Positions 1 to 50,696 of a stretch of 50,696 nt of DNA are shown piece after piece. The stretch spans positions 1 to 50,696 of the forward strand of contig CAZWEF010000004.1 of NCBI GenBank assembly GCA_964632125.1. Reading direction: 5' to 3'. The stretch comes from an uncultured Erysipelotrichales bacterium. Its GTDB lineage: Bacteria; Bacillota_I; Bacilli_A; Erysipelotrichales; CAZWEF01. The notes under the pieces were generated by a model. It ran no database searches and was not told where the DNA came from. It saw only the letters and a list, made by a program, of their open reading frames with translations. A program made the position numbers and the translations under genes. How positions within the stretch are numbered: position 1 is the stretch's first letter; the number at the start of each line of letters is the position of its first letter.

Positions 1-55
<55 letters not shown>

Positions 56-62
56 AAAAAAA

Positions 63-138
63 TGGTGGAGGATGACGGGCTCGAACCGCCGACCCTCTGC
101 TTGTAAGGCAGATGCTCTCCCAACTGAGCTAATCCTCC
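63..138 (-). tRNA. tRNA-Val(TAC)
   Basis: Reverse complement GGAGGATTAGCTCAGTTGGGAGAGCATCTGCCT-TAC-AAGCAGAGGGTCGGCGGTTCGAGCCCGTCATCCTCCACCA; 76 nt with encoded CCA. Confidence 0.97.
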
Positions 139-156
139 ATTGCTATTGCAAAAATG

Positions 157-185
157 ATTATAGCATATCTAATTTACGAATTCAA
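157..185 (-). promoter_or_regulatory. sigmaA promoter of the tRNA-Val/tRNA-Thr operon
   Basis: Minus strand TTGAAT-17 bp-TATAAT with TG extended -10. Confidence 0.75.
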
Positions 186-303
186 TATGTTTTTATGAAT
201 TTTTTTAAAAGACATTGAGTCAAAGAGACATGGTTGATAAAAATAATGCAATTATAGGTTCTTTATGATAGAATAAAAGAAGGGAATAGGGAGGAGTTTA
301 TCA

Positions 304-1110
304 ATGGCACATGATGTTACTAGACAACTTCAAATGATTGTAAACGAAAATAAAACAGACGACATACATTTTGTTATTGCAAATATGTTGCTTGACCTCT
401 CTGCAGAGGAAATTGAGCATTTAACCATCAATCGGCTTGCTTCTTTGTGTTTTACATCCATTTCGACCATTAGCCGTTTTAGTCGCTCACTCGGTTTTGA
501 AAGCTATCAAATGCTTAAACGTCAATGTGTTATATCTCGTAAAGGATACCGATCAATGTTTCATGATAGTTTGGAAAACATGAACTTTGATTTTAAAGAA
601 GATCGAGACATATTGGTTAATTATGCGAGTTCAGTTGGTGAAGCAATGATTGAATTTGCTAAAAGCGTAGATTTTAATGAGATTGATCGACTTATTGATA
701 TGATTCATGATCATGAAGATGTCTATTTCTTTGGTGTTCAACTGTCAGCATTTATGATTGAACATTTTCAGTTTATGTTACTTTCACTTGGAAAACAAAT
801 TCGATTTTCTTCAAATGAACTTGCACAAGATCATTTGGTTCACGAAATCAAACCAAAAAGTCTAGCAGTGATTGTGAGTGTGGATGGCAATTTTATTCGT
901 TCTAAGCCTGAAACTACCTTTAATTTAATGAACAGTGATATTACTAAAGTGATTATTACCCAAAATCCAACCATACGTTATCATGATGATTTTGATCAAG
1001 TATTGCTTTTAAGCCATTATCGACGACCTAAAGATGGACGTTATAAGTTGCAACTTATGTTTGAAATATTAGCCAATCGATATTTTTTAAAGTATGGACA
1101 AACCAATTAA
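304..1110 (+). CDS. MurR/RpiR-family transcriptional regulator (HTH plus SIS domain)
   Basis: N-terminal HTH (LTINRLASLCFTSISTISRFSRSLGFESY), C-terminal SIS-like region (VYFFGVQLS); SD GGAGGAG. Confidence 0.85.
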   Translation: MAHDVTRQLQMIVNENKTDDIHFVIANMLLDLSAEEIEHLTINRLASLCFTSISTISRFSRSLGFESYQMLKRQCVISRKGYRSMFHDSLENMNFDFKEDRDILVNYASSVGEAMIEFAKSVDFNEIDRLIDMIHDHEDVYFFGVQLSAFMIEHFQFMLLSLGKQIRFSSNELAQDHLVHEIKPKSLAVIVSVDGNFIRSKPETTFNLMNSDITKVIITQNPTIRYHDDFDQVLLLSHYRRPKDGRYKLQLMFEILANRYFLKYGQTN

Positions 1111-1126
1111 ATAAGTGGTTTAAGGG

Positions 1127-2059
1127 GTGGTGGATGTGAAACAAGCACTTATTGTTTACAACAGTCAAAATAAGAACTCAGAGTTTATAAGAAGGTTGTC
1201 TTCAACCATACATCAATTATGTCTTTTACAATATGATGTCCACTGTTTTGCTTCGACACATGCTTATGCATGTTTTGAAAAAGTAAAAGAAGTTGGACAG
1301 CATTATCAATTATTAGTCGTGTCGGGTGGTGATGGCACGATGAATCAGGTTGTGAATGGCCTCTTTGGTTTAGAAAAGAAACCAGAGATTGCTTATGTGC
1401 CAAGTGGAACAGTCAATGATTTAGGGAGTACGCTTAGACTTTCTAAGTTACCTAAACAAATGATGACATTGATTAAGCATCATCAGTTATTTACAATGGA
1501 TGTTGGTCGCATAAACCAACAATGTTTTAATTATGTGGCCTCATTTGGTTTGTTTACAGCGGCTTCTTATGTCAGTGATGCTAAAGTGAAGTCTGCTATT
1601 GGTTCACTTGCTTATGTGATTGATGGTGTTAGAACGATGTCTCGTGATCTATCAGGACATATGATCAAAGTAACCATTCAAGATACTGGGGAAGTAATTG
1701 AAGGTCGTTTTTTGATGGGTTTGTTTGTTAATTCGACAAGTGTTGCTGGGATAAGAAAAGCATTTAAGGATAATGTTATGGATGATGGCTTATTTGGGAT
1801 GCTACTTGTACCGGTTGTAAATGGTGTTAATCAAATTGCGCCTTTACCTAAAATCCTTTTTGATGGTATTGATGAAAGTATCAACCAAACAAAATACATC
1901 TACCGTACATTTAAATCCATTCAAATAGAAGCAGATGATAAGCTTATTTGGAATATTGATGGTGAGAAGGGACCAAGTGGTTCAGTCTCAATTTCTGTCT
2001 TAGATCATTTTATTGATATTTATTCACCACTTGCAGTAAAGAAGGAGGAAGTCGCATAG
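1127..2059 (+). CDS. Diacylglycerol-kinase-family lipid kinase (YegS/BmrU type); true start probably GTG 1130 or 1136
   Basis: GGDGT and PSGTVND motifs; C-terminal NIDGE. Confidence 0.88.
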   Translation: MVDVKQALIVYNSQNKNSEFIRRLSSTIHQLCLLQYDVHCFASTHAYACFEKVKEVGQHYQLLVVSGGDGTMNQVVNGLFGLEKKPEIAYVPSGTVNDLGSTLRLSKLPKQMMTLIKHHQLFTMDVGRINQQCFNYVASFGLFTAASYVSDAKVKSAIGSLAYVIDGVRTMSRDLSGHMIKVTIQDTGEVIEGRFLMGLFVNSTSVAGIRKAFKDNVMDDGLFGMLLVPVVNGVNQIAPLPKILFDGIDESINQTKYIYRTFKSIQIEADDKLIWNIDGEKGPSGSVSISVLDHFIDIYSPLAVKKEEVA

Positions 2060-4209
2060 AAGTTTTAGCCCCAGTAAAAAATAAAGAATATGGTATATTG
2101 GCGATTAACATAGGCGCAGATGCGCTTTTTTGTTCAGGGCCAGGTTTTTCAGCTCGTGCTTTAGCATCTATCCCTTTAGAGGATTTAGATGAGCTGATTA
2201 AGTATGCACATGCTTACCAAAGAAAAGTGTTTGTCACACTTAATACGATTATTTTTGATCACCAATTAGATGATGTTTTATCCTACATAGATACACTTGT
2301 TTCCATGCATGTTGATGCGTTGATTATTCAAGACTTAGGCTTAATGCATATCTTACATCAACGTTATCCTACTTTATCTTTACATGCATCTACACAAATG
2401 AATGTGGGTAATTCAAGTGCTATTTCATTAATTAAAGCACATGGCGTTGATCGTGTTGTTTTACCACGAGAAACGACACTTAAGGCATTGAAATCAATCA
2501 AGAAAGCTGTAGATATAGAGATTGAGCTATTTGTTCAAGGTGCACTTTGTACGAGTTATTCAGGACAATGTTTTTTTAGTTTTTATCGACAAGATGGTAG
2601 TGGTAATCTAGGGTCATGTGGACAACATTGTCGTAAAAAAATGGGGCTTAATAAAAACCCAAATCAATATGCACTTAGTTTAAAAGATTTGTCTTTACAA
2701 GAAGATGTTTTGACACTAAAAGGATTAGTAGATTCGCTTAAAATTGAAGGCCGTTTAAAAAGCAAAGAATACTTATTTGGTTGTGTACGCTATTATCGCC
2801 AAATAGTTGATCATCAATACTTTGATGAACAAATGCTCGACTTAATGAAAGTATCATTTAATCGTACTTATACAAGAGGATTATTAAAAGGAGAAAATGG
2901 TAAACAACTAAACAATCCAACAAGAATCAATAACCATGGTTTAGAAATAGGTAAAATAGAGAGAGTGGATCAAAGATGGATTTATATACAAGCATCTAAA
3001 CCCATTCGTCGCCTTGATAACCTACGTATTGTTAATGGATCAGATGAAACAGGTTTGATCGTTGAAACGGTGATGAAGAACGGGCAAATAGTTCAAGAAG
3101 CATCAGGTTTAGTTCAAGTTAAAAAGACCAAGCAAGTTCAAGTCGGAGGGGTCGTATTTGTTACCAAAACGCATGATCATTATGGCATAGAATCAATGTC
3201 TAAACCGTTTATTCATCAAGTGCCAATTCATATTGAAGTTGAAGCTTTTGTAGGCCAACCACTTAAAGTAAAACTAAATCATCAATGGTACTTGAGCGAG
3301 TGGATTATTCAACCTGCCAAATCGGCACCAATGACTCGTGATGCCATCATACAACAGTTGCAAAAGACAAAAGACTCAGCCTATCTTTTTATGATTGATA
3401 CGCTAACAATGGATGAACATGTATTCATGGTTAAAAGTCAATTGAATCAATTTAAACGATATTTAATTGAACAAATAAGTAAGCCAATACCAATCAAACC
3501 TCATCAAGTCCATTCACTTGTGATGACAAAGCCATCATTTAAGGGCTATGTTTTTGGTGTTCAAACAATCGATCAAGCCCTTGTTTTAAAACAATATGGC
3601 ATCACGTCTATCTATGCTTTAAATCTTGATTTACTAGATGAATTATCAAACATGTTTGATGTTGTTATACCTGTTTTGCCTCGTGTTGTCAAAGAACATC
3701 AAATAAGCAGTTATGAACAAAAAGTGAGTGCATTTGAAACGGTCATGGTGAGTGATTTAGGTATGCTTAGTGCGTTAAGAGGCAAAAAAGATATCCATGC
3801 TTCATTCTCATTTCATGCGACCAATCGTTATGTTCTTGATTGGCTAAAGGATCAAGGTGTCAGTCGTGTAATTCAATCACTTGAGCATCATGAGGATTTA
3901 AGTGTTGAAGGCATTGAGGTGATGGCATATGTTTATGGACGTATTCCACTTATGATTATGGACTATTGTCCGGTGAACGAAAACAAAGGGGACACATGTG
4001 GTTCTTGTCGTCGATGTCGAGTGAAACAATATCATATGTATGATGAAAAAAACAGAGCGTATCCGTTGATTCACTCAGGAGATGATTTATTGGAGATCTA
4101 TAGTGATAAGCCGATTAAGGCCTTTAATCAAAAAGGAGATTACAAAGTTATTTGGTTTAGTGATGAGGATAAAAGCCAAGTACAGAGTCTATTATCTTTG
4201 CTTGATTAG
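2056..4209 (+). CDS. U32-family protein, RlhA-like (probable Fe-S RNA hydroxylase); start extended from TTG 2098 to ATA 2056
   Basis: EVLAP N-terminus, HASTQ, LCTSYSGQC...SCGQHCR Cys cluster, LKIEGR; length over 700 aa is RlhA-like. Confidence 0.85.
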   Translation: MEVLAPVKNKEYGILAINIGADALFCSGPGFSARALASIPLEDLDELIKYAHAYQRKVFVTLNTIIFDHQLDDVLSYIDTLVSMHVDALIIQDLGLMHILHQRYPTLSLHASTQMNVGNSSAISLIKAHGVDRVVLPRETTLKALKSIKKAVDIEIELFVQGALCTSYSGQCFFSFYRQDGSGNLGSCGQHCRKKMGLNKNPNQYALSLKDLSLQEDVLTLKGLVDSLKIEGRLKSKEYLFGCVRYYRQIVDHQYFDEQMLDLMKVSFNRTYTRGLLKGENGKQLNNPTRINNHGLEIGKIERVDQRWIYIQASKPIRRLDNLRIVNGSDETGLIVETVMKNGQIVQEASGLVQVKKTKQVQVGGVVFVTKTHDHYGIESMSKPFIHQVPIHIEVEAFVGQPLKVKLNHQWYLSEWIIQPAKSAPMTRDAIIQQLQKTKDSAYLFMIDTLTMDEHVFMVKSQLNQFKRYLIEQISKPIPIKPHQVHSLVMTKPSFKGYVFGVQTIDQALVLKQYGITSIYALNLDLLDELSNMFDVVIPVLPRVVKEHQISSYEQKVSAFETVMVSDLGMLSALRGKKDIHASFSFHATNRYVLDWLKDQGVSRVIQSLEHHEDLSVEGIEVMAYVYGRIPLMIMDYCPVNENKGDTCGSCRRCRVKQYHMYDEKNRAYPLIHSGDDLLEIYSDKPIKAFNQKGDYKVIWFSDEDKSQVQSLLSLLD

Positions 4210-4210
4210 A

Positions 4211-4239
4211 TTGCATTTCTGTTCATTGTGTTATATACT
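4211..4239 (+). promoter_or_regulatory. sigmaA promoter of the small ORF at 4275
   Basis: TTGCAT-17 bp-TATACT. Confidence 0.65.
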
Positions 4240-4274
4240 ATAAGTAACATCACATGAACGGAGGCTTGAATCAC

Positions 4275-4400
4275 ATGACAAAGAAACATTGGATTTTAAC
4301 AGCATTTATTTTAGGTGCAACCATTGCAGTTGTTGGTGGCGTTGTTGCAGCTAAAAAAGTGGGTATGATTTGTAGTGAAGATGAAGTGTGTGAAAACTAG
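4275..4400 (+). CDS. 41-aa single-helix membrane microprotein (not in the ORF track)
   Basis: MTKKHWILTAFILGATIAVVGGVVAAKKVGMICSEDEVCEN; SD GGAGG 4260-4264, own promoter and terminator. Confidence 0.75.
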   Translation: MTKKHWILTAFILGATIAVVGGVVAAKKVGMICSEDEVCEN

Positions 4401-4417
4401 GCCTTTGGCCTTTTTTT
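4399..4417 (+). terminator. Intrinsic terminator after the microprotein, possibly shared with typA
   Basis: AGGCC-TTT-GGCCT followed by a T run. Confidence 0.65.
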
Positions 4418-4439
4418 AATAAAAAAGAGTAGATATAAT

Positions 4440-6257
4440 CTACTCAGTTGTAACTTTATATTGTCGTTTACGTTCATTTTCTTTTAAGAACTTTTTACGA
4501 ATACGAATGTTTTGAGGCGTGACTTCAACGAGTTCATCATCTGCGATGTAATCGAGACTTAGCTCTAGAGTCATGTCTCTATTTTTCTTTAATACAATGG
4601 TACTGTCTTTAGAGGCAGAACGCATATTGGTCATTTGTTTGTTTCTTACAACATTAACTGTTAAGTCATTTTCACGGTTATTTTCGCCAACAATCATACC
4701 TTCATAAACTTCAGTTCCTGGTGATACAAAGAGGATTCCGCGGTCTTCTAATTGACCAATACCATACATGGTCGCTTTACCGTTTTCCATTGAAATGAGT
4801 GCACCACGGTTACGTTTTCCAAGTTCATCTTTTGTGTAAGGGCGATAATCTAAGAAAGTATGTGAAATCATCCCGTATCCTTTTGTTTGCGTCATGAAAT
4901 CACTCATAAAGCCAATTAAACCACGAGAAGGGATGGTATAATGAACACGCACTTGATTGTTTACAGTAATCATATCTTCCATAATACCTTTACGAACACC
5001 AAGTTGTTCAATAACTGATCCAATCGTATCTTCAGGCGCGTCAATTTGAACAGATTCATAAGGTTCACAAACAACACCCTCAATTGTTTTCAAGATAACT
5101 TGAGGTTTAGATACTTGAAGCTCAAATCCAGCACGTCTCATGTTTTCAATCAAAATTGAAAGATGAAGTTCACCACGTCCAGATACAATCCAAGATTCAC
5201 TATTATCAACACGTTCAACAAGTAAGCTAACATCTTTTTGAGTTTCTTTAAATAAGTAATCTTCAATTTGTCTTGCAGTAACAAATTTACCTTCTTGACC
5301 AGATAAAGGACTTGTATTTGTGCCAAAAGTCATTTTAAGAGTTGGTTCATCAATATGAATATGAGGCAATGGATTTTCAAACCCAGGCTCACAAACAGTT
5401 TCACCAACACTGATGTCACTTAAACCAGATAAAGCAATGATTTGACCTGCAGAGGCAGTTTCAAGTTCAACTTTATGTAAACCAAAGAAACCAAAAATCT
5501 TTTGTACACGGAAACTTTTAGTTGAACCATCAAGTCTTACACAACTCACCATTTGATTGACACTGACACTACCTTCGCGAATAAGGCCAATGCCAATACG
5601 GCCTACATAGTCGTTGTAATCCAGCAAAGCTGGTTGAAATCTTAAATGCCCATCAACAACTACTTTTGGACTTGGAATGGTACTTATAATGGTTTCAAAC
5701 ACAGCATTCATACTCTCTTCTTGTGTGTTCACATCCATATCGATACTTGATGTTCCTTTAAGTCCTGAAGCATAAACAACTTGGAAATCTAATTGTTCAT
5801 CTGTCGCATCAAGTTCCACAAATAAATCAAACACTTCATCAAGTACTTCAATGATACGGGCATTAGGGCGATCCACTTTGTTGATCACAACAATGGGTTT
5901 AACGTTTGCTTCCAATGCTTTTTTTAGTACGAAGCGGGTTTGTGGCATGGTGCCTTCATAAGCGTCAACAACAAGTAAGACACCATCAACCATATTCATA
6001 ATTCTTTCTACTTCTCCACCAAAATCAGCATGTCCTGGTGTATCAAGAATATTAATACGATAGTCTTTATAATCGATGGCAGTCGTTTTAGCTAAAATGG
6101 TAATACCACGTTCTTTTTCAATGTCATTATTATCCATAACTCTTTGTTCAACCATCTCATTGTTTCTAAACAAACCAGATTGTCTTAATAATTGATCCAC
6201 GAGTGTTGTTTTTCCGTGGTCAACGTGTGCAATAATTGCAATATTTCTAATATTCAT
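4440..6257 (-). CDS. typA: Translational GTPase TypA/BipA
   Basis: [35 protein letters not shown]. Confidence 0.98.
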
Positions 6258-6439
6258 TTTCTTTCATCTCCAAACTCAACTTGATTATTATAACATAAAT
6301 TCATATTTAAATAGCCAAAGATAACTAAAAAAACGATTTTTTTTAAAGTAAGCAATTACATTTTAATTAAAATAAAACATATAAAGCAAATAGATTGAAA
6401 AATACTGAGCAATTGATAGAATAATAGCGGAGGGATGTT

Positions 6440-6643
6440 ATGAAAGTATGTCGCTGTAATGATGTGAAAGAGAAAGAAGTTATAAAGTGCATTGAAAAAG
6501 GCGCAACATCTTTAACTGAAATCATGCTTGCAACAGGTGCTATGAAGATGGGAAAAGATGGAAAAGTGGATAAGGATCGTTCATGTTGCCGCAAAAAAAT
6601 CAAAAAATTGATAGAAGCTTATGGAAAACCAATTGAATCATAA
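6440..6643 (+). CDS. Small BFD-like (2Fe-2S)-binding protein
   Basis: VCRCNDV...IEKGATSLTEI..ATGA...SCC; SD GGAGGG; promoter TTGAAA-16 bp-TAGAAT at 6395-6422. Confidence 0.75.
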   Translation: MKVCRCNDVKEKEVIKCIEKGATSLTEIMLATGAMKMGKDGKVDKDRSCCRKKIKKLIEAYGKPIES

Positions 6644-6702
6644 TGATGATACCGTTGTTTATTAAAACTTAAAAAAAAGAATAAAAAAGTTTAAAAAAGT
6701 AC

Positions 6703-6732
6703 TTGCCAATTAAGCCTGGGATATGGTATTAT
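6703..6732 (+). promoter_or_regulatory. Stable-RNA promoter for tRNA-Asn/tRNA-Glu
   Basis: TTGCCA-18 bp-TATTAT with TG extension and upstream A tracts (UP-like). Confidence 0.7.
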
Positions 6733-6751
6733 GTATTGGCAACGTAATAAT

Positions 6752-6827
6752 GCTTGAATAGCTCAGTTGGTAGAGCAATCGGCTGTTAACCGATCGGTCG
6801 TAGGTTCGAGTCCTACTTCAAGCGCCA
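6752..6827 (+). tRNA. tRNA-Asn(GTT)
   Basis: Acceptor GCTTGAA/TTCAAGC, anticodon arm ATCGG-CT-GTT-AA-CCGAT, TTCGA loop, CCA. Confidence 0.97.
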
Positions 6828-6829
6828 TT

Positions 6830-6906
6830 GGCTCGTTGGTGAAGTGGCTTAACACAGCGCCCTTTCACGGCGTCATTCACGGGTTCGAATCCCGTACGAG
6901 TCACCA
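6830..6906 (+). tRNA. tRNA-Glu(TTC)
   Basis: Acceptor GGCTCGT/ACGAGTC, anticodon arm GCGCC-CT-TTC-AC-GGCGT, TTCGAAT, CCA. Confidence 0.97.
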
Positions 6907-6910
6907 TTTA

Positions 6911-6937
6911 AAAGACACATCGAAAGATGTTTTTTTT
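6911..6937 (+). terminator. Terminator after the tRNA pair
   Basis: ACATC-GAAA-GATGT plus T run. Confidence 0.75.
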
Positions 6938-6938
6938 A

Positions 6939-6967
6939 TTGCTTTTTTAAGAATGAAGTGCTATTAT
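6939..6967 (+). promoter_or_regulatory. sigmaA promoter of the riboswitch/antiporter operon
   Basis: TTGCTT-17 bp-TATTAT with TG extended -10. Confidence 0.7.
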
Positions 6968-6972
6968 TTCTA

Positions 6973-7026
6973 TAGGAAATGATGTCTTCCTTGTACAACT
7001 AAACCGCGATAGCTGATGACGTCTAC
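6973..7026 (+). ncRNA. Fluoride riboswitch (crcB motif)
   Basis: P1 AGGAA/TTCCT enclosing ATGATGTC; AAACCGC-GATA-GCTGATGAC; pseudoknot GATGTC/GACGTC; 3' CTAC. Confidence 0.9.
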
Positions 7027-7051
7027 TTTTTTAAGTAGGTCATCTTTTTTT
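7015..7051 (+). terminator. Riboswitch expression-platform terminator
   Basis: GATGAC-(GT)-CTACTT / AAGTAG-GTCATC followed by T7; the 5' arm is the aptamer's 3' pseudoknot strand. Confidence 0.85.
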
Positions 7052-7059
7052 ATGGAGGT

Positions 7060-8238
7060 ATGATGATGATATATGATTTGGGAAAGGTATTGGTATTAGG
7101 TGTTGTGGTTGGTTGGTTATTTTCTAAGGTTAAGCTACCAAGTTTACTTGGTATGTTAATTGTTGGTATGATGATTGGACCTTATGGATTTGGGCTTCTA
7201 AATGGTGCTTTATTGGATATTTCAGCAGAGTTAAGACAAGTTGCACTCATTGTCATTTTGACGCGTGCTGGTCTAGGGATGGATGTTCAAAAAATCAAAA
7301 AACTTGGTTTAGCAGCCTTACTTATGTGCTTTTTGCCAGCAGTTTTTGAAATTGTTGCGGTTACTATTTTATCTAGTTTATTGTTTCATTTCTCAATTAT
7401 AGATGGTATGATTTTAGGGAGTATTCTAAGTGCAGTATCGCCAGCTATTATTGTTCCTAGGATGCTTCATCTAAAGGAGCAACCAAATATTAATCAAGAC
7501 ATTGTTCAACTTGTTTTAACAGGTGCATCGCTCGATGATGTGTTTGTACTAGTCGTGTTTAGTAGTCTAGTTTCAATTCGGCTGACAGGTCAGTTTGATG
7601 TCAGTCAGCTAAGTGTTGTACCAATTTCAATCATGACTGGTATCGTCATTGGTGCTCTTTTTGGGAAACTACTTTCAATTGTGTCAAAAGTAGGTGCATT
7701 GAAGGTTCAAACGATGATTGTTTTACTATTTGGTATGAGTTTGTTCTTGTTAGGTGTTGAAAAACAATTGCCATTTGCATTTTCAGCCATGGTTGCCATC
7801 ATTGTACAAAGTTTAGTCCTTGTGATGCAATCACCTCATTTACAAAGCCCACTTGACAAGGCCTATCAAACGTTTTGGCAAGGTGCAGAAGTATGGTTGT
7901 TTGTACTGGTAGGTTGTTTACTCGATTTTCGTCTCATTTTAACTTATGGACTTCTAGCGGCAGCGCTTGTTTTGGGTGCACTCTTGATTCGTATGGTTGG
8001 TGTTTTTGTTAGCTTAATGCCAACTTCTTTTACGCCAAAACATAAGATTTATACCATGATGTCTTATATACCAAAAGCAACTGTTCAGGCCGCAATTGGA
8101 GCCATTCCACTATCATTAGGCTTTCAAACAGGTCAATTGATGTTGGTCTTATCTGTTTTAGCTATTTTGATTTCAGCACCATTAGGGGCATGGATAATGG
8201 ATCATTTTTCTTATTTAGCTATTAATAAGGAGGTATAG
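7060..8238 (+). CDS. Cation:proton antiporter, NHA/SLC9B-like
   Basis: Highly hydrophobic; ILTRAGL, AVSPAIIVP, GASLDD di-Asp, FVLVG, PKATVQAAIG motifs. Confidence 0.88.
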   Translation: MMMIYDLGKVLVLGVVVGWLFSKVKLPSLLGMLIVGMMIGPYGFGLLNGALLDISAELRQVALIVILTRAGLGMDVQKIKKLGLAALLMCFLPAVFEIVAVTILSSLLFHFSIIDGMILGSILSAVSPAIIVPRMLHLKEQPNINQDIVQLVLTGASLDDVFVLVVFSSLVSIRLTGQFDVSQLSVVPISIMTGIVIGALFGKLLSIVSKVGALKVQTMIVLLFGMSLFLLGVEKQLPFAFSAMVAIIVQSLVLVMQSPHLQSPLDKAYQTFWQGAEVWLFVLVGCLLDFRLILTYGLLAAALVLGALLIRMVGVFVSLMPTSFTPKHKIYTMMSYIPKATVQAAIGAIPLSLGFQTGQLMLVLSVLAILISAPLGAWIMDHFSYLAINKEV

Positions 8239-8239
8239 T

Positions 8240-9958
8240 ATGTTTTCATTGTTGAGGTTTGCAAAAGAGTATCGGTTTCAAATGATTGTTGGGCCTTTTT
8301 TTAAGTTTCTAGAAGCTGTCTTAGAGTTGTTTATACCTATTATGATGGCACAATTAATTGATCAAGGTATTCATCAAAACAACATGGATTTTGTTTTAAG
8401 GAAAGGTGTCGTTATTTTGGTTATATCCCTAGTTGGGTTGGTTTCGGTTTTTATTTGTCAGTATTTAGCCTCTATTGCTTCGCAAGGCTTTGGTACGAAC
8501 CTTAGAAACGAACTTGTTAAACACATGCATCACTTATCATTAACTGACCTTGACCATTTAAAAGAAGGAAAAATGTTGTCACTGGTAACCAGTGATGTCA
8601 ACCAAATGCAATTGATGTTGGCCATGTTAATTCGCTTGGTTGTGAGAGCACCTTTCTTAAGTTTAGGGGCATTGATTATGGCATTTTATATCAACTCACA
8701 AATGGCTATGATTTTTGTGATGGTATTACCTATTTTTGGGTTAATGCTCTGGTTAACAATTAAACTAACACGACCTATGTTCAAAAAAGTTCAAAGACAA
8801 CTCGATCAATACATTGGTCTTATTACTGAAACATTGGGTGGTGTGCGTGTTATCCGTGCGTTTGGTAAAAGTCAACATCAAAAAGAACGTGTGATGGAAG
8901 CAAGCGATGATTTAGCACGTTTATCTATTCGCGCGAACCGATTAGCGAGTTTAATCAACCCTCTTACAACACTCACTTTAAATATTGGTATCATGCTTAT
9001 TTTACAATTATCAGGGCAACAAGTGATGATTGGACATATGACTCAAGGAGATGTGCTTGCACTCATCAATTACATGTCACAAATGCTTTTGGCATTGATT
9101 ATTGTTTCTCAACTCGTTGTCATCTTTACACGGGCATCTGCTTCTGCTTCAAGGATTGAAGAGGTCTTGTCGATGAAACCATCGATGATTGATCAAAAAA
9201 CAGCACACCCACTCTCAGCTATTGTTCAATTAGAAGCAAATGAACTATCATTTCGCTATGGTCGTAGTAAAGACATACTTAAACAAATTAATCTAACGAT
9301 AAAACAAGGTGAAGTACTGGGGATTACGGGACCAACAGGAAGCGGGAAAAGTACACTCGGTTATGTGCTTGGAAGATTGTATGATGCTGATAGTGGTCAT
9401 GTTTGTATCAATCACATTAATATTCAACAATATGCGATTCAAGACTTAAGAAGAAAAATTGCCTATGTACCTCAAGATACCATTTTATTTACTGGCACAA
9501 TCGCAAGTAACCTTCGCATAGGCAAGCCGGATGCGACCATTGAGGAAATGGAAAAAGCACTCGAAATAGCACAATGCCTTTCATTTGTTCGATCACTTTC
9601 AAGAGGACTTGAGGCACCAGTTGTAGAAGGAGGTAAAAACTTCTCAGGAGGACAAAAACAGCGTGTTGCAATTGCTCGTGCACTTGTTGGTCAACCACAA
9701 TTATTAATTTTAGATGATGCTTTAAGTGCTTTGGATTATCAAACGGATAAGTTATTAAGGACGGCATTAAAAACGGAGTTGAAAGAGACGATGGTTGTGG
9801 TTATCTCACAACGCATTAGCAGTATTGTTGACGCTGATCAAATCTTGGTTTTACAAGAAGGGGAAACAGTTCAAATGGGAACCCATCAAGAACTCATGAG
9901 AACGTGTTCACTTTATAAAGATATGGTGATGCTTCAAACAAAGGCGGTGAACGCATGA
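8240..9958 (+). CDS. Heterodimeric ABC exporter, subunit 1 (TMD-NBD, degenerate Walker B)
   Basis: GPTGSGKS, FSGGQKQR, LILDD in place of DE. Confidence 0.92.
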   Translation: MFSLLRFAKEYRFQMIVGPFFKFLEAVLELFIPIMMAQLIDQGIHQNNMDFVLRKGVVILVISLVGLVSVFICQYLASIASQGFGTNLRNELVKHMHHLSLTDLDHLKEGKMLSLVTSDVNQMQLMLAMLIRLVVRAPFLSLGALIMAFYINSQMAMIFVMVLPIFGLMLWLTIKLTRPMFKKVQRQLDQYIGLITETLGGVRVIRAFGKSQHQKERVMEASDDLARLSIRANRLASLINPLTTLTLNIGIMLILQLSGQQVMIGHMTQGDVLALINYMSQMLLALIIVSQLVVIFTRASASASRIEEVLSMKPSMIDQKTAHPLSAIVQLEANELSFRYGRSKDILKQINLTIKQGEVLGITGPTGSGKSTLGYVLGRLYDADSGHVCINHINIQQYAIQDLRRKIAYVPQDTILFTGTIASNLRIGKPDATIEEMEKALEIAQCLSFVRSLSRGLEAPVVEGGKNFSGGQKQRVAIARALVGQPQLLILDDALSALDYQTDKLLRTALKTELKETMVVVISQRISSIVDADQILVLQEGETVQMGTHQELMRTCSLYKDMVMLQTKAVNA

Positions 9959-11673
9959 AACAATTTATGTCGCTTTTTAAAACACATAAACGATACGTCA
10001 TGTTCATTATTGTTGTTGGATTAATGATTGGTGTTACCTCCGTTTTATTAACATTCCTTATTGGCCGTGGGATTGATATGATGATTGGGAAAGGCATGGT
10101 GGACTTTAAACAACTTGGCGTATACGTTATGTATATGATGCTTGTCCTCGCAGTGAATGTTGTGATGCAATGGTGTTTGATCCATATGACAAATGGTTTA
10201 TCCTTTAAACTTGTGCATGAACTCAGAACAAAGGCCATAGAGCAACTCTCTTTATCCGGTATTGCATTTTATGATCAACATGCACATGGTGATCTTGTTA
10301 GTCGTTTTACGACAGATTTAGAAAGTTTGGCTGACGCGTTGGTTGCTCTTTTCTCAAGCTTATTTCCAGGTATTTCAATTATTATCATCAGTTTGGTATT
10401 TATGATACAGTCAAGTATTTGGTTAATGTGGGTTATTGTGTTAACCACACCGCTCATTTTTATTGCAGCATTCGTGGTCGCAAAGTTATCTCAAAAAAAC
10501 TTTAGACAACAACAAACTCATAATGGCCGTTTAACAGGCTATATCCATGAGATGTTTCATGGCTATCGTATTGTCAACATGTTTGGTTACGAACAAAGTG
10601 TTATCGATACCTATGAAGCATTGAACCTTGATCTTAAATATTGGGGACAAAAAGCGCAGTTCACATCCTCAATCACTAACCCCTTAACACGCTTTGTTAG
10701 TCACTTAACTTATTTATTGATTGGTGTTGTCGGTGGCTATTTAATGATTGTTTTAAAAGACCCAACAATGACTGTTGGCGTAATTACAAGCTTTTTGCTT
10801 TACTCAAGTCAGTTTTCAAAACCTTTTGTTGAATTGTCAGGTATCGCAACACAAATTCAATCAGGTGTGGTTGGTTATCAACGTATTCAAAGTGTTATTC
10901 ATGAACCAATCTTTGAGCATGCTGATGGTAAAACCTTAACCAATATTAAAGGAGAAGTTGCTTTTTCTCATGTTTCGTTTGGATATGATCAATCAAAACG
11001 CATTTTAAATGATTTGAGTTTACACGTAATGCCAGGTCAAACAGTGGCCATTGTTGGTGAAACAGGATCGGGAAAAACGACAATGGTTAATTTGTTGATG
11101 CGGTTCTATGATTTAGATGAAGGGATGATTTACATTGATGGAGAGCCCTTTACACACTATACAAAAAACAGTGTTAGACAAGCCTTTGGTATGGTGCTTC
11201 AAGATACTTGGCTGATGTCAGGGACAATTAAGGAAAACATTGCATATGGTCGCCCAGATGCAACAATGGAAGAGATTATTCGTGTCTCAAAAGAAGCCTA
11301 TATTCACCATTTCATTGAGCGTTTACCGGATGGATATGATACATTGATTGGTGGTCACGGCATCCATTTGTCATCTGGACAAAAACAACTCATGACCATT
11401 GCAAGAACCATGCTTTCAAATCCAACCATGCTTATTTTAGATGAAGCGACAAGTTATGTGGATCCCTTAACAGAACGTCATATTCAAAGTGCCTTTTTAA
11501 AATTAATGAAAAATAAAACCAGTTTTGTTATTGCGCATCGACTCAGTACCATTCAAGATGCTGACTTGATTCTTGTGATGAAACATGGTCAAATGATTGA
11601 AGTTGGTCAACATCAAGAATTGCTTGATTTAAAAGGTTATTACTATGATTTGTATCAAGCACAGTTTTCATGA
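9955..11673 (+). CDS. Heterodimeric ABC exporter, subunit 2 (TMD-NBD)
   Basis: GETGSGKT, LSSGQKQL, ILDEATS, IAHRLST; ATGA overlap with subunit 1. Confidence 0.92.
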   Translation: MKQFMSLFKTHKRYVMFIIVVGLMIGVTSVLLTFLIGRGIDMMIGKGMVDFKQLGVYVMYMMLVLAVNVVMQWCLIHMTNGLSFKLVHELRTKAIEQLSLSGIAFYDQHAHGDLVSRFTTDLESLADALVALFSSLFPGISIIIISLVFMIQSSIWLMWVIVLTTPLIFIAAFVVAKLSQKNFRQQQTHNGRLTGYIHEMFHGYRIVNMFGYEQSVIDTYEALNLDLKYWGQKAQFTSSITNPLTRFVSHLTYLLIGVVGGYLMIVLKDPTMTVGVITSFLLYSSQFSKPFVELSGIATQIQSGVVGYQRIQSVIHEPIFEHADGKTLTNIKGEVAFSHVSFGYDQSKRILNDLSLHVMPGQTVAIVGETGSGKTTMVNLLMRFYDLDEGMIYIDGEPFTHYTKNSVRQAFGMVLQDTWLMSGTIKENIAYGRPDATMEEIIRVSKEAYIHHFIERLPDGYDTLIGGHGIHLSSGQKQLMTIARTMLSNPTMLILDEATSYVDPLTERHIQSAFLKLMKNKTSFVIAHRLSTIQDADLILVMKHGQMIEVGQHQELLDLKGYYYDLYQAQFS

Positions 11674-11696
11674 AAGTACATCCGTGTACTTTTTTT
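11673..11696 (+). terminator. Terminator ending the antiporter-ABC operon
   Basis: AAAGTACA-TCCG-TGTACTTT plus T run. Confidence 0.8.
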
Positions 11697-11732
11697 AGAT
11701 TCTTTTGTATAATAAAAGAAGGAGGGATAACA

Positions 11733-12698
11733 ATGTCAAAGAATAGAGATGTAAGACGTGTTGCACTGGTAGGGACAGGATTTGTCGGTATGAGTTTTGC
11801 TTACGCATTAATTAATCAAGGTGCGGCAGATGAATTGGTTTTGATTGATATCAATCAAGAGAAGTCAATTGGAGAAGCCATGGACTTAAACCATGGTACA
11901 AGTTTTGGACCTTCAATTACCAAAGTTTTTGCAGGGACATACGACGATTGTGAATATGTTGATGTTGTTGTGATAACAGCTGGAGCGCCACAATTACCTG
12001 GTGAAACAAGATTGGATTTAGCGGCTAAGAATGCAAAAATTATCAAAGATATTACATTGAAAATAAAAGCATCAGGATTTCATGGCATGATTGTGGTTGC
12101 ATCAAACCCTGTTGATTTGATGACTTATGTGGTGGCAGAGGTTTCAGGTCTACCAAAGAATCAAGTTATTGGTTCAGGAACGACTTTGGATACATCGCGA
12201 TTACGCTATCTTCTAGGTAGTCACATCGGAATTAGTAGTAAAAATATACATGCTTACATTCTAGGTGAACATGGGGATAGTTCTTTTGTGCCTTGGTCGA
12301 ATGCTTATATTGGTACGAAAGCACTGATTCCGTATTTACAAGAGCGACATATTTACAAACAAGAAGTGCTTGATGATATTTATGTTCAAGTAAGAGATGC
12401 TGCTTATAAAATTATTGAAGCTAAAAAAGCAACCTACTATGCAATTGGGATGGCACTTGTGCGTATTGTAAAAGCTATATTTGAGGACGAAGCATCTGTT
12501 TTAACTTTGTCAGTTTATTTGAATGGTCATTATCATGTGGAAGATCTTTACATTGGTGTGCCAGCTGTTTTAACAAGACATGGCGTTAAAGAAATCATTC
12601 AATTAGATTTGACAATTGAAGAGCAAAAGCAATTTGAGGCGTCAGTAAATAAACTTAAAGACGTATTAGAAACGACGATTAAACCTATATTAAGATAA
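11733..12698 (+). CDS. ldh: L-lactate dehydrogenase (true start ATG 11733)
   Basis: GTGFVG, ITAGAPQLPGETRLDL, ASNPVD, GTTLDTSR, GEHGDS; SD AAGGAGGG. Confidence 0.96.
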   Translation: MSKNRDVRRVALVGTGFVGMSFAYALINQGAADELVLIDINQEKSIGEAMDLNHGTSFGPSITKVFAGTYDDCEYVDVVVITAGAPQLPGETRLDLAAKNAKIIKDITLKIKASGFHGMIVVASNPVDLMTYVVAEVSGLPKNQVIGSGTTLDTSRLRYLLGSHIGISSKNIHAYILGEHGDSSFVPWSNAYIGTKALIPYLQERHIYKQEVLDDIYVQVRDAAYKIIEAKKATYYAIGMALVRIVKAIFEDEASVLTLSVYLNGHYHVEDLYIGVPAVLTRHGVKEIIQLDLTIEEQKQFEASVNKLKDVLETTIKPILR

Positions 12699-12717
12699 CT
12701 ATTTAGTTATCTTTTTT
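12692..12717 (+). terminator. ldh terminator
   Basis: AAGATAACT-ATTT-AGTTATCTT plus T run. Confidence 0.8.
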
Positions 12718-12795
12718 CATTATCGGTGTTAAATAAAGGAAAACTTGTTTTGAAACAAAATTCTAAATATTGAAATAAAAATGAAATTCTTTGTT

Positions 12796-12828
12796 TTTAT
12801 GGTTTATTTAAGGTATATATTATATGAT
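12796..12828 (+). promoter_or_regulatory. CiaR-type regulator box and promoter
   Basis: TTTATG-N5-TTTAAG-N10-TATGAT, the geometry of streptococcal CiaR-activated promoters. Confidence 0.55.
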
Positions 12829-12879
12829 AGGTATTGAAATAGAAAAGTGAGGGATCTAAATTTTAACACCCAAAATAAC

Positions 12880-12908
12880 TTGAATTTTAAAAGAATGAAC
12901 GATATACT
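12880..12908 (+). promoter_or_regulatory. sigmaA promoter of the response regulator operon
   Basis: TTGAAT-17 bp-TATACT. Confidence 0.7.
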
Positions 12909-12945
12909 TAAAATTGATTAGTTCGAAAATAGGAGGAGGGGTACA

Positions 12946-13617
12946 ATGAAAGTCTTAGTTGTAGAAGATGATACTCGTATTAATGAAAGCCTAAAACACA
13001 TTTTAGAGCGAGATTTTCAGGTTGAAACGGCGTACAATGGAGAAGAAGGTCTTTTTCTTGCAAAAGAAAGTGAGTTTGATTTACTAATTTTAGATGTGAT
13101 GATGCCAGGTATGGATGGGTTTGAACTGCTTGAGGCTTATCGCAAACACAACAAACGAACACCAGTTATTTTTGTTACTGGAAAAGACCAACTAGAAGAT
13201 CGCATTCAAGGTTACCGATTAGAATGTGATGACTATATCATTAAGCCATTTGATGAAGAGGAACTTTTGCTCAGAATTAAGGCAGTTTTGAAAAGACAAG
13301 ATAAAAATCAAATACTAAGATTTGAAGAGTTAGAGCTTCATGCTAGCAGTCGTACACTTAAAGCAAATGGGCAGGTCATTGAGCTTAGAGGAAGACAATA
13401 TGAGCTGTTGGAATACTTACTTTTAAATAAGAACCGTATTCTTTCAAAAGAACAAATTTTTGATCGCATTTGGGGTATTGATTCAGATACGGGAATTAAT
13501 GTTGTAGAAGTTTATTCACATGCGATTAGAAATCACTTAAAACAATTAGGGTGTGCACATTATTTAAGAACCATTCGTGGTATAGGTTATATGATGCGTG
13601 CTGTAAAGAATACGTAA
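12946..13617 (+). CDS. OmpR-family response regulator, CiaR-like
   Basis: VVEDD, LDVMMP, IKPF; IFDRIWGIDSDTGINVVEVY resembles CiaR. Confidence 0.92.
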   Translation: MKVLVVEDDTRINESLKHILERDFQVETAYNGEEGLFLAKESEFDLLILDVMMPGMDGFELLEAYRKHNKRTPVIFVTGKDQLEDRIQGYRLECDDYIIKPFDEEELLLRIKAVLKRQDKNQILRFEELELHASSRTLKANGQVIELRGRQYELLEYLLLNKNRILSKEQIFDRIWGIDSDTGINVVEVYSHAIRNHLKQLGCAHYLRTIRGIGYMMRAVKNT

Positions 13618-13622
13618 TTTAA

Positions 13623-14861
13623 ATGACAAAGCATCAACAACGTATTTGGCTTACTTACTTTGTTTCTTTTGCTTTTTTGGTTGGCTTCTTTTCGTTTAGT
13701 ATTTTTGAGGTGGTTAAAAGTCAAGAATCACATCGACATGAAGCAACACTAAAAGCACAATTTGAACAGCTTCAAACGCAAGTCCTTTCAACACCAATGA
13801 CCTTAACGGATTTGTCTATTTTCATGACGCAAAATCGAATGCTTGGACAAATATACAATGAGGATTTTCAACTTTTACCAAGCTATATTTATTCAAATAT
13901 TGATGTCACTTTAACATCAAAAGAAATAAAAACCAATACCATGATAAACTTTAAAATTAATGTTGAGGGAACGACATTTTATTTGCCAGGTATATTATAT
14001 CCTGCAACCTTTCAAAATCGTACTTATTATGTTTTGTTGTTGTCAAAAAACATAGATAGCCTAGATTTGTTAAACCACTTAAAACAAGTGTTGTTTTATG
14101 GCAGTGCACTCGTCATTGTAGCAGGTATACTGATGAGCTATTTTGTTTCTAAAAAGAGCATGAAACCTATTTATTTGTCATGGAAAAAGCAACAACAGTT
14201 TACCCATGATGCCAGTCACGAGCTAAGAACACCAATCACTGTAATCATGTTAAAAGCTGATAAGCTATTAAAACATCAAGATGGGATCATTGAGGATCAT
14301 ATTGAAGATGTCATTGCGATTAAAAATGAAGGTCGTCGTATGAAAAAACAAGTTGAAGATTTGTTGCTTTTATCAAGAGGCGATAGTGGTATGTTGGTCC
14401 TTGATGTTGTTCAAGTTAGTATTGAAGATGAAATCATGGCATGTTTTAATGTATTTGAAGAACTTGTTGAAGTAAGTGGTAAAAAACTGTTAACTGAGTT
14501 GAACTTCAATCCAATGCTACAAATAGATGTTGAACGATTTAAGCAAATTCTAATGATTTTACTTGATAATGCTTTAAAGTACACCCCGGATGGAGGAACT
14601 ATTTGGATTAAAACAAGTAAGTCAGGGCATCGGTTGAAACTAGATGTTATCAATTCAAGTCCTCCAATTGAGGATAAACATTTGTCACATCTGTTTGAAC
14701 GTTTTTATCAAGTTGATACAAGTAGAAGTGATCAATCTTCAGGCCTTGGACTAGCGATTGCAAAGCAACTTGTTTTATTACATCACGGTAGTATTCATGT
14801 GAGCAATACTGATGAAGGGGTTTGTTTCACAGTTTATTTAAATGTTATAAGGAACCACTAG
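13623..14861 (+). CDS. Sensor histidine kinase, CiaH-like
   Basis: Two TM helices, DASHELRTP H-box, LLDNALKY N-box, RFYQVD, SGLGLAIA. Confidence 0.92.
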   Translation: MTKHQQRIWLTYFVSFAFLVGFFSFSIFEVVKSQESHRHEATLKAQFEQLQTQVLSTPMTLTDLSIFMTQNRMLGQIYNEDFQLLPSYIYSNIDVTLTSKEIKTNTMINFKINVEGTTFYLPGILYPATFQNRTYYVLLLSKNIDSLDLLNHLKQVLFYGSALVIVAGILMSYFVSKKSMKPIYLSWKKQQQFTHDASHELRTPITVIMLKADKLLKHQDGIIEDHIEDVIAIKNEGRRMKKQVEDLLLLSRGDSGMLVLDVVQVSIEDEIMACFNVFEELVEVSGKKLLTELNFNPMLQIDVERFKQILMILLDNALKYTPDGGTIWIKTSKSGHRLKLDVINSSPPIEDKHLSHLFERFYQVDTSRSDQSSGLGLAIAKQLVLLHHGSIHVSNTDEGVCFTVYLNVIRNH

Positions 14862-14870
14862 TGGTTCCTT
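14849..14870. terminator. Perfect 22-bp palindrome, probable bidirectional terminator overlapping two stop codons
   Basis: AAGGAACCACTAGTGGTTCCTT followed by TTT on the plus strand. Confidence 0.75.
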
Positions 14871-15490
14871 TTTAACATGGTGGTGACATCATTTGGTGTA
14901 TTAAAACGATAAGTTGCTTCAATAAAGCTTGGTTCAATACTTCCCCATAAAGCAAGTCCAAAGTCAATATTAGCAGCTTGACAAGCAAGTGCATCTTGAT
15001 TAGCATCGCCAATGTAGAGTACCTCTGAGGCAGCTAATTGGAGTTGCTTCAAACACAATTGTAAGGGATCAGGATTGGGTTTATGTTGTGTTGTATCTTC
15101 AAACAAGACACAAGCTTGGATATCATCAAAGAAATCGTGTCCAGCTCGATCAATCAAATATTGTTTGTGTGTTTTAGACGAAACAACTGCTAATAAATAA
15201 TCATGTTTAAGTGTCATCATCATCTCTTTAACACCTTCAAAAGCAGCAACAGGAAATGGATAAGACTCAACAAGTTGAACCCAACGTTGGTAAACTGTTT
15301 CTGGTTGTTTAAAACCTAGCATATGCATAACATTTAATCCAGGATAAGGCGCGTATTCATAAACTGCTTCTATGGGTAAATCCTGGTTTGTTTCTTCTTT
15401 AATGATTGTTTTAAGGGTTTGCATGTTTTTATCTAGTGTGTTAAGTAAAGTGCCATCAATATCAAATATAATTGCTTTGTATGTTTTCAT
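14858..15490 (-). CDS. HAD-superfamily phosphatase (PpaX/Gph-like)
   Basis: FDIDGTL, VVSSK, KPNPDP, YIGD. Confidence 0.9.
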   Translation of the reverse strand: MKTYKAIIFDIDGTLLNTLDKNMQTLKTIIKEETNQDLPIEAVYEYAPYPGLNVMHMLGFKQPETVYQRWVQLVESYPFPVAAFEGVKEMMMTLKHDYLLAVVSSKTHKQYLIDRAGHDFFDDIQACVLFEDTTQHKPNPDPLQLCLKQLQLAASEVLYIGDANQDALACQAANIDFGLALWGSIEPSFIEATYRFNTPNDVTTMLKRNH

Positions 15491-15526
15491 AAAAAACCTC
15501 CTACACTTATTGTATCGTATCAGTAT

Positions 15527-15555
15527 TTGACAATCAAGTAAGATAGGTATATAGT
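15527..15555 (+). promoter_or_regulatory. sigmaA promoter of the ABC-2 operon
   Basis: TTGACA-17 bp-TATAGT. Confidence 0.75.
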
Positions 15556-15583
15556 AGTGTTGATAAAGATGGGGGGTTCTTTT

Positions 15584-16435
15584 ATGGATATGATTAAAGT
15601 AGAGGGATTGACTAAAATATATCCCAACAAAAAGGGCATATTTGATGTTACATTTGAAGTTAGTGAAGGCGAAGTGTTTGGATTTATTGGCCCAAATGGT
15701 GCTGGTAAATCAACCACAATACGAACCTTACTTGGTTTGCTTCATCCTAATAGTGGTCAATTTACACTCATGGGTAAACCGTTTGATGCATCCTTGTTTC
15801 ATCAAATTGGCTATTTACCAGGTGAAGTTGCTTATTACCCAACAATGAGTGTTGAAGCATTTTTGTTGTATAATGCAACATTCTTTAAAATTGGCACAAA
15901 ACGAATGTATGAACTTATGACATTATTTGAATTAGAAGGCCATTTAAAAGTTAGAGACTTATCACTTGGTAATAAAAAGAAACTAGGGCTTGTTCAAACT
16001 TTTATGCATGAACCAAAACTTGTGATTCTTGATGAACCAACAAGTGGATTAGACCCTTTGATGCAACAAAAGTTTTACCAACTTATTTTAGATGAAAAAG
16101 CAAAAGGTACGACCATTATGATTTCATCACATGTTTTAAGTGAAGTACAACGTCTTTGTGATCGCGTTGCCATCATCAAGAATGGGCGAATCTTAAAAGT
16201 AGACACAGTGCAATCGATTAGACAAACCAATGTAAAAAGAGTCGTTTTAAAAACAAATGAATCGCTTCAAATACCAATTGAGATCAAAGACTTAGACATC
16301 CAAGATGGTGTCTATCGATTCATGTATAGTGGCAATATCAATCCATTGATTCAATACTTAGCGACGATTGCATTAGATGAAGTGAGTATTCAAGAACCTG
16401 AACTTGAAGAGATTTTCATGCATTATTATGAATAA
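15584..16435 (+). CDS. ABC-2 type transporter ATP-binding protein (true start ATG 15584)
   Basis: GPNGAGKST, LSLGNKKK, ILDEPTSGLDP, ISSH. Confidence 0.93.
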   Translation: MDMIKVEGLTKIYPNKKGIFDVTFEVSEGEVFGFIGPNGAGKSTTIRTLLGLLHPNSGQFTLMGKPFDASLFHQIGYLPGEVAYYPTMSVEAFLLYNATFFKIGTKRMYELMTLFELEGHLKVRDLSLGNKKKLGLVQTFMHEPKLVILDEPTSGLDPLMQQKFYQLILDEKAKGTTIMISSHVLSEVQRLCDRVAIIKNGRILKVDTVQSIRQTNVKRVVLKTNESLQIPIEIKDLDIQDGVYRFMYSGNINPLIQYLATIALDEVSIQEPELEEIFMHYYE

Positions 16436-17201
16436 ACATGTCATCTTGTTTTATCTTCGTCGCTATCAAAGAACACTCATTTCATATATCTTAACGATTT
16501 CATTGCTCACATTGATGTATGCTTTTTTCTATCCATATATTGCCAGTGATTTTGAAACGATCGTCAAACAATTACCAAAAGAACTGATTCAAGCAATGAA
16601 ACTTGATCAAATTAATAATTTTGAAAGTTATTTCCGTTTTTTTGGTGGACTCATCATTAGTATTGGCATGATGATGCTAGGCTTTCATTTGGGGACAACC
16701 CTTATGAACTTAGAACGTAAAGATGGCATGGAAGATTATTTATACACACGACCAATAACGAAACATCATTGGTTTGGCATCAAATTGGTTGTTGGTAGTC
16801 TCTTGATTCTGATTGGGAGTATTCTCATGTGGTTTATGTTTCAAATTGGACTTATGGCATTGAATTTGGAGCATGGGTTTATCGTAGGCTTGGTGTTCAA
16901 TGTTGGCCTTTTAAGTTACGCTTCAATGCTTATTGCGATGCTGGTAGGATCATTTTATGCAACCAAACAAGTTGCACTGATTAGTTTAACAAGTGCTTTA
17001 TTGTTTTATTTGTTACAGTTGATGGTTGAACAAGGTGGCATTTGGCATTCACTAAGATTTATTTCACTCATGGATTATTACAACATCAAAGATGGACACA
17101 TAGTAACGATGATCATCACAACATGTATCATCTTTACATTTAGCGTAGGTGTAGGGATGTGGTGTTTATCACAACTTGATGTAAAGGGGGGACGACTATG
17201 A
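16428..17201 (+). CDS. ABC-2 type permease 1 (probable start ATG 16428)
   Basis: About 6 TM helices, ERKDGMEDYLYTRPIT motif; overlaps the ATPase stop. Confidence 0.85.
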   Translation: MNKHVILFYLRRYQRTLISYILTISLLTLMYAFFYPYIASDFETIVKQLPKELIQAMKLDQINNFESYFRFFGGLIISIGMMMLGFHLGTTLMNLERKDGMEDYLYTRPITKHHWFGIKLVVGSLLILIGSILMWFMFQIGLMALNLEHGFIVGLVFNVGLLSYASMLIAMLVGSFYATKQVALISLTSALLFYLLQLMVEQGGIWHSLRFISLMDYYNIKDGHIVTMIITTCIIFTFSVGVGMWCLSQLDVKGGRL

Positions 17202-17956
17202 TTTTACTCGAAATAAGACGCCAGAAATGGATAGTCCTTGTTTGGTCACTACTTCTCTTTCTTTTGGTTGTGAGTTCGATTACTAAATATGATATGGTTG
17301 TCAGCGATCCTGCAACCAATCAAATGATTGCTAAGCTACCGCGTGTTGTTTTAATTATGTTTGGTATGACACCAGGTTTAGATTTATCAGTTTTTGTTAA
17401 TTACATGGCTGTGACACTTACGTATACTGTGATTATGGCCAGTTTCTTTGGTGTTGTTACGGGGCATTTACTTACATCAAGGGATCAAGAAGATGGTATT
17501 TTGGAGTATGTTTATACAAGACCACTTACAAGAAAACAAATTTTATTAAAAAAATATGTGGCAGGTATTTGTATACAATTGTTTTTTATTAGTTGTTTTG
17601 TTTTATCACTTATCCTAAGTTATGTCATGGCTAAACAACCTTTGGATTCAATGATTATACCAATCATACTTGGACATTTACTGATACAATTATTATTTTA
17701 TCATTTGGCATTTGTTGTCATGTCCATTTACCATAAAAACCTCGTTTACTTTGTGCTTATTTTCTTCTTTGTATTAGCTAAAATAACTGATTTACTTAAT
17801 TTAAGCGTCTTTTTAACACCGTTCAAATGGTTTGATCCTATGATTTTACTGACACAAAACTGGCCAATTGTACCAACAGTGATTGTGATTGTTGTGATGA
17901 TTGCAGCTATTGGTTTTGGTTATTTTCAATGTCAAAGTAAAGAAGTGCTATCATAG
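17198..17956 (+). CDS. ABC-2 type permease 2
   Basis: About 6 TM helices, DQEDGILEYVYTRPLTR; ATGA overlap. Confidence 0.85.
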   Translation: MILLEIRRQKWIVLVWSLLLFLLVVSSITKYDMVVSDPATNQMIAKLPRVVLIMFGMTPGLDLSVFVNYMAVTLTYTVIMASFFGVVTGHLLTSRDQEDGILEYVYTRPLTRKQILLKKYVAGICIQLFFISCFVLSLILSYVMAKQPLDSMIIPIILGHLLIQLLFYHLAFVVMSIYHKNLVYFVLIFFFVLAKITDLLNLSVFLTPFKWFDPMILLTQNWPIVPTVIVIVVMIAAIGFGYFQCQSKEVLS

Positions 17957-17966
17957 CGCTTTTTTT
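17943..17966 (+). terminator. Terminator overlapping the permease stop codon
   Basis: AAGTGCTA-TCA-TAGCGCTT plus T run. Confidence 0.7.
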
Positions 17967-18030
17967 GTTTATGTTTTAGTTAAACTGTGATAAAATAGTA
18001 TTGCATATGAGCACTACTTTGTAAGGAGGC

Positions 18031-18681
18031 ATGTTCGTGATTGATTTTGATGAGTTTAATCAGTGGACTGAAATGTTGATGCAATATAAATTTGCTTTGG
18101 ATGAAATGAAAACAAAATTGGATATTCTTGATCAAGAATACAAACTTGTACATTCTAAAAATCCAATAGAACATCTCAAAAGCAGGATTAAAAAACCCGC
18201 AAGTATCGTAAGGAAGTTACAACAAATGGATATTATGCCAACAGTTGAAAATGCTAGTGAACATGTGCTCGATATAGCAGGTATACGCGTTGTTTGTTCC
18301 TTTATTGATGATATTTACTATTTATCTGAAGTTTTACAACGACAAGATGATTTACAAATCATTCAAATTAAAGACTATATTGAGCATCCAAAGGCAAGTG
18401 GCTACCGTAGTTTACATCTTATTGTGAAGGTGCCTGTCTTCTTATCTAATCGTACAATATATGTACCAGTTGAGATACAGATTAGAACAACTGCGATGGA
18501 TACATGGGCAAGCTTAGAACATAAATTATATTATAAAAATGGGGATTGTGATGTCACAAGTACCATGGCTAAGCAACTAAAAGAATATGCATTAATTGCA
18601 AATCAGCTAGATTTACAAATGCAACAAATAAAAAATGAAATTGAACTTATAAAAGGAGGGCAACAAAATGAAACTATCTAA
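18031..18681 (+). CDS. Small alarmone (p)ppGpp synthetase, RelP/YwaC-like
   Basis: NPIEHLKSRIK, DIAGIRV, GYRSLH, EIQIRT, WASLEH. Confidence 0.92.
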   Translation: MFVIDFDEFNQWTEMLMQYKFALDEMKTKLDILDQEYKLVHSKNPIEHLKSRIKKPASIVRKLQQMDIMPTVENASEHVLDIAGIRVVCSFIDDIYYLSEVLQRQDDLQIIQIKDYIEHPKASGYRSLHLIVKVPVFLSNRTIYVPVEIQIRTTAMDTWASLEHKLYYKNGDCDVTSTMAKQLKEYALIANQLDLQMQQIKNEIELIKGGQQNETI

Positions 18682-19357
18682 ATATATTGATCATGCTGTA
18701 TTGAAACCAGAGTTGTCAATGGAAGAAGCAAAACAAGAAATATTAAACGGAATTAAAATGGATGTAAAAGGTATCTGTGTCCGTCCTTGTGACTTATCAA
18801 TGGCTGCAACATTGCTTGAAGGAAGTGATGTTTATTTAGTGCCTTGTTTGGATTTTCCACATGGACTATCAACAATTGATATCAAACTAGAGATGGCTAA
18901 AAAGTTTCTAAGTTATCCAGTTCAAGAAATTGATATGGTCATGAATTATGGATTGCTTCGCTCACGTGCTGACGATATTGTAGAAGCTGAAATTCGTGAG
19001 ATTGCAACGCTTTGCCATCAACATCATGTGGCTTTAAAAGTCATTTTTGAAGTAGATGCTTTGACTGATGAAGAAATCATTCGTGCAACTGAAATCGCAA
19101 TTCGTGCTGGTGCTGATTATACAAAATCATCAACAGGTTTCTTTGGTGGTGGTAAAGGTGCAACAGTTGAAAAAATGGCAGTTATGCTAGATGCTGCAAA
19201 AGGACGTATAAAAGTGAAAGCATCGGGCGGTATTAAAACACAAGAACAAATGGAAAAACTGATTGCAATGGGTGTTGATCGCATTGGTGCAGGAAGTGGT
19301 TCTACTGCAACATTGATTGGTGTTGAGGCAGCCGACCTAACAAAAGAAAGCTATTAG
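18668..19357 (+). CDS. deoC: Deoxyribose-phosphate aldolase
   Basis: YIDHAVLKP, DFPHG, EIDMV, KSSTGF Schiff-base Lys, KASGGI, RIGA. Confidence 0.9.
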   Translation: MKLSKYIDHAVLKPELSMEEAKQEILNGIKMDVKGICVRPCDLSMAATLLEGSDVYLVPCLDFPHGLSTIDIKLEMAKKFLSYPVQEIDMVMNYGLLRSRADDIVEAEIREIATLCHQHHVALKVIFEVDALTDEEIIRATEIAIRAGADYTKSSTGFFGGGKGATVEKMAVMLDAAKGRIKVKASGGIKTQEQMEKLIAMGVDRIGAGSGSTATLIGVEAADLTKESY

Positions 19358-19367
19358 GAGGTATTAT

Positions 19368-19787
19368 ATGCCAGTATTTCACCAAGGGTTTTTGTCCATG
19401 ATGAACGAACAAAACGTTCCTGAAGTTTTACAATTTATAAAAAAACAAAAGGCTGTTTTAATAGCGACTCAAAATCCAACACATACACCTAGAATCACTG
19501 CAATGATGAATTTAAAAATAGATTCACTTGATCGCTTTTACTTTGTTTCGCGTAAAACATCTACTAAAGTTCAAAACATCTTACAACATCCTGATGTTGA
19601 AATTGTATATCAACAAGATACAAGTGCTTGCATCTTTAGTGGAATCGCAAGGATTCGAGAAGACAAGGAACTAAAAGAGTCGCTTTGGCAGCCTTGGATG
19701 GAGAATTTATTTCCTGAAAAAATAGAAGATGAGTCTTATTGTGTTATTGAGTTTGTACCAGATGAAGCAAGAATTATGATTGATTAA
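19368..19787 (+). CDS. Pyridoxamine-5'-phosphate-oxidase-like FMN-binding (general stress) protein
   Basis: YFVSRKTSTKVQNI, SGIARI, LWQPWM..F, split-barrel pattern; SD AGGAGG. Confidence 0.75.
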   Translation: MPVFHQGFLSMMNEQNVPEVLQFIKKQKAVLIATQNPTHTPRITAMMNLKIDSLDRFYFVSRKTSTKVQNILQHPDVEIVYQQDTSACIFSGIARIREDKELKESLWQPWMENLFPEKIEDESYCVIEFVPDEARIMID

Positions 19788-19827
19788 AAAAAGAGAGGCA
19801 TATGTCATTGACATAACCTCTCTTTTA
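19786..19827. terminator. Bidirectional terminator with a nested inner palindrome
   Basis: AAAAGAGAGG-CA-TATGTCA-T-TGACATA-A-CCTCTCTTTT between convergent genes. Confidence 0.75.
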
Positions 19828-20265
19828 TTCACCCAAAACCTCAATACCATGTTTTTCAAGTAAAGCAGCTAAAACACCTTTTTGCTCAATCTTAGAACCA
19901 TTAAACTGCCCACTAGCAATTGAATAAACACCACAACTTGGAGAACCATCTTTTAATATTACCGTTTTAACTTTCTTATCTAAAACACGCTCTAAAACGA
20001 TATTTGCACCTGTTATGAATGCCTTAGAATAGTTCTTTCCTTTTTTATCGACCACTTTGATTTGTCCACTAACAAGATCATCATAAGCATTGGTAACAAT
20101 CTCTCCAACAATCTCAACTTCTGGTCTAGGCACGCCAAGTCCTGCCTCAAGTTCCGGGCAGATGAGTAAAAAGTCTTCTTTGTTTTTTGATAAATGTTCT
20201 TTGGCATTATTATGACCGTTGTACTTACAGTTAACACCGCATAAACATGCACTGATTGCTTTCAT
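19825..20265 (-). CDS. DUF523 / thiouracil desulfidase (TudS)-family Fe-S protein
   Basis: ISACLCGVNCKYNG, ICPE...GLGVPRP, LKDGSPSCG. Confidence 0.85.
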   Translation of the reverse strand: MKAISACLCGVNCKYNGHNNAKEHLSKNKEDFLLICPELEAGLGVPRPEVEIVGEIVTNAYDDLVSGQIKVVDKKGKNYSKAFITGANIVLERVLDKKVKTVILKDGSPSCGVYSIASGQFNGSKIEQKGVLAALLEKHGIEVLGE

Positions 20266-20373
20266 CTAGTATCTACCTCTCATTCTATCTACATTATATA
20301 AGATAATTGTTCATTGGTTCAACTTTAATGCTTAAAACAAAATTTCATAAATTGGTAATCATATTGAAATGGA

Positions 20374-20402
20374 TTGAAATAAACATTTAGTGATGCTATA
20401 AT
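20374..20402 (+). promoter_or_regulatory. nagB promoter
   Basis: TTGAAA-17 bp-TATAAT with TG extended -10. Confidence 0.8.
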
Positions 20403-20425
20403 GAAAAGGAAAAGGTGGGAAAAAC

Positions 20426-21136
20426 ATGAAAGTAGAAATTTATAAAAATCAACAAGAAGCAAGTGCACGTGCTTTTGAACTCATTAAAGCTTCATTATTA
20501 GCAAATGAACTTCATGTCATGGGACTTGCAACTGGTAGTACACCGCTTAGTTTGTATGAGATTATGGTGAATAGTAATCTTGATTTTACAAGTGTTTCAG
20601 CTGCAAATCTTGATGAGTACAAAGGACTTGAAAAAACAAATCCACAAAGTTATGCTTATTTTATGCATGAACATTTATTCAAACACAAACCATTTAAACA
20701 AACATATATTCCTAATGGTGTTGCATCAGATCCTAAAGTAGAATGCGATCGATATAATGAAGTGCTTGAAAAACATCCGATAGACATTCAAATTCTTGGA
20801 ATTGGCAGCAATGCACATATCGGGTTTAATGAGCCAGGAACACCATTTGAAACTAAAACACATTTGGTTGATTTAACTGAAGAAACAATTGAAGCAAATA
20901 AACGTTTTTTTGATTCAATTGATGATGTCCCAAGACAGGCGTTCTCAATGGGTATTGCTTCTATTATGGCAGCAAAAAAAATCATTCTATTGGCATTTGG
21001 TGAAAACAAAGCTGAAGCAATTAAAGCAACTGTTGAAGGAAGTGTTACGACTGATGTACCAGCATCGATTCTTCAGCAACATCATGATGTTATCATCATT
21101 TGTGATGAAGCAGCAGGATCGCTATTAAAAAAATAG
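20426..21136 (+). CDS. nagB: Glucosamine-6-phosphate deaminase
   Basis: GLATGSTP, NLDEY, LGIGSNAHIGFNEPG, SMGI, PASILQQH. Confidence 0.96.
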   Translation: MKVEIYKNQQEASARAFELIKASLLANELHVMGLATGSTPLSLYEIMVNSNLDFTSVSAANLDEYKGLEKTNPQSYAYFMHEHLFKHKPFKQTYIPNGVASDPKVECDRYNEVLEKHPIDIQILGIGSNAHIGFNEPGTPFETKTHLVDLTEETIEANKRFFDSIDDVPRQAFSMGIASIMAAKKIILLAFGENKAEAIKATVEGSVTTDVPASILQQHHDVIIICDEAAGSLLKK

Positions 21137-21156
21137 ATACGGGAAACCGTATTTTT
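21137..21156 (+). terminator. Hairpin with GAAA loop after nagB
   Basis: ATACGG-GAAA-CCGTAT plus T run. Confidence 0.65.
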
Positions 21157-21170
21157 AATTGAGGTGAACA

Positions 21171-21821
21171 ATGAAAGCCATTATATTTGATATGGATGGT
21201 GTCCTGATTGATAGTGAACGTCATCACATCCAACTTTTAACTGATTTTTTTAATAAACATCAAAAAATTGTAACATTTAAACAAGCTGCCTCTTTGATTG
21301 GTAAGTCCAATCATGATAGCTTTGTATTGATGCATGAATGGTTTGATGAAGGGTCTTTTGAAGACTTTGTTGATGCTTATGTTGCTTTCTATCAAGAACA
21401 AGAAATTGATTATGTCTCACTTTTAAAACAAAATGTTGTTTCAACATTAAAAGAAGTAAAAGCACAAGGCATACCAACTGGACTCGCTTCATCTTCATCA
21501 ATGCCAACCATTCAAAAAGTATTGACAATGTGCGATTTACACGATTATTTTGATGTTGTGGTTTCAGGTGAACAGTTCAAAGCATCGAAGCCACATCCAG
21601 AAATCTATTTATATACTGCAAGTAAATTAGGAGTTGAACCAGAAGCTTGTTTGGTTGTTGAAGATTCGTATCCAGGGATAGTTGCTGGAAAAAAAGCAGG
21701 GGCAACTGTTTTAGCAATCAAGGATCCAACATTTCAAATAGATCAATCATTAGCGGATGATGTCCATGAAGATATTGCACATGTTCTAACGAAAATAAAC
21801 GAATATAAACACGATAAGTAG
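21171..21821 (+). CDS. HAD-family phosphatase (beta-PGM-like)
   Basis: FDMDGVLIDSE, LASSS, KPHPEIY, VEDS. Confidence 0.9.
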   Translation: MKAIIFDMDGVLIDSERHHIQLLTDFFNKHQKIVTFKQAASLIGKSNHDSFVLMHEWFDEGSFEDFVDAYVAFYQEQEIDYVSLLKQNVVSTLKEVKAQGIPTGLASSSSMPTIQKVLTMCDLHDYFDVVVSGEQFKASKPHPEIYLYTASKLGVEPEACLVVEDSYPGIVAGKKAGATVLAIKDPTFQIDQSLADDVHEDIAHVLTKINEYKHDK

Positions 21822-21838
21822 AGTAGTCGTGTTTTTTT
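21807..21838 (+). terminator. Terminator after the HAD gene
   Basis: AAACACGA...TCGTGTTT plus T run. Confidence 0.6.
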
Positions 21839-21860
21839 ATGTCTTTTTTTAACAAACTAT

Positions 21861-21874
21861 TGAAAACGGTTACA
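21861..21874. promoter_or_regulatory. CcpA cre site overlapping the -35 of the EIIA/EIIB promoter
   Basis: TGAAAACGGTTACA fits TGWNANCGNTNWCA exactly; promoter TTGAAA-18 bp-TAGAAT at 21860-21889. Confidence 0.75.
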
Positions 21875-21912
21875 ATGTTGTGATAGAATATGTCTAGAGG
21901 GAGGCGATTGTT

Positions 21913-22326
21913 GTGAGACACTTTATGATTGCTGCACATAGCTATCTTCCAGAAGGGTACCTAGGTGCTATAGAAATGATTGCTGGAAAGCAAGAACATG
22001 TGTCGATTCATTGTGCTTATGTAACAGGTGAGCATTTTATGGATAGTATCAAAGAAAAGATTGAAGCATTGAGTCAAACAGATGATGTAATTATTATGAC
22101 AGATTTATATGGTGGGAGTGTTAACAACGAGTGTATTGAACTACTTGAATATCCAAATGTCCATCTAGTGAGTGGCATGAATTTATTATTAATACTAGAA
22201 CTTATTTTATCCAATCCTAATGAGAAAGTAGCACGTACGATTCGTCGTTGTGTTGAAGCAGCAAAGCGTGGTATTATTTATTGTAATGAAGATCCATTTG
22301 AACTAGAACCATTGGATGATTTCTAA
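21913..22326 (+). CDS. PTS mannose/fructose/sorbose-family EIIA
   Basis: IAAH His site, MTDLYGGSVNN, SGMNL; GTG start with SD GGAGG. Confidence 0.88.
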   Translation: MRHFMIAAHSYLPEGYLGAIEMIAGKQEHVSIHCAYVTGEHFMDSIKEKIEALSQTDDVIIMTDLYGGSVNNECIELLEYPNVHLVSGMNLLLILELILSNPNEKVARTIRRCVEAAKRGIIYCNEDPFELEPLDDF

Positions 22327-22796
22327 TGATTAAACTTGTTAGAATCGATCACCAACTGCTCCACGCGCAGGTTGCTTATACTTGGATAAAACATTTAGAT
22401 ATTAATTGTATATTGATTGCAAACGATGACTTACTGTTAAATGAACATTTACTTAGATCAACACAAGTGGCAAGACCTAAAGGGGTTAAACTTGTGATTA
22501 AATCAGTTGATGATGCTATAAAAGCAATAGAAAGTGGTGTAACAGATGGTTATCGTATGTTGCTTCTTGTTGCTTCCTTAGAAGATGCAAAACGCATCAA
22601 TGATGTTGTGTCTTTAAAAACAGTTTACTTAGCAAGAACAAAACCATCAAGTAAAAAAACACAGCTAACAAAGACTGTCTATGTAACACAAGCTGAAAAA
22701 CAACTGATTCAAACATTGATTCATGATAAGACTAGAGTTGTTGTTCAAGATACACCAAATGATGAGTTAATCGATTTATCAACTAAACTGACTTAA
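22326..22796 (+). CDS. PTS mannose/fructose/sorbose-family EIIB (divergent)
   Basis: RIDHQLLHAQV versus consensus RIDDRLIHGQV; ILIAND. Confidence 0.85.
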   Translation: MIKLVRIDHQLLHAQVAYTWIKHLDINCILIANDDLLLNEHLLRSTQVARPKGVKLVIKSVDDAIKAIESGVTDGYRMLLLVASLEDAKRINDVVSLKTVYLARTKPSSKKTQLTKTVYVTQAEKQLIQTLIHDKTRVVVQDTPNDELIDLSTKLT

Positions 22797-22818
22797 GACC
22801 AATAAAATGGTCTTTTTT
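22795..22818 (+). terminator. Terminator after EIIB
   Basis: AAGACC-AATAAAAT-GGTCTT plus T run. Confidence 0.7.
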
Positions 22819-22865
22819 AGTTGCATAACAAAGTAAATATGATATAGTATTGAAGAGGTGTTTAT

Positions 22866-23474
22866 GTGGAACAAATAATTATTCAACTTATGAATCAGTT
22901 TGGCTATTTTGGTGTTTTATTCTTAATTATGATTGAGAACTTATTTCCACCAATTCCTTCAGAGCTAATCCTAACTTTTGGAGGTTTTATCACAACAAAA
23001 TCATCATTAACCATTGTTGGCGTTGTCATTGCAGCGACAATTGGATCAGTCATTGGTGCATTGTTGCTTTATTACATTGGATCATACTTTGGTCTTGAGC
23101 GTATGCAACGTATTGCCATAAAAACATATAAATATTTACGAGTAAAGCCTGAAGATGTTGTTCGTGCTAAAGATTGGTTTGATCAAAAAGGATCAATAGC
23201 AGTATTGCTTTGTCGCTTCGTTCCTGTATTAAGAAGCTTAATCTCGTTACCTGCAGGCATGGCAAAAATGAAAATGAGCTTGTTTTTATTGTATACAACA
23301 ATTGGCTCACTTATTTGGAACTCGGTGTTGGTTTATTTAGGGTTTTTATTTGGTGATCATTATGAAGTGATTGTTGTATTCATGAATCAAGTATCAAGTA
23401 TCATCGTATGGGTTCTTTTGGCTTTTGGAGTTATTCTATTAATTTGGTGGTTTAAGTTTAAGAAAAGAAAATAA
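22866..23474 (+). CDS. DedA-family membrane protein
   Basis: ENLFPPIPSE, GSVIG, RFVPVLRSLISLPAG. Confidence 0.92.
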   Translation: MEQIIIQLMNQFGYFGVLFLIMIENLFPPIPSELILTFGGFITTKSSLTIVGVVIAATIGSVIGALLLYYIGSYFGLERMQRIAIKTYKYLRVKPEDVVRAKDWFDQKGSIAVLLCRFVPVLRSLISLPAGMAKMKMSLFLLYTTIGSLIWNSVLVYLGFLFGDHYEVIVVFMNQVSSIIVWVLLAFGVILLIWWFKFKKRK

Positions 23475-23573
23475 AGTCAATATACATTTGTATTTAATGG
23501 CTCAATCGATTCATGGTTTGAACCCAACCCTTCAATGAAACTAACCCTTCAAGAAGTAACTCGCTGTTTGATT

Positions 23574-23598
23574 AAAAAAAAGCTAGACTAGCTAGCTT
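23574..23598 (-). terminator. Terminator of the nfeD-SPFH-GNAT operon
   Basis: AAGCTAG/CTAGCTT stem with an A8 tract that reads as U on the minus strand. Confidence 0.65.
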
Positions 23599-24077
23599 AA
23601 TTGGTATTCATATAAATGGCCTTCACCATAATAGAATTGATCAGTTTTAACACGTTTAAAACCATATCTTTCATAAAAGGCAATGAGTTTTGGTTTGTTT
23701 GCACGAACATCAAGACGCATGCTTTTTTTATTTAAACGCACACATTCTTCTTTAATATCATCAAGCATTTTCATTGAAGCACCAGTCCCTGAAAAGGCAT
23801 TAGATATGGCTAGTTTGTGAATATAAACGGCATCTTCCTTGTCGCTATTTTCACCCCAAAAAGGAATATCTTTGAACATCAAAATGGCGGTATAGGCTGG
23901 TTGATTATCAAAACAACCTAAATAGTATAGACCATCTGGATATTCTTCTTCTAGTGTTTCAAAATTAAGATGCTCATTTAACCACATCTTTTCACCTTTA
24001 TCTAAGATTCTTTGATTGGCTTCTTTTAGAACATTGAGAAACAATGATTTTGTTTCTTCATTTACCTGTGAGATCAT
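23592..24077 (-). CDS. GNAT-family N-acetyltransferase
   Basis: YIHKLAI..AFSGTG, RLDV...KPKLIAFYERYGF. Confidence 0.88.
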   Translation of the reverse strand: MISQVNEETKSLFLNVLKEANQRILDKGEKMWLNEHLNFETLEEEYPDGLYYLGCFDNQPAYTAILMFKDIPFWGENSDKEDAVYIHKLAISNAFSGTGASMKMLDDIKEECVRLNKKSMRLDVRANKPKLIAFYERYGFKRVKTDQFYYGEGHLYEYQLS

Positions 24078-24982
24078 TTTTTATGCTCAATATCTGTATT
24101 AAATACTTCTTTTACAGTAGTCGCTAAACCCGCTAAACCTTGAAGTTCTGATGGAATGATGATTTTAGTAGATGTTCCATTTGCTACCTTTTCTAATGCT
24201 TCAAAACCTTTTAAAGCAACAAATGCTTGATTAGGATTAGACTCATTGATTAATTTAATCCCGTCAGCTTGCGCAATATAAAGCTGTCTTAGTGCTTCAG
24301 CTTGACCTTCAGCTTCAGCAATCAATTGCGCTTTTTTAGCCTCTGCACGTAAAATTGCAGACTCTTTTTCACCTTCAGCCGTTAAGATTGCAGCACGCTT
24401 TTCACCTTCAGCACGTAAGATAGATTCACGACGTTCACGTTCAGCACGCATTTGTTTTTCCATCGCTTCTTGGATATCTCTTGGCGGAATGATGTTTTTA
24501 ACTTCAACACGACTCACTTTAATACCCCAAGGATCGGTTGCTTCATCAAGAATCGCTCTCATTTTAACATTGATGATATCACGTGATGTCAGTGTCTCAT
24601 CTAATTCTAAATCCCCAATAATATTACGAAGCGTTGTCGCAGTTAAATTCTCAATAGCAGCAAGGGGACGTACAACCCCATATGTATATAACTTAGGATC
24701 TGTGATTTGAAAATAAACAACTGTGTCAATTTGCATAGTCACATTGTCTTTAGTGATAACAGGTTGAGGTGGGAAGTCATATACTTGTTCTTTTAATGAG
24801 ACATGACTTGCAATACGATCAATGAACGGAATGACAAAGTGAACACCAACCTCTAACGTTTTTTGATACGCACCTAGACGTTCTACAACACGTGCATTTG
24901 ATTGATTAACGACTTTAATTGTTGAAAATAGTATTAATAATAAAATAACTAAAACAGCAACAAAAATAATAATAAATTCCAT
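24074..24982 (-). CDS. SPFH/Band-7 (stomatin, QmcA-like) membrane protein
   Basis: VVERLG, ITKDNV, LRNIIG, PWGIKV.RVE, AERERR. Confidence 0.95.
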   Translation of the reverse strand: MEFIIIFVAVLVILLLILFSTIKVVNQSNARVVERLGAYQKTLEVGVHFVIPFIDRIASHVSLKEQVYDFPPQPVITKDNVTMQIDTVVYFQITDPKLYTYGVVRPLAAIENLTATTLRNIIGDLELDETLTSRDIINVKMRAILDEATDPWGIKVSRVEVKNIIPPRDIQEAMEKQMRAERERRESILRAEGEKRAAILTAEGEKESAILRAEAKKAQLIAEAEGQAEALRQLYIAQADGIKLINESNPNQAFVALKGFEALEKVANGTSTKIIIPSELQGLAGLATTVKEVFNTDIEHKK

Positions 24983-24993
24983 TGTATTTCCTC

Positions 24994-25419
24994 CTAATCA
25001 ATTTTCATTACAACAAGCTTAACACCTTTAATTTCTAAAATACGGACAATATCACCTTGAAAAATAACCTCGTCATCTTGATGGCTCACAGCACTCCAAA
25101 AACTACCATCAACTTTAACTTCACCCATTTTAAAGGGCTCAATTGTTTTTGTCACAATGGCATTTTTCCCAATCAATGCTTTAGCATTAGTTGGCATAAC
25201 ATCCACATTAATACGACGTTTTACTAATGGTCTTGTAAACAAGAACAAAATAATTGCAATGATAAAGAACAATGCGATTTGAATTGTTATTGAAATGTTT
25301 GTAAAGCTCAAAAACAAAACAATCAACGCAGCGATTGCTGCCCATATTGAAACCAAGTCAAATGTTACAGCCTCTAAAACAATTGCAATGACAAAAATCG
25401 CAACCCATAACCATGGCAT
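24994..25419 (-). CDS. Short NfeD-family protein (true start ATG 25419)
   Basis: TM helices plus OB-like GEVKVDGSFWSA; SD GGAGTG; canonical partner of SPFH. Confidence 0.88.
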   Translation of the reverse strand: MPWLWVAIFVIAIVLEAVTFDLVSIWAAIAALIVLFLSFTNISITIQIALFFIIAIILFLFTRPLVKRRINVDVMPTNAKALIGKNAIVTKTIEPFKMGEVKVDGSFWSAVSHQDDEVIFQGDIVRILEIKGVKLVVMKID

Positions 25420-25493
25420 AAAAACACTCCTTTCTGTTAATGGATACCCCTTCATTATAAGCAATTTCCAATAAAAATACAATGAATTGTTTT

Positions 25494-26219
25494 CTATTCC
25501 TTAGCATGTAGATAGTGTTCAAAAATCATATCCACAACAAACATTAAGTAAGAACGTGGTGTTACATCAAAATGATTAATCTGTTGACTTGGGACATCAG
25601 TTGTTAAATAGATGTCACAATATTGTTGTAGTTGTTGATCAAACTGATTGGTTATACCAACAGTATGGCATTGCTTATGATACAATTGACTTGCTACATT
25701 ATGAATTGTTTTTGTTTTGCCACTTGATGATATATAAATAATCAAATCATTTTTTTTAACACTTTGTGGCAGTAGTGTTAGGATATGAGAATCATAAATG
25801 TAACGAGAGTCTTTTCCGGATTGTAACAACAACTTACTCAGATATTCTGCAATTGGTTTTGATAAACCAACGCCAATGATTAAAACTTTATTTGCTTCAA
25901 TTAATTGATCGGCAATGGTTTTATAAACAGGTTGATTTTGTTTTAAAGACTCAATTTGTTGAAAAAAAGACATGGGATTTTGAACGGTTGAAGGTAAACT
26001 CAATAGTGAGTATTTTAATTCACTAAACCCATCAAGATTCATTTTATGACACATTCTAATAACCGTGGTTGTACTCACATTGGCTAGTTTAGCAAGTTGA
26101 ATCAAAGTTAATGCATGATACTGATCACTATTCATGTTTTCTAATGTGTATAAAACATGTAACTCTGAAGCACTTAATAAATGCACTTGGGTTTCAAATA
26201 ATTGAATAAGATTTGGCAT
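25494..26219 (-). CDS. MurR/RpiR-family regulator, divergent from the PTS cluster
   Basis: LAKLANVSTTTVIRMCHKM.LDGFSELK; SIS motifs GVGLS, ISSSGKT, ITN. Confidence 0.92.
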   Translation of the reverse strand: MPNLIQLFETQVHLLSASELHVLYTLENMNSDQYHALTLIQLAKLANVSTTTVIRMCHKMNLDGFSELKYSLLSLPSTVQNPMSFFQQIESLKQNQPVYKTIADQLIEANKVLIIGVGLSKPIAEYLSKLLLQSGKDSRYIYDSHILTLLPQSVKKNDLIIYISSSGKTKTIHNVASQLYHKQCHTVGITNQFDQQLQQYCDIYLTTDVPSQQINHFDVTPRSYLMFVVDMIFEHYLHAKE

Positions 26220-26332
26220 AGCAACCTCCTTTTATGCTTATTATAAGGCAAATGCCACTGACTTACTAGTATGGAGATGATACGGTTGTACAATTATACG
26301 CTTTATGTACAAGAAAGAACAAATGAACATGA

Positions 26333-26357
26333 TACAATGCCATTGTAAGCACTTACT
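26333..26357. promoter_or_regulatory. Palindromic operator over the -10 plus a cre-like site upstream of the PTS gene
   Basis: TACAATG-C-CATTGTA (26333-26347) overlaps the TG-extended -10 TACAAT; TGTAAGCACTTACT (26344-26357) is cre-like with 2 mismatches. Confidence 0.5.
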
Positions 26358-26371
26358 AGAGGGGGATTAAA

Positions 26372-28306
26372 ATGAACATAAAAGATGTATTAAAGCCACA
26401 ATTTATTTTATTTGATGAGCATTTTGAAACAAAAGAAGAGGCCATTAAAGCAATGATCGCATTGCTAGCAAAAGAAGGGGTTGTCACAGACGCGACAGCA
26501 TTTGAACAAGCTGTTTACGCAAGAGAACAGCAATCACCAACGGGATTAGAAAATGGGTTAGCCATTCCTCATGGTCAAGATGCAAGTGTACTTGAACCCA
26601 CTGTTGTTTTTGCTAGACTCAAAAAACCAATCAAAGATTGGGAAAGCATTGATCCAAATAATCAAGTAGATATGATATTTATGATTGCCATTCCAAAAAC
26701 AAATGAAGACAATATTCATTTACAAGTATTGTCTCAATTAAGTCGTGCACTTGGCAGTAAAAAAGAAGTTGAACGTTTACGAACTGTGAATGCGTATGAA
26801 ACATTTGTTTCATTCTTTAACCAAGAAAAGGAAGTCACTTCAACAAAAGAAAGTAGAGGTTATCTATTAGCTGTAACAGCTTGTTCAACTGGTATTGCGC
26901 ATACTTACATGGCTGCAACTAGTTTAGAAGAAGCCGCCAATGAACTTGGCTATAGCATTAAAGTAGAGAAACAAGGTGCAAGTGGTATTGAAGATCGTAT
27001 TACAAAAGAGGATGTTCAAAAAGCAGAAGGTGTTATTTTTGCAGTAGATGTTGCAGTGAAAGAAAAAGAGCGATTTAATGGATTAAAGGTTGTTCAAGTT
27101 AAAGTTGCTGAACCACTGCATGATGCTAAAAAAGTCATTCAACAATTGATTTCGAGTAAACAAATTGTCAATGAAGCTGTTACACTAGAAGACTCAGTAT
27201 CACAAAAAGGACGATTCTATCAAGCTTTAATGAACGGTATCTCATACATGATTCCAGTTCTAGTTGCGGGTGGACTTTTAGTTGGTATTGCAAAGCTTAT
27301 CGCAATGGGATTTGGTGTGACACAAATCATTATTTCAGCTGACTTAATGGCTCAACAAACAAGTCGATGGATGTGGTTGTTGTACCATATGGATAAATTT
27401 GGCAGTTTATTATTGACCTATATCTATCCAATCTTTGGTATGTTTGCAGCGTATTCAATCGCTGATCGACCAGGATTAGTTCCGGGATTTGCTGCTGGTA
27501 TGTTGGCTGGCGGTCTTCATATTGGGCCACTAGGATTAAAAGGGGCTGTACCATCAGGATTCATAGGCGCCATCATTTTAGCATTCCTTGCTGGTTTTGT
27601 CGCAGATTGGATCAACAAAAATTTAAAAGTTTCTAAAAATCTTTCGGCGATTAAACCGATGTTAATTATTCCAGGTGTCACTTTATTGATTGTTTTTCTT
27701 GCAAGCTACTTCTTTGTCGAACCAGTGTTTGGATGGGTAAACTTTCAAATGCAAGAATTCATTCGTCGTTCACAAGATGTTGGAAAATATGGATTATCTG
27801 CTTTAATTGCAGGGTTAACAGCATTTGACTTAGGGGGACCTATCAACAAAGCTGCTGGGGCTGTCGCAATTCCACTTGCTGCAGAAGGTGTTTTCCCATT
27901 AACGCCACGTGTGCTTGCCATAGTGATTCCGCCAATTGGATTAGGGCTTGCTACTGTTATTGATCGCTTTGTTGTTCGTCGTCGTGTTTTCTCGGATGAA
28001 CTAAGAGTAACGGGCAGTACATCACTTGTACTTGGCTTTATTGCAGTGAGTGAAGGTGCAATCCCATTCATGTTAAAAAATCCATTGATTACAATCCCAA
28101 TCAATATTATCGGTGCGATACTTGGTTCTTGGACAGCCATTTATTTTGGTGCTGTTCAGTGGTTACCATTACCTGCTATATGGGGTTGGCCACTCGCAAC
28201 CAATGTTGGTGCATATGTGTTAGGCGTTGTTGTAGGCGTATTATTTATTGCTTTTGCAAATATTTTTGTACGCTACATGATCATAAAAAAACAAGAGGCA
28301 CGTTAG
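26372..28306 (+). CDS. PTS fructose-family EIIABC (MngA-like)
   Basis: AIPHG EIIA His, TACSTGIAHTYMAA EIIB Cys, DLGGPINK and EGAIPF EIIC motifs. Confidence 0.92.
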   Translation: MNIKDVLKPQFILFDEHFETKEEAIKAMIALLAKEGVVTDATAFEQAVYAREQQSPTGLENGLAIPHGQDASVLEPTVVFARLKKPIKDWESIDPNNQVDMIFMIAIPKTNEDNIHLQVLSQLSRALGSKKEVERLRTVNAYETFVSFFNQEKEVTSTKESRGYLLAVTACSTGIAHTYMAATSLEEAANELGYSIKVEKQGASGIEDRITKEDVQKAEGVIFAVDVAVKEKERFNGLKVVQVKVAEPLHDAKKVIQQLISSKQIVNEAVTLEDSVSQKGRFYQALMNGISYMIPVLVAGGLLVGIAKLIAMGFGVTQIIISADLMAQQTSRWMWLLYHMDKFGSLLLTYIYPIFGMFAAYSIADRPGLVPGFAAGMLAGGLHIGPLGLKGAVPSGFIGAIILAFLAGFVADWINKNLKVSKNLSAIKPMLIIPGVTLLIVFLASYFFVEPVFGWVNFQMQEFIRRSQDVGKYGLSALIAGLTAFDLGGPINKAAGAVAIPLAAEGVFPLTPRVLAIVIPPIGLGLATVIDRFVVRRRVFSDELRVTGSTSLVLGFIAVSEGAIPFMLKNPLITIPINIIGAILGSWTAIYFGAVQWLPLPAIWGWPLATNVGAYVLGVVVGVLFIAFANIFVRYMIIKKQEAR

Positions 28307-28334
28307 TGCTTCTTCATCATGAAAAGGAGGACCT

Positions 28335-30920
28335 ATGAAACGAATTGTCCACGTTATACCCCATACGCATTGGGATCGTGAATGGTATTTTAATTTGATT
28401 GATTCAAATATTATTCTTGATCAAAATCTAACTGCCTTAATTACTTATTTAAATGAATCAAAACAAAATGGTCCTTTCTTATTTGATGGACAGACATCTG
28501 TCATTCATGATTATTTGATGATACGACCTGAACAAAAGCAAAATCTTATGCAATTGATTCAAGAAGGCCGTTTATTGGTTGGACCATGGGTTACGCAATG
28601 TGATACAAGATTAATTAGCCAAGAATCAGTCATTCGTAATCTTAAAATAGGGATTAAGGAGGCCAATCAATTTGGTAAATGTTTTCAAGTTGGCTATGTA
28701 CCAGATGCTTTTGGACAAAACAGTTATTTACCTTCCATTTTCAAACAATTTCAACTTCGATATGCTGTGATCCAAAGAGGTATTGCAAACAATCAACTTA
28801 CAAGCCAAGATTTAAATATGAATTGGGAATCACCTGATGGACAAAGAATAATGACCCATTATCTTTATTTTGGATATGGACCAGGTAAGTTTTTATCTTC
28901 AAACAAAACATATGTAGAGAACCATCTTACCCCAATACTAGAACAATTGTCTTTGCTCAACCAACATACCAAACACTTGGCATTACCTGCTGGAGGGGAT
29001 CAAGTTTTATATCGTGAACACTTACCTAAAGTTATTGAACAACTCAATCAACAAGCATCCAGTTATCATTTCGTGATGTCTAACTATGAAGACATGTTAC
29101 ATCAAATTGAATGTGCGTTAGAAAAACCATTGACCACCATTAAAGGTGAATTGATGCACTGCCAAAAATCAAGGATTCATCGCACTATAGCCTCTACTCG
29201 CTATGACATTAAACAACTCAATAGTATGGTTGAACATCGCATCCTGTACCAACTAGAACCATTAATGGTTTATGCACATTCAAAAGGAATTCATGCTTTT
29301 AATGAAACCATCATGACTCAAATGTGGCGCAAATTATTTGATGTTCATGCACATGACAGTATCTCAGGATGTAACAGTGATCGCACCAATCAAATGATTA
29401 TCAATCGATTAATGGATGTTTTAGACCAAGTCGACGGGATGATCAATGTTTTAATGCGTTATCTAACACAATCATTAGAAGATGGTCAAATATTGATTTT
29501 TAATCCATTACTTAGATCAATCAATCAACCAATTGAAGTTGAAGTAGACACCAACTTGAGTGCATTTGAACTCTTTGATCAAGAAGGTAATCAAATATCA
29601 TTTACAATGCTTGATAATCAAATCATTGATGGTGGTACAAAAGTAATGGCCACAGCAAAAGGAGAGGTCCTAGATTCATTGCCACCATATCACCATGTTA
29701 AACTTTTACTTCATGATGTCAATCTAGATGCTTTTTCTCATAAAATCATTCATTTAACAAAACATGATGCTTATATATTACCAAAACAAGTGACTGTTGT
29801 TGAAAACATTGCTTATCAAGTATTTGTAGAAGACCATCAATTGTATCTTTTTGATAAAAAAAGCCAACGTAAACAATTATTTCTTTCAATTGTTGATGAT
29901 GCAGATCAAGGGGATACATATGATTTTGCTTATGTTGAAGGGGACAAACGAATTAAAGCAGAGATTGATATGAATTCTATTAAGATGACATCAACACAAT
30001 CATCTCAACAAATGGTTTTTGATTATGTCATGACATTACCAGAAGACTTGCAGCAAAGAAAACAATCATTGAACAATGTCTTACATCGAATTAAAACAAT
30101 CGTCACATTACAACTTGATGGCGCGATTTGGATCACACATCATATGACCAATCATGTTAAAGAACATCGCGTTCGTACGCTTTTACATATAAAAGGCAAT
30201 GTATGGGCAAAACAAGCGTTTGGGATGATTCAACGTGACCATGAGCCGGTTGATTGGAAAAAGGAAGGCTATGTTGAACAACCATTACCAGTTGATGTCA
30301 TGGACCAAATGATTCACATAACTGGAGACGAAGATATGTATGTCTTATCACAACAAATGAAAGAATATGAAGTGGTTGATGATGGTGTTGAATTGACCTT
30401 ATTTAGGAGTGTTCCGTTTTTAGGTAAAGACAATTTAACGACAAGACCAGGTCGTGCATCAGGGATTAATAATACAGTAGTTGAAACACCTGATGCGTTA
30501 TTATTAAAACCAATGACATTTACGTACGCAGTGACGCCAAATGCTGATTGGCAAGCTGATTATCATCATTTGTATCAAACTGTATTAAGTTATCAAAAAC
30601 AACAATACAATTTACTTAATCAACGATTGGATCGCTTTGAATTGCCATGCATGACAAACATTCATATGCCTTTAGGCATTGCATGTCATCCATCTTTGTA
30701 CCAAAGTAGTTTCTCAATTCAAGGTAATGACTATGTTTTGAGATTGGCTAACTTGACGCAAGAGGCACTTCCAATTGATTTAACGCTAGATCATGATTTT
30801 GAAGCGATTCCTGTATTATTAGATGAAACAACCATTCAACCTGTTGTTTTAAAACTTGAACCAAATCAATATGCAACATGGTTGATCAAAAGGAGAACAC
30901 ATGAAAAGACAAGTAATTGA
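28335..30920 (+). CDS. GH38 alpha-mannosidase (MngB-like)
   Basis: HTHWDREWY, VPDAFG nucleophile, AHDSISGC. Confidence 0.92.
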   Translation: MKRIVHVIPHTHWDREWYFNLIDSNIILDQNLTALITYLNESKQNGPFLFDGQTSVIHDYLMIRPEQKQNLMQLIQEGRLLVGPWVTQCDTRLISQESVIRNLKIGIKEANQFGKCFQVGYVPDAFGQNSYLPSIFKQFQLRYAVIQRGIANNQLTSQDLNMNWESPDGQRIMTHYLYFGYGPGKFLSSNKTYVENHLTPILEQLSLLNQHTKHLALPAGGDQVLYREHLPKVIEQLNQQASSYHFVMSNYEDMLHQIECALEKPLTTIKGELMHCQKSRIHRTIASTRYDIKQLNSMVEHRILYQLEPLMVYAHSKGIHAFNETIMTQMWRKLFDVHAHDSISGCNSDRTNQMIINRLMDVLDQVDGMINVLMRYLTQSLEDGQILIFNPLLRSINQPIEVEVDTNLSAFELFDQEGNQISFTMLDNQIIDGGTKVMATAKGEVLDSLPPYHHVKLLLHDVNLDAFSHKIIHLTKHDAYILPKQVTVVENIAYQVFVEDHQLYLFDKKSQRKQLFLSIVDDADQGDTYDFAYVEGDKRIKAEIDMNSIKMTSTQSSQQMVFDYVMTLPEDLQQRKQSLNNVLHRIKTIVTLQLDGAIWITHHMTNHVKEHRVRTLLHIKGNVWAKQAFGMIQRDHEPVDWKKEGYVEQPLPVDVMDQMIHITGDEDMYVLSQQMKEYEVVDDGVELTLFRSVPFLGKDNLTTRPGRASGINNTVVETPDALLLKPMTFTYAVTPNADWQADYHHLYQTVLSYQKQQYNLLNQRLDRFELPCMTNIHMPLGIACHPSLYQSSFSIQGNDYVLRLANLTQEALPIDLTLDHDFEAIPVLLDETTIQPVVLKLEPNQYATWLIKRRTHEKTSN

Positions 30921-32508
30921 AATGCTTTGTGCTTTATACCCACATGAAGACCAGTCAAACATTGAAGCAAGACTTCATGCATTAATGCTAAAATATGTTG
31001 ATATTAAAAAAAGCGAACCTTTAACCTATCAAAATACGTATTTAATTACTTATGGTGATGGTATTTATGAAGCAAAAAAGAAAACGTTTCAAACATTACA
31101 TCGCTTTTTAAAAGAACATGTAGGAACCCTTATAAGGGATGTTCATATTTTACCAATGTTTCCATACACATCAGATGATGGATTTTCTGTGCTTGATTAT
31201 CGACAAATAAACCCTAAATTTGGAACATTTGAAGACTTACAAATGATGGCAAAAGATTACCGACTTATGTACGACTTTGTTGCCAATCACATGTCAAGTC
31301 AAAGTAAGTGGTTCAAAGACTATTTAAATGATGTTGCACCATATAAAGATTATTTTGTTACTTATGATCCAAACTTTGACACCTCGATGGTCGTTCGTCC
31401 AAGAACAAGTCCTTTGTTTCATGACTATCCAAGTGCACATGGAACTAAAAAAGCATGGACAACATTCTCAGAAGATCAGGTGGATTTAAATATCCAGTCC
31501 TTTGATGTATTTCTTGAATTAACTGATATTTTGTTGTTTTATTTAGAAAAAGGAGCAACCAGTATTCGTTTAGATGCAATTGGCTTCCTGTGGAAAAAAT
31601 CTCATACCTCATGCATCCATTTACCTGAAACACATGAAATCATTCAAATTTGGCGAACTATTCTAAGCGATCTCAACCCACATGCCCAAATTATCACTGA
31701 AACAAACGTTCCTCATGAAGAAAACATTAGCTATTTTGGTAATGGAGACAATGAAGCGAACATGGTTTATCAATTTACTTTACCACCATTGATGTTACAC
31801 ACATTTATCAGCAAAGATGCGACTAAATTAGCTCAGTGGGCAGCAACAATTGAAGTCCCTTCAAACACTGCAACATATTTTAACTTTCTTGCGAGTCATG
31901 ATGGGATTGGGATGCGACCTGTTGAAGGCATTCTAGATGAAGCAGAAGTACAAGCAATCATGCAACATGTTTTGGATAAACAAGGACGTATTTCCTATAA
32001 ACAAAACGTTGATGGCTCAACATCACCTTATGAACTCAACATCAACTATTGTGATGCTTTAGACTGTGATGATAGCTATCAACTTCAGCGTATGATTTTA
32101 GCGTATGCCTTTATGATGTCATTGGTTGGTGTTCCAGCTATTTATTATCATAGCTTACTTGGGTCTTCAAATGATGTAGCAGGTATGATATCAAGTGGCA
32201 TTAATCGTCGGATTAATCGTGAAAAGCTTGAATACGATACTTTAGTAAGAGAATTGGAAACAAATGAGCGTCGTCATTTCATTTTTACACAAATGAAACA
32301 ACTGTTAAAGCAAAGACAAGATGAGCCACTCTTCAATCCTTTTAATGCTCAGTCTGTACAACTTCTAGAGCGACATGTTGTGGTTGTTACACGTTACGAC
32401 AGGACACATAAGATTGATTGTTACTTCAATTTCAATGATGAAGTAGGTCAAATAGGAGAACTGACACTAGAACCATTTGGTTATTTGTTTGTCAAGTCAG
32501 CATTATAG
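30901..32508 (+). CDS. GH13_18 sugar phosphorylase, glucosylglycerate-phosphorylase-like
   Basis: SSDDGF-type SDDGF, NHMS, RLDA, ITETNVPH, NFLASHDGIG, PYELN. Confidence 0.88.
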   Translation: MKRQVIEMLCALYPHEDQSNIEARLHALMLKYVDIKKSEPLTYQNTYLITYGDGIYEAKKKTFQTLHRFLKEHVGTLIRDVHILPMFPYTSDDGFSVLDYRQINPKFGTFEDLQMMAKDYRLMYDFVANHMSSQSKWFKDYLNDVAPYKDYFVTYDPNFDTSMVVRPRTSPLFHDYPSAHGTKKAWTTFSEDQVDLNIQSFDVFLELTDILLFYLEKGATSIRLDAIGFLWKKSHTSCIHLPETHEIIQIWRTILSDLNPHAQIITETNVPHEENISYFGNGDNEANMVYQFTLPPLMLHTFISKDATKLAQWAATIEVPSNTATYFNFLASHDGIGMRPVEGILDEAEVQAIMQHVLDKQGRISYKQNVDGSTSPYELNINYCDALDCDDSYQLQRMILAYAFMMSLVGVPAIYYHSLLGSSNDVAGMISSGINRRINREKLEYDTLVRELETNERRHFIFTQMKQLLKQRQDEPLFNPFNAQSVQLLERHVVVVTRYDRTHKIDCYFNFNDEVGQIGELTLEPFGYLFVKSAL

Positions 32509-32530
32509 GCACACCCAAAGGTGTGCTTTT
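32509..32530 (+). terminator. Terminator of the PTS-GH38-GH13 operon
   Basis: GCACACC-CAAA-GGTGTGC plus T run. Confidence 0.8.
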
Positions 32531-32730
32531 ATATTTACTTTTTGGATTGCTACTAGATGATGGTCATATGTTTGAAGAAACATTAATAAACCTGTTTCAT
32601 TCATCTTTTATAATCAAAGGAATAAGTAATAAGGAAATCCATTTTATGAATAATTAATCGTTCTTTTTTCTTTTAAGGTAGTAACTGAATCACTTTTTTG
32701 ATAAAATATAGGATGAAAGTAGGGATTTAT

Positions 32731-33483
32731 ATGACACAAACAACCATCCTAGACCATGTTTTTCATTATCACATGAGTGGTGAAGGCCAAGATGTGATAT
32801 TGATGCATGGGTGGGGTCAAAATATTGATATGATGATGCCACTGCATCAACACTTACAAAAGACACATCGTGTCTGGACCATTGATTTTCCTGGATTTGG
32901 ACAAAGTGAAGCACCTAAAGTACCATATGATGTTGATGATTATGCAAGGTTCATTCATGAATTTGTGACTCAAATGAACATTCAATCACCAATACTCATG
33001 GGGCACTCATTTGGAGGTCGTGTTGCGATTGTTTATGCGAATATGTTTGAAACAAGTAAAGTTGTTTTGATGGACGCTGCAGGCATTCGTCCTAAACGTA
33101 CATGGGCATATTATACACGAGTCTATACATACAAGATAAGTAAACGACTTGTTTCATTGCCTTTTTTTAGACGTTACCAAAAGCATCTTATGAATAAAGC
33201 AGGTAGCCGCGATTATCGTGCATTAAGTGAAGAGATGAAAAAAACATTTGTTAAAGTTGTCAATCAAGATTTAACACCGCTCCTAAGTACCATGCATCAA
33301 CCGACCTTAATTATATGGGGAGCAAAAGATGAAGATACCCCACTTTGGATGGCACACACAATGGAGAAAATGATTCCTAATGCTGGCCTAATTGTGTTTG
33401 AACAAGCAGGGCATTATGCTTATTTAGAGTGTTTACCTCAAGTGCTTGCAGCGTTAGATGTGTTTTTAAGGGAGGAACAATAG
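32731..33483 (+). CDS. Alpha/beta-fold hydrolase (probable start ATG 32731)
   Basis: HGWG, DFPGFG, GHSFGG (Ser), WGAKD (Asp), AGH (His). Confidence 0.92.
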   Translation: MTQTTILDHVFHYHMSGEGQDVILMHGWGQNIDMMMPLHQHLQKTHRVWTIDFPGFGQSEAPKVPYDVDDYARFIHEFVTQMNIQSPILMGHSFGGRVAIVYANMFETSKVVLMDAAGIRPKRTWAYYTRVYTYKISKRLVSLPFFRRYQKHLMNKAGSRDYRALSEEMKKTFVKVVNQDLTPLLSTMHQPTLIIWGAKDEDTPLWMAHTMEKMIPNAGLIVFEQAGHYAYLECLPQVLAALDVFLREEQ

Positions 33484-35070
33484 ATGAATGGTTTACGTTT
33501 ATTCATGGTGTTGATTTATGTCACATCAATACTTATCTATTTATTTGTTCGTTATCAGTATACATTACAAATGGTACAACAAAACCGTTATGAAATACCT
33601 CGATTAAGACAATGGATGTCATCTTATCCAATCATTGATTGGATTGATCTTCAATTGCTTTGGTTGACAATGTTTGTTTGGGTGTTTATGATTTTAGACC
33701 AAGTTTATCTCTATCCATTTGTATTAATCGGTGTTGCATGGATGCTTTTTTTATCAATCGATGCATACAACAATCACAAACAAACGCATAGCATTAAGCC
33801 ACTTGTTGTCACCTCGCGCGTAAAAAGACAAATTGCTGTCCTTGTTTTAATCATTATTGTCCTTGTTTTAATCGTTTTGTTGCAACCTGTTTTATTACCA
33901 ATTCTGTGTTTGTTTGGCTTTAATTCTGGCTATGTGATGCAAGGCGTACTTTGGCTATTAGAACCTTTAGAAAAGACGTTTCGTCAACGTTACTTAAATG
34001 AAGCCAAGCAAAAGCTAAACAGTATGAATCAATTAATTAAAATTGGTATTACAGGTAGTTATGGTAAAACCTCTAGTAAAAATATTCTACATGAAATTTT
34101 ATCGAAAAAATACTATGCCTTAATGACACCTGCTTCATTTAATACACCAATGGGTATTACACGTACCATCCGTGAGTCGTTAAAACCAATTCATCAAGTA
34201 TTCATTGCTGAAATGGGAGCTGATAAAGTTGGTGAAATTAAAGAACTTATGAATTTTGTGCAACCAAGTATTGGGGTTCTTACTTCAATTGGGCCGCAAC
34301 ATTTAAATACTTTTAAATCAATTGAAAACATCATACATGAGAAATTTGAAGTGATTGAACAACTACCAGTAGATGGTGTTGGTATTTTGAATATGGATGA
34401 ACCTTATATTAAATCGTATCAAATTAAAAACACTTGTAAGATTATTACTTATGGCATAAAAGAATCAGCTATGTTTCAAGCTCTTAACATTTGTTATTCT
34501 AAAGAAGGCACATCGTTTGATGTTTTATTTGAGGAAAAAACCTATGCTTTTAAAACACGTCTTTTAGGGGAACACAATGTTTACAACATTTTAGCTGCAA
34601 TTGCTGTTGGTTATCATTTAGGTATTGATTTTGATGAATTAAAAGATGCAGTAAAACAAGTTAACTATATTGCACATCGTTTAGAACTAAAAAAACAAGG
34701 GAATCTTGTGATACTTGATAATGCCTTTAACTCTAATCCTGTGGGTTCTAAAATGAGTCTTGATGTATTAAAGCAGATGGATGGTTATCGGATTGTCATG
34801 ACACCTGGAATGATTGATCTTGGTGAGAAGCAAGATGAATACAATCGTTTGTTTGGTACTTATATGAAAGGTGCGGCTGATTTGATTATTCTTGTTGGAC
34901 AAAACCAAACAAAAGCCATTTATGAAGGCATAAAAAGTAGTGGTTATGACATGGATCAAGTCATTGTCGTGGATAAGGTTGTTGACGGGTTTTCACATGT
35001 TTATGGCTTAAAACGAGATGATGTTGTTTTACTCATTGAGAATGATTTACCAGATGCATTTAATCGTTAA
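33484..35070 (+). CDS. murF: MurF-type Mur ligase with N-terminal membrane helices
   Basis: GITGSYGKT, AEMGA, GPQHL, HRLE, DNAFNSNP; hydrophobic first ~160 aa. Confidence 0.85.
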   Translation: MNGLRLFMVLIYVTSILIYLFVRYQYTLQMVQQNRYEIPRLRQWMSSYPIIDWIDLQLLWLTMFVWVFMILDQVYLYPFVLIGVAWMLFLSIDAYNNHKQTHSIKPLVVTSRVKRQIAVLVLIIIVLVLIVLLQPVLLPILCLFGFNSGYVMQGVLWLLEPLEKTFRQRYLNEAKQKLNSMNQLIKIGITGSYGKTSSKNILHEILSKKYYALMTPASFNTPMGITRTIRESLKPIHQVFIAEMGADKVGEIKELMNFVQPSIGVLTSIGPQHLNTFKSIENIIHEKFEVIEQLPVDGVGILNMDEPYIKSYQIKNTCKIITYGIKESAMFQALNICYSKEGTSFDVLFEEKTYAFKTRLLGEHNVYNILAAIAVGYHLGIDFDELKDAVKQVNYIAHRLELKKQGNLVILDNAFNSNPVGSKMSLDVLKQMDGYRIVMTPGMIDLGEKQDEYNRLFGTYMKGAADLIILVGQNQTKAIYEGIKSSGYDMDQVIVVDKVVDGFSHVYGLKRDDVVLLIENDLPDAFNR

Positions 35071-35081
35071 TGCATCTTTTT
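35052..35081 (+). terminator. Terminator embedded in the murF 3' end
   Basis: AGATGCATT-N8-AATGCATCT plus T run. Confidence 0.65.
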
Positions 35082-35202
35082 ATTTATAGTATTTATAAAT
35101 AATAAATATATATAATTATTTCATATTATATTATTTCATATAAATATACGGGAAATAGATAACTATTTTGATTTTGAAATATTAAAAGTGTATAAAAGGG
35201 GC

Positions 35203-35230
35203 TTGAAATATTCCAATAGAGGGGTATAAT
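35203..35230 (+). promoter_or_regulatory. Rubrerythrin promoter
   Basis: TTGAAA-16 bp-TATAAT. Confidence 0.7.
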
Positions 35231-35251
35231 CTAATTAAGGAGGGATTTACA

Positions 35252-35836
35252 ATGACATTTAAAACATCAAAAACAGCTCAGAATTTAATGAATGCATTTG
35301 CAGGAGAATCACAAGCACGTAATCGTTACACATTTTATGCGAGTCGTGCTAAAAAAGAAGGTTTTTTAGAAATTGCAGATATTTTCTTAGCAACAGCAGC
35401 AAATGAAAAAGAACATGCTGGTATTTTCTTTAAACACCTTGTTAGTCATGGATTTGAAGATGAGATGATGACTGTTCAAGCCATGTATCCAGTAGCATTG
35501 TCTGGTTCAACCGTTGATAACCTAGTTTCTGCAGCTAATGGTGAACAAGAAGAATGGGAAGTCTTGTATCCTAAATTTGCAGAAGAAGCAAGAGAAGAAG
35601 GTTATGCTGATGTCGCACGTTCATTTAGTATGATTGCTGATATCGAAAAACGCCATGAACAACGTTACCGTGAAATCCATGAGATGTTGGTTGCAGGTAA
35701 ATGGTTTAAACGTGATGAGGAAATTGTTTGGGAATGTGCAGAGTGTGGACATGTACACATTGGTAAGATGGCACCAACTATTTGTCCTGTGTGCACACAC
35801 GAACAATCATATTTTAGAAAACACAAAGATTTTTAA
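35252..35836 (+). CDS. rbr: Rubrerythrin
   Basis: AFAGESQARNRY, EKEHA, EKRHE, C-terminal rubredoxin CAECG...CPVC. Confidence 0.96.
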   Translation: MTFKTSKTAQNLMNAFAGESQARNRYTFYASRAKKEGFLEIADIFLATAANEKEHAGIFFKHLVSHGFEDEMMTVQAMYPVALSGSTVDNLVSAANGEQEEWEVLYPKFAEEAREEGYADVARSFSMIADIEKRHEQRYREIHEMLVAGKWFKRDEEIVWECAECGHVHIGKMAPTICPVCTHEQSYFRKHKDF

Positions 35837-35855
35837 AGTGCTTCGGCACTTTTTT
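35835..35855 (+). terminator. rbr terminator
   Basis: AAAGTGC-TTCG-GCACTTT plus T run. Confidence 0.85.
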
Positions 35856-35901
35856 ATTTTCTCTTTGATAAATCATGATATAATATTCTTGAGGTGAAAC
35901 C

Positions 35902-36501
35902 ATGAACTTTGATGATTATTTAATTAAACTACAATCAATTGCTAAAATAGGACTTAAGTATTCAACTGACCCATATGCTATTGAAAACTATTTAGAGGTA
36001 GAAAGCTTATCTAAAGAAATGATGGAAAAGTATTTCAATCAAACCATTGATCGTCCAAATTACTTTATTAAAGATGTTTACCCAACCCCCAACATTAGTG
36101 TTCGAGTTGTTATTTTAAATGAACTAAACCAAGTTTTAATGGTACAAGAAGCCATGGATGGTGGGTGGTCTTTACCAGGTGGATGGTGTGATATTGGTGA
36201 AACTGCAAGTGAAGCAGGGATTAAAGAAGTGCTCCAGGAAACTGGATATGAAGTTGAAATTGAGCGCCTTTTAGGTCTTATTTGTTACAGTAAACATCGT
36301 AACACAACACATACTTTTGGCTATACAAGCGCATTTAAAGCCCGCATTATTGGAGGGAAAGAAGAACCATGTCATGAAGTGCTTCAAGTTAAGTACTTTG
36401 ACTTAGATAAAATCCCTCCATTATCATTTAAAATAACCGCAAGTGAATTTAATGCGATTATGGATGTTGCCATCCATGATTTGCCAGCTATTTTTGATTA
36501 G
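35902..36501 (+). CDS. NUDIX hydrolase with N-terminal helical domain (ADP-ribose pyrophosphatase-like)
   Basis: LQSIAKIGLKYSTDPY, YPTP, LPGGW.DIGET....IKEVLQETG. Confidence 0.88.
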   Translation: MNFDDYLIKLQSIAKIGLKYSTDPYAIENYLEVESLSKEMMEKYFNQTIDRPNYFIKDVYPTPNISVRVVILNELNQVLMVQEAMDGGWSLPGGWCDIGETASEAGIKEVLQETGYEVEIERLLGLICYSKHRNTTHTFGYTSAFKARIIGGKEEPCHEVLQVKYFDLDKIPPLSFKITASEFNAIMDVAIHDLPAIFD

Positions 36502-36511
36502 GAGAAAAGAC

Positions 36512-37687
36512 ATGAAAATTAATGTAGCCGTTTTTTTTGGAGGAGAATCAGTAGAACATGAAATAAGTATTATCTCTGCAGTACAAACCATGCTAGCCAT
36601 TGATGAAACAGTTTATCAAGTGATACCTGTTTATATGGCAAAGGATCGTCTTTTATACACTGGAGATGTTTTAAAAGACATTGCATCGTATAAAGATTTA
36701 AATGCGATGATGAAAAACGTGAAGCGTGTGATACTTATTCAACAAGATGGACAGGTGTTTTTAGAAGGATACCCTAAAGCAATCCTTAAACCTTATCGTG
36801 AACGCATTGATGTTGCATTCCCTGTTGTTCATGGAACAAATGGTGAAGACGGATCGTTACAAGGGATGTTTGAACTGTTAGGAATTCCTTATGTAGGATG
36901 TGATGTTAAAGCTGCAGCAGTTGGACAAGACAAAGTATTTATGAAAAACATTTTAAGAGATGCAGGTATTCCAATGACTCAATTTGTTTGGTTTTTCAAA
37001 CATGATTATGAAAAAGATGCTCAGTCTTGTTTAAATCAAGCATTGACACTTGGGTTTCCGATGGTTGTGAAACCAGCATCACTTGGATCTTCAGTTGGCA
37101 TCTCGTTTGTTAAAGATGAAGATGAATTAAAACAAGGCTTAGAACAAGCGATGCGATATGATCAAAAGGTTCTAATTGAGCAAGCAGTAAGTCCTCTTGT
37201 GGAAATCAATTGTTCTGTTTTAGGCGATTTAAAAGAAGCAAAACCAAGTGTTTTAGAACAAGTCGCAGCCAGTGATGCATTGCTTTCTTATGAAGATAAG
37301 TATTTATCTGGTGGCAAAGGTAAAGCTCAAGGCATGGCTTCAACCAGTCGTATCATTCCAGCGCCACTTGATGAGATTAAACAAAATGAAATTGAGCAAC
37401 TTGCCCTTAAAACATTTAGAGTACTAAATGCATCTGGTGTTTGTCGCATTGATTTTTTAATGAATAAAGATACACAAGCTGTTTATGTCAATGAAATCAA
37501 TACGATTCCAGGGAGTTTAGCATTTTATTTGTGGGAACCTAAAGGAATTGATTTCAAATCACTTACAAGTCAGTTAATTCAATTGGCGATTAAACGTCAA
37601 CAAATAAGAGAATCCATGACATTTACATTTGAGACCAATGTTTTACAAAATAATGGATTAAGTGGTCAAAAAGGGAAAAAGATGTAA
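36512..37687 (+). CDS. ddl: D-alanine--D-alanine ligase (true start ATG 36512)
   Basis: GGESVEHEIS, HGTNGEDG, KPASLGSSVG, SYEDKY omega loop, NEINTIPG. Confidence 0.92.
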   Translation: MKINVAVFFGGESVEHEISIISAVQTMLAIDETVYQVIPVYMAKDRLLYTGDVLKDIASYKDLNAMMKNVKRVILIQQDGQVFLEGYPKAILKPYRERIDVAFPVVHGTNGEDGSLQGMFELLGIPYVGCDVKAAAVGQDKVFMKNILRDAGIPMTQFVWFFKHDYEKDAQSCLNQALTLGFPMVVKPASLGSSVGISFVKDEDELKQGLEQAMRYDQKVLIEQAVSPLVEINCSVLGDLKEAKPSVLEQVAASDALLSYEDKYLSGGKGKAQGMASTSRIIPAPLDEIKQNEIEQLALKTFRVLNASGVCRIDFLMNKDTQAVYVNEINTIPGSLAFYLWEPKGIDFKSLTSQLIQLAIKRQQIRESMTFTFETNVLQNNGLSGQKGKKM

Positions 37688-37764
37688 TCATATTTTAATT
37701 TGAATAAGTGATAACAATCAACATTCGATGTTGTAAAAAAAGTTATTGAATGAGAGGAGTCACC

Positions 37765-38973
37765 ATGAATGAGCACCAAGTACTTGTGATTGATAAGGCG
37801 GTTGTAAGAAAATTTATTTTATGGCACCAAGGCTTACTAGAACCCATCTTTTTCAATAAAGAAGGTATCGTCGAATTTGTTGGTCAAGTGGGCTGTATTC
37901 AATATGATCCGCTAAACATGGTCGCTCGAAATGCAGATTTGGTTTTACAATCAAGAATACCTAATTATCAAGAAACGATGTTAGATGAACTCTTGTATCA
38001 AGATCGACAACTAATTGATGGTTGGGATAAAATGATGTCTATTTATAGCACCAAAGATTGGCCTTATATGCTGCCTATTCGAGAAGCCCATAAAAGTGCA
38101 TATCGTCATCATTTGAATGATACTTTACTTGTAGATACCATTATGGATCATTTTAAGAGGTTTGGTGCAAGGTTTCCTAGTGATATCTCCTCTATTTCAG
38201 AAGGTGACGCAACATGGGGGAGTCGTAAGGCGTCAAGTGTCGTGCTTGATTATCTCTATCTTAGTGGTGTGATTGGGATTAAAAATAAAAAAAATGCAAT
38301 TAGACAGTTTGATTTAATTGAAAACTTATTGCCCAACAATCTCATCAATCAAACATCACCATTTAAAAACAATCATGAGTTCATGAAATGGTATATGATA
38401 AGGAAAATCAATAGTGTTGGTGTTTATTGGGATCAAAATGGGATTGTATGGCAAAATGCTTATACGAAGCGTAAAAGTGATCGTATGCCATATCTCAATG
38501 AACTCGTTTCATCCGGTGAGCTTATTGCTTTTCATTTACCTAACCATAAGCAAACGTTATACATAACGGCTCAAAACTATCATAACTTAAAAAGAATTAC
38601 CAAGATGTCCTTTACAAAGCAGGTAAAGATTTTAGCGCCATTAGATAATCTATTGTGGGATCGAGATTTAGTGAGGGTTTTATTTAACTTTGATTATGTT
38701 TGGGAAGTTTATAAACCAGCTCATGAGCGAAAATATGGGTATTATGTTTTACCTGTATTGTATGGTGATAGCTTTATTGCAAGATTTGATGGTAAATTTG
38801 ATCGTCAAAGCAAATGCTTTGTTGTTTATCATTGGTGGTGGGAACAAGATGTTAAAAAAGATGAAATCATGTTTCAACAACTTGAACGTGCTTTAAATGT
38901 TTTTTGTCAGTTTTTAGGAGCAAAATCAATTGATGACACTTGTTTAAAAGATAGTATGAAGCAATTTCTTTAA
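37765..38973 (+). CDS. YcaQ-like winged-helix DNA glycosylase (HTH_42), probable crosslink repair
   Basis: IQYDP QxD motif, LAPLDNLLWDR, YVWEVYKP..RKYGYYVLP. Confidence 0.88.
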   Translation: MNEHQVLVIDKAVVRKFILWHQGLLEPIFFNKEGIVEFVGQVGCIQYDPLNMVARNADLVLQSRIPNYQETMLDELLYQDRQLIDGWDKMMSIYSTKDWPYMLPIREAHKSAYRHHLNDTLLVDTIMDHFKRFGARFPSDISSISEGDATWGSRKASSVVLDYLYLSGVIGIKNKKNAIRQFDLIENLLPNNLINQTSPFKNNHEFMKWYMIRKINSVGVYWDQNGIVWQNAYTKRKSDRMPYLNELVSSGELIAFHLPNHKQTLYITAQNYHNLKRITKMSFTKQVKILAPLDNLLWDRDLVRVLFNFDYVWEVYKPAHERKYGYYVLPVLYGDSFIARFDGKFDRQSKCFVVYHWWWEQDVKKDEIMFQQLERALNVFCQFLGAKSIDDTCLKDSMKQFL

Positions 38974-39078
38974 GGGATTATCAGTATGATCTCTATTTAA
39001 TTAAATGAAGTGAATGGTTTTGTAAGTCATAGATGGTGGCCACCATTAGTATTCATGTTGATACTCCAATTCGTCAAT

Positions 39079-39095
39079 ATTTTGAAAATCAAACT
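39079..39095. promoter_or_regulatory. FabT-like operator 1, upstream of the acpP promoter
   Basis: ATTTTGAAAATCAAACT, a 17-bp ANTTTGA-N3-TCAAANT palindrome. Confidence 0.55.
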
Positions 39096-39110
39096 TTTTA
39101 AAAAACAGTA

Positions 39111-39139
39111 TTTACAAACATGGTTTGGTGTAATATAAT
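39111..39139 (+). promoter_or_regulatory. Promoter of the acp/acc/fab operon
   Basis: TTTACA-17 bp-TATAAT. Confidence 0.75.
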
Positions 39140-39163
39140 GTAAATGTCTAAAGGAGGTATATT

Positions 39164-39388
39164 ATGTTTGAAGATATAAAAGAATTTTTAGTCGAAACAT
39201 TGGATTTAGATGCAAACGAAATTAAAATTGATTCATCTTTAGCTGACGACTTAGGCATTGATTCATTGGATGCTGTTGAACTTGTGTTAGAGTTACAAGA
39301 TCGTTACAATGTAAAAGTAGATGAACAACAAGCACAAGCATTTAAAACAGTACAAGATATTGTAAGTTTTTTAGAAAGTCAAAAATAA
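39164..39388 (+). CDS. acpP: Acyl carrier protein
   Basis: DLGIDSLDAVE phosphopantetheine site. Confidence 0.97.
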   Translation: MFEDIKEFLVETLDLDANEIKIDSSLADDLGIDSLDAVELVLELQDRYNVKVDEQQAQAFKTVQDIVSFLESQK

Positions 39389-39390
39389 TT

Positions 39391-39416
39391 GGCAAGGTAA
39401 CTTGCCTTTTATTTTA
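39391..39416 (+). terminator. Terminator-like hairpin after acpP
   Basis: GGCAAG-GTAA-CTTGCC-TTTTATTTT. Confidence 0.75.
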
Positions 39417-39420
39417 ATTA

Positions 39421-39443
39421 AATAGTTTGAACTTGAAACTATT
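39421..39443. promoter_or_regulatory. FabT-like operator 2 / inverted repeat directly before the accB SD
   Basis: AATAGTTT-GAACTTG-AAACTATT; core AGTTTGAACTTGAAACT. Confidence 0.5.
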
Positions 39444-39454
39444 AGGAGGGTCTT

Positions 39455-39856
39455 ATGGAAAAAGTTAAAGCCTTATTGGCACTATTTGAATCATCAGAAT
39501 TATCAAGAATGAAAGTTGAATTAGAGGATGTGTGTGTGGAGTTTGAAAGACAAGTAGGCACTGTTGTTGCACCAATTGTAACAACACAGATGGCACCAAC
39601 ACCAGTTCTTGAAGAGAAACCAAAAATTCTTTCTCCGATTGTTGGTACATTTTATTCACGCCCTTCACCTGATGCACCATCATTTGTACAAGTTGGTGAT
39701 CGTGTGAGCAAGGGACAAGTGATTGCAATTATTGAAGCAATGAAAGTGATGAATGAAATTGTCGCTGATCAAGACGGAGTGGTTGTTCAAATATTGAAAC
39801 AAGATGGGCAAGCTGTTGGATACCATGATCCACTAATTGAGTTGAGTCATGATTAA
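39455..39856 (+). CDS. accB: Biotin carboxyl carrier protein
   Basis: SPIVGTFY..PSP, IEAMKVMNEI. Confidence 0.96.
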   Translation: MEKVKALLALFESSELSRMKVELEDVCVEFERQVGTVVAPIVTTQMAPTPVLEEKPKILSPIVGTFYSRPSPDAPSFVQVGDRVSKGQVIAIIEAMKVMNEIVADQDGVVVQILKQDGQAVGYHDPLIELSHD

Positions 39857-41216
39857 AAAAGTCTTAATCGCAAATCGCGGTGAAATAGCGGTTCGTATTA
39901 TTAGAGCATGCCATCAAATGGGTATTAAGACAGTTGCTGTGTATAGTGACGCTGATGCCCAGTCTTTGCATGTTCAAATTGCAGATGAATCTGTTTGTAT
40001 TGGTGCCCATCCTTTACATGAGAGTTATTTAAATCAAAACGTTATTTTACAAGTTGCACATATGACTGGTAGTGATGCGATTCACCCTGGATTTGGGTTT
40101 TTATCTGAGAATGCAACATTTGCACGTATGGTTGAAGAAAGTGGCTTAACGTTTATCGGGCCAAGCCATCGGTTAATCTCTTTAATGGGAGATAAAGTGG
40201 CTGCACGTGAAAACATGATTCGAGCTGGTGTACCAGTAGTTAAAGGAAGTGATGGGGTTGTGACAGATGTCGCACAAGCCCGTGAACTTGCATCTAGTAT
40301 TACGTATCCCATTATGATCAAAGCACGTTCTGGTGGTGGTGGTAAAGGTATGCGTGTTTGTTTTGATGATGCATCGTTTGAACAACTTTTTCTTGCAGCA
40401 AAGAAAGAAGCAGAAACTTTATTTGGTGATGATGGGATGTATTTGGAGCAATTTGTTCAACATCCACGTCATGTTGAAGTACAAGTGATTGGTGATCGCT
40501 ATGGGAATTATGTGCATCTTGGTGAACGCGATTGCACCATGCAACGACGTCATCAAAAAATGATTGAAGAAGCGCCTTCATCATTTATCACTGAAGAAAC
40601 AAGACAAAAAATGTTTGAAGCTTCAATCCAAGCCATTCAGTCTATTGCTTATGATAGTGTTGGCACCATTGAATACCTCGTTGATGCCAATCAAAATTTC
40701 TATTTTATGGAAATGAATACGCGTATCCAAGTAGAACATCCTGTCACTGAGATGATTACTGGGATTGATCTTATCCGTGAACAAATTCATGTTGCAGATA
40801 ATCGCCCACTCTCTTTTAAACAACATGATATTGTTTTCCAAGGTCATGCTATGGAGTGTCGTATTAATGCTGAAAACCCTAATTTCAATTTTAGACCATC
40901 ACCTGGTAAGATTTCTTTTTATCATCAGCCTGGTGGCTTTGGAGTACGTGTTGATTCAGCCATTTATCAAGGGTATCATTTACCACCGTATTATGATTCA
41001 ATGTTAGCAAAAGTGATTGTTCATGGGAAAAACAGACTAGATTGTATTAAAAAAATGAGGGCTGCATTATCAGAAATGATTATTGAAGGTATTGATACAA
41101 ATACTGAATTTCATTATATTTTGATGCATCAACCTATTTTTGTTGAAGGTAACTACGATACACATTTTATTGAATCATTTGTTGAGGAGGTTTATGATGG
41201 AACAAGCATTTCGTAA
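39849..41216 (+). CDS. accC: Biotin carboxylase
   Basis: IANRGEIAVR, IHPGFGFLSEN, GGGGKG, EMNTRIQVEH, YDSML. Confidence 0.97.
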   Translation: MIKKVLIANRGEIAVRIIRACHQMGIKTVAVYSDADAQSLHVQIADESVCIGAHPLHESYLNQNVILQVAHMTGSDAIHPGFGFLSENATFARMVEESGLTFIGPSHRLISLMGDKVAARENMIRAGVPVVKGSDGVVTDVAQARELASSITYPIMIKARSGGGGKGMRVCFDDASFEQLFLAAKKEAETLFGDDGMYLEQFVQHPRHVEVQVIGDRYGNYVHLGERDCTMQRRHQKMIEEAPSSFITEETRQKMFEASIQAIQSIAYDSVGTIEYLVDANQNFYFMEMNTRIQVEHPVTEMITGIDLIREQIHVADNRPLSFKQHDIVFQGHAMECRINAENPNFNFRPSPGKISFYHQPGGFGVRVDSAIYQGYHLPPYYDSMLAKVIVHGKNRLDCIKKMRAALSEMIIEGIDTNTEFHYILMHQPIFVEGNYDTHFIESFVEEVYDGTSIS

Positions 41217-42060
41217 ACGAAAACAACAGTTAAGTTTTTTTCAAGGATTAAGAAGAAAAAAAGAAAAAAAGAAAGTAGAAACAGTTGAAGATGTATTTGA
41301 AACATGTCCTAATTGTAAAAGCCAAGCATTAAAGGAGACACTTAAACAACATCATTATGTTTGTGGTCATTGTGGCTTCCATTTCCCTTTAACTGTTGAA
41401 CAACGTATTAATCTTTTATGTGATGGTTTTCGTGAAATAGATGTACATCTTAAAACGAAAAATAAACTAAACTTTCCAGGTTATGATGAAAAAATCGAAC
41501 ATCTAATGGAAAAAACTGAACTTAATGAGGCAGTGGTTACAGGGATTGCAACCATTGGACATGTGAAGTATATTATGGCAGTTTTAGATCAACGTTTTAT
41601 GATGGGGAGCATGGGTAGTGTGGTAGGTGAAAAAATAACTAGAGCCATTGAACATGCCACCAAACTAAGATTACCTCTTGTGATCATTTCAACAAGTGGT
41701 GGGGCACGTATGCAAGAAGGAATGTTTTCTTTGTGGCAAATGGCCAAAACATCTGCAGCACTAAAAAAACATGATGAAGCAGGGTTGTTCTATGTGTCTG
41801 TTTTAACGCATCCAACATTTGGTGGTGTGAGTGCTAGTTTTGGATTGACTGGAGATGTCATCATTGCTGAACCAAAAGCATTGATTGGGTTTGCTGGACC
41901 CCGTGTAATTGAACAAACCATTAAAGAAACATTGCCAGATGGGTTTCAAACATCGGAATATTTACTTGAACATGGATTGATTGATGAAATTGTACAACGT
42001 CATGAATTAAAGGCATATTTGGCTTGTTTACCAAAATACTTTGGTGGGGTGAAATCATGA
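41194..42060 (+). CDS. accD: Acetyl-CoA carboxyltransferase beta (true start ATG 41194 or 41197)
   Basis: CPNC...CGHC Zn finger, GSMGSVVGEK, SGGARMQEG, GFAGPRVI. Confidence 0.96.
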   Translation: MMEQAFRKRKQQLSFFQGLRRKKEKKKVETVEDVFETCPNCKSQALKETLKQHHYVCGHCGFHFPLTVEQRINLLCDGFREIDVHLKTKNKLNFPGYDEKIEHLMEKTELNEAVVTGIATIGHVKYIMAVLDQRFMMGSMGSVVGEKITRAIEHATKLRLPLVIISTSGGARMQEGMFSLWQMAKTSAALKKHDEAGLFYVSVLTHPTFGGVSASFGLTGDVIIAEPKALIGFAGPRVIEQTIKETLPDGFQTSEYLLEHGLIDEIVQRHELKAYLACLPKYFGGVKS

Positions 42061-42971
42061 GTTATCAAGCATATGAAACTAAAATTAGAAAATTGAAGAT
42101 GGAGCTAGATACATTAGAACCACTCAGTGAAACTTATCAATCATTATTTGAAACGATTAAATGTTTAGAACAAGAAGCCTATGAGAACTTAGGTGCTTAT
42201 GACCAAGTCTATCTATCGCGTCATCCTAAAAGATTAAAAGCAATTGACTACATTGAAGCTTTATTTGAAGATGTGGTTGTGTTTCATGGTGATCGCTTAG
42301 GTAATGAAGATGCTTCTATCTTTTGTGGGGTTGGCATGTTTAACGCACAACCGGTAACGATTATAGCTCAGATGAAAGGTAAAACAGTTGAGGAAAGCAT
42401 TAAATATAACTTTGGTATGCCTCGTCCTAGTGCCTATCGAAAAATGTTACGGATTTTAAAACAAAGTGAAAAATTTAATCGACCAGTTGTGACCATCATT
42501 GATACGCCAGGTGCTTACCCAGGTATTGAAGCTGAAGCACAAGGACAAAGCCATTGCATTAGTGAATGTCTCCAAGTTTTAAGTGATATAAAAGTACCGG
42601 TGATTGGCATTGTTATTGGTGAAGGTGGCTCTGGTGGTGCCTTAGCATTAAGCGTTGGTGATCATTTGATGATGTTAGAACATAGTGTTTATTCTATTTT
42701 ATCACCTGAAGGATTTGCTTCTATACTATACAAAGATGCATCTAAAGCACCTGAAGTTGCTGATTTGATGAAACTACAAGCATCAGATCTATTAGAGATG
42801 GGGTTTGTGGATGAAGTTATATTAGAACCTAAAGGTGGCATAGAAAGCCACATTGAATACATCACTTTACAAATCAAACAATCTTTATCTAAACAACTTA
42901 ATTGTTTACAAGATTTATCCGTTAAACAATTATTGAAAAAACGTTATCAACGCATTAGAAAGAGGGCATAA
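42057..42971 (+). CDS. accA: Acetyl-CoA carboxyltransferase alpha (true start ATG 42057)
   Basis: NFGMP, IDTPGAYPG, GEGGSGGAL, YSILSPEG. Confidence 0.96.
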   Translation: MSYQAYETKIRKLKMELDTLEPLSETYQSLFETIKCLEQEAYENLGAYDQVYLSRHPKRLKAIDYIEALFEDVVVFHGDRLGNEDASIFCGVGMFNAQPVTIIAQMKGKTVEESIKYNFGMPRPSAYRKMLRILKQSEKFNRPVVTIIDTPGAYPGIEAEAQGQSHCISECLQVLSDIKVPVIGIVIGEGGSGGALALSVGDHLMMLEHSVYSILSPEGFASILYKDASKAPEVADLMKLQASDLLEMGFVDEVILEPKGGIESHIEYITLQIKQSLSKQLNCLQDLSVKQLLKKRYQRIRKRA

Positions 42972-42972
42972 G

Positions 42973-43896
42973 ATGAGCAAAATAAAAAGTGTTGCGTCAT
43001 ATGCACCAAGTCGCATTGTGACCAATGATGATTTATCAAAGATTGTAGATACCAACCATGAATGGATTGTTACAAGAACAGGTATTGAACGTCGCCATCA
43101 TGTTGATGATGAAACAACATCTGATCTTGCAACTAAAGCAGCATTAAAAGCCATTGAAAAAGCACAAATTGATCCAAGCACGATTGATCTTATTATTGTT
43201 GCTACCATAACACCAGATCGTTATTCACCATCTGTTGCTTGTTTGGTGAAAGGGAAATTAGGGTTACAACAAACAGTCATGGCGTTTGATATCAATGCAG
43301 CATGTAGTGGCTATGTTTACGCTTTGACAGTAGCTGATGCACTTTTACAGATGCAATATCGATGTGCGCTTGTTATAGGTGCTGAAACATTGTCTAAAGT
43401 GCTTGATTTTACAGATCGATCAACATGCATTTTATTTGGTGATGGTGCTGGTGCAATGATTTTACAAAAAAGTGATGAAAAACAATTTCTTTTTCATTAT
43501 AATGATAGTAGGGATGATGAAAAGGATTCATTGTATATTCCTAGAATAGATTATTTAAAGATGGATGGTCGTGCTGTATTTGAATTTGCGATTGGTGCTG
43601 TTAAAAAAAGCATTGAAGTAGCGCTTGAAACCACTCAACTTAGTCTCGATGATGTAGATTATCTTGTGTGTCACCAAGCCAATCGTCGTATTTTGCAGAA
43701 AGTAGCAAAAGATTTGGGTGTTGATCTTAATCGTTTTTATATCAATATCCAAGAGTATGGAAACACATCAAGTGCCAGTATCCCGATTGCACTAGCAGAA
43801 ATGGATGACCTTGGTTTGCTTAAAAAAGGACATAAATATTTGCTTGTTGGATTTGGGGCAGGACTTACTTGGGGTGCAAATTTAATTGAATGGTAG
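42973..43896 (+). CDS. fabH: Beta-ketoacyl-ACP synthase III
   Basis: AACSG, HQAN, YGNTSSAS, FGAGLTWG. Confidence 0.97.
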   Translation: MSKIKSVASYAPSRIVTNDDLSKIVDTNHEWIVTRTGIERRHHVDDETTSDLATKAALKAIEKAQIDPSTIDLIIVATITPDRYSPSVACLVKGKLGLQQTVMAFDINAACSGYVYALTVADALLQMQYRCALVIGAETLSKVLDFTDRSTCILFGDGAGAMILQKSDEKQFLFHYNDSRDDEKDSLYIPRIDYLKMDGRAVFEFAIGAVKKSIEVALETTQLSLDDVDYLVCHQANRRILQKVAKDLGVDLNRFYINIQEYGNTSSASIPIALAEMDDLGLLKKGHKYLLVGFGAGLTWGANLIEW

Positions 43897-43904
43897 GTGT
43901 TAAA

Positions 43905-44846
43905 ATGAGTATTAAAGAACTATTAGGTATTAAATACCCAGTATTTCAAGGCGCGATGGCACACATCGCTACGGGTGAATTTGCAGCAGCAGTTTCTAAC
44001 ACAGGTGCTTTAGGGATTATTGCATCAGGCGGGATGGACCCTGAAACAATGCGTCATCATATTGAAGTTTGTCAATCAAAAACAGATAAACCTTTTGCAG
44101 TTAACTTGATGCTAATGAACCCTCATTGTGAAGCCATGATTGACATCATCATTGAACTTGGTGTTAAGGTTGTCACGACAGGTGCAGGTAGTCCTGGTCC
44201 ATACATGGAAAAATTAAAAGCAGCAAACATCAAAGTCATTCCTGTTGTTCCAAGTGTTGCACTAGCAAGACGTATGGAACAAATTGGCGCGGATGCTGTT
44301 GTAGTTGAGGGAACAGAATCAGGCGGACATGTTGGCGAATTAACAACATTGGCGCTTGTTCCACAAGTGGTTGATGCTGTCAGTATTCCTGTTGTTGCAG
44401 CTGGTGGTATTGCCGGTGGTCGTCAAATGGCGGCAGTGCTTGCACTAGGTGCTGTAGGTGTTCAAATCGGAACTATGTTAATTGTTGCAGATGAGTGTCC
44501 TGTTCATGAAACATACAAAGATGCGATTATCAAAGCAAAAGATACAGATACAGTTGTAACTGGTCGTATTTCTGGTGTCCCTGTACGTATTTTAAAAAAC
44601 AAAATGTCTAAAGAGTATGTTGCCAAAGAAAAAGAAGGCTATACAGTTGAACAACTTGAGTACTTAACATTAGGTTCACTTCGTCGTGCAGTTTTTGAAG
44701 GAGATGTCAAAGGTGGTTCAGTTATGACAGGTCAAGTAGCTGGTATGGTTAAAGAACGCCGTCCTTTAAAAGCAATTATTGAGACATTGATTGATGAAAC
44801 ACGTGAAACATTAGAAAAAATGCCAAGCTTAGAGGAAATACTGTAA
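43905..44846 (+). CDS. fabK: Enoyl-ACP reductase II (start ATG 43905)
   Basis: QGAMA, EGTESGGH, AAGGIA, GQVAG. Confidence 0.93.
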   Translation: MSIKELLGIKYPVFQGAMAHIATGEFAAAVSNTGALGIIASGGMDPETMRHHIEVCQSKTDKPFAVNLMLMNPHCEAMIDIIIELGVKVVTTGAGSPGPYMEKLKAANIKVIPVVPSVALARRMEQIGADAVVVEGTESGGHVGELTTLALVPQVVDAVSIPVVAAGGIAGGRQMAAVLALGAVGVQIGTMLIVADECPVHETYKDAIIKAKDTDTVVTGRISGVPVRILKNKMSKEYVAKEKEGYTVEQLEYLTLGSLRRAVFEGDVKGGSVMTGQVAGMVKERRPLKAIIETLIDETRETLEKMPSLEEIL

Positions 44847-45751
44847 TGAAAATTGCTTACTTATTTTCAGGACAAGGAAGTCAGTATGTTGGTATGGGAC
44901 ATGATTTGTATGTGCAAAGTGATGTGTTTAAGCAAACAATGGACAACCTATCGATACCATTTGACTTTAAAACATGTATGTTTGAAGGTCCCGAAACCAT
45001 GCTTAATGATACGGCTTATACCCAAGCTTGCTTAGTTGCAATGGAATTAAGTATTGTTTCTATGCTAAAAGAGGAAGGCATTGAAGCTGACGTTGTGGCG
45101 GGACTTAGTTTGGGTGAGTATGCAGCTCTTGCAACTGCTAATATGATCACACCCCAAACAGCAATTGATTTGGTTGTTGAACGAGGTGCCTTGATGTCAG
45201 AGTGTGCGAAGTCACATGACGGGGCCATGCTTGCCGTTTTGGGACTCGATATTGAGGTTGTCAAAGCCCATTTAACAAATGGTGTGACGATTGCCAATGA
45301 CAATTGTCCTAAACAAGTGATTGTTGCAGGTCTTAAAAACGATGTTCAAGTTTTTGAAGAAGGCATAAAAGATTTAGCACTTAAATGTGTTTATTTAAAT
45401 GTTAGTGGTGCGTTTCATACACCCTATTTCAAAGAAGCGGCAACAACATTTAGCGAAACATTGAAACAAGTAGAAGTCAATGACATGAACATACCTGTTA
45501 TTGCCAATATTACAGGAAAAGTTTTTAATGGTGAGTTTGTTGATGTTATGACAAAACAAATTATGTCACCAGTTCATTTTCGTGAGACCATTATGACGAT
45601 GATTGATATGGGCGTTGATTGTTTTATTGAAATAGGACCAACTAAGATATTAAGTCAATTTGTCAAAAAAACAAATCGTGCATTAAAAACATATCACATA
45701 GAATCGATGGACTCATTTAATCAAACAGTAAAGGAGATCAAACATGACTAA
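44846..45751 (+). CDS. fabD: Malonyl-CoA:ACP transacylase
   Basis: FSGQGSQ, GLSLGE, VSGAFHT. Confidence 0.96.
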   Translation: MKIAYLFSGQGSQYVGMGHDLYVQSDVFKQTMDNLSIPFDFKTCMFEGPETMLNDTAYTQACLVAMELSIVSMLKEEGIEADVVAGLSLGEYAALATANMITPQTAIDLVVERGALMSECAKSHDGAMLAVLGLDIEVVKAHLTNGVTIANDNCPKQVIVAGLKNDVQVFEEGIKDLALKCVYLNVSGAFHTPYFKEAATTFSETLKQVEVNDMNIPVIANITGKVFNGEFVDVMTKQIMSPVHFRETIMTMIDMGVDCFIEIGPTKILSQFVKKTNRALKTYHIESMDSFNQTVKEIKHD

Positions 45752-46478
45752 AGTAGCTTTAGTAACAGGTGGATCAAGAGGCATTGGCCGTGCGATTGCC
45801 ATTAAACTTGCAAGTCAAGGATATGATGTTGCGATTAACTATCATGGTAATGAAGCTAGTGCTAATGAAGTAAAGTCAATTTGTGAATCAAAGGGTGTAA
45901 AGGCAATGATTATTCAAGCAGATGTTGCATCTTTTGAATCTTGCCAAAAAATGGTAGAAGCAGTAAATGCAACACTTGGAACCATTAGTGTTTTGGTAAA
46001 CAATGCAGGAAAAACGCAAGATCAATTGATGATGATGATGGAAGCTGAATCATTCATGGATGTTGTCAACACCAATTTAGTTGGTACATTTAACTGTATG
46101 AAACTTGTCATGAGACAAATGATCAAACAAAAATATGGACGAATTGTAAACATGTCATCTGTTGTTGGTATTACTGGTAATGCTGGACAAACAAATTACA
46201 GTGCTTCAAAAGCTGGTGTTCTGGGTTTAACCAAATCTGCTGCGCGAGAAGTAGCAGGTAAAAATGTGTTGATTAACGCTGTTGCACCAGGCTTCATTGA
46301 AACAGACATGACAAATGTTTTAAGCGATCAAGTAAAAGAATCAGTCATCGGTCAAATACCATTAAAACGATATGGAAAAGCTGAAGACATTGCCAATATG
46401 GTAGCTTTTTTGGTGAGCGACCAAGCAGATTACATTACTGGCCAAGTGTTTAATGTTGACGGCGGGATGGTGATGTAA
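45744..46478 (+). CDS. fabG: 3-oxoacyl-ACP reductase
   Basis: TGGSRGIG, NNAG, NYSASK, VAPGFI. Confidence 0.97.
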   Translation: MTKVALVTGGSRGIGRAIAIKLASQGYDVAINYHGNEASANEVKSICESKGVKAMIIQADVASFESCQKMVEAVNATLGTISVLVNNAGKTQDQLMMMMEAESFMDVVNTNLVGTFNCMKLVMRQMIKQKYGRIVNMSSVVGITGNAGQTNYSASKAGVLGLTKSAAREVAGKNVLINAVAPGFIETDMTNVLSDQVKESVIGQIPLKRYGKAEDIANMVAFLVSDQADYITGQVFNVDGGMVM

Positions 46479-47701
46479 TGGAACGTGTTGTGATTACTGG
46501 TCTTGGTGTTGTTGCTTCACTTGGACAAGAGGTAGATGTATTTACACAAGCAATCAAAGAAGGGCAATTGGGGATTACCCCAATTGAAGGTTTTGATACG
46601 AGCAATTTTAAAGTTAAATTAGCTGCTGAAATTAAAAACTTTCAAACAGATGTTGTTGAGAAAAAAGCTCTAAGACGACTTGATCGTCATCAACAATATG
46701 CACTTCATGCTGCAATTAAAGCTTATCAAGATGCTGGACTTAATAAAGATCAAGAAGATCCTTATCGTGTTGGTGTTTTAATGGCAACAGGTATTGGTGG
46801 TCTTCAAACCATTCAAAATGAAGTGACTAAAATGGTTGAAAAAGGTCCTGAGTGGATTTCACCATTCTTTATTCCGATGAGTATTGCTAACTTAGCATCA
46901 GGTCATGTCTCAATTGCACTGAATGCAAAAGGAATTAGTGCTGCAATTGTTACAGCATGCGCAGCTTCAGCAAATGCTATTGGAGAGGCTTTCCGTTATT
47001 TAAGAGAAGGGCGCTTAGATGTTGTCGTAGCAGGTGGAACTGAGGCAAGTATTAATGAAATAGGTATTGCTGGTTTTCAAGCAATGCAAGCATTGAGTAC
47101 TCAAACAGATCCAACCCGTGCGTCTATTCCATTTGATCAAGACAGATCTGGATTTGTGATGGGTGAAGGCAGTGGAGCATTGATTATGGAAACATTGTCT
47201 CATGCAAAAGCTCGTGGAGCTAAGATTTATGCTGAAGTTGTTGGCTATGGTGCAACTTGTGATGCGTATCATATTACAGCACCAAGTCCTGATGGAGAAG
47301 GAGCTATTAAGGCTATTGAACAAGCGCTTGATGATGCATCAATTGATGCCAGTCAAGTCGACTATATCAATGTTCATGGAACATCAACTAAATTGAATGA
47401 TTCAACAGAATCGGTTGCAGTGAATCAAATATTTGGTAAAGATGTCAAAGTTAGTTCAACAAAATCAATGACTGGGCATCTTTTAGGAGCAGCTGGTGCA
47501 ATTGAAGCGTTAATTTGTGTTAAAGGTCTGCATGAAGGTTTCATGCCCCCAAACATTAATCTACAAAATCAAGATGTGGATTGTGATGTCAACATCATCA
47601 AAGAGACACTATATACAAATTATCAATATGCAATGAGTAATTCATTAGGATTTGGTGGCCACAATGTTTCACTGATCTTTAAAAAGTGGGAGGATTCATA
47701 A
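46478..47701 (+). CDS. fabF: Beta-ketoacyl-ACP synthase II
   Basis: [26 protein letters not shown]. Confidence 0.97.
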
Positions 47702-48120
47702 TGAATAGTAATCAAATACAGGCTATTATACCACACCGTTATCCATTTTTACTTGTGGACCGAATCATTGAACAAGGTGATAACTATGCTGTTGGAATTA
47801 AGTGCGTGAGTGTTAATGAGATGCATTTCATGGGTCATTTTCCTCAAGAACATGTAATGCCTGGTGTATTAATCATTGAAGCTCTTGCACAAGTAGGTGC
47901 AGTGGTGCTTTTAGGCAAAGAAGAAAACAAAGGTAAGATCGCTTATTTTGCTGGTATTAACAAAGCACGATTCAAACGTAAAGTTGTGCCAGGAGATGTG
48001 CTAACATTACGTATTGAGTTAACAAAATCACTTGGAAGTATTGGTATTGGTAAAGCAGTTGCCTCTGTCGGTGATGAGGAAGCATGTGTTGCAGAATTAA
48101 TGTTTGCAATTGGTGATTAA
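47701..48120 (+). CDS. fabZ: 3-hydroxyacyl-ACP dehydratase (start ATG 47701)
   Basis: [25 protein letters not shown]. Confidence 0.97.
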
Positions 48121-48144
48121 GAGTTGAATATCAACTCTTTTTTT
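48119..48144 (+). terminator. fab operon terminator
   Basis: AAGAGTTGA-ATA-TCAACTCTT plus T run. Confidence 0.85.
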
Positions 48145-48163
48145 CTTTGTTTTTTGATTGCGA

Positions 48164-48192
48164 TTGACTAAGTATTATAAGCACGATATACT
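48164..48192 (+). promoter_or_regulatory. mgtE operon promoter
   Basis: TTGACT-17 bp-TATACT. Confidence 0.75.
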
Positions 48193-48258
48193 TAAGATGA
48201 AGCATATAAATGCGTTCAAATGTTGTTTGAACAATAGATAAGTGAGGGGGATTTTTAT

Positions 48259-49608
48259 ATGGATCACATTACCGTTGATTTATTACATGATCTGGTTTCA
48301 AAAAAGAATGTGACCAAATTAAGGCAAGTATTTGCAGATAACAATATTGTCGATTTATCAGATGTTGTTGATGAGTTATCGATGCAAGATGCGATTTTTG
48401 TTTATCGAGCCTTAAATACTGAGCTTGCTGCTGAATTATTTGCATATTTAGATCCTTCTAGACAAGAAGATTTAATCAATGGATTTTCTAATCAAGAGTT
48501 GGGAGATATCATAGAGAATCTCTATTCAGATGATGTGATTGAGTTGTTAGAGGACTTACCTGCTAACATGCAAAAGAAAATTTTACAAAATGTAGGACAT
48601 GAACGTCGAAATGAGATTAATGCTTTACTGAATTATCAAGATGGCACTGCAGGTGCTATGATGACCACTGAGTATGTTGAGTTAAAGACCTCAGATACAG
48701 CAGAATCAGCGCTCATAAAAATCAAGAAACAAGCTAAAGAAGCAGAGACATTGAGTTATTGTTTTGTGATTGATGATACGAGACGTCTACAAGGTGTTGT
48801 TCGTTTAAATGAAATTGTATTTACAGACAGTAAAAACTTAATTGAAAAAATTATGGATGACAATGTTATAAGCGTCTTTACACATGATGATCAAGAAAAA
48901 GCAGCTGATTTGATTAAAAAGTATGATGTTAACGTTTTACCAGTAGTTAATGAGCAATATCGTTTGATTGGGATTATCACAGTTGATGACATCTTAGATG
49001 TGATTGAAGAGGAAACAACTGAGGATATCCAAAAAATGAGTGCCATGATTCCACTTGAAGATTCGTATAAACGAACTAGTGTGCTGCAAATGTATCGTAA
49101 GCGCATTGTTTGGTTACTTATTTTAATGATTACCGCTACCTTAACACAAATCTTAATGGGGAGATATGAAGCGATTCTTCAAACGACATCACTTGGTATC
49201 TTTATTCCCATGCTCATGGATTCTGCAGGTAATGCAGGGAGTCAATCATCAACCTTAATCATTCGTAGTTTAGCATTAAATGAGATTAGTCCTAAGGACT
49301 ACATGCTTGTTTTGATGAAAGAAATTCCTGTGGCATTACTTGCAGGGGTGACACTTGTGGTTGTGAACTACATTCGTATTTTACTGATTCCACTTATTAA
49401 TCCAAATAATATGGAATTATTGATTTTATCATTAACACTTGTCTTTTCAATTCTCATTTCAAAAGTAATTGGAGGTCTCTTACCTTTAGGAGCAAAAGCA
49501 TTAAAGATGGACCCAGCAGTTATGGCAGGGCCGCTCATTACAACCATCGTTGATGCTGTGACGTTATTGCTGTACTTTATGCTAGCAGTCACATTTATAG
49601 GTCTATGA
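48259..49608 (+). CDS. mgtE: Magnesium transporter MgtE
   Basis: MgtE N-domain, CBS pair, GIITVDD, GNAGSQ, DPAVMAGP, TTIVD. Confidence 0.96.
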   Translation: MDHITVDLLHDLVSKKNVTKLRQVFADNNIVDLSDVVDELSMQDAIFVYRALNTELAAELFAYLDPSRQEDLINGFSNQELGDIIENLYSDDVIELLEDLPANMQKKILQNVGHERRNEINALLNYQDGTAGAMMTTEYVELKTSDTAESALIKIKKQAKEAETLSYCFVIDDTRRLQGVVRLNEIVFTDSKNLIEKIMDDNVISVFTHDDQEKAADLIKKYDVNVLPVVNEQYRLIGIITVDDILDVIEEETTEDIQKMSAMIPLEDSYKRTSVLQMYRKRIVWLLILMITATLTQILMGRYEAILQTTSLGIFIPMLMDSAGNAGSQSSTLIIRSLALNEISPKDYMLVLMKEIPVALLAGVTLVVVNYIRILLIPLINPNNMELLILSLTLVFSILISKVIGGLLPLGAKALKMDPAVMAGPLITTIVDAVTLLLYFMLAVTFIGL

Positions 49609-50003
49609 GAGTTGCACTCATCGCACTGTTGGTTGACCAACAATTACTATGTCTAAGACGTTCTATGATAAATCCAGTGGCCCCTTCGATGTGGGAATTA
49701 CCTGGAGGTAAGGTAATGGGCGTTGAAACAACAAAAGAGGCAGCCATAAGAGAATTAGAGGAAGAAACAGGTATTAAGCATTTAAGCCTTGAGTCACTTG
49801 GTTACTTGTCAAAACATCAAAAGCCAACTGGTATGACCGTTGAATTATTTGTTGGTACATTACTTGAATGGCCTATGATTCGACTTCATTTAGATGAACA
49901 TGATGCTTATCAAATGATTGACTTCATGAATGTAAGTTTTGATGATCAATGGCTTAAGACCATGGATGAAGCAGTTGAGAAAATAAAAAAATGGAGGAAT
50001 TAA
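49605..50003 (+). CDS. NUDIX hydrolase (MutT-like)
   Basis: WELPGGK...ET..EAAIRELEEETG. Confidence 0.88.
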   Translation: MRVALIALLVDQQLLCLRRSMINPVAPSMWELPGGKVMGVETTKEAAIRELEEETGIKHLSLESLGYLSKHQKPTGMTVELFVGTLLEWPMIRLHLDEHDAYQMIDFMNVSFDDQWLKTMDEAVEKIKKWRN

Positions 50004-50004
50004 T

Positions 50005-50696
50005 ATGGCAACACCACATATAGAAGCAAAAAAAGGAGACATTGCATCAATCGTTTTAATGCCAGGAGATCCACTTCGTGCAAAGTATATTGCAGATAAC
50101 TATCTAGAAGATGTTGTATGCTTTAATACAGTGCGTAATATGTTTGGATATACTGGAACTTATAAAGGTAAAAAAGTATCTGTTATGGGCTCAGGTATGG
50201 GTATGGCATCTATCGGGATTTACAGTTATGAATTGTATTCACAATATGATGTTGAATCAATTATTCGAATTGGTTCATGTGGTTCATTTAAGGAAGAAGT
50301 TAAAATTAGAGATGTGATCATTGTTCAAGGGGCTAGCACAGATTCGAATTTTGCAGCTCAGTATCACATCAACGGTCAACTAGCAGCACTAAGTGATTAT
50401 GGCTTGTTAGCACAAGCAGTAGAACAAGCAAAGGCATTGAATGTTCGTTATCATGTTGGAAACATCTTATCTTCTGATGTTTTCTATCATGCTCAAGATA
50501 ACAGTGATATGTGGAAGAAATGGGCTAGTATGGGAGTTTTAGGAGTTGAAATGGAGTCATTTGCATTATTTTGTAATGCTCAATATTTAAATAAAAAAGC
50601 GCTCTGTATCTTAACAGTGTCTGATTCACTTGTGACACATGAAGCAACTTCAGCAAAGGAAAGACAAGATACGTTTAATCAAATGATGGAAATTGC
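50005..50696 (+). CDS. deoD: Purine nucleoside phosphorylase, runs off the window end (not in the ORF track)
   Basis: MATPHIEA, MPGDPLRAKYIA, VRNMFGYTGTYKG, GSGMG, RIGSCG, VEMES. Confidence 0.97.
   Translation, partial: MATPHIEAKKGDIASIVLMPGDPLRAKYIADNYLEDVVCFNTVRNMFGYTGTYKGKKVSVMGSGMGMASIGIYSYELYSQYDVESIIRIGSCGSFKEEVKIRDVIIVQGASTDSNFAAQYHINGQLAALSDYGLLAQAVEQAKALNVRYHVGNILSSDVFYHAQDNSDMWKKWASMGVLGVEMESFALFCNAQYLNKKALCILTVSDSLVTHEATSAKERQDTFNQMMEI

Follow-up and report, generated by a model that had tools for sequence, protein, structure and literature searches.

We propose that, at the locus described here, a fluoride riboswitch of the transcriptional ON type precedes the gene of an NHA2-type cation/H+ antiporter, and that this antiporter protects the cell by way of the pH gradient rather than by transporting fluoride, a reading to which we would assign a probability of roughly 60%. 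The window, by which we mean the whole stretch of 50,696 nucleotides that was analysed, comes from an uncultured Erysipelotrichales bacterium. Its genome (2.07 Mb, 98.9% complete) contains a single fluoride riboswitch, according to a genome-wide search with the Rfam model RF01734. The elements of the locus are arranged as follows.

6939-6967, + strand: putative promoter read from the sequence, with a -35 TTGCTT at 6939-6944, a 17-nt spacer and an extended -10 TGcTATTAT at 6959-6967
6966-7032, + strand: fluoride riboswitch aptamer (crcB motif), matched by RF01734 at 46.9 bits
6975-6978 with 6987-6990, + strand: aptamer helix P1, GGAA with UUCC
6981-6986 with 7018-7023, + strand: aptamer pseudoknot, GAUGUC with GACGUC, all 6 pairs formed, one of them U-G
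7006-7013, + strand: second aptamer helix of 2 bp (G7006-C7013 and C7007-G7012) with the loop GAUA
7015-7051, + strand: intrinsic terminator (expression platform) from RNA folding, stem 7015-7044 and U7 tail 7045-7051
7054-7058, + strand: Shine-Dalgarno sequence GGAGG
7060-8238, + strand: NHA2/SLC9B-like cation:proton antiporter gene, 392 aa in its longest open reading frame, PF00999
8240-9958, + strand: half-size ABC exporter gene with ABC_membrane and ABC_tran domains
9955-11673, + strand: second half-size ABC exporter gene with the same domains

A complete crcB-motif aptamer had been predicted from the sequence, and the Rfam search proposed with that prediction bears it out. The covariance model aligns over its positions 1-64 with 46.9 bits (E 5.7e-10) against a gathering score of 34 bits, and the alignment contains every conserved position of the aptamer. 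The pseudoknot that joins the P1 loop to the 3' tail is not scored by this model, but it is present and fully complementary, and relative to the GAAGU/ACUUC strands common among orthologues one pair is altered on both sides, from A-U to U-G. The second helix is short (2 bp, GC/GC, versus 4 bp in the consensus), and similar short forms occur in two orthologous leaders (L015 and L028). In most antiporter-linked relatives an additional hairpin separates P1 from AACCGC; only a vestige of it is left here (UUGUACAA).

The original prediction of an ON switch likewise holds, since the 3' strand of the pseudoknot lies within the 5' arm of a terminator that ends in a U7 tract. The terminator stem combines GAUGAC/GUCAUC with CUACUU/AAGUAG (6+6 = 12 bp) around a 2-nt bulge at 7021-7022 and a UUUU loop, and it scores -11.3 kcal/mol in a hairpin-plus-U-run test made for this analysis. 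This overlap is common to 36 of 40 orthologous leaders. A terminator-type ON mechanism for fluoride riboswitches is described in 10.1101/2023.12.05.570056 and PMC8752731. Switches of this type, the Bacillus cereus crcB leader among them, resemble the present one in their aptamer consensus, in the pairing of the P1 loop with the 3' tail, and in a 3' strand common to an intrinsic terminator, where ligand binding blocks termination. They differ in cargo, which here is an antiporter gene and not crcB, and in the second helix, which here is reduced to 2 bp with its GAUA loop. We infer that the leader RNA would respond to fluoride.

The signals that flank the switch are of unequal quality. Downstream of the terminator, the expected Shine-Dalgarno sequence and antiporter gene are both in place, with GGAGG followed by ATG codons at 7060, 7063 and 7066 (spacings of 1, 4 and 7 nt). 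The antiporter family profile match begins at 7066, and the true start is probably the ATG at 7063 or 7066. The weakest element is the promoter. It lies where it had been placed and has an extended -10, but its -35 matches the consensus at only three of six positions, and for this reason a consensus promoter scan did not list 6939-6967. Transcription from it is predicted to start near G6975, the nucleotide with which P1 opens.

The protein encoded behind the switch scores 118.5 bits with PF00999 (Na_H_Exchanger; cut-off 26.2), and it belongs to neither the CRCB domain family nor the CLC family. NCBIfam yields only sub-threshold matches, so the antiporter has no curated name. A likeness to NHA/SLC9B proteins had been suggested from short motifs, which we locate at residues 155-160 (GASLDD) and 338-347 (PKATVQAAIG), and mammalian NHA2 now ranks first by both sequence and fold. 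The best relatives in the PDB by sequence are NHA2/SLC9B2 structures (7b4l and 7p1i; E 3e-28), and an AF2 model (pLDDT 83.7) aligns with NHA2 in Foldseek at a TM-score of 0.85-0.86 (E about 1e-15). All 50 of the listed fold neighbours are cation/H+ antiporters, and no anion-transporting member of the NhaA fold is among them.

Residues E97, D159, D160, R311, K339 and T341 align with E214, D277, D278, R431, K459 and T461 of bison NHA2, and all six are invariant across 26 members of the family alignment. The NHA2 structure paper reports that these signature residues are needed for function and that NHA2 is electroneutral (PMC8850199). The earlier argument that the DD motif favours cation/H+ exchange is thereby strengthened, because the NHA2-specific Glu-Arg pair, the Lys and the Thr are conserved as well. 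With every NHA2 signature residue kept, this protein most likely carries out electroneutral cation/H+ exchange. The bacterial and mammalian proteins share the DD site, the Glu-Arg salt-bridge pair, the helix-break Lys and Thr, and the AVSPAxxVP and PKATVQAAIG stretches, at about 26% identity. They differ at a position just past the unwound AVSPAxxVP stretch, where the Ser of NHA2 is replaced by an Arg that is invariant in the bacterial family (R134 in our protein); moreover, the antiporter is bacterial and fluoride-regulated. The long N-terminus and the domain-swapped fourteenth helix TM-1 of NHA2 are absent, because the match starts only at NHA2 residue 125-140 and just 14-22 query residues precede it. 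On this alignment, the bacterial antiporter is a core-only relative and not an orthologue of NHA2 in architecture.

A search of the genome for the established exporters, as the original prediction had proposed, returned no match to PF02537 (CrcB) and no match to PF00654 (CLC) in whole-genome profile searches. Because both Fluc and CLC are lacking, we propose that the antiporter is the only fluoride-induced transporter of the cell. The two ABC exporter genes are probably co-transcribed with it in this host genome, judging from the 1-nt gap between the antiporter stop codon and the first ABC gene and from a consensus scan that lists no promoter-like site near 8100-8240. We rejected the ABC pair as part of a conserved fluoride module, given that an ABC homologue is nearby in only 3 of 80 orthologous loci and is downstream on the same strand in one of them. 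More generally, no gene was seen downstream of the antiporter in more than two loci, and the antiporter has no conserved downstream partner. Among sequencing runs, the locus was found only in DNA gut-metagenome runs and in none of RNA-seq.

Relatives of the antiporter were gathered by an alignment-based scan, as a query with the single protein gave no relative. In an order-wide sample of 301 genomes (151 with the antiporter and 150 without), 119 of 134 riboswitch matches lie directly upstream of the antiporter, and the same is true for 39 of 50 diverse orthologues. The presence of the riboswitch directly upstream of most orthologues counts for a dedicated fluoride role. CrcB occurs in none of the 151 antiporter genomes of the order versus 38 of the 150 others (Fisher 2e-13, with phylogeny ignored). 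At the level of genera, which partly corrects for phylogeny, the exclusion retains a p value of 8e-5, and three genera (g2, g7 and g36) include both states, their species having either CrcB or the antiporter. The same pattern holds in Clostridia (0/43 versus 49/257, p 5e-4, Fisher with phylogeny ignored) and in the 50 diverse carriers, none of which has CrcB, such that the exclusion is strict over approximately 240 carrier genomes. It resembles the exclusion between Fluc and CLC-F, which occur together in only about 3% of strains (PMC11139923).

The relationship with CLC proteins is different, and we therefore rejected a general exclusion of the known exporters by the antiporter. Any CLC is found in 69 of 151 carriers versus 79 of 150 non-carriers, a difference that is not significant. 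Bona fide CLC-F proteins, recognized by the signatures GNNLI/GMGLI, GREGT/V and GEVTP (PMC11139923), were counted in no fewer than 17-21 of the 151 carriers versus 10-12 of 150 non-carriers, and in one genome (G242) the antiporter and CLC-F share an operon. Of the 151 carriers, 82 have neither CrcB nor any CLC. This exporter-less state should not be viewed as exceptional in the order, however, as 66 of the 150 antiporter-less genomes also lack both.

How might a cation/H+ exchanger defend a cell against fluoride? When fluoride is absent, the aptamer 3' strand at 7018-7023 would be captured by the terminator stem, and transcription would stop at the U7 tract. Cytoplasmic fluoride with Mg2+ would instead lock the pseudoknot and block the terminator, allowing RNA polymerase to enter the antiporter gene and probably both ABC genes too. 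The product would be a 13-helix NhaA-fold exchanger, and the combination of the DD site with the NHA2 Glu-Arg/Lys/Thr signature makes electroneutral exchange of Na+ (or Li+, possibly K+) for H+ most likely. In the most coherent version of this proposal, protons would move inward and cations outward, making the pH gradient smaller. Fluoride enters as HF, and in a cell that has no fluoride exit the pH gradient would be the only force that concentrates it. The transported ions, the direction of exchange and the physiological benefit are matters that we infer. Trimming of the pH gradient alone does not explain why the antiporter excludes Fluc yet coexists with CLC-F, or why the two form an operon in G242.

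The opposite direction of transport deserves consideration. Here the antiporter would expel H+ in exchange for Na+ influx and so counter the acidification of the cytoplasm by HF, which is the standard account of pH restoration. The gut lumen is Na+-rich, a circumstance that would favour this direction. It is also the reading given by a review (PMC11139923), and an electroneutral NHA2-type exchanger is reversible, its direction being set by the Na+ and H+ gradients (PMC8850199). Co-transcription with CLC-F in G242 would fit as well, as would the riboswitch-CLC-antiporter operon of C. difficile discussed below; CLC-F imports one H+ per F- expelled. The original prediction had raised this possibility, but it is weakened by its poor fit with genomes that provide no exit for fluoride, such as the host and the 82 exporter-less carriers. 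In these cells HF entry should halt at equilibrium, leaving no sustained HF/F- proton cycle and no sustained acid load. By the principle of weak-acid accumulation (PMC11139923), a higher internal pH would even increase the accumulation of fluoride. Moreover, Fluc genomes should experience the same proton cycling, and the absence of the antiporter from them is left unaccounted for. We consider pH restoration doubtful on balance.

A more radical alternative is that the antiporter represents a third class of fluoride exporter beside Fluc and CLC-F, replacing Fluc and moving F-, HF or a Na+/F- pair on a CPA/NhaA-fold scaffold. If true, this would account for a sole fluoride-induced gene in exporter-less genomes and for the exclusion of CrcB. 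The frequency of carriers in the order that lack both known exporters, the alternation of CrcB and antiporter between species of g2, g7 and g36, and the family-invariant R134 in place of the NHA2 Ser all point in the same direction. Set against these observations, the cation site and signature residues of NHA2 are all invariant, and the structural neighbours are exclusively cation/H+ exchangers. CLC-F is as frequent in carriers as in non-carriers, and this coexistence, including the operon in G242, weighs against the antiporter duplicating the role of a fluoride exporter. The C. difficile operon, which pairs a CLC-type protein with an NhaP-type antiporter and is likened to our locus by description, would speak against direct export as well (PMC11477304). 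We regard direct fluoride export as possible but unlikely. Far less probable still is the suggestion that the crcB motif of this leader has degenerated or is a variant that does not sense fluoride, with an ordinary housekeeping Na+/H+ exchanger behind it that has nothing to do with fluoride. One might cite the second helix of 2 bp, the promoter that is weak by consensus, and the lack of a riboswitch match for 29 of the order's 151 orthologues and for 11 of the 50 diverse orthologues. However, about 80% of orthologues do carry the riboswitch, the aptamer scores 13 bits over the curated cut-off with every conserved position present, its pseudoknot has been retained through a two-sided change, and the overlap of aptamer and terminator is widely kept.

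Riboswitch-antiporter pairs as such are not new, as the original prediction had already acknowledged, and our locus is a further case of a known association. Na+/H+ antiporters are described as the next-most-common genes after exporters to be associated with fluoride riboswitches (Baker et al. 2012, as relayed in PMC11139923), and the same review reads them as serving pH homeostasis when cells are exposed to fluoride. The apparent two-gene operon CD0656-CD0657 of C. difficile, in which a gene for a CLC-type protein is joined to one for an NhaP-type antiporter, is headed by a fluoride riboswitch (PMC11477304). That system is alike in joining a riboswitch to a cation/proton antiporter, CD0657 being likened by description only. 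It differs in that the CLC-type protein is co-transcribed with the antiporter, whereas our locus has the antiporter alone, and both Fluc and CLC are missing from the genome. Within this bacterial order, Fluc/CrcB, CLC-F and the antiporter all take the same regulatory position downstream of fluoride riboswitches. The two exporters are nevertheless unrelated to the antiporter in fold and family, and the antiporter is not known to have a fluoride-binding signature. Only CLC-F coexists with the antiporter, unlike Fluc. What the current analysis adds is a genome with one riboswitch and no CrcB or CLC, the order-wide linkage of riboswitch and antiporter, the exclusion of Fluc, the many exporter-less carriers, and the coexistence with CLC-F.

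Our literature searches turned up no study that tests the function of an antiporter linked to a fluoride riboswitch, and pH homeostasis is an assumed role for these proteins, although only the exporters are described as a commoner cargo. The present locus and its relatives offer a clean system for this question, with a single conserved gene behind the switch. The riboswitch-antiporter unit is often present in genomes that have no other candidate fluoride transporter, and it alternates with Fluc within one genus. Most likely, the antiporter is a cation/H+ exchanger that fluoride induces and that defends Bacillota lacking Fluc. Should it be enough by itself to make cells fluoride-tolerant, through either mechanism, then many gut Bacillota that are now classed as having no fluoride defence would have one after all, and a third entry would have to join Fluc and CLC-F in the rule on what bacteria depend on. 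Such a result would also bear on the effects of fluoride on gut and oral microbiota, and on the engineering of fluoride-tolerant hosts for organofluorine chemistry.

The leader of the antiporter gene contains every element that the original prediction described, although the interpretation attached to it, a third class of fluoride exporter or a pH-restoring exchanger, is supported only in part. The features of the locus are as follows.

6752-6827: tRNA-Asn, upstream of the leader
6830-6906: tRNA-Glu, upstream of the leader
about 6917-6937: small hairpin and T-run at the end of the two-tRNA unit
6939-6967: putative promoter, read by eye; -35 TTGCTT (6939-6944), 17-nt spacer, extended -10 TGcTATTAT (6959-6967)
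6966-7032, plus strand: fluoride riboswitch aptamer (RF01734, 46.9 bits, E 5.7e-10, whole model covered)
6975-6978 with 6987-6990: aptamer P1, GGAA paired with UUCC
6981-6986 with 7018-7023: pseudoknot, GAUGUC of the P1-loop segment with GACGUC, full complementarity
7015-7044: terminator stem directly 3' of the aptamer, GAUGAC(GU)CUACUU / AAGUAGGUCAUC with a UUUU loop, then U7 (7045-7051)
7054-7058: Shine-Dalgarno sequence GGAGG, upstream of the ATG codons
7060, 7063 and 7066: candidate start codons, three consecutive in-frame ATGs; the antiporter ORF ends at 8238
8240-9958 and 9955-11673: two ABC half-transporter genes of 572 aa each, overlapping by ATGA; a heterodimeric exporter pair

The aptamer score exceeds the Rfam gathering score of 34. 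The second aptamer helix is short (2 bp, GAUA loop), and the pseudoknot pairing is outside the model's scoring. As predicted, the 3' strand of the pseudoknot is contained in the 5' arm of the terminator, such that the aptamer and terminator folds are mutually exclusive and the arrangement is a classical ON design. The Shine-Dalgarno spacing favours a start at 7063 or 7066 over 7060, and the family profile match begins at 7066. The promoter is the least certain of these elements, and was not listed by a consensus promoter scan because its -35 box matches at only three of six positions. In most antiporter-linked aptamers (L002-L050), an additional, variable hairpin, for example UUAGUG...CACUAA, separates P1 from AACCGC and is an insertion in the Rfam model; the window has in its place only an 8-nt palindrome, UUGUACAA, within 6991-7003.

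The pairing of riboswitch and antiporter at this locus is no one-off. Relatives of the antiporter at 40-46% identity number in the thousands, most of them from Lachnospiraceae or other Bacillota of the gut. A profile-based scan yielded 80 orthologous loci from named genomes, and among the first 50, which were examined for riboswitches, RF01734 lies directly upstream on the same strand in 39, at 40-133 nt before the match. These account for 39 of the 42 RF01734 matches in the genomes concerned. A hairpin and U-run starting inside the conserved aptamer strand GCUGAUGAC is present in 36 of 40 leaders, including that of the window. No downstream gene is conserved across the 50 loci (downstream ORFs form clusters of at most two members) and ABC homologues are found near only three of the 80, and thus the conserved module is the riboswitch and antiporter alone. 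In the window's genome, the ABC pair is probably co-transcribed with the antiporter, given a gap of 1 nt and the absence of any promoter-like site between them in a promoter scan, and is probably induced by fluoride through readthrough. However, nearly all orthologous loci lack this adjacency, which thus seems to reflect chance local gene order rather than membership of the module.

The antiporter product (392 aa) matches PF00999 (Na_H_Exchanger) at 118.5 bits, and no NCBIfam model reaches its cut-off. Its proposed NHA/SLC9B-like character is upheld by both sequence and fold. Human NHA2/SLC9B2 (E 3e-28) and bison NHA2 (9e-26) are the best relatives among all PDB sequences, with MjNhaP1 far weaker (2e-8). 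An AlphaFold2 model built from 26 family members (pLDDT 83.7, pTM 0.79) likewise has NHA2 as its top match (TM-score 0.85-0.86, E about 1e-15), and all 50 of the structural matches listed are cation/H+ exchangers. In a HMMER alignment with bison NHA2, D159/D160 correspond to the ion-binding residues D277/D278, and E97 and R311 to E214 and R431, which form a salt bridge found only in NHA2 members (PMC8850199). K339 and T341 correspond to K459 and T461, which stand in place of the Arg and acidic residue of other exchangers, and mutation of D277/D278, E214/R431, K459 or T461 impairs NHA2 function (PMC8850199). V126 and Y336 align with V243 and W456, and all of these residues except V126 occupy invariant columns of the family alignment. 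Because this cation site is fully conserved, and NHA2 transports electroneutrally although it has a DD motif (PMC8850199), electroneutral exchange of Na+ (Li+, possibly K+) for H+ would be the default activity. Nevertheless, identity to NHA2 is only about 26%, an invariant Arg (R134) replaces a Ser of NHA2, and the match begins at NHA2 residue 125-140, such that the N-terminal extension and extra TM-1 helix are absent. The protein is therefore predicted to work like the NHA2 core without being an NHA2 orthologue in architecture.

In the window's genome (2.07 Mb, 195 contigs, 98.9% complete), the antiporter leader is the only RF01734 match. The suggested search for crcB and eriC found neither CRCB nor Voltage_CLC domains in six frames; identical searches of 14 control genomes found them in 11 and 12, respectively. 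We present a survey of one fixed set of 301 genomes (101 genera) from the same order, taken to be Erysipelotrichales because the set includes the Holdemanella MAG of L004 with matching contig coordinates; in this set, a family profile (E <= 1e-40) places the antiporter in 151 genomes and 56 genera. Of 134 RF01734 matches in 131 genomes, 119 are directly upstream of the antiporter (median gap 46 nt). CrcB exceeds its cut-off in 38 genomes, comprising none of the 151 carriers versus 38 of the 150 non-carriers (Fisher p = 2e-13). Since species are not independent, genera were also counted: both states occur in three (g2, g7 and g36), always in different species, versus about 11 expected (p = 8e-5). 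CrcB is also absent from all 43 carriers in an independent sample of 300 Clostridia (49 of 257 non-carriers have it, p = 5e-4) and from all of the 50 diverse carriers. CrcB-bearing species of g2 have fluoride riboswitches too; one of them, G299, has a riboswitch 2 kb upstream of crcB in the same orientation. Another genome of the order carries a strong fluoride riboswitch (G274:C38:4377-4449, 51.3 bits) and lacks an antiporter orthologue, CrcB and CLC.

The distribution of CLC proteins is unlike that of CrcB, with any CLC found in 69 of 151 carriers versus 79 of 150 non-carriers (not significant). When short CLCs are sorted by published CLC-F signatures (GNNLI/GMGLI, GREGT/V, GEVTP), carriers with bona fide CLC-F number at least 17, plus four with GEVVP, and non-carriers with it at least 10, plus two with GEVVP. 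Among the matches listed, only G242 (locus L124, C5:51645-54206) places the antiporter and a fluoride exporter under a common leader, with riboswitch, antiporter and CLC-F (GTNLI/GREGV/GEVTP) in sequence on one strand; a riboswitch-CLC-antiporter operon has been described in C. difficile (PMC11477304). In antiporter-less genomes of the order (G068, G124, G144 and G296), it is CLC-F that the riboswitch precedes. Neither CrcB nor any CLC is found in 82 of 151 carriers, and genomes without these exporters are common regardless of the antiporter, since 66 of 150 non-carriers also lack both.

Two further observations concern the CLCs. G004, which also has a riboswitch-antiporter locus, contains another fluoride riboswitch, followed by a CLC-F (GEVTP) gene that is interrupted by a TAG stop and a change of frame (L113, C1:1500-3300). 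The interruption may reflect decay of the exporter alongside an intact antiporter, or else a fault in the assembly. A third large group of short CLCs has the motifs G-T-N-(L/T/M)-(V/I), GREGA and GGEI(V/I)P (L088, L090-L092, L094, L095, L098-L100, L102, L103, L105, L108-L112 and L114 in the first set; L118-L122, L125, L126, L129, L130, L139, L141, L144, L149, L163, L166-L168 and others in the order sample). This group falls outside canonical CLC (GSGIP/GREGP) and the published N-T and M-V subclades of CLC-F, yet keeps the CLC-F-type Glu of GEVTP; none of its members lies beside a fluoride riboswitch among the matches listed in both samples.

The regulatory step, in which fluoride would stabilise the pseudoknot, block the terminator and permit transcription of the antiporter gene, is well supported by anatomy and conservation. 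For the physiological logic, we infer that in a cell without a fluoride exit, HF entry would halt at an equilibrium where the pH gradient determines the ratio by which internal fluoride exceeds external. By bringing H+ in and cation out, an exchanger would lower this ratio, and the driving force lost to exchange could be restored by the proton pump as membrane potential. Riboswitch-associated antiporters have been interpreted as serving pH homeostasis against HF-driven acidification (PMC11139923), and the usual pH-restoring reading has the antiporter extrude H+. In a cell lacking a fluoride exit this would raise fluoride accumulation, and is more sensible beside CLC-F, which imports one H+ per F- expelled.

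That the antiporter itself exports fluoride would be the simplest explanation of both the exclusion of Fluc (CrcB) and the carriers without exporters, but the conserved cation site and coexistence with CLC-F make this improbable. Most of the data, though not all, might be reconciled by transport rate, which exceeds 1e5 ions per second for Fluc and is in the hundreds for CLC-F (Table 1, PMC11139923). Fluc is so fast that lineages possessing it would need no helper; those that have the slow CLC-F or lack an exporter altogether would rely on the antiporter.

Fluc or CLC-F is present in over 85% of representative bacteria, and possession of one usually excludes the other (Stockbridge and Wackett review, PMC11139923). 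Full-text literature searches found neither a functional study of a riboswitch-linked antiporter nor any statement that it and Fluc exclude each other. The locus adds a member to a known pairing and is no new kind of system. What may be new is the comparative result, namely that the fluoride riboswitches of this order serve the antiporter near-exclusively, that the antiporter alternates strictly with Fluc, and that known exporters are frequently absent altogether. This pattern turns an old loose end, the role of the antiporter, into a simply testable question.

Follow-up and report, generated by a model that had tools for sequence, protein, structure and literature searches.

So far, Fluc channels, CLC-F F-/H+ antiporters and pH homeostasis have accounted for fluoride defence. 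Operons led by fluoride riboswitches are described as encoding Na+/H+ antiporters (Baker et al. 2012, cited after the review PMC11139923), and CD0656-7 of C. difficile is an example of such a riboswitch/Na+/H+ antiporter pair (PMC11477304). The window analysed here, a stretch of 50,696 nucleotides from contig CAZWEF010000004.1 of an uncultured Erysipelotrichales bacterium, contains an operon of this kind in which the antiporter gene is followed by two genes for ABC half-transporters. Does this exporter take part in the response that the riboswitch commands, or does it only share the transcript?

Architecture of the locus

The locus reads as follows, from the tRNA genes that precede the riboswitch to the first gene beyond the exporter.

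6752..6903, + strand: two tRNA genes (Rfam tRNA, 75.2 and 60.2 bits)
about 6909-6938, + strand: small hairpin plus T8 (-8.8 kcal/mol, z -3.6)
6939..6967, + strand: probable operon promoter, TTGCTT, 17 nt, TGcTATTAT (extended -10, with the -10 at 6962; consensus match only)
6966-7032, + strand: fluoride riboswitch aptamer (crcB motif, RF01734; 46.9 bits, Rfam gathering score 34; E 5.7e-10)
7015..7050, + strand: expression platform, an intrinsic terminator (hairpin at about 7015-7043; -12.5 kcal/mol, z -4.5; U7 tail)
7060..8238, + strand: NHA/CPA2-type cation:proton antiporter, 392 aa (PF00999, 4.2e-34)
8240..9958, + strand: ABC1, a TM287-like half-transporter (TMD plus NBD; PF00664 plus PF00005; 3qf4_A, TM287, 1.1e-121)
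9955..11673, + strand: ABC2, a TM288-like half-transporter (PF00664 plus PF00005; 3qf4_B, TM288, 1.9e-123)
11672..11699, + strand: weak intrinsic terminator after ABC2, a 9-bp A/U-rich stem and a U run (-7.5 kcal/mol, z -2.8)
11733..12698, + strand: L-lactate dehydrogenase (LDH; NF000824, 430 bits; TIGR01771, 397 bits), the next unit downstream

The riboswitch is the single RF01734 match in the whole 2.07-Mb genome and covers model positions 1-64 in full. The 5' arm of the terminator is the 3' pseudoknot strand of the aptamer, GAUGACGUCUAC, and lies inside the aptamer match; the complete hairpin (GAUGAC..CUACUU/AAGUAGGUCAUC plus U7) was equalled in stability by none of 200 shuffles. A terminator that competes in this way with the 3' pseudoknot strand is, by its sequence, a transcriptional ON design. 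The tRNA genes and the hairpin with its T8 run (6909-6938) are the upstream boundary of the unit.

The protein encoded directly behind the switch combines an Na_H_Exchanger fold with a DD ion-binding motif (SLDDVF), whose D159 and D160 are invariant in an alignment of 16 homologues, and its best solved relative is SLC9B2/NHA2 (3e-28). Because GGAGG lies at 7054-7058, the true start of its ORF (7060-8238, ending in TAG at 8236-8238) is probably ATG 7063 or 7066. The ABC1 ATG follows at 8240 after a gap of 1 nt, with its AGGAGG placed within the 3' end of the antiporter gene, and ABC1 (8240-9958) and ABC2 (9955-11673) share the ATGA at 9955-9958. The initial annotation had described this packing, with a 1-nt junction between the stop at 8238 and the ATG at 8240, an ATGA overlap and no room for a promoter or terminator between the genes, and the ORF coordinates agree with it at both junctions (1 nt and -4 nt). 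It had also placed the first terminator after ABC2, where we find a terminator-like hairpin at about 11672-11699.

Scans for hidden signals give the same picture. There is no + strand promoter-like site scoring at least 9/12 within 7173-8684, and promoter-like matches over the region fall below the shuffle expectation (17 vs 24.5). Apart from the operon promoter (-10 at 6962), a scan for extended -10 elements turned up just two weak candidates near the beginning of the antiporter gene and none in its final 800 nt, and a scan of the operon for internal terminators yielded nothing convincing. The first terminator-like hairpin 3' of the operon has the sequence AAAGUACAU-CCG-UGUACUUU, followed by a U run. 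An ORF listed at 11670-12698, which overlaps ABC2, was considered as a fourth operon gene and rejected: it encodes LDH, whose likely start, ATG 11733, is preceded by AGGAGGG and by a perfect TATAAT at 11708-11713, and with a TATAAT and ribosome-binding site of its own it forms a separate unit.

The riboswitch, the antiporter gene, ABC1 and ABC2 are thus most likely co-transcribed, and the ABC pair would hence be fluoride-induced. Fluoride, bound as an Mg-F complex, would stabilise the aptamer, leaving the terminator unable to form, and RNA polymerase would read into the antiporter gene and, with no promoter or terminator intervening, on into ABC1 and ABC2, whose translation would be coupled through the ATGA overlap. 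Induction of the pair by fluoride would come on top of any terminator leakage.

Family and nearest homologues of the ABC pair

ABC1 and ABC2 are 29% identical to one another and differ in their catalytic motifs. ABC1 has a degenerate Walker B (LLILDD) and a Gln in place of the switch His (ISQR), together with the canonical signature FSGGQ; ABC2 has a catalytic Walker B (LILDE) and H-loop (IAHR), together with a deviant signature, LSSGQ. The consensus ATP site is therefore built from LILDE and IAHR of ABC2 with FSGGQ of ABC1, and LSSGQ of ABC2 completes the degenerate site. The locus accordingly shows both marks of a heterodimeric type IV ABC exporter, an adjacent pair of half-transporter genes and asymmetric ATP sites. 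TM287/288 of Thermotoga maritima (PDB 3qf4, 4q4a, 6quz) shares the single degenerate site and the same asymmetry, with Asp for the catalytic Glu and Gln for the switch His in subunit 1 and a deviant signature in subunit 2. ABC1 finds its best match in TM287, and ABC2 matches TM288 best among heterodimers (1.9e-123); EfrCD (7ocy) is a more distant match to the pair (7e-98 and 2.5e-109). Structure matches and motifs alike bear out the earlier assignment to the TM287/288 type with one degenerate site.

Set against BmrCD (YheI/YheH of Bacillus subtilis) and the Enterococcus/Lactococcus heterodimers EfrCD and LmrCD, the nearest named homologues come from Enterococcus, Carnobacterium and Melissococcus (52-54% identical), and one of them is named YheI by its source. 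Transcription attenuation, in the bmrB leader, governs the bmrCD genes as well; here, in contrast, a fluoride riboswitch does the attenuating, the exporter is separated from it by an antiporter gene, and there is no leader peptide. TM287/288 itself is, to our knowledge, not behind a riboswitch. The pair misses all of the NCBIfam equivalog cut-offs (MsbA, SmdAB, CydDC, Tet(46) and others), which points to no specific substrate class; it is most likely a general exporter of the drug/lipid/peptide type. The genome holds two further heterodimeric exporter loci.

Distribution and origin

The riboswitch-antiporter arrangement recurs widely. Among same-order relatives, 16 of 18 fluoride riboswitches are followed by the antiporter gene, as are 54 of 60 in a sample of 400 Bacilli genomes, and of the best 80 NHA homologue loci from species-representative genomes 62 carry a riboswitch. 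These homologue loci were searched with an alignment query (a single-protein query gave none), and the tally of 62 comprises 59 found by our own covariance model, which is biased to local GGGAATGAAGTT-type aptamers, and three added by the Rfam model (L114, L140 and L152). NHA homologues are therefore regularly located directly 3' of fluoride riboswitches, and riboswitch plus antiporter is a conserved, functionally meaningful, known and widespread unit. Our locus shares with the known operons an aptamer above cut-off and a terminator-type ON platform, and differs from them in the two type IV ABC half-transporter genes behind the antiporter and in a genome that has neither Fluc/CrcB nor CLC.

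The ABC pair does not recur with this unit. It is found behind the riboswitch and NHA gene at 0/16 same-order loci, 0/54 loci of the Bacilli sample and 0/62 NHA homologue loci (~130 in all), and wherever a relative possesses a riboswitch as well as an ABC1 homologue, they are not linked. Locus L140 (Carnobacteriaceae) was considered as an independent case and rejected, as it has a single, non-orthologous exporter (27-33% identical) behind a 133-nt spacer containing TATAAT; one such case in ~130 loci is no more than chance adjacency would be expected to produce for a gene class present at 2-7 copies per genome. Unrelated genes can lie just as close behind other riboswitch-NHA units; examples are the genes for a GH3 glycosidase (13 nt) and, with overlap, for a flavodoxin and a GNAT. 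In the searchable literature, with the gene list taken from the 2024 review PMC11139923, type IV ABC half-transporters do not appear in the fluoride-riboswitch regulon.

Outside this genome, the full order riboswitch-NHA-ABC-ABC turned up solely in metagenome contigs of one close lineage, in which ABC1 is 72-73% identical and the proteins are 67-73% identical. One of these loci, L039, matches ours in order (tRNA, riboswitch at 47.3 bits, NHA, ABC1, ABC2, LDH, RR, HK) and in its ABC motif set, which is identical. Its riboswitch carries the same hairpin (-11.8 kcal/mol) and is likewise preceded by the same tRNA 3' end and hairpin, with a promoter equivalent, TTGATT-17-TATGAT with TG, at 58-86; an equivalent of the post-ABC2 hairpin was not found there (z +1.1). 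Three sequence variants of the lineage all have a short antiporter-ABC1 junction, of 1, 21 and about 15 nt, and this conserved tightness, with the lack of room for a promoter or terminator, favours fluoride-dependent read-through into the ABC genes.

By its TypA homologues, the genome falls near Thomasclavelia and other Bacilli (~70% identity), with 93% to the metagenomic relative.

In the tree, the ABC1 clade is sister to the Enterococcus/Carnobacterium/Melissococcus sequences (100/99) and stands apart from the same-order clade (99/99); correspondingly, ABC1 is 52-54% identical to the former homologues and 39-45% to the same-order ones. This grouping with Lactobacillales homologues, rather than with those of its own order, suggests a later acquisition of the pair from a Lactobacillales-like source.

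Passenger or part of the fluoride response

Neither CrcB nor CLC was found in the genome, even at E <= 1, and some unrecognised fluoride defence must therefore exist. An ATP-driven exporter in the sole fluoride-controlled operon is an obvious candidate. Seven same-order relatives likewise have no CrcB or CLC, and their operon consists of riboswitch and NHA gene without ABC genes, so that the antiporter alone appears sufficient. Counting all same-order genomes with the riboswitch-NHA unit, 8 of 17, about half, have no recognisable fluoride exporter.

From operon anatomy, family assignments, genome distribution and phylogeny we infer co-transcription, induction by fluoride and the absence of a fluoride-specific function. 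With moderate confidence, we favour one riboswitch-led unit, probably fluoride-inducible, in which the ABC pair is a lineage-specific passenger without a dedicated role in fluoride resistance, having come to sit behind the cassette in an ancestor of the small lineage. The passenger status rests on the ~130 other riboswitch-antiporter loci that lack the pair. It is an argument from non-recurrence, with which a lineage-specific adaptive role is also compatible; against it, the compact junction has been retained over about 27-33% protein divergence, as would be compatible with selection for co-expression.

The initial annotation had proposed a three-component fluoride-response module, for example one that exports a fluorinated or stress metabolite or remodels membrane permeability. 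On this reading, the exporter, induced by fluoride, would remove a fluoride-stress metabolite (for example one that accumulates after inhibition of enolase or phosphoryl transfer) or remodel the membrane, and the antiporter would correct cytoplasmic acidification. An operon without internal signals, a junction kept compact in three variants and the genome's sole fluoride riboswitch in the absence of CrcB and CLC all fit this proposal, as does the general ability of type IV exporters (the TM287/288, BmrCD and MsbA families) to move lipids and metabolites. The distribution speaks against it: the pair is missing from the 16, 54 and 62 other riboswitch-NHA loci, one of which has an unrelated exporter, the seven relatives without CrcB and CLC carry riboswitch and NHA gene alone, the pair looks acquired, and the searchable literature links no heterodimeric ABC exporter to fluoride riboswitches. 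The annotation had itself held that synteny unique to this genome would tell against the module, and the count, with recurrence in one related metagenomic lineage only, comes close to that; we consider the module poorly supported and improbable.

A slightly better case, though still an unlikely one, can be made for expression of the ABC genes mainly from an unrecognised promoter in the 3' part of the antiporter gene, at a level largely independent of fluoride, so that the operon would be a matter of physical packing. In AT-rich Firmicutes, promoters often lie within coding sequences, it would be odd for a housekeeping-type exporter to be shut off without fluoride, and the relatives L039 and L044 have TTGATT-17-TAGAAT ~260 nt upstream of ABC1. 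This site was rejected as a conserved internal promoter, as it is missing from the window, whose Arg codon at this place reads CGT instead of AGA. The scans reported above, with no + strand site of at least 9/12 in 7173-8684, fewer matches than expected from shuffling and no extended -10 near the 3' end of the antiporter gene (last 800 nt), also argue against such a promoter, and two other heterodimeric exporters are available for basal needs. Least of all do we expect the pair to be the missing fluoride exporter, acting as an ATP-driven pump or a channel-like conductor for F- or a metal-fluoride complex. The genome has no known fluoride exporter at E <= 1, the pair lies in its only fluoride-controlled operon, and CFTR, a type IV ABC protein, conducts anions; yet the operon lacks ABC genes in the seven relatives that are equally without exporters, ordinary YheI-type multidrug exporters of Lactobacillales are the closest homologues, no anion-selectivity feature appears among the sequence features examined, and no precedent was found in the searched literature. 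This idea is highly improbable.

Significance

It is conceivable, if doubtful, that a horizontally acquired TM287/288-type exporter has been recruited into the sole fluoride-riboswitch operon and aids fluoride tolerance, for instance through export of a toxic metabolite or metal-fluoride species. The recruitment would have occurred in a small, deep-branching, Erysipelotrichales-like lineage without Fluc/CrcB and CLC-F, and the exporter would then be the first ATP-driven component of the bacterial fluoride response. Were it to help against fluoride, an ATP-driven transporter would be added to fluoride defence, and heterodimeric ABC exporters, for most of which no natural substrate is established, would gain a physiological cue.

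On present evidence, the locus illustrates clearly how, in nature, an unrelated pump can come under a fluoride switch through an accident of gene order or by acquisition, and it cautions against taking tight packing behind a riboswitch as sufficient evidence of a functional module. The survey of riboswitch-antiporter loci is arguably more useful than the ABC locus itself: the gene under control of the fluoride riboswitch is nearly always that of an NHA-type antiporter, both in this order and across Bacilli.

Organization of the riboswitch-led locus

The antiporter gene and the two ABC half-transporter genes lie behind a fluoride riboswitch in the following order:

6752-6903, + strand: two tRNA genes
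between the tRNA genes and the promoter-like site, + strand: small hairpin with a T run
6939-6967, + strand: promoter-like TTGCTT-17-TGcTATTAT
6966-7032, + strand: fluoride riboswitch aptamer RF01734 (46.9 bits; cut-off 34)
~7015-7043, + strand: terminator hairpin with U7 (-12.5 kcal/mol, z -4.5)
7060-8238, + strand: antiporter (Na_H_Exchanger domain match)
8240-9958, + strand: ABC1 (ABC_membrane and ABC_tran)
9955-11673, + strand: ABC2 (ABC_membrane and ABC_tran)
from ~11672, + strand: 9-bp A/U-rich hairpin with a U run, 3' of ABC2 (-7.5 kcal/mol, z -2.8)
true start 11733, + strand: L-lactate dehydrogenase (LDH), the next gene after ABC2, with its own TATAAT and RBS

The 5' arm of the riboswitch terminator is the 3' strand of the aptamer. 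The antiporter keeps the DD motif, and among solved structures NHA2/SLC9B2 matches it best (3e-28). Just 1 nt separates its SD sequence (GGAGG, 7054-7058) from the first ATG (7060), and ATG 7063 or 7066 is the more probable start; the protein has 391 aa in its public cluster.

The gene junctions are as the initial annotation described: 1 nt separates the antiporter TAG (8236-8238) from the ABC1 ATG (8240), and ABC1 and ABC2 meet at ATGA (9955-9958). An AGGAGG ahead of ABC1 lies within the 3' end of the antiporter gene. The genes thus leave no room between them for a promoter or terminator, as that annotation stated. A consensus scan found no promoter-like site of at least 9/12 on the + strand from 7173 to 8684 and no excess over shuffles, and an extended -10 scan yielded no further site in the final 800 nt of the antiporter gene. 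Expression of the ABC genes mainly from an internal promoter is doubtful in the light of these scans; we infer instead that they would be co-transcribed with the antiporter and induced by fluoride.

Among solved structures, ABC1 best matches TM287 (3qf4_A, 1.1e-121), and ABC2 matches TM288 (3qf4_B, 1.9e-123). In ABC1, Asp replaces the catalytic Glu (LLILDD) and Gln the switch His (ISQR), the signature motif of ABC2 is deviant (LSSGQ), and LILDE and IAHR are retained in ABC2, as is FSGGQ in ABC1. By these motifs the pair has the one-degenerate-site architecture of TM287/288-type heterodimers, as first assigned. The pair reaches no NCBIfam equivalog cut-off, which leaves its substrate class no narrower.

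Recurrence of the exporter genes

A three-component fluoride-response module, in which the riboswitch controls both antiporter and ABC pair, had been proposed for this locus; the comparative data speak against it. The riboswitch occurs in 18 of 60 sampled same-order genomes, and within the 7 kb downstream an antiporter homologue (36-44% identical) is the next gene at 16 of the 18, with ABC1 or ABC2 homologues at none; the best ABC1 homologues there (39-45% identical) are on a different contig or at a distance of more than 100 kb. Across Bacilli, where 78 of 400 sampled genomes carry the riboswitch, 60 newly fetched sites nearly always have an NHA-type antiporter directly 3' (54/60) and seldom CrcB-size ORFs (2/60; the pair at locus L182 is Pfam-confirmed as CrcB, L178 is judged from ORF sizes), and no type IV exporter (0/60). 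Among species-representative genomes, the 80 best matches to the antiporter come from Lachnospiraceae, Oscillospiraceae, Erysipelotrichaceae, Bacteroidales, Brachyspira and other groups; a fluoride riboswitch immediately precedes the gene at 62 of these loci, and at only one is an ABC exporter the next gene downstream.

That locus, from Carnobacteriaceae bacterium 52-44 (L140, 5812-11310), comprises a riboswitch (43.6 bits), NHA, a 133-nt spacer containing TATAAT, a 581-aa ABC exporter, a GDPD phosphodiesterase and an MFS transporter, and is the sole other case among the loci examined of an exporter adjoining the cassette. We rejected it as an independent second case, the exporter being a single gene, 27-33% identical and not orthologous to the window's pair. 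Since genomes hold 0-7 such exporter genes, one adjacency in ~130 loci is the chance expectation, and the ABC pair does not regularly accompany the fluoride switch.

The antiporter and ABC1 have their closest relatives (67% and 72-73% identical, respectively) on Logan metagenome contigs. One of 23.5 kb (L039) matches the window in order: tRNA 3' end, riboswitch (47.3 bits), antiporter, ABC1, ABC2, LDH, response regulator and kinase, with identities of 87.5% for LDH, 73% for ABC and 67% for NHA. In L039 and L042, 21 nt separate NHA from ABC1, and in L044, a third variant, the gap is ~15 nt. The synteny is thus not unique to this genome, yet does not extend beyond one small lineage, a family of its own in the reference set. 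TypA is 93% identical to a metagenome protein whose contig is not tied to L039.

The OmpR-type response regulator and histidine kinase 3' of LDH (window 12946-14861) are syntenic in L039 (6082-7993), the regulator 78% and the kinase only 60% identical. Between ABC2 and LDH (11672-11713) the window has a weak terminator, and L039 has none (4819-4876, z +1.1); a perfect TATAAT precedes LDH in both, and in L039 transcription of the fluoride operon could conceivably continue into ldh.

Origin of the pair and neighbours of other cassettes

Maximum-likelihood analysis places the window's ABC1 in one clade with its three metagenomic relatives (100/100). The sister group consists of proteins from Enterococcus, Carnobacterium and Melissococcus (100/99), and the main same-order clade stands apart (99/99). 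Identities agree with this placement (52-54% to the Enterococcus-side proteins versus 39-45% within the order). The tree suggests that the pair was acquired; differential paralogue loss seems less likely. Two further heterodimeric exporter loci (C35 and C3) occur in the same genome.

The next same-strand genes behind other riboswitch-antiporter pairs are heterogeneous. A GH3 glycosidase gene lies 13 nt beyond the antiporter gene (L195, 1449-4496 in riboswitch orientation), a flavodoxin-like gene overlaps it by 4 nt (L205, 1391-1894), and a GNAT gene abuts its stop (L211, 1405-1827); these unrelated genes pack as closely as the ABC pair and are a control against equating close packing with a module. 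Elsewhere the neighbours are a Y-family polymerase, an AraC regulator, a sigma factor and, once, enolase, a known fluoride target. In roughly a dozen genomes from a single family (f5: L199, L200, L213-L217, L221, L222, L224-L226), TrkA-N, TrkA-N/TrkA-C and TrkH follow riboswitch-NHA after 60-160 nt, and then LytTR, as annotated by Pfam for L221 and by equal ORF sizes for the others. TrkH mediates K+ uptake, and K+ transport might be linked to the fluoride-induced antiporter there. The cassette evidently inserts in many contexts, its neighbours dragged along.

A tRNA gene directly precedes the fluoride riboswitch in a Bacteroidales MAG (L114, 1867-2006; gap of 2 nt), much as in the window; the cassette may repeatedly land at, or be bounded by, tRNA genes. 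The riboswitch-linked antiporter gene is broken into two ORFs in L034 (genome G001), L174, L175 and L186 (for example 248 + 96, 278 + 128 and 133 + 287 aa), which suggests frameshifts or pseudogenes in some genomes. In the same-order genomes G018 and G042 the riboswitch is followed by CLC, likewise interrupted by stop codons in G042.

Implications for fluoride tolerance

The window's genome (98.9% complete) has a single fluoride riboswitch, and neither CrcB nor CLC was found in it by Pfam search or by tblastn at E <= 1, so a functional role for the ABC pair can still be entertained. However, seven of the 16 same-order riboswitch-antiporter relatives (G001, G007, G019, G029, G032, G043, G045), each with its sole fluoride riboswitch in control of an NHA-type antiporter, also lack CrcB and CLC and have no ABC genes in the riboswitch operon; the lack of exporters is therefore not specifically compensated by the pair, and that it is the missing fluoride exporter is highly improbable. 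A true three-component module, to which the tight gene packing had pointed, is unlikely given its absence from the sampled loci. Our literature searches turned up no publication that connects heterodimeric ABC exporters with fluoride riboswitches, and a 2024 review (PMC11139923) places Na+/H+ antiporters second in frequency among riboswitch-associated gene classes and leaves ABC transporters unmentioned.

We favour, with some reserve, a single riboswitch-led transcription unit in which the exporter would be fluoride-inducible by read-through, yet is a lineage-specific, probably acquired passenger. The 11 CrcB-bearing relatives of the same order carry no riboswitch. In this order, fluoride tolerance may depend chiefly on the antiporter.

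Follow-up and report, generated by a model that had tools for sequence, protein, structure and literature searches.

Glucosylglycerate phosphorylase (GGaP, EC 2.4.1.352) was discovered in 2017, and its characterised representatives include the enzymes of Meiothermus silvanus and Spirochaeta thermophila and E. coli YcjM, which is encoded in the ycj cluster together with the kojibiose phosphorylase YcjT and an ABC importer. A review of the family gives the (T/S)ETN motif and a Glu in loop A as the sequence marks of GGaP, and its authors called it curious that the enzyme occurs in bacteria that do not themselves synthesise glucosylglycerate (PMC7178133). The other close system is mngR-mngA-mngB of E. 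coli, in which a fructose-family EIIABC (MngA) is followed by a cytoplasmic GH38 (MngB); the substrate is described as being taken up as a 6-phosphomannoside, with release of mannose-6-phosphate (Man6P) (Sampaio et al. 2004, as cited in PMC8490865).

The window analysed here, a whole stretch of 50,696 nt from an uncultured gut bacterium of the Erysipelotrichales, carries the same succession of a fructose-family EIIABC and a GH38, extended by a third gene that encodes a GGaP-type GH13_18 enzyme. We tentatively read this unit as an RpiR-controlled catabolic operon for mannose-capped glucosylglycerate of the mannosylglucosylglycerate (MGG) type, broken down sequentially, and we regard this reading as quite possible.

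Gene layout and control elements

All four genes that the earlier note had grouped into one unit, namely a divergent RpiR gene, a fructose-type EIIABC, a GH38 and a GH13_18, were located in this arrangement. The RpiR-family regulator (25494..26219, minus strand), with HTH_6 and SIS sugar-phosphate-binding domains (Pfam), is transcribed divergently from the operon and differs in type from the GntR-type MngR of E. coli. The intervening segment (26220..26371) is a presumed divergent control region; direct reading of the sequence revealed two TGTACA palindromes at about 26284-26312, a putative extended -10-like element, TGATACAAT, and a putative cre-like element, TGTAAGCACTTACT, immediately 5′ of the ribosome-binding site. 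On the plus strand, the operon begins with a PTS EIIABC of the fructose/MngA type (26372..28306), an EIIA(2)-EIIB-EIIC fusion with Pfam matches to EIIA_2, IIB and EIIC, followed by a cytoplasmic GH38 alpha-mannosidase (28335..30920; Pfam Glyco_hydro_38N and Alpha-mann_mid) and by the GH13_18 enzyme of the GH13 alpha-amylase family (30901..32508), which was assigned to the GGaP type by kinship with YcjM, motifs and tree clade. There is a 20-nt overlap between the GH38 and GH13_18 genes, each of which is preceded by an AGGAG-type ribosome-binding site; the latter, a translationally coupled third gene, has no counterpart in the E. coli mng system. An intrinsic terminator (32507..32528, plus strand), with a T-run behind a nine-pair stem that contains 5 GC pairs, closes the operon. 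We also considered an alpha/beta hydrolase gene (32698-33483) as a further member with an esterase or phosphatase role and rejected it, as it lies 3′ of the terminator and adjoins the module in 0 of 31 PTS-linked loci.

Identity and specificity of the GH13_18 enzyme

The GH13_18 protein aligned with YcjM at 41% identity over 509 residues (E = 8e-147), is similar in length to the characterised GGaPs and has in common with them the two GGaP marks, (T/S)ETN and the loop-A Glu, as well as the GH13 catalytic triad. Its catalytic residues, D225 in RLDA, E267 in TETN and D334 in SHDG, were invariant in an alignment of 82 family members. The TETN motif occupies residues 266-269 (T266-E267-T268-N269; positions 31696-31707) and PYELN residues 376-380 (positions 32026-32040); within the latter, Y377-E378 aligns with the SPYEIN motif of YcjM and supplies the loop-A Glu, where other clades have Gln. 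The earlier note had named both motifs as GGaP determinants, in agreement with the family review (PMC7178133).

The best NCBIfam model for the protein was the sucrose phosphorylase TIGR03852, and the best PDB matches were sucrose and glucosylglycerol phosphorylases (E-values 1e-53 to 1e-37). Sucrose phosphorylase (EC 2.4.1.7) shares subfamily GH13_18 and fold with our enzyme but carries Gln in loop A. We rejected this identity, given that the model score of 203 bits falls below the cut-off of 334, that residue 378 is Glu rather than Gln, and that TETN is present. By sequence, the enzyme is a standard GGaP, with a predicted strict activity on glucosylglycerate.

The earlier note had pointed to a mismatch between a PTS, which delivers a 6-phosphorylated substrate, and a phosphorylase that acts on unphosphorylated glucosylglycerate, and had suggested either a new specificity for glucosylglycerate-6-phosphate or a dependence on a phosphatase. 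According to the first suggestion, the PTS would import glucosylglycerate as its 6-phosphate, which this GH13_18 clade would convert to glucose-1,6-bisphosphate and glycerate. In its favour, the PTS-linked enzymes group in a single clade marked by six specific positions (Y47, M86, S221, W251, K397 and A413), of which M86 and S221 lie near active-site strands in the sequence. Nevertheless, the family alignment showed no gain of a basic residue (Arg, Lys or His) at these six positions, and a glucosylglycerate-6-phosphate specificity is therefore unsupported. Moreover, D92, H130, R166, R168, Q193, R223, D225, K232, E267, N269, H272, H333, D334, Y377, E378, N380, R436 and R440 were invariant in 33 members of the PTS-linked clade and 49 other members, so that the checked catalytic, −1 and +1 residues, with subsites assigned from the alignment and from known residue roles, did not distinguish the PTS-linked enzymes from the other family members, YcjM included. 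This conservation extends to H130, the presumed equivalent of His88 in the Bifidobacterium enzyme, which binds O6.

In the family tree, the subclade found mostly behind PTS and GH38 genes (SH-aLRT 98) is separate from YcjM, which belongs to the sister half and to the ABC/GH65 ycj cluster. Two members nested within the PTS-linked clade have no PTS nearby: one (L016) lies in a ycj-like GFO+GH65 locus, and the other (L017) in a locus with an ABC importer, GH63 and glycerate kinase. ABC importers such as the latter bring in their substrate without phosphate. A new specificity would also leave the GH38 without a role, as far as glucosylglycerate is concerned, and we consider this explanation very unlikely.

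Conservation of the module and its relation to mngAB

The order PTS-GH38-GH13_18 recurred in 31 of 80 GGaP-family loci, in Bacillota and Gammaproteobacteria (Bacillaceae, Clostridium, Listeria, Vibrio and enterics), and the module is spread among soil, marine, gut and food-associated bacteria. In most of the 31 syntenic loci, an RpiR gene is likewise found divergent from the unit, at the corresponding place. In Vibrio, an EIIA gene lies 3′ of the GH13_18 gene, and the phosphorylase is thus flanked by PTS genes. Starting from the GH38 side, a search of 400 genomes of the class, drawn evenly, found a GGaP gene immediately downstream of all three best GH38 matches (39-41% identity), and none next to weaker matches in two genomes of this sample. 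Of the 31 loci, 11 have a glycerate kinase gene next to the unit, and in 8 of them it follows the GH13_18 gene directly; together with the MngA/MngB-like parts and the GGaP-type enzyme, this bears out the earlier description of a catabolic unit for glycerate glycosides, and the link to glycerate is strong. Separately, an EIICBA-GH13_18-glycerate kinase arrangement in Sutcliffiella horikoshii was considered as a PTS directly feeding a GGaP and was set aside as a probable chance adjacency, since the EIICBA resembles the glcT-ptsG pair of Bacillus subtilis and lies ~350 nt away from the GH13_18 gene.

The EIIABC and GH38 are related to MngA and MngB at a distance. The best NCBIfam model for the EIIABC was MngA (NF007293; 428 bits, below the 763-bit equivalog cut-off), and the sole match for the GH38 was the mannosylglycerate hydrolase MngB (NF007331; 573 bits, below the equivalog cut-off of 1138). 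Identity between the EIIABC and E. coli MngA is 33%; the AIPHG and VTAC motifs of the two proteins align, and the phosphorylation sites His67 (EIIA) and Cys171 (EIIB) are retained. The identity of the EIIABC to the PTS proteins of other GGaP-linked loci was 47-52% in Bacillota and 48% in enterics, and 38-41% for the EIIBC genes of Vibrionaceae. The GH38 is 29% identical to E. coli MngB and retains the N-terminal HTHWDREW and PDAFG motifs; no signal peptide was detected in it, and its alignment to MngB starts at residue 5. In the GH38 tree, the GGaP-linked enzymes formed their own clade (SH-aLRT 93), outside the MngB clade (100) of E. coli, Citrobacter, Pseudocitrobacter and Vibrio.

This relationship bears on a second explanation, close to the earlier suggestion that the cluster scavenges both glycerate-based solutes. 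Here, the PTS and GH38 would handle mannosylglycerate in the manner of MngA and MngB, and the GGaP would handle glucosylglycerate entering otherwise, either through an unlinked transporter or by PTS uptake followed by an unlinked phosphatase. MngA and MngB are indeed the best models for the two proteins, the pairing of GGaP with glycerate kinase is already known (PMC7178133), and co-regulation would be sensible with glycerate arising from both solutes. Against this stand the 29-33% identity of the module GH38s to MngB and their separate clade, as well as the gene content of the 31 loci, in which no second transporter is a conserved member of the module and no phosphatase was found either in the shared set of genes or among the annotated neighbours; the latter result also speaks against the proposed dependence on a phosphatase. 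Furthermore, the module persists in three genomes that already possess a true mngAB system and a transporter-linked GGaP: Citrobacter amalonaticus, Pseudocitrobacter and Vibrio maerlii encode a canonical MngB (identity to the E. coli protein 82%, 73% and 65%, respectively) and, within an ABC or ycj-type locus, another GGaP. With both systems present beside it, the module is not simply the two joined, nor a duplicate of either mngAB or ycjM. Finally, a second cluster of GH38, PTS and glycerate kinase genes is already present in the genome under study, and the GH38 encoded there lies closer to MngB (34% identity). We therefore regard this explanation as rather unlikely; the link through glycerate stands, whereas the scavenging of both solutes fits less well than one substrate cut twice, with the module a third system in the three genomes.

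A proposed route for capped glucosylglycerate

The analysis shows the gene set, its conservation, the identity of the GGaP, the paralogy to mngAB and the presence of the downstream enzymes; which substrate is used and which of the two cuts comes first we infer, with the logic of the PTS and GH38 steps adopted from the E. coli mng system. The MngA-like EIIABC would import an MGG-type compound and phosphorylate C6 of its terminal mannose. The GH38, which we propose to be a 6-phospho-alpha-mannosidase, would then cut off Man6P and leave glucosylglycerate without phosphate, and the coupled GH13_18, acting as an ordinary GGaP, would convert this to glucose-1-phosphate (Glc1P) and D-glycerate. ManA, a PgcA-type phosphoglucomutase and the glycerate kinase of contig C20 would carry the three products into glycolysis. 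If the phosphate leaves with the first sugar, the conflict between PTS and phosphorylase would disappear, and no new specificity of the phosphorylase would be needed. Two separate imported glycosides, one for each enzyme, would fit the genomic evidence just as well.

The genome contains ManA, two PGM-family genes and a glycerate kinase. As the earlier note had observed, no glycerate kinase lies within the 50,696-nt window; the gene was found elsewhere in the genome, at C20:13463-14569, in the second GH38-PTS cluster. Among other GGaP-family members, some are located next to the biosynthesis genes GpgS/GpgP; in this genome (98.9% completeness), no GpgS reached the cut-off and MpgS was not found, and glucosylglycerate must accordingly come from outside. 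In a synthetic direction, the GGaP would instead join Glc1P to the glycerate set free by GH38 and so make glucosylglycerate, turning imported mannosylglycerate into a retained solute. GGaP reactions are reversible (PMC11009771), which would permit this, but a glycerate kinase in the unit (11/31 loci) points to glycerate consumption and catabolic units typically have such an RpiR/PTS architecture, making this direction most improbable.

As for the substrate, the compatible solute MGG, Man-alpha1,2-Glc-alpha1,2-glycerate, is to our knowledge the only natural compound with the structure of a mannose-capped glucosylglycerate. MGG is known in only a few organisms, such as Petrotoga and Rhodopirellula (PMC3736172), a poor fit to a widespread module, and the real substrate may thus be a related undescribed compound. 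The same discrepancy favours a variant of the two-step logic in which a 6-phosphorylatable alpha-mannosyl (or related) cap is carried by another glucoside acceptable to this GH13_18 clade; consistent with this variant, GGaP-family genes elsewhere are paired with genes for possible cap removers (GH65 kojibiose-phosphorylase-like and GH63 MGH1-like). However, neither of the two glycerate-binding marks, N269 and E378, varies across the aligned family, and a glycerate kinase is often in the unit, so that glycerate is very likely the aglycone, and we consider this variant unlikely.

Returning to mannosyl-glucosylglycerate-type solutes, an undescribed catabolic route that includes a new GH38 specificity, that of a 6-phospho-alpha-mannosyl-(1,2)-glucosylglycerate hydrolase, is possible, and we hold it with some doubt. 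We know of no reported GH38 that acts on a 6-phospho-mannosyl-glucoside, and the module thus predicts a new substrate for this family. Our full-text literature search on GH38 or MngB with glucosylglycerate or GGaP found no paper on the module, while the synteny may already stand in Franceus 2017; the search on mannosylglucosylglycerate returned only papers on biosynthesis. If true, the route would give MGG biology a catabolic counterpart and would explain the occurrence of GGaP in many bacteria without glucosylglycerate synthesis: the conserved PTS-GH38-GGaP(-glycerate kinase) module offers a testable answer, namely that such bacteria consume capped glucosylglycerates that others produce.

The E. 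coli ycj cluster likewise encodes a GGaP together with an enzyme that takes off a hexose in alpha-1,2 linkage, differing in its ABC uptake without phosphorylation and in a GH65 phosphorylase where the module has a GH38 hydrolase. This likeness suggests that a capped glucosylglycerate may be the true substrate of the ycj cluster as well.

Organization of the operon and identity of its phosphorylase

The unit recognized in the earlier note, with a divergent RpiR regulator, an EIIABC transporter, a GH38 enzyme and a GH13_18 enzyme, was borne out by gene calls and domain content. The regulator gene (HTH_6 plus SIS domains; 25494-26219, minus strand) is separated by a 152-nt control region from the plus-strand gene for a fused EIIA(2)-EIIB-EIIC protein (26372-28306), which is followed on the same strand by the GH38 gene (28335-30920) and the GH13 alpha-amylase-family gene, here GH13_18 (30901-32508). 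The latter two overlap by 20 nt, each is preceded by an AGGAG-type ribosome-binding site, and a terminator with a 9-bp stem and a T-run (32507-32528) closes the operon. We rejected the next gene, encoding an alpha/beta hydrolase, as an operon member because it lies past the terminator and is absent beside the gene set at the other loci bearing it. Within the control region (26284-26357), two copies of the TGTACA palindrome, spaced by about 20 nt, lie upstream of an extended -10 element, TGATACAAT, and a cre-like sequence, TGTAAGCACTTACT, immediately precedes the ribosome-binding site; these elements are candidates for an RpiR operator and a CcpA site. A 131-aa ORF antisense to the EIIC-coding region (27745-28140, minus strand) is most likely spurious.

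The top NCBIfam model for the transporter was MngA, at 428 bits versus 242 bits for FruA, and the sole NCBIfam match of the GH38 protein was MngB, at 573 bits; neither score comes near the respective equivalog cut-off (763 bits for MngA and 1138 bits for MngB). The top solved-structure matches of the 535-residue GH13 protein were GH13_18 phosphorylases (E values of 1e-53 to 1e-37, approximately 30% identity). Its identity to E. coli YcjM is 41% (E = 8e-147); YcjM carries the RefSeq name glucosylglycerate phosphorylase (GGaP) and is strictly a GGaP according to published work (PMC7178133). The TETN and PYELN motifs that the earlier note took as GGaP determinants are both present (T266-E267-T268-N269 and Y377-E378). 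This assignment was right, since in the family review it is (T/S)ETN together with the loop-A Glu that distinguishes GGaP from sucrose-type enzymes (PMC7178133). With the sucrose phosphorylase model the protein scored 203 bits, short of the 334-bit cut-off. The TETN Asn and the loop-A Glu would be the counterparts of Asn275 and Glu383, reportedly described in the Meiothermus enzyme by Franceus 2017.

Conservation and distribution of the gene set

A GH13_18-family scan with one genome per species yielded 80 loci (44-58% identity), 31 of which carried an MngA-like PTS, GH38 and GH13_18 in the same order, usually with a divergent RpiR gene. Carriers of this module include Clostridium, many Bacillaceae, Paenibacillaceae, Listeria farberi, L. 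ilorinensis, Alkalibacterium and Lacrimispora, and further a 'Mollicutes bacterium', Vibrio, Photobacterium, Pseudocitrobacter and Citrobacter amalonaticus. A glycerate kinase gene adjoins the module in 11 of the 31 loci: directly 3′ of GH13_18 in eight, and in single cases approximately 2 kb downstream, upstream of the regulator, or after an interposed EIIA gene. The last is Vibrio maerlii, whose order of RpiR, EIIBC, GH38, GH13_18, EIIA and glycerate kinase places the phosphorylase between PTS genes. When the search instead began from GH38, in 400 genomes sampled evenly from this organism's class, all three of the best matches (39-41% identity) had a GGaP-family gene immediately downstream, and two genomes with weaker matches (32%) had none there. 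Moreover, a short metagenomic contig holds a 74%-identical copy with its downstream neighbors kept.

The distribution is patchy: of 40 genomes from this organism's order (G006-G045), not one carried a GH13_18 or GGaP-family gene, and the module was probably gained horizontally in this lineage. It is built of known families, and we found no description of it in the open literature; in a family review, glycerate kinase, GpgS and GpgP appear as the usual neighbors of GGaP, and neither a PTS nor GH38 is named (PMC7178133).

Two other arrangements were observed. Four Yersiniaceae loci (L040, L042, L048 and L051; Rahnella, Ewingella and Rouxiella) hold a GH13_18 of the PTS-linked clade with no adjoining PTS or GH38 and look like module remnants; in the only one with annotated neighbors (L048, Ewingella), a carbamoyltransferase gene flanks it on either side. 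In Sutcliffiella horikoshii (L036, 6434-15009), genes for a BglG-type antiterminator and a glucose-family EIICBA immediately precede those for GH13_18, glycerate kinase and CdaR, with a 350-nt gap between EIICBA and GH13_18 and no hydrolase gene; the GH13_18 may have come to lie beside a glcT-ptsG-like pair by chance, or the PTS may genuinely feed a GGaP.

Possible substrates: phosphorylated or mannose-capped

Given that a PTS delivers a 6-phosphate, the earlier note proposed that the GH13_18 enzyme might have a new specificity for glucosylglycerate-6-phosphate (GGa-6-P) or depend on a phosphatase. In a phylogeny of 82 family members, those linked to a PTS formed a single clade of 33 (SH-aLRT 98), with YcjM in the other half. 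All 18 residues aligned to catalytic and subsite positions (D92, H130, R166, R168, Q193, R223, D225, K232, E267, N269, H272, H333, D334, Y377, E378, N380, R436 and R440) were invariant across both halves, and the only six clade-specific positions (Y47, M86, S221, W251, K397 and A413) included no gain of Arg, Lys or His. Furthermore, two members nested within the clade have no PTS: that of Paenibacillus cremeus (L017) accompanies ABC importer, glycerate kinase and GH63 MGH1-like hydrolase genes, and that of Neobacillus notoginsengisoli (L016) has a GFO-family oxidoreductase and GH65 as neighbors in a ycj-like locus. Substrates taken up by an ABC importer arrive unphosphorylated. The simplest reading of these alignments and neighborhoods is that the PTS-linked clade would also act on plain glucosylglycerate. 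The invariant residues at the aligned positions, the lack of a basic gain and the two PTS-free members thus lend GGa-6-P specificity no positive support, and neither the conserved genes of the module nor the annotated neighbors included a phosphatase. The earlier interpretation therefore stands in part: a catabolic unit for glycerate-linked glycosides containing an ordinary GGaP is likely, and a GGa-6-P enzyme is unlikely.

A mannose residue on top of glucosylglycerate would remove the mismatch between PTS and phosphorylase. The PTS would phosphorylate the mannose, GH38 would release Man6P, the remaining glucosylglycerate, free of phosphate, would be a normal GGaP substrate, and the glycerate would pass to glycerate kinase. 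We put forward this full sequence tentatively, as the leading reading. Among loci of this kind, it is the PTS-linked form that can tell the competing models apart. To our knowledge, the one natural compound with such a structure is mannosylglucosylglycerate (MGG; Man-alpha1,2-Glc-alpha1,2-glycerate). It occurs in Petrotoga and Rhodopirellula (PMC3736172), and we found no description of its breakdown in the literature. The main weakness of the scheme is that MGG is rare and the module widespread; the compound actually used may therefore be a relative not yet described.

Three genomes bear on this substrate. C. amalonaticus, Pseudocitrobacter vendiensis and V. maerlii encode, besides the module GH38 (31-32% identical to E. 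coli MngB), a canonical MngB (82%, 73% and 65% identical, respectively). Each also has a second GGaP-family gene. In the two enterics this gene is orthologous to YcjM (73-86% identical) and belongs to a ycj cluster that includes YcjN, an oxidoreductase and GH65; the V. maerlii copy is ABC-linked and accompanied by glycerate kinase. These genomes thus retain the module alongside one system for mannosylglycerate and another of the glucosylglycerate type, which argues that the module serves a third substrate. In the GH38 tree, the GGaP-linked enzymes grouped together (SH-aLRT 93), separate from the MngB clade (SH-aLRT 100) and from a paralogue on contig C20 of the same genome as the window, although long branches, including that of the window GH38, leave the fine detail unsure.

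GGaP-family genes also lie beside GH63 MGH1-like genes (L017, L066, L068 and L075) and, in the ycj type, GH65 kojibiose-phosphorylase-like genes (L016, L026, L039, L045, L059, L069, L110 and L112). These partners could likewise be cap removers, and the family may usually act on capped glucosylglycerates rather than on the free solute.

Glycerate kinase and a second GH38-PTS cluster in the same genome

The genome (2.07 Mb, 98.9% complete) encodes ManA, two PGM-family proteins (445 and 574 residues) and, as the earlier note had proposed looking for, a glycerate kinase, the only Gly_kinase gene (C20:13463-14569); the organism is thus predicted to use Man6P, Glc1P and glycerate. Within this assembly, GpgS was not detected at the cut-off and MpgS was not found, so synthesis of these solutes is not predicted.

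The kinase gene is the last of a second cluster (C20, approximately 6170-14590; 1169-9588 of locus L006) comprising RpiR, an 851-residue GH38 and a glucose-family EIICB without EIIA, so that the genome holds two glycerate-tied PTS-GH38 systems. Compared with E. coli MngB, the C20 GH38 (34%, 481 bits) is the nearer of the two enzymes, the window GH38 reaching 29% (347 bits), and the C20 cluster is probably the organism's mannosylglycerate-type system. A divergent RpiR-GH4 pair adjoins this cluster, the GH4 being of the 6-phospho-alpha-glucosidase type.
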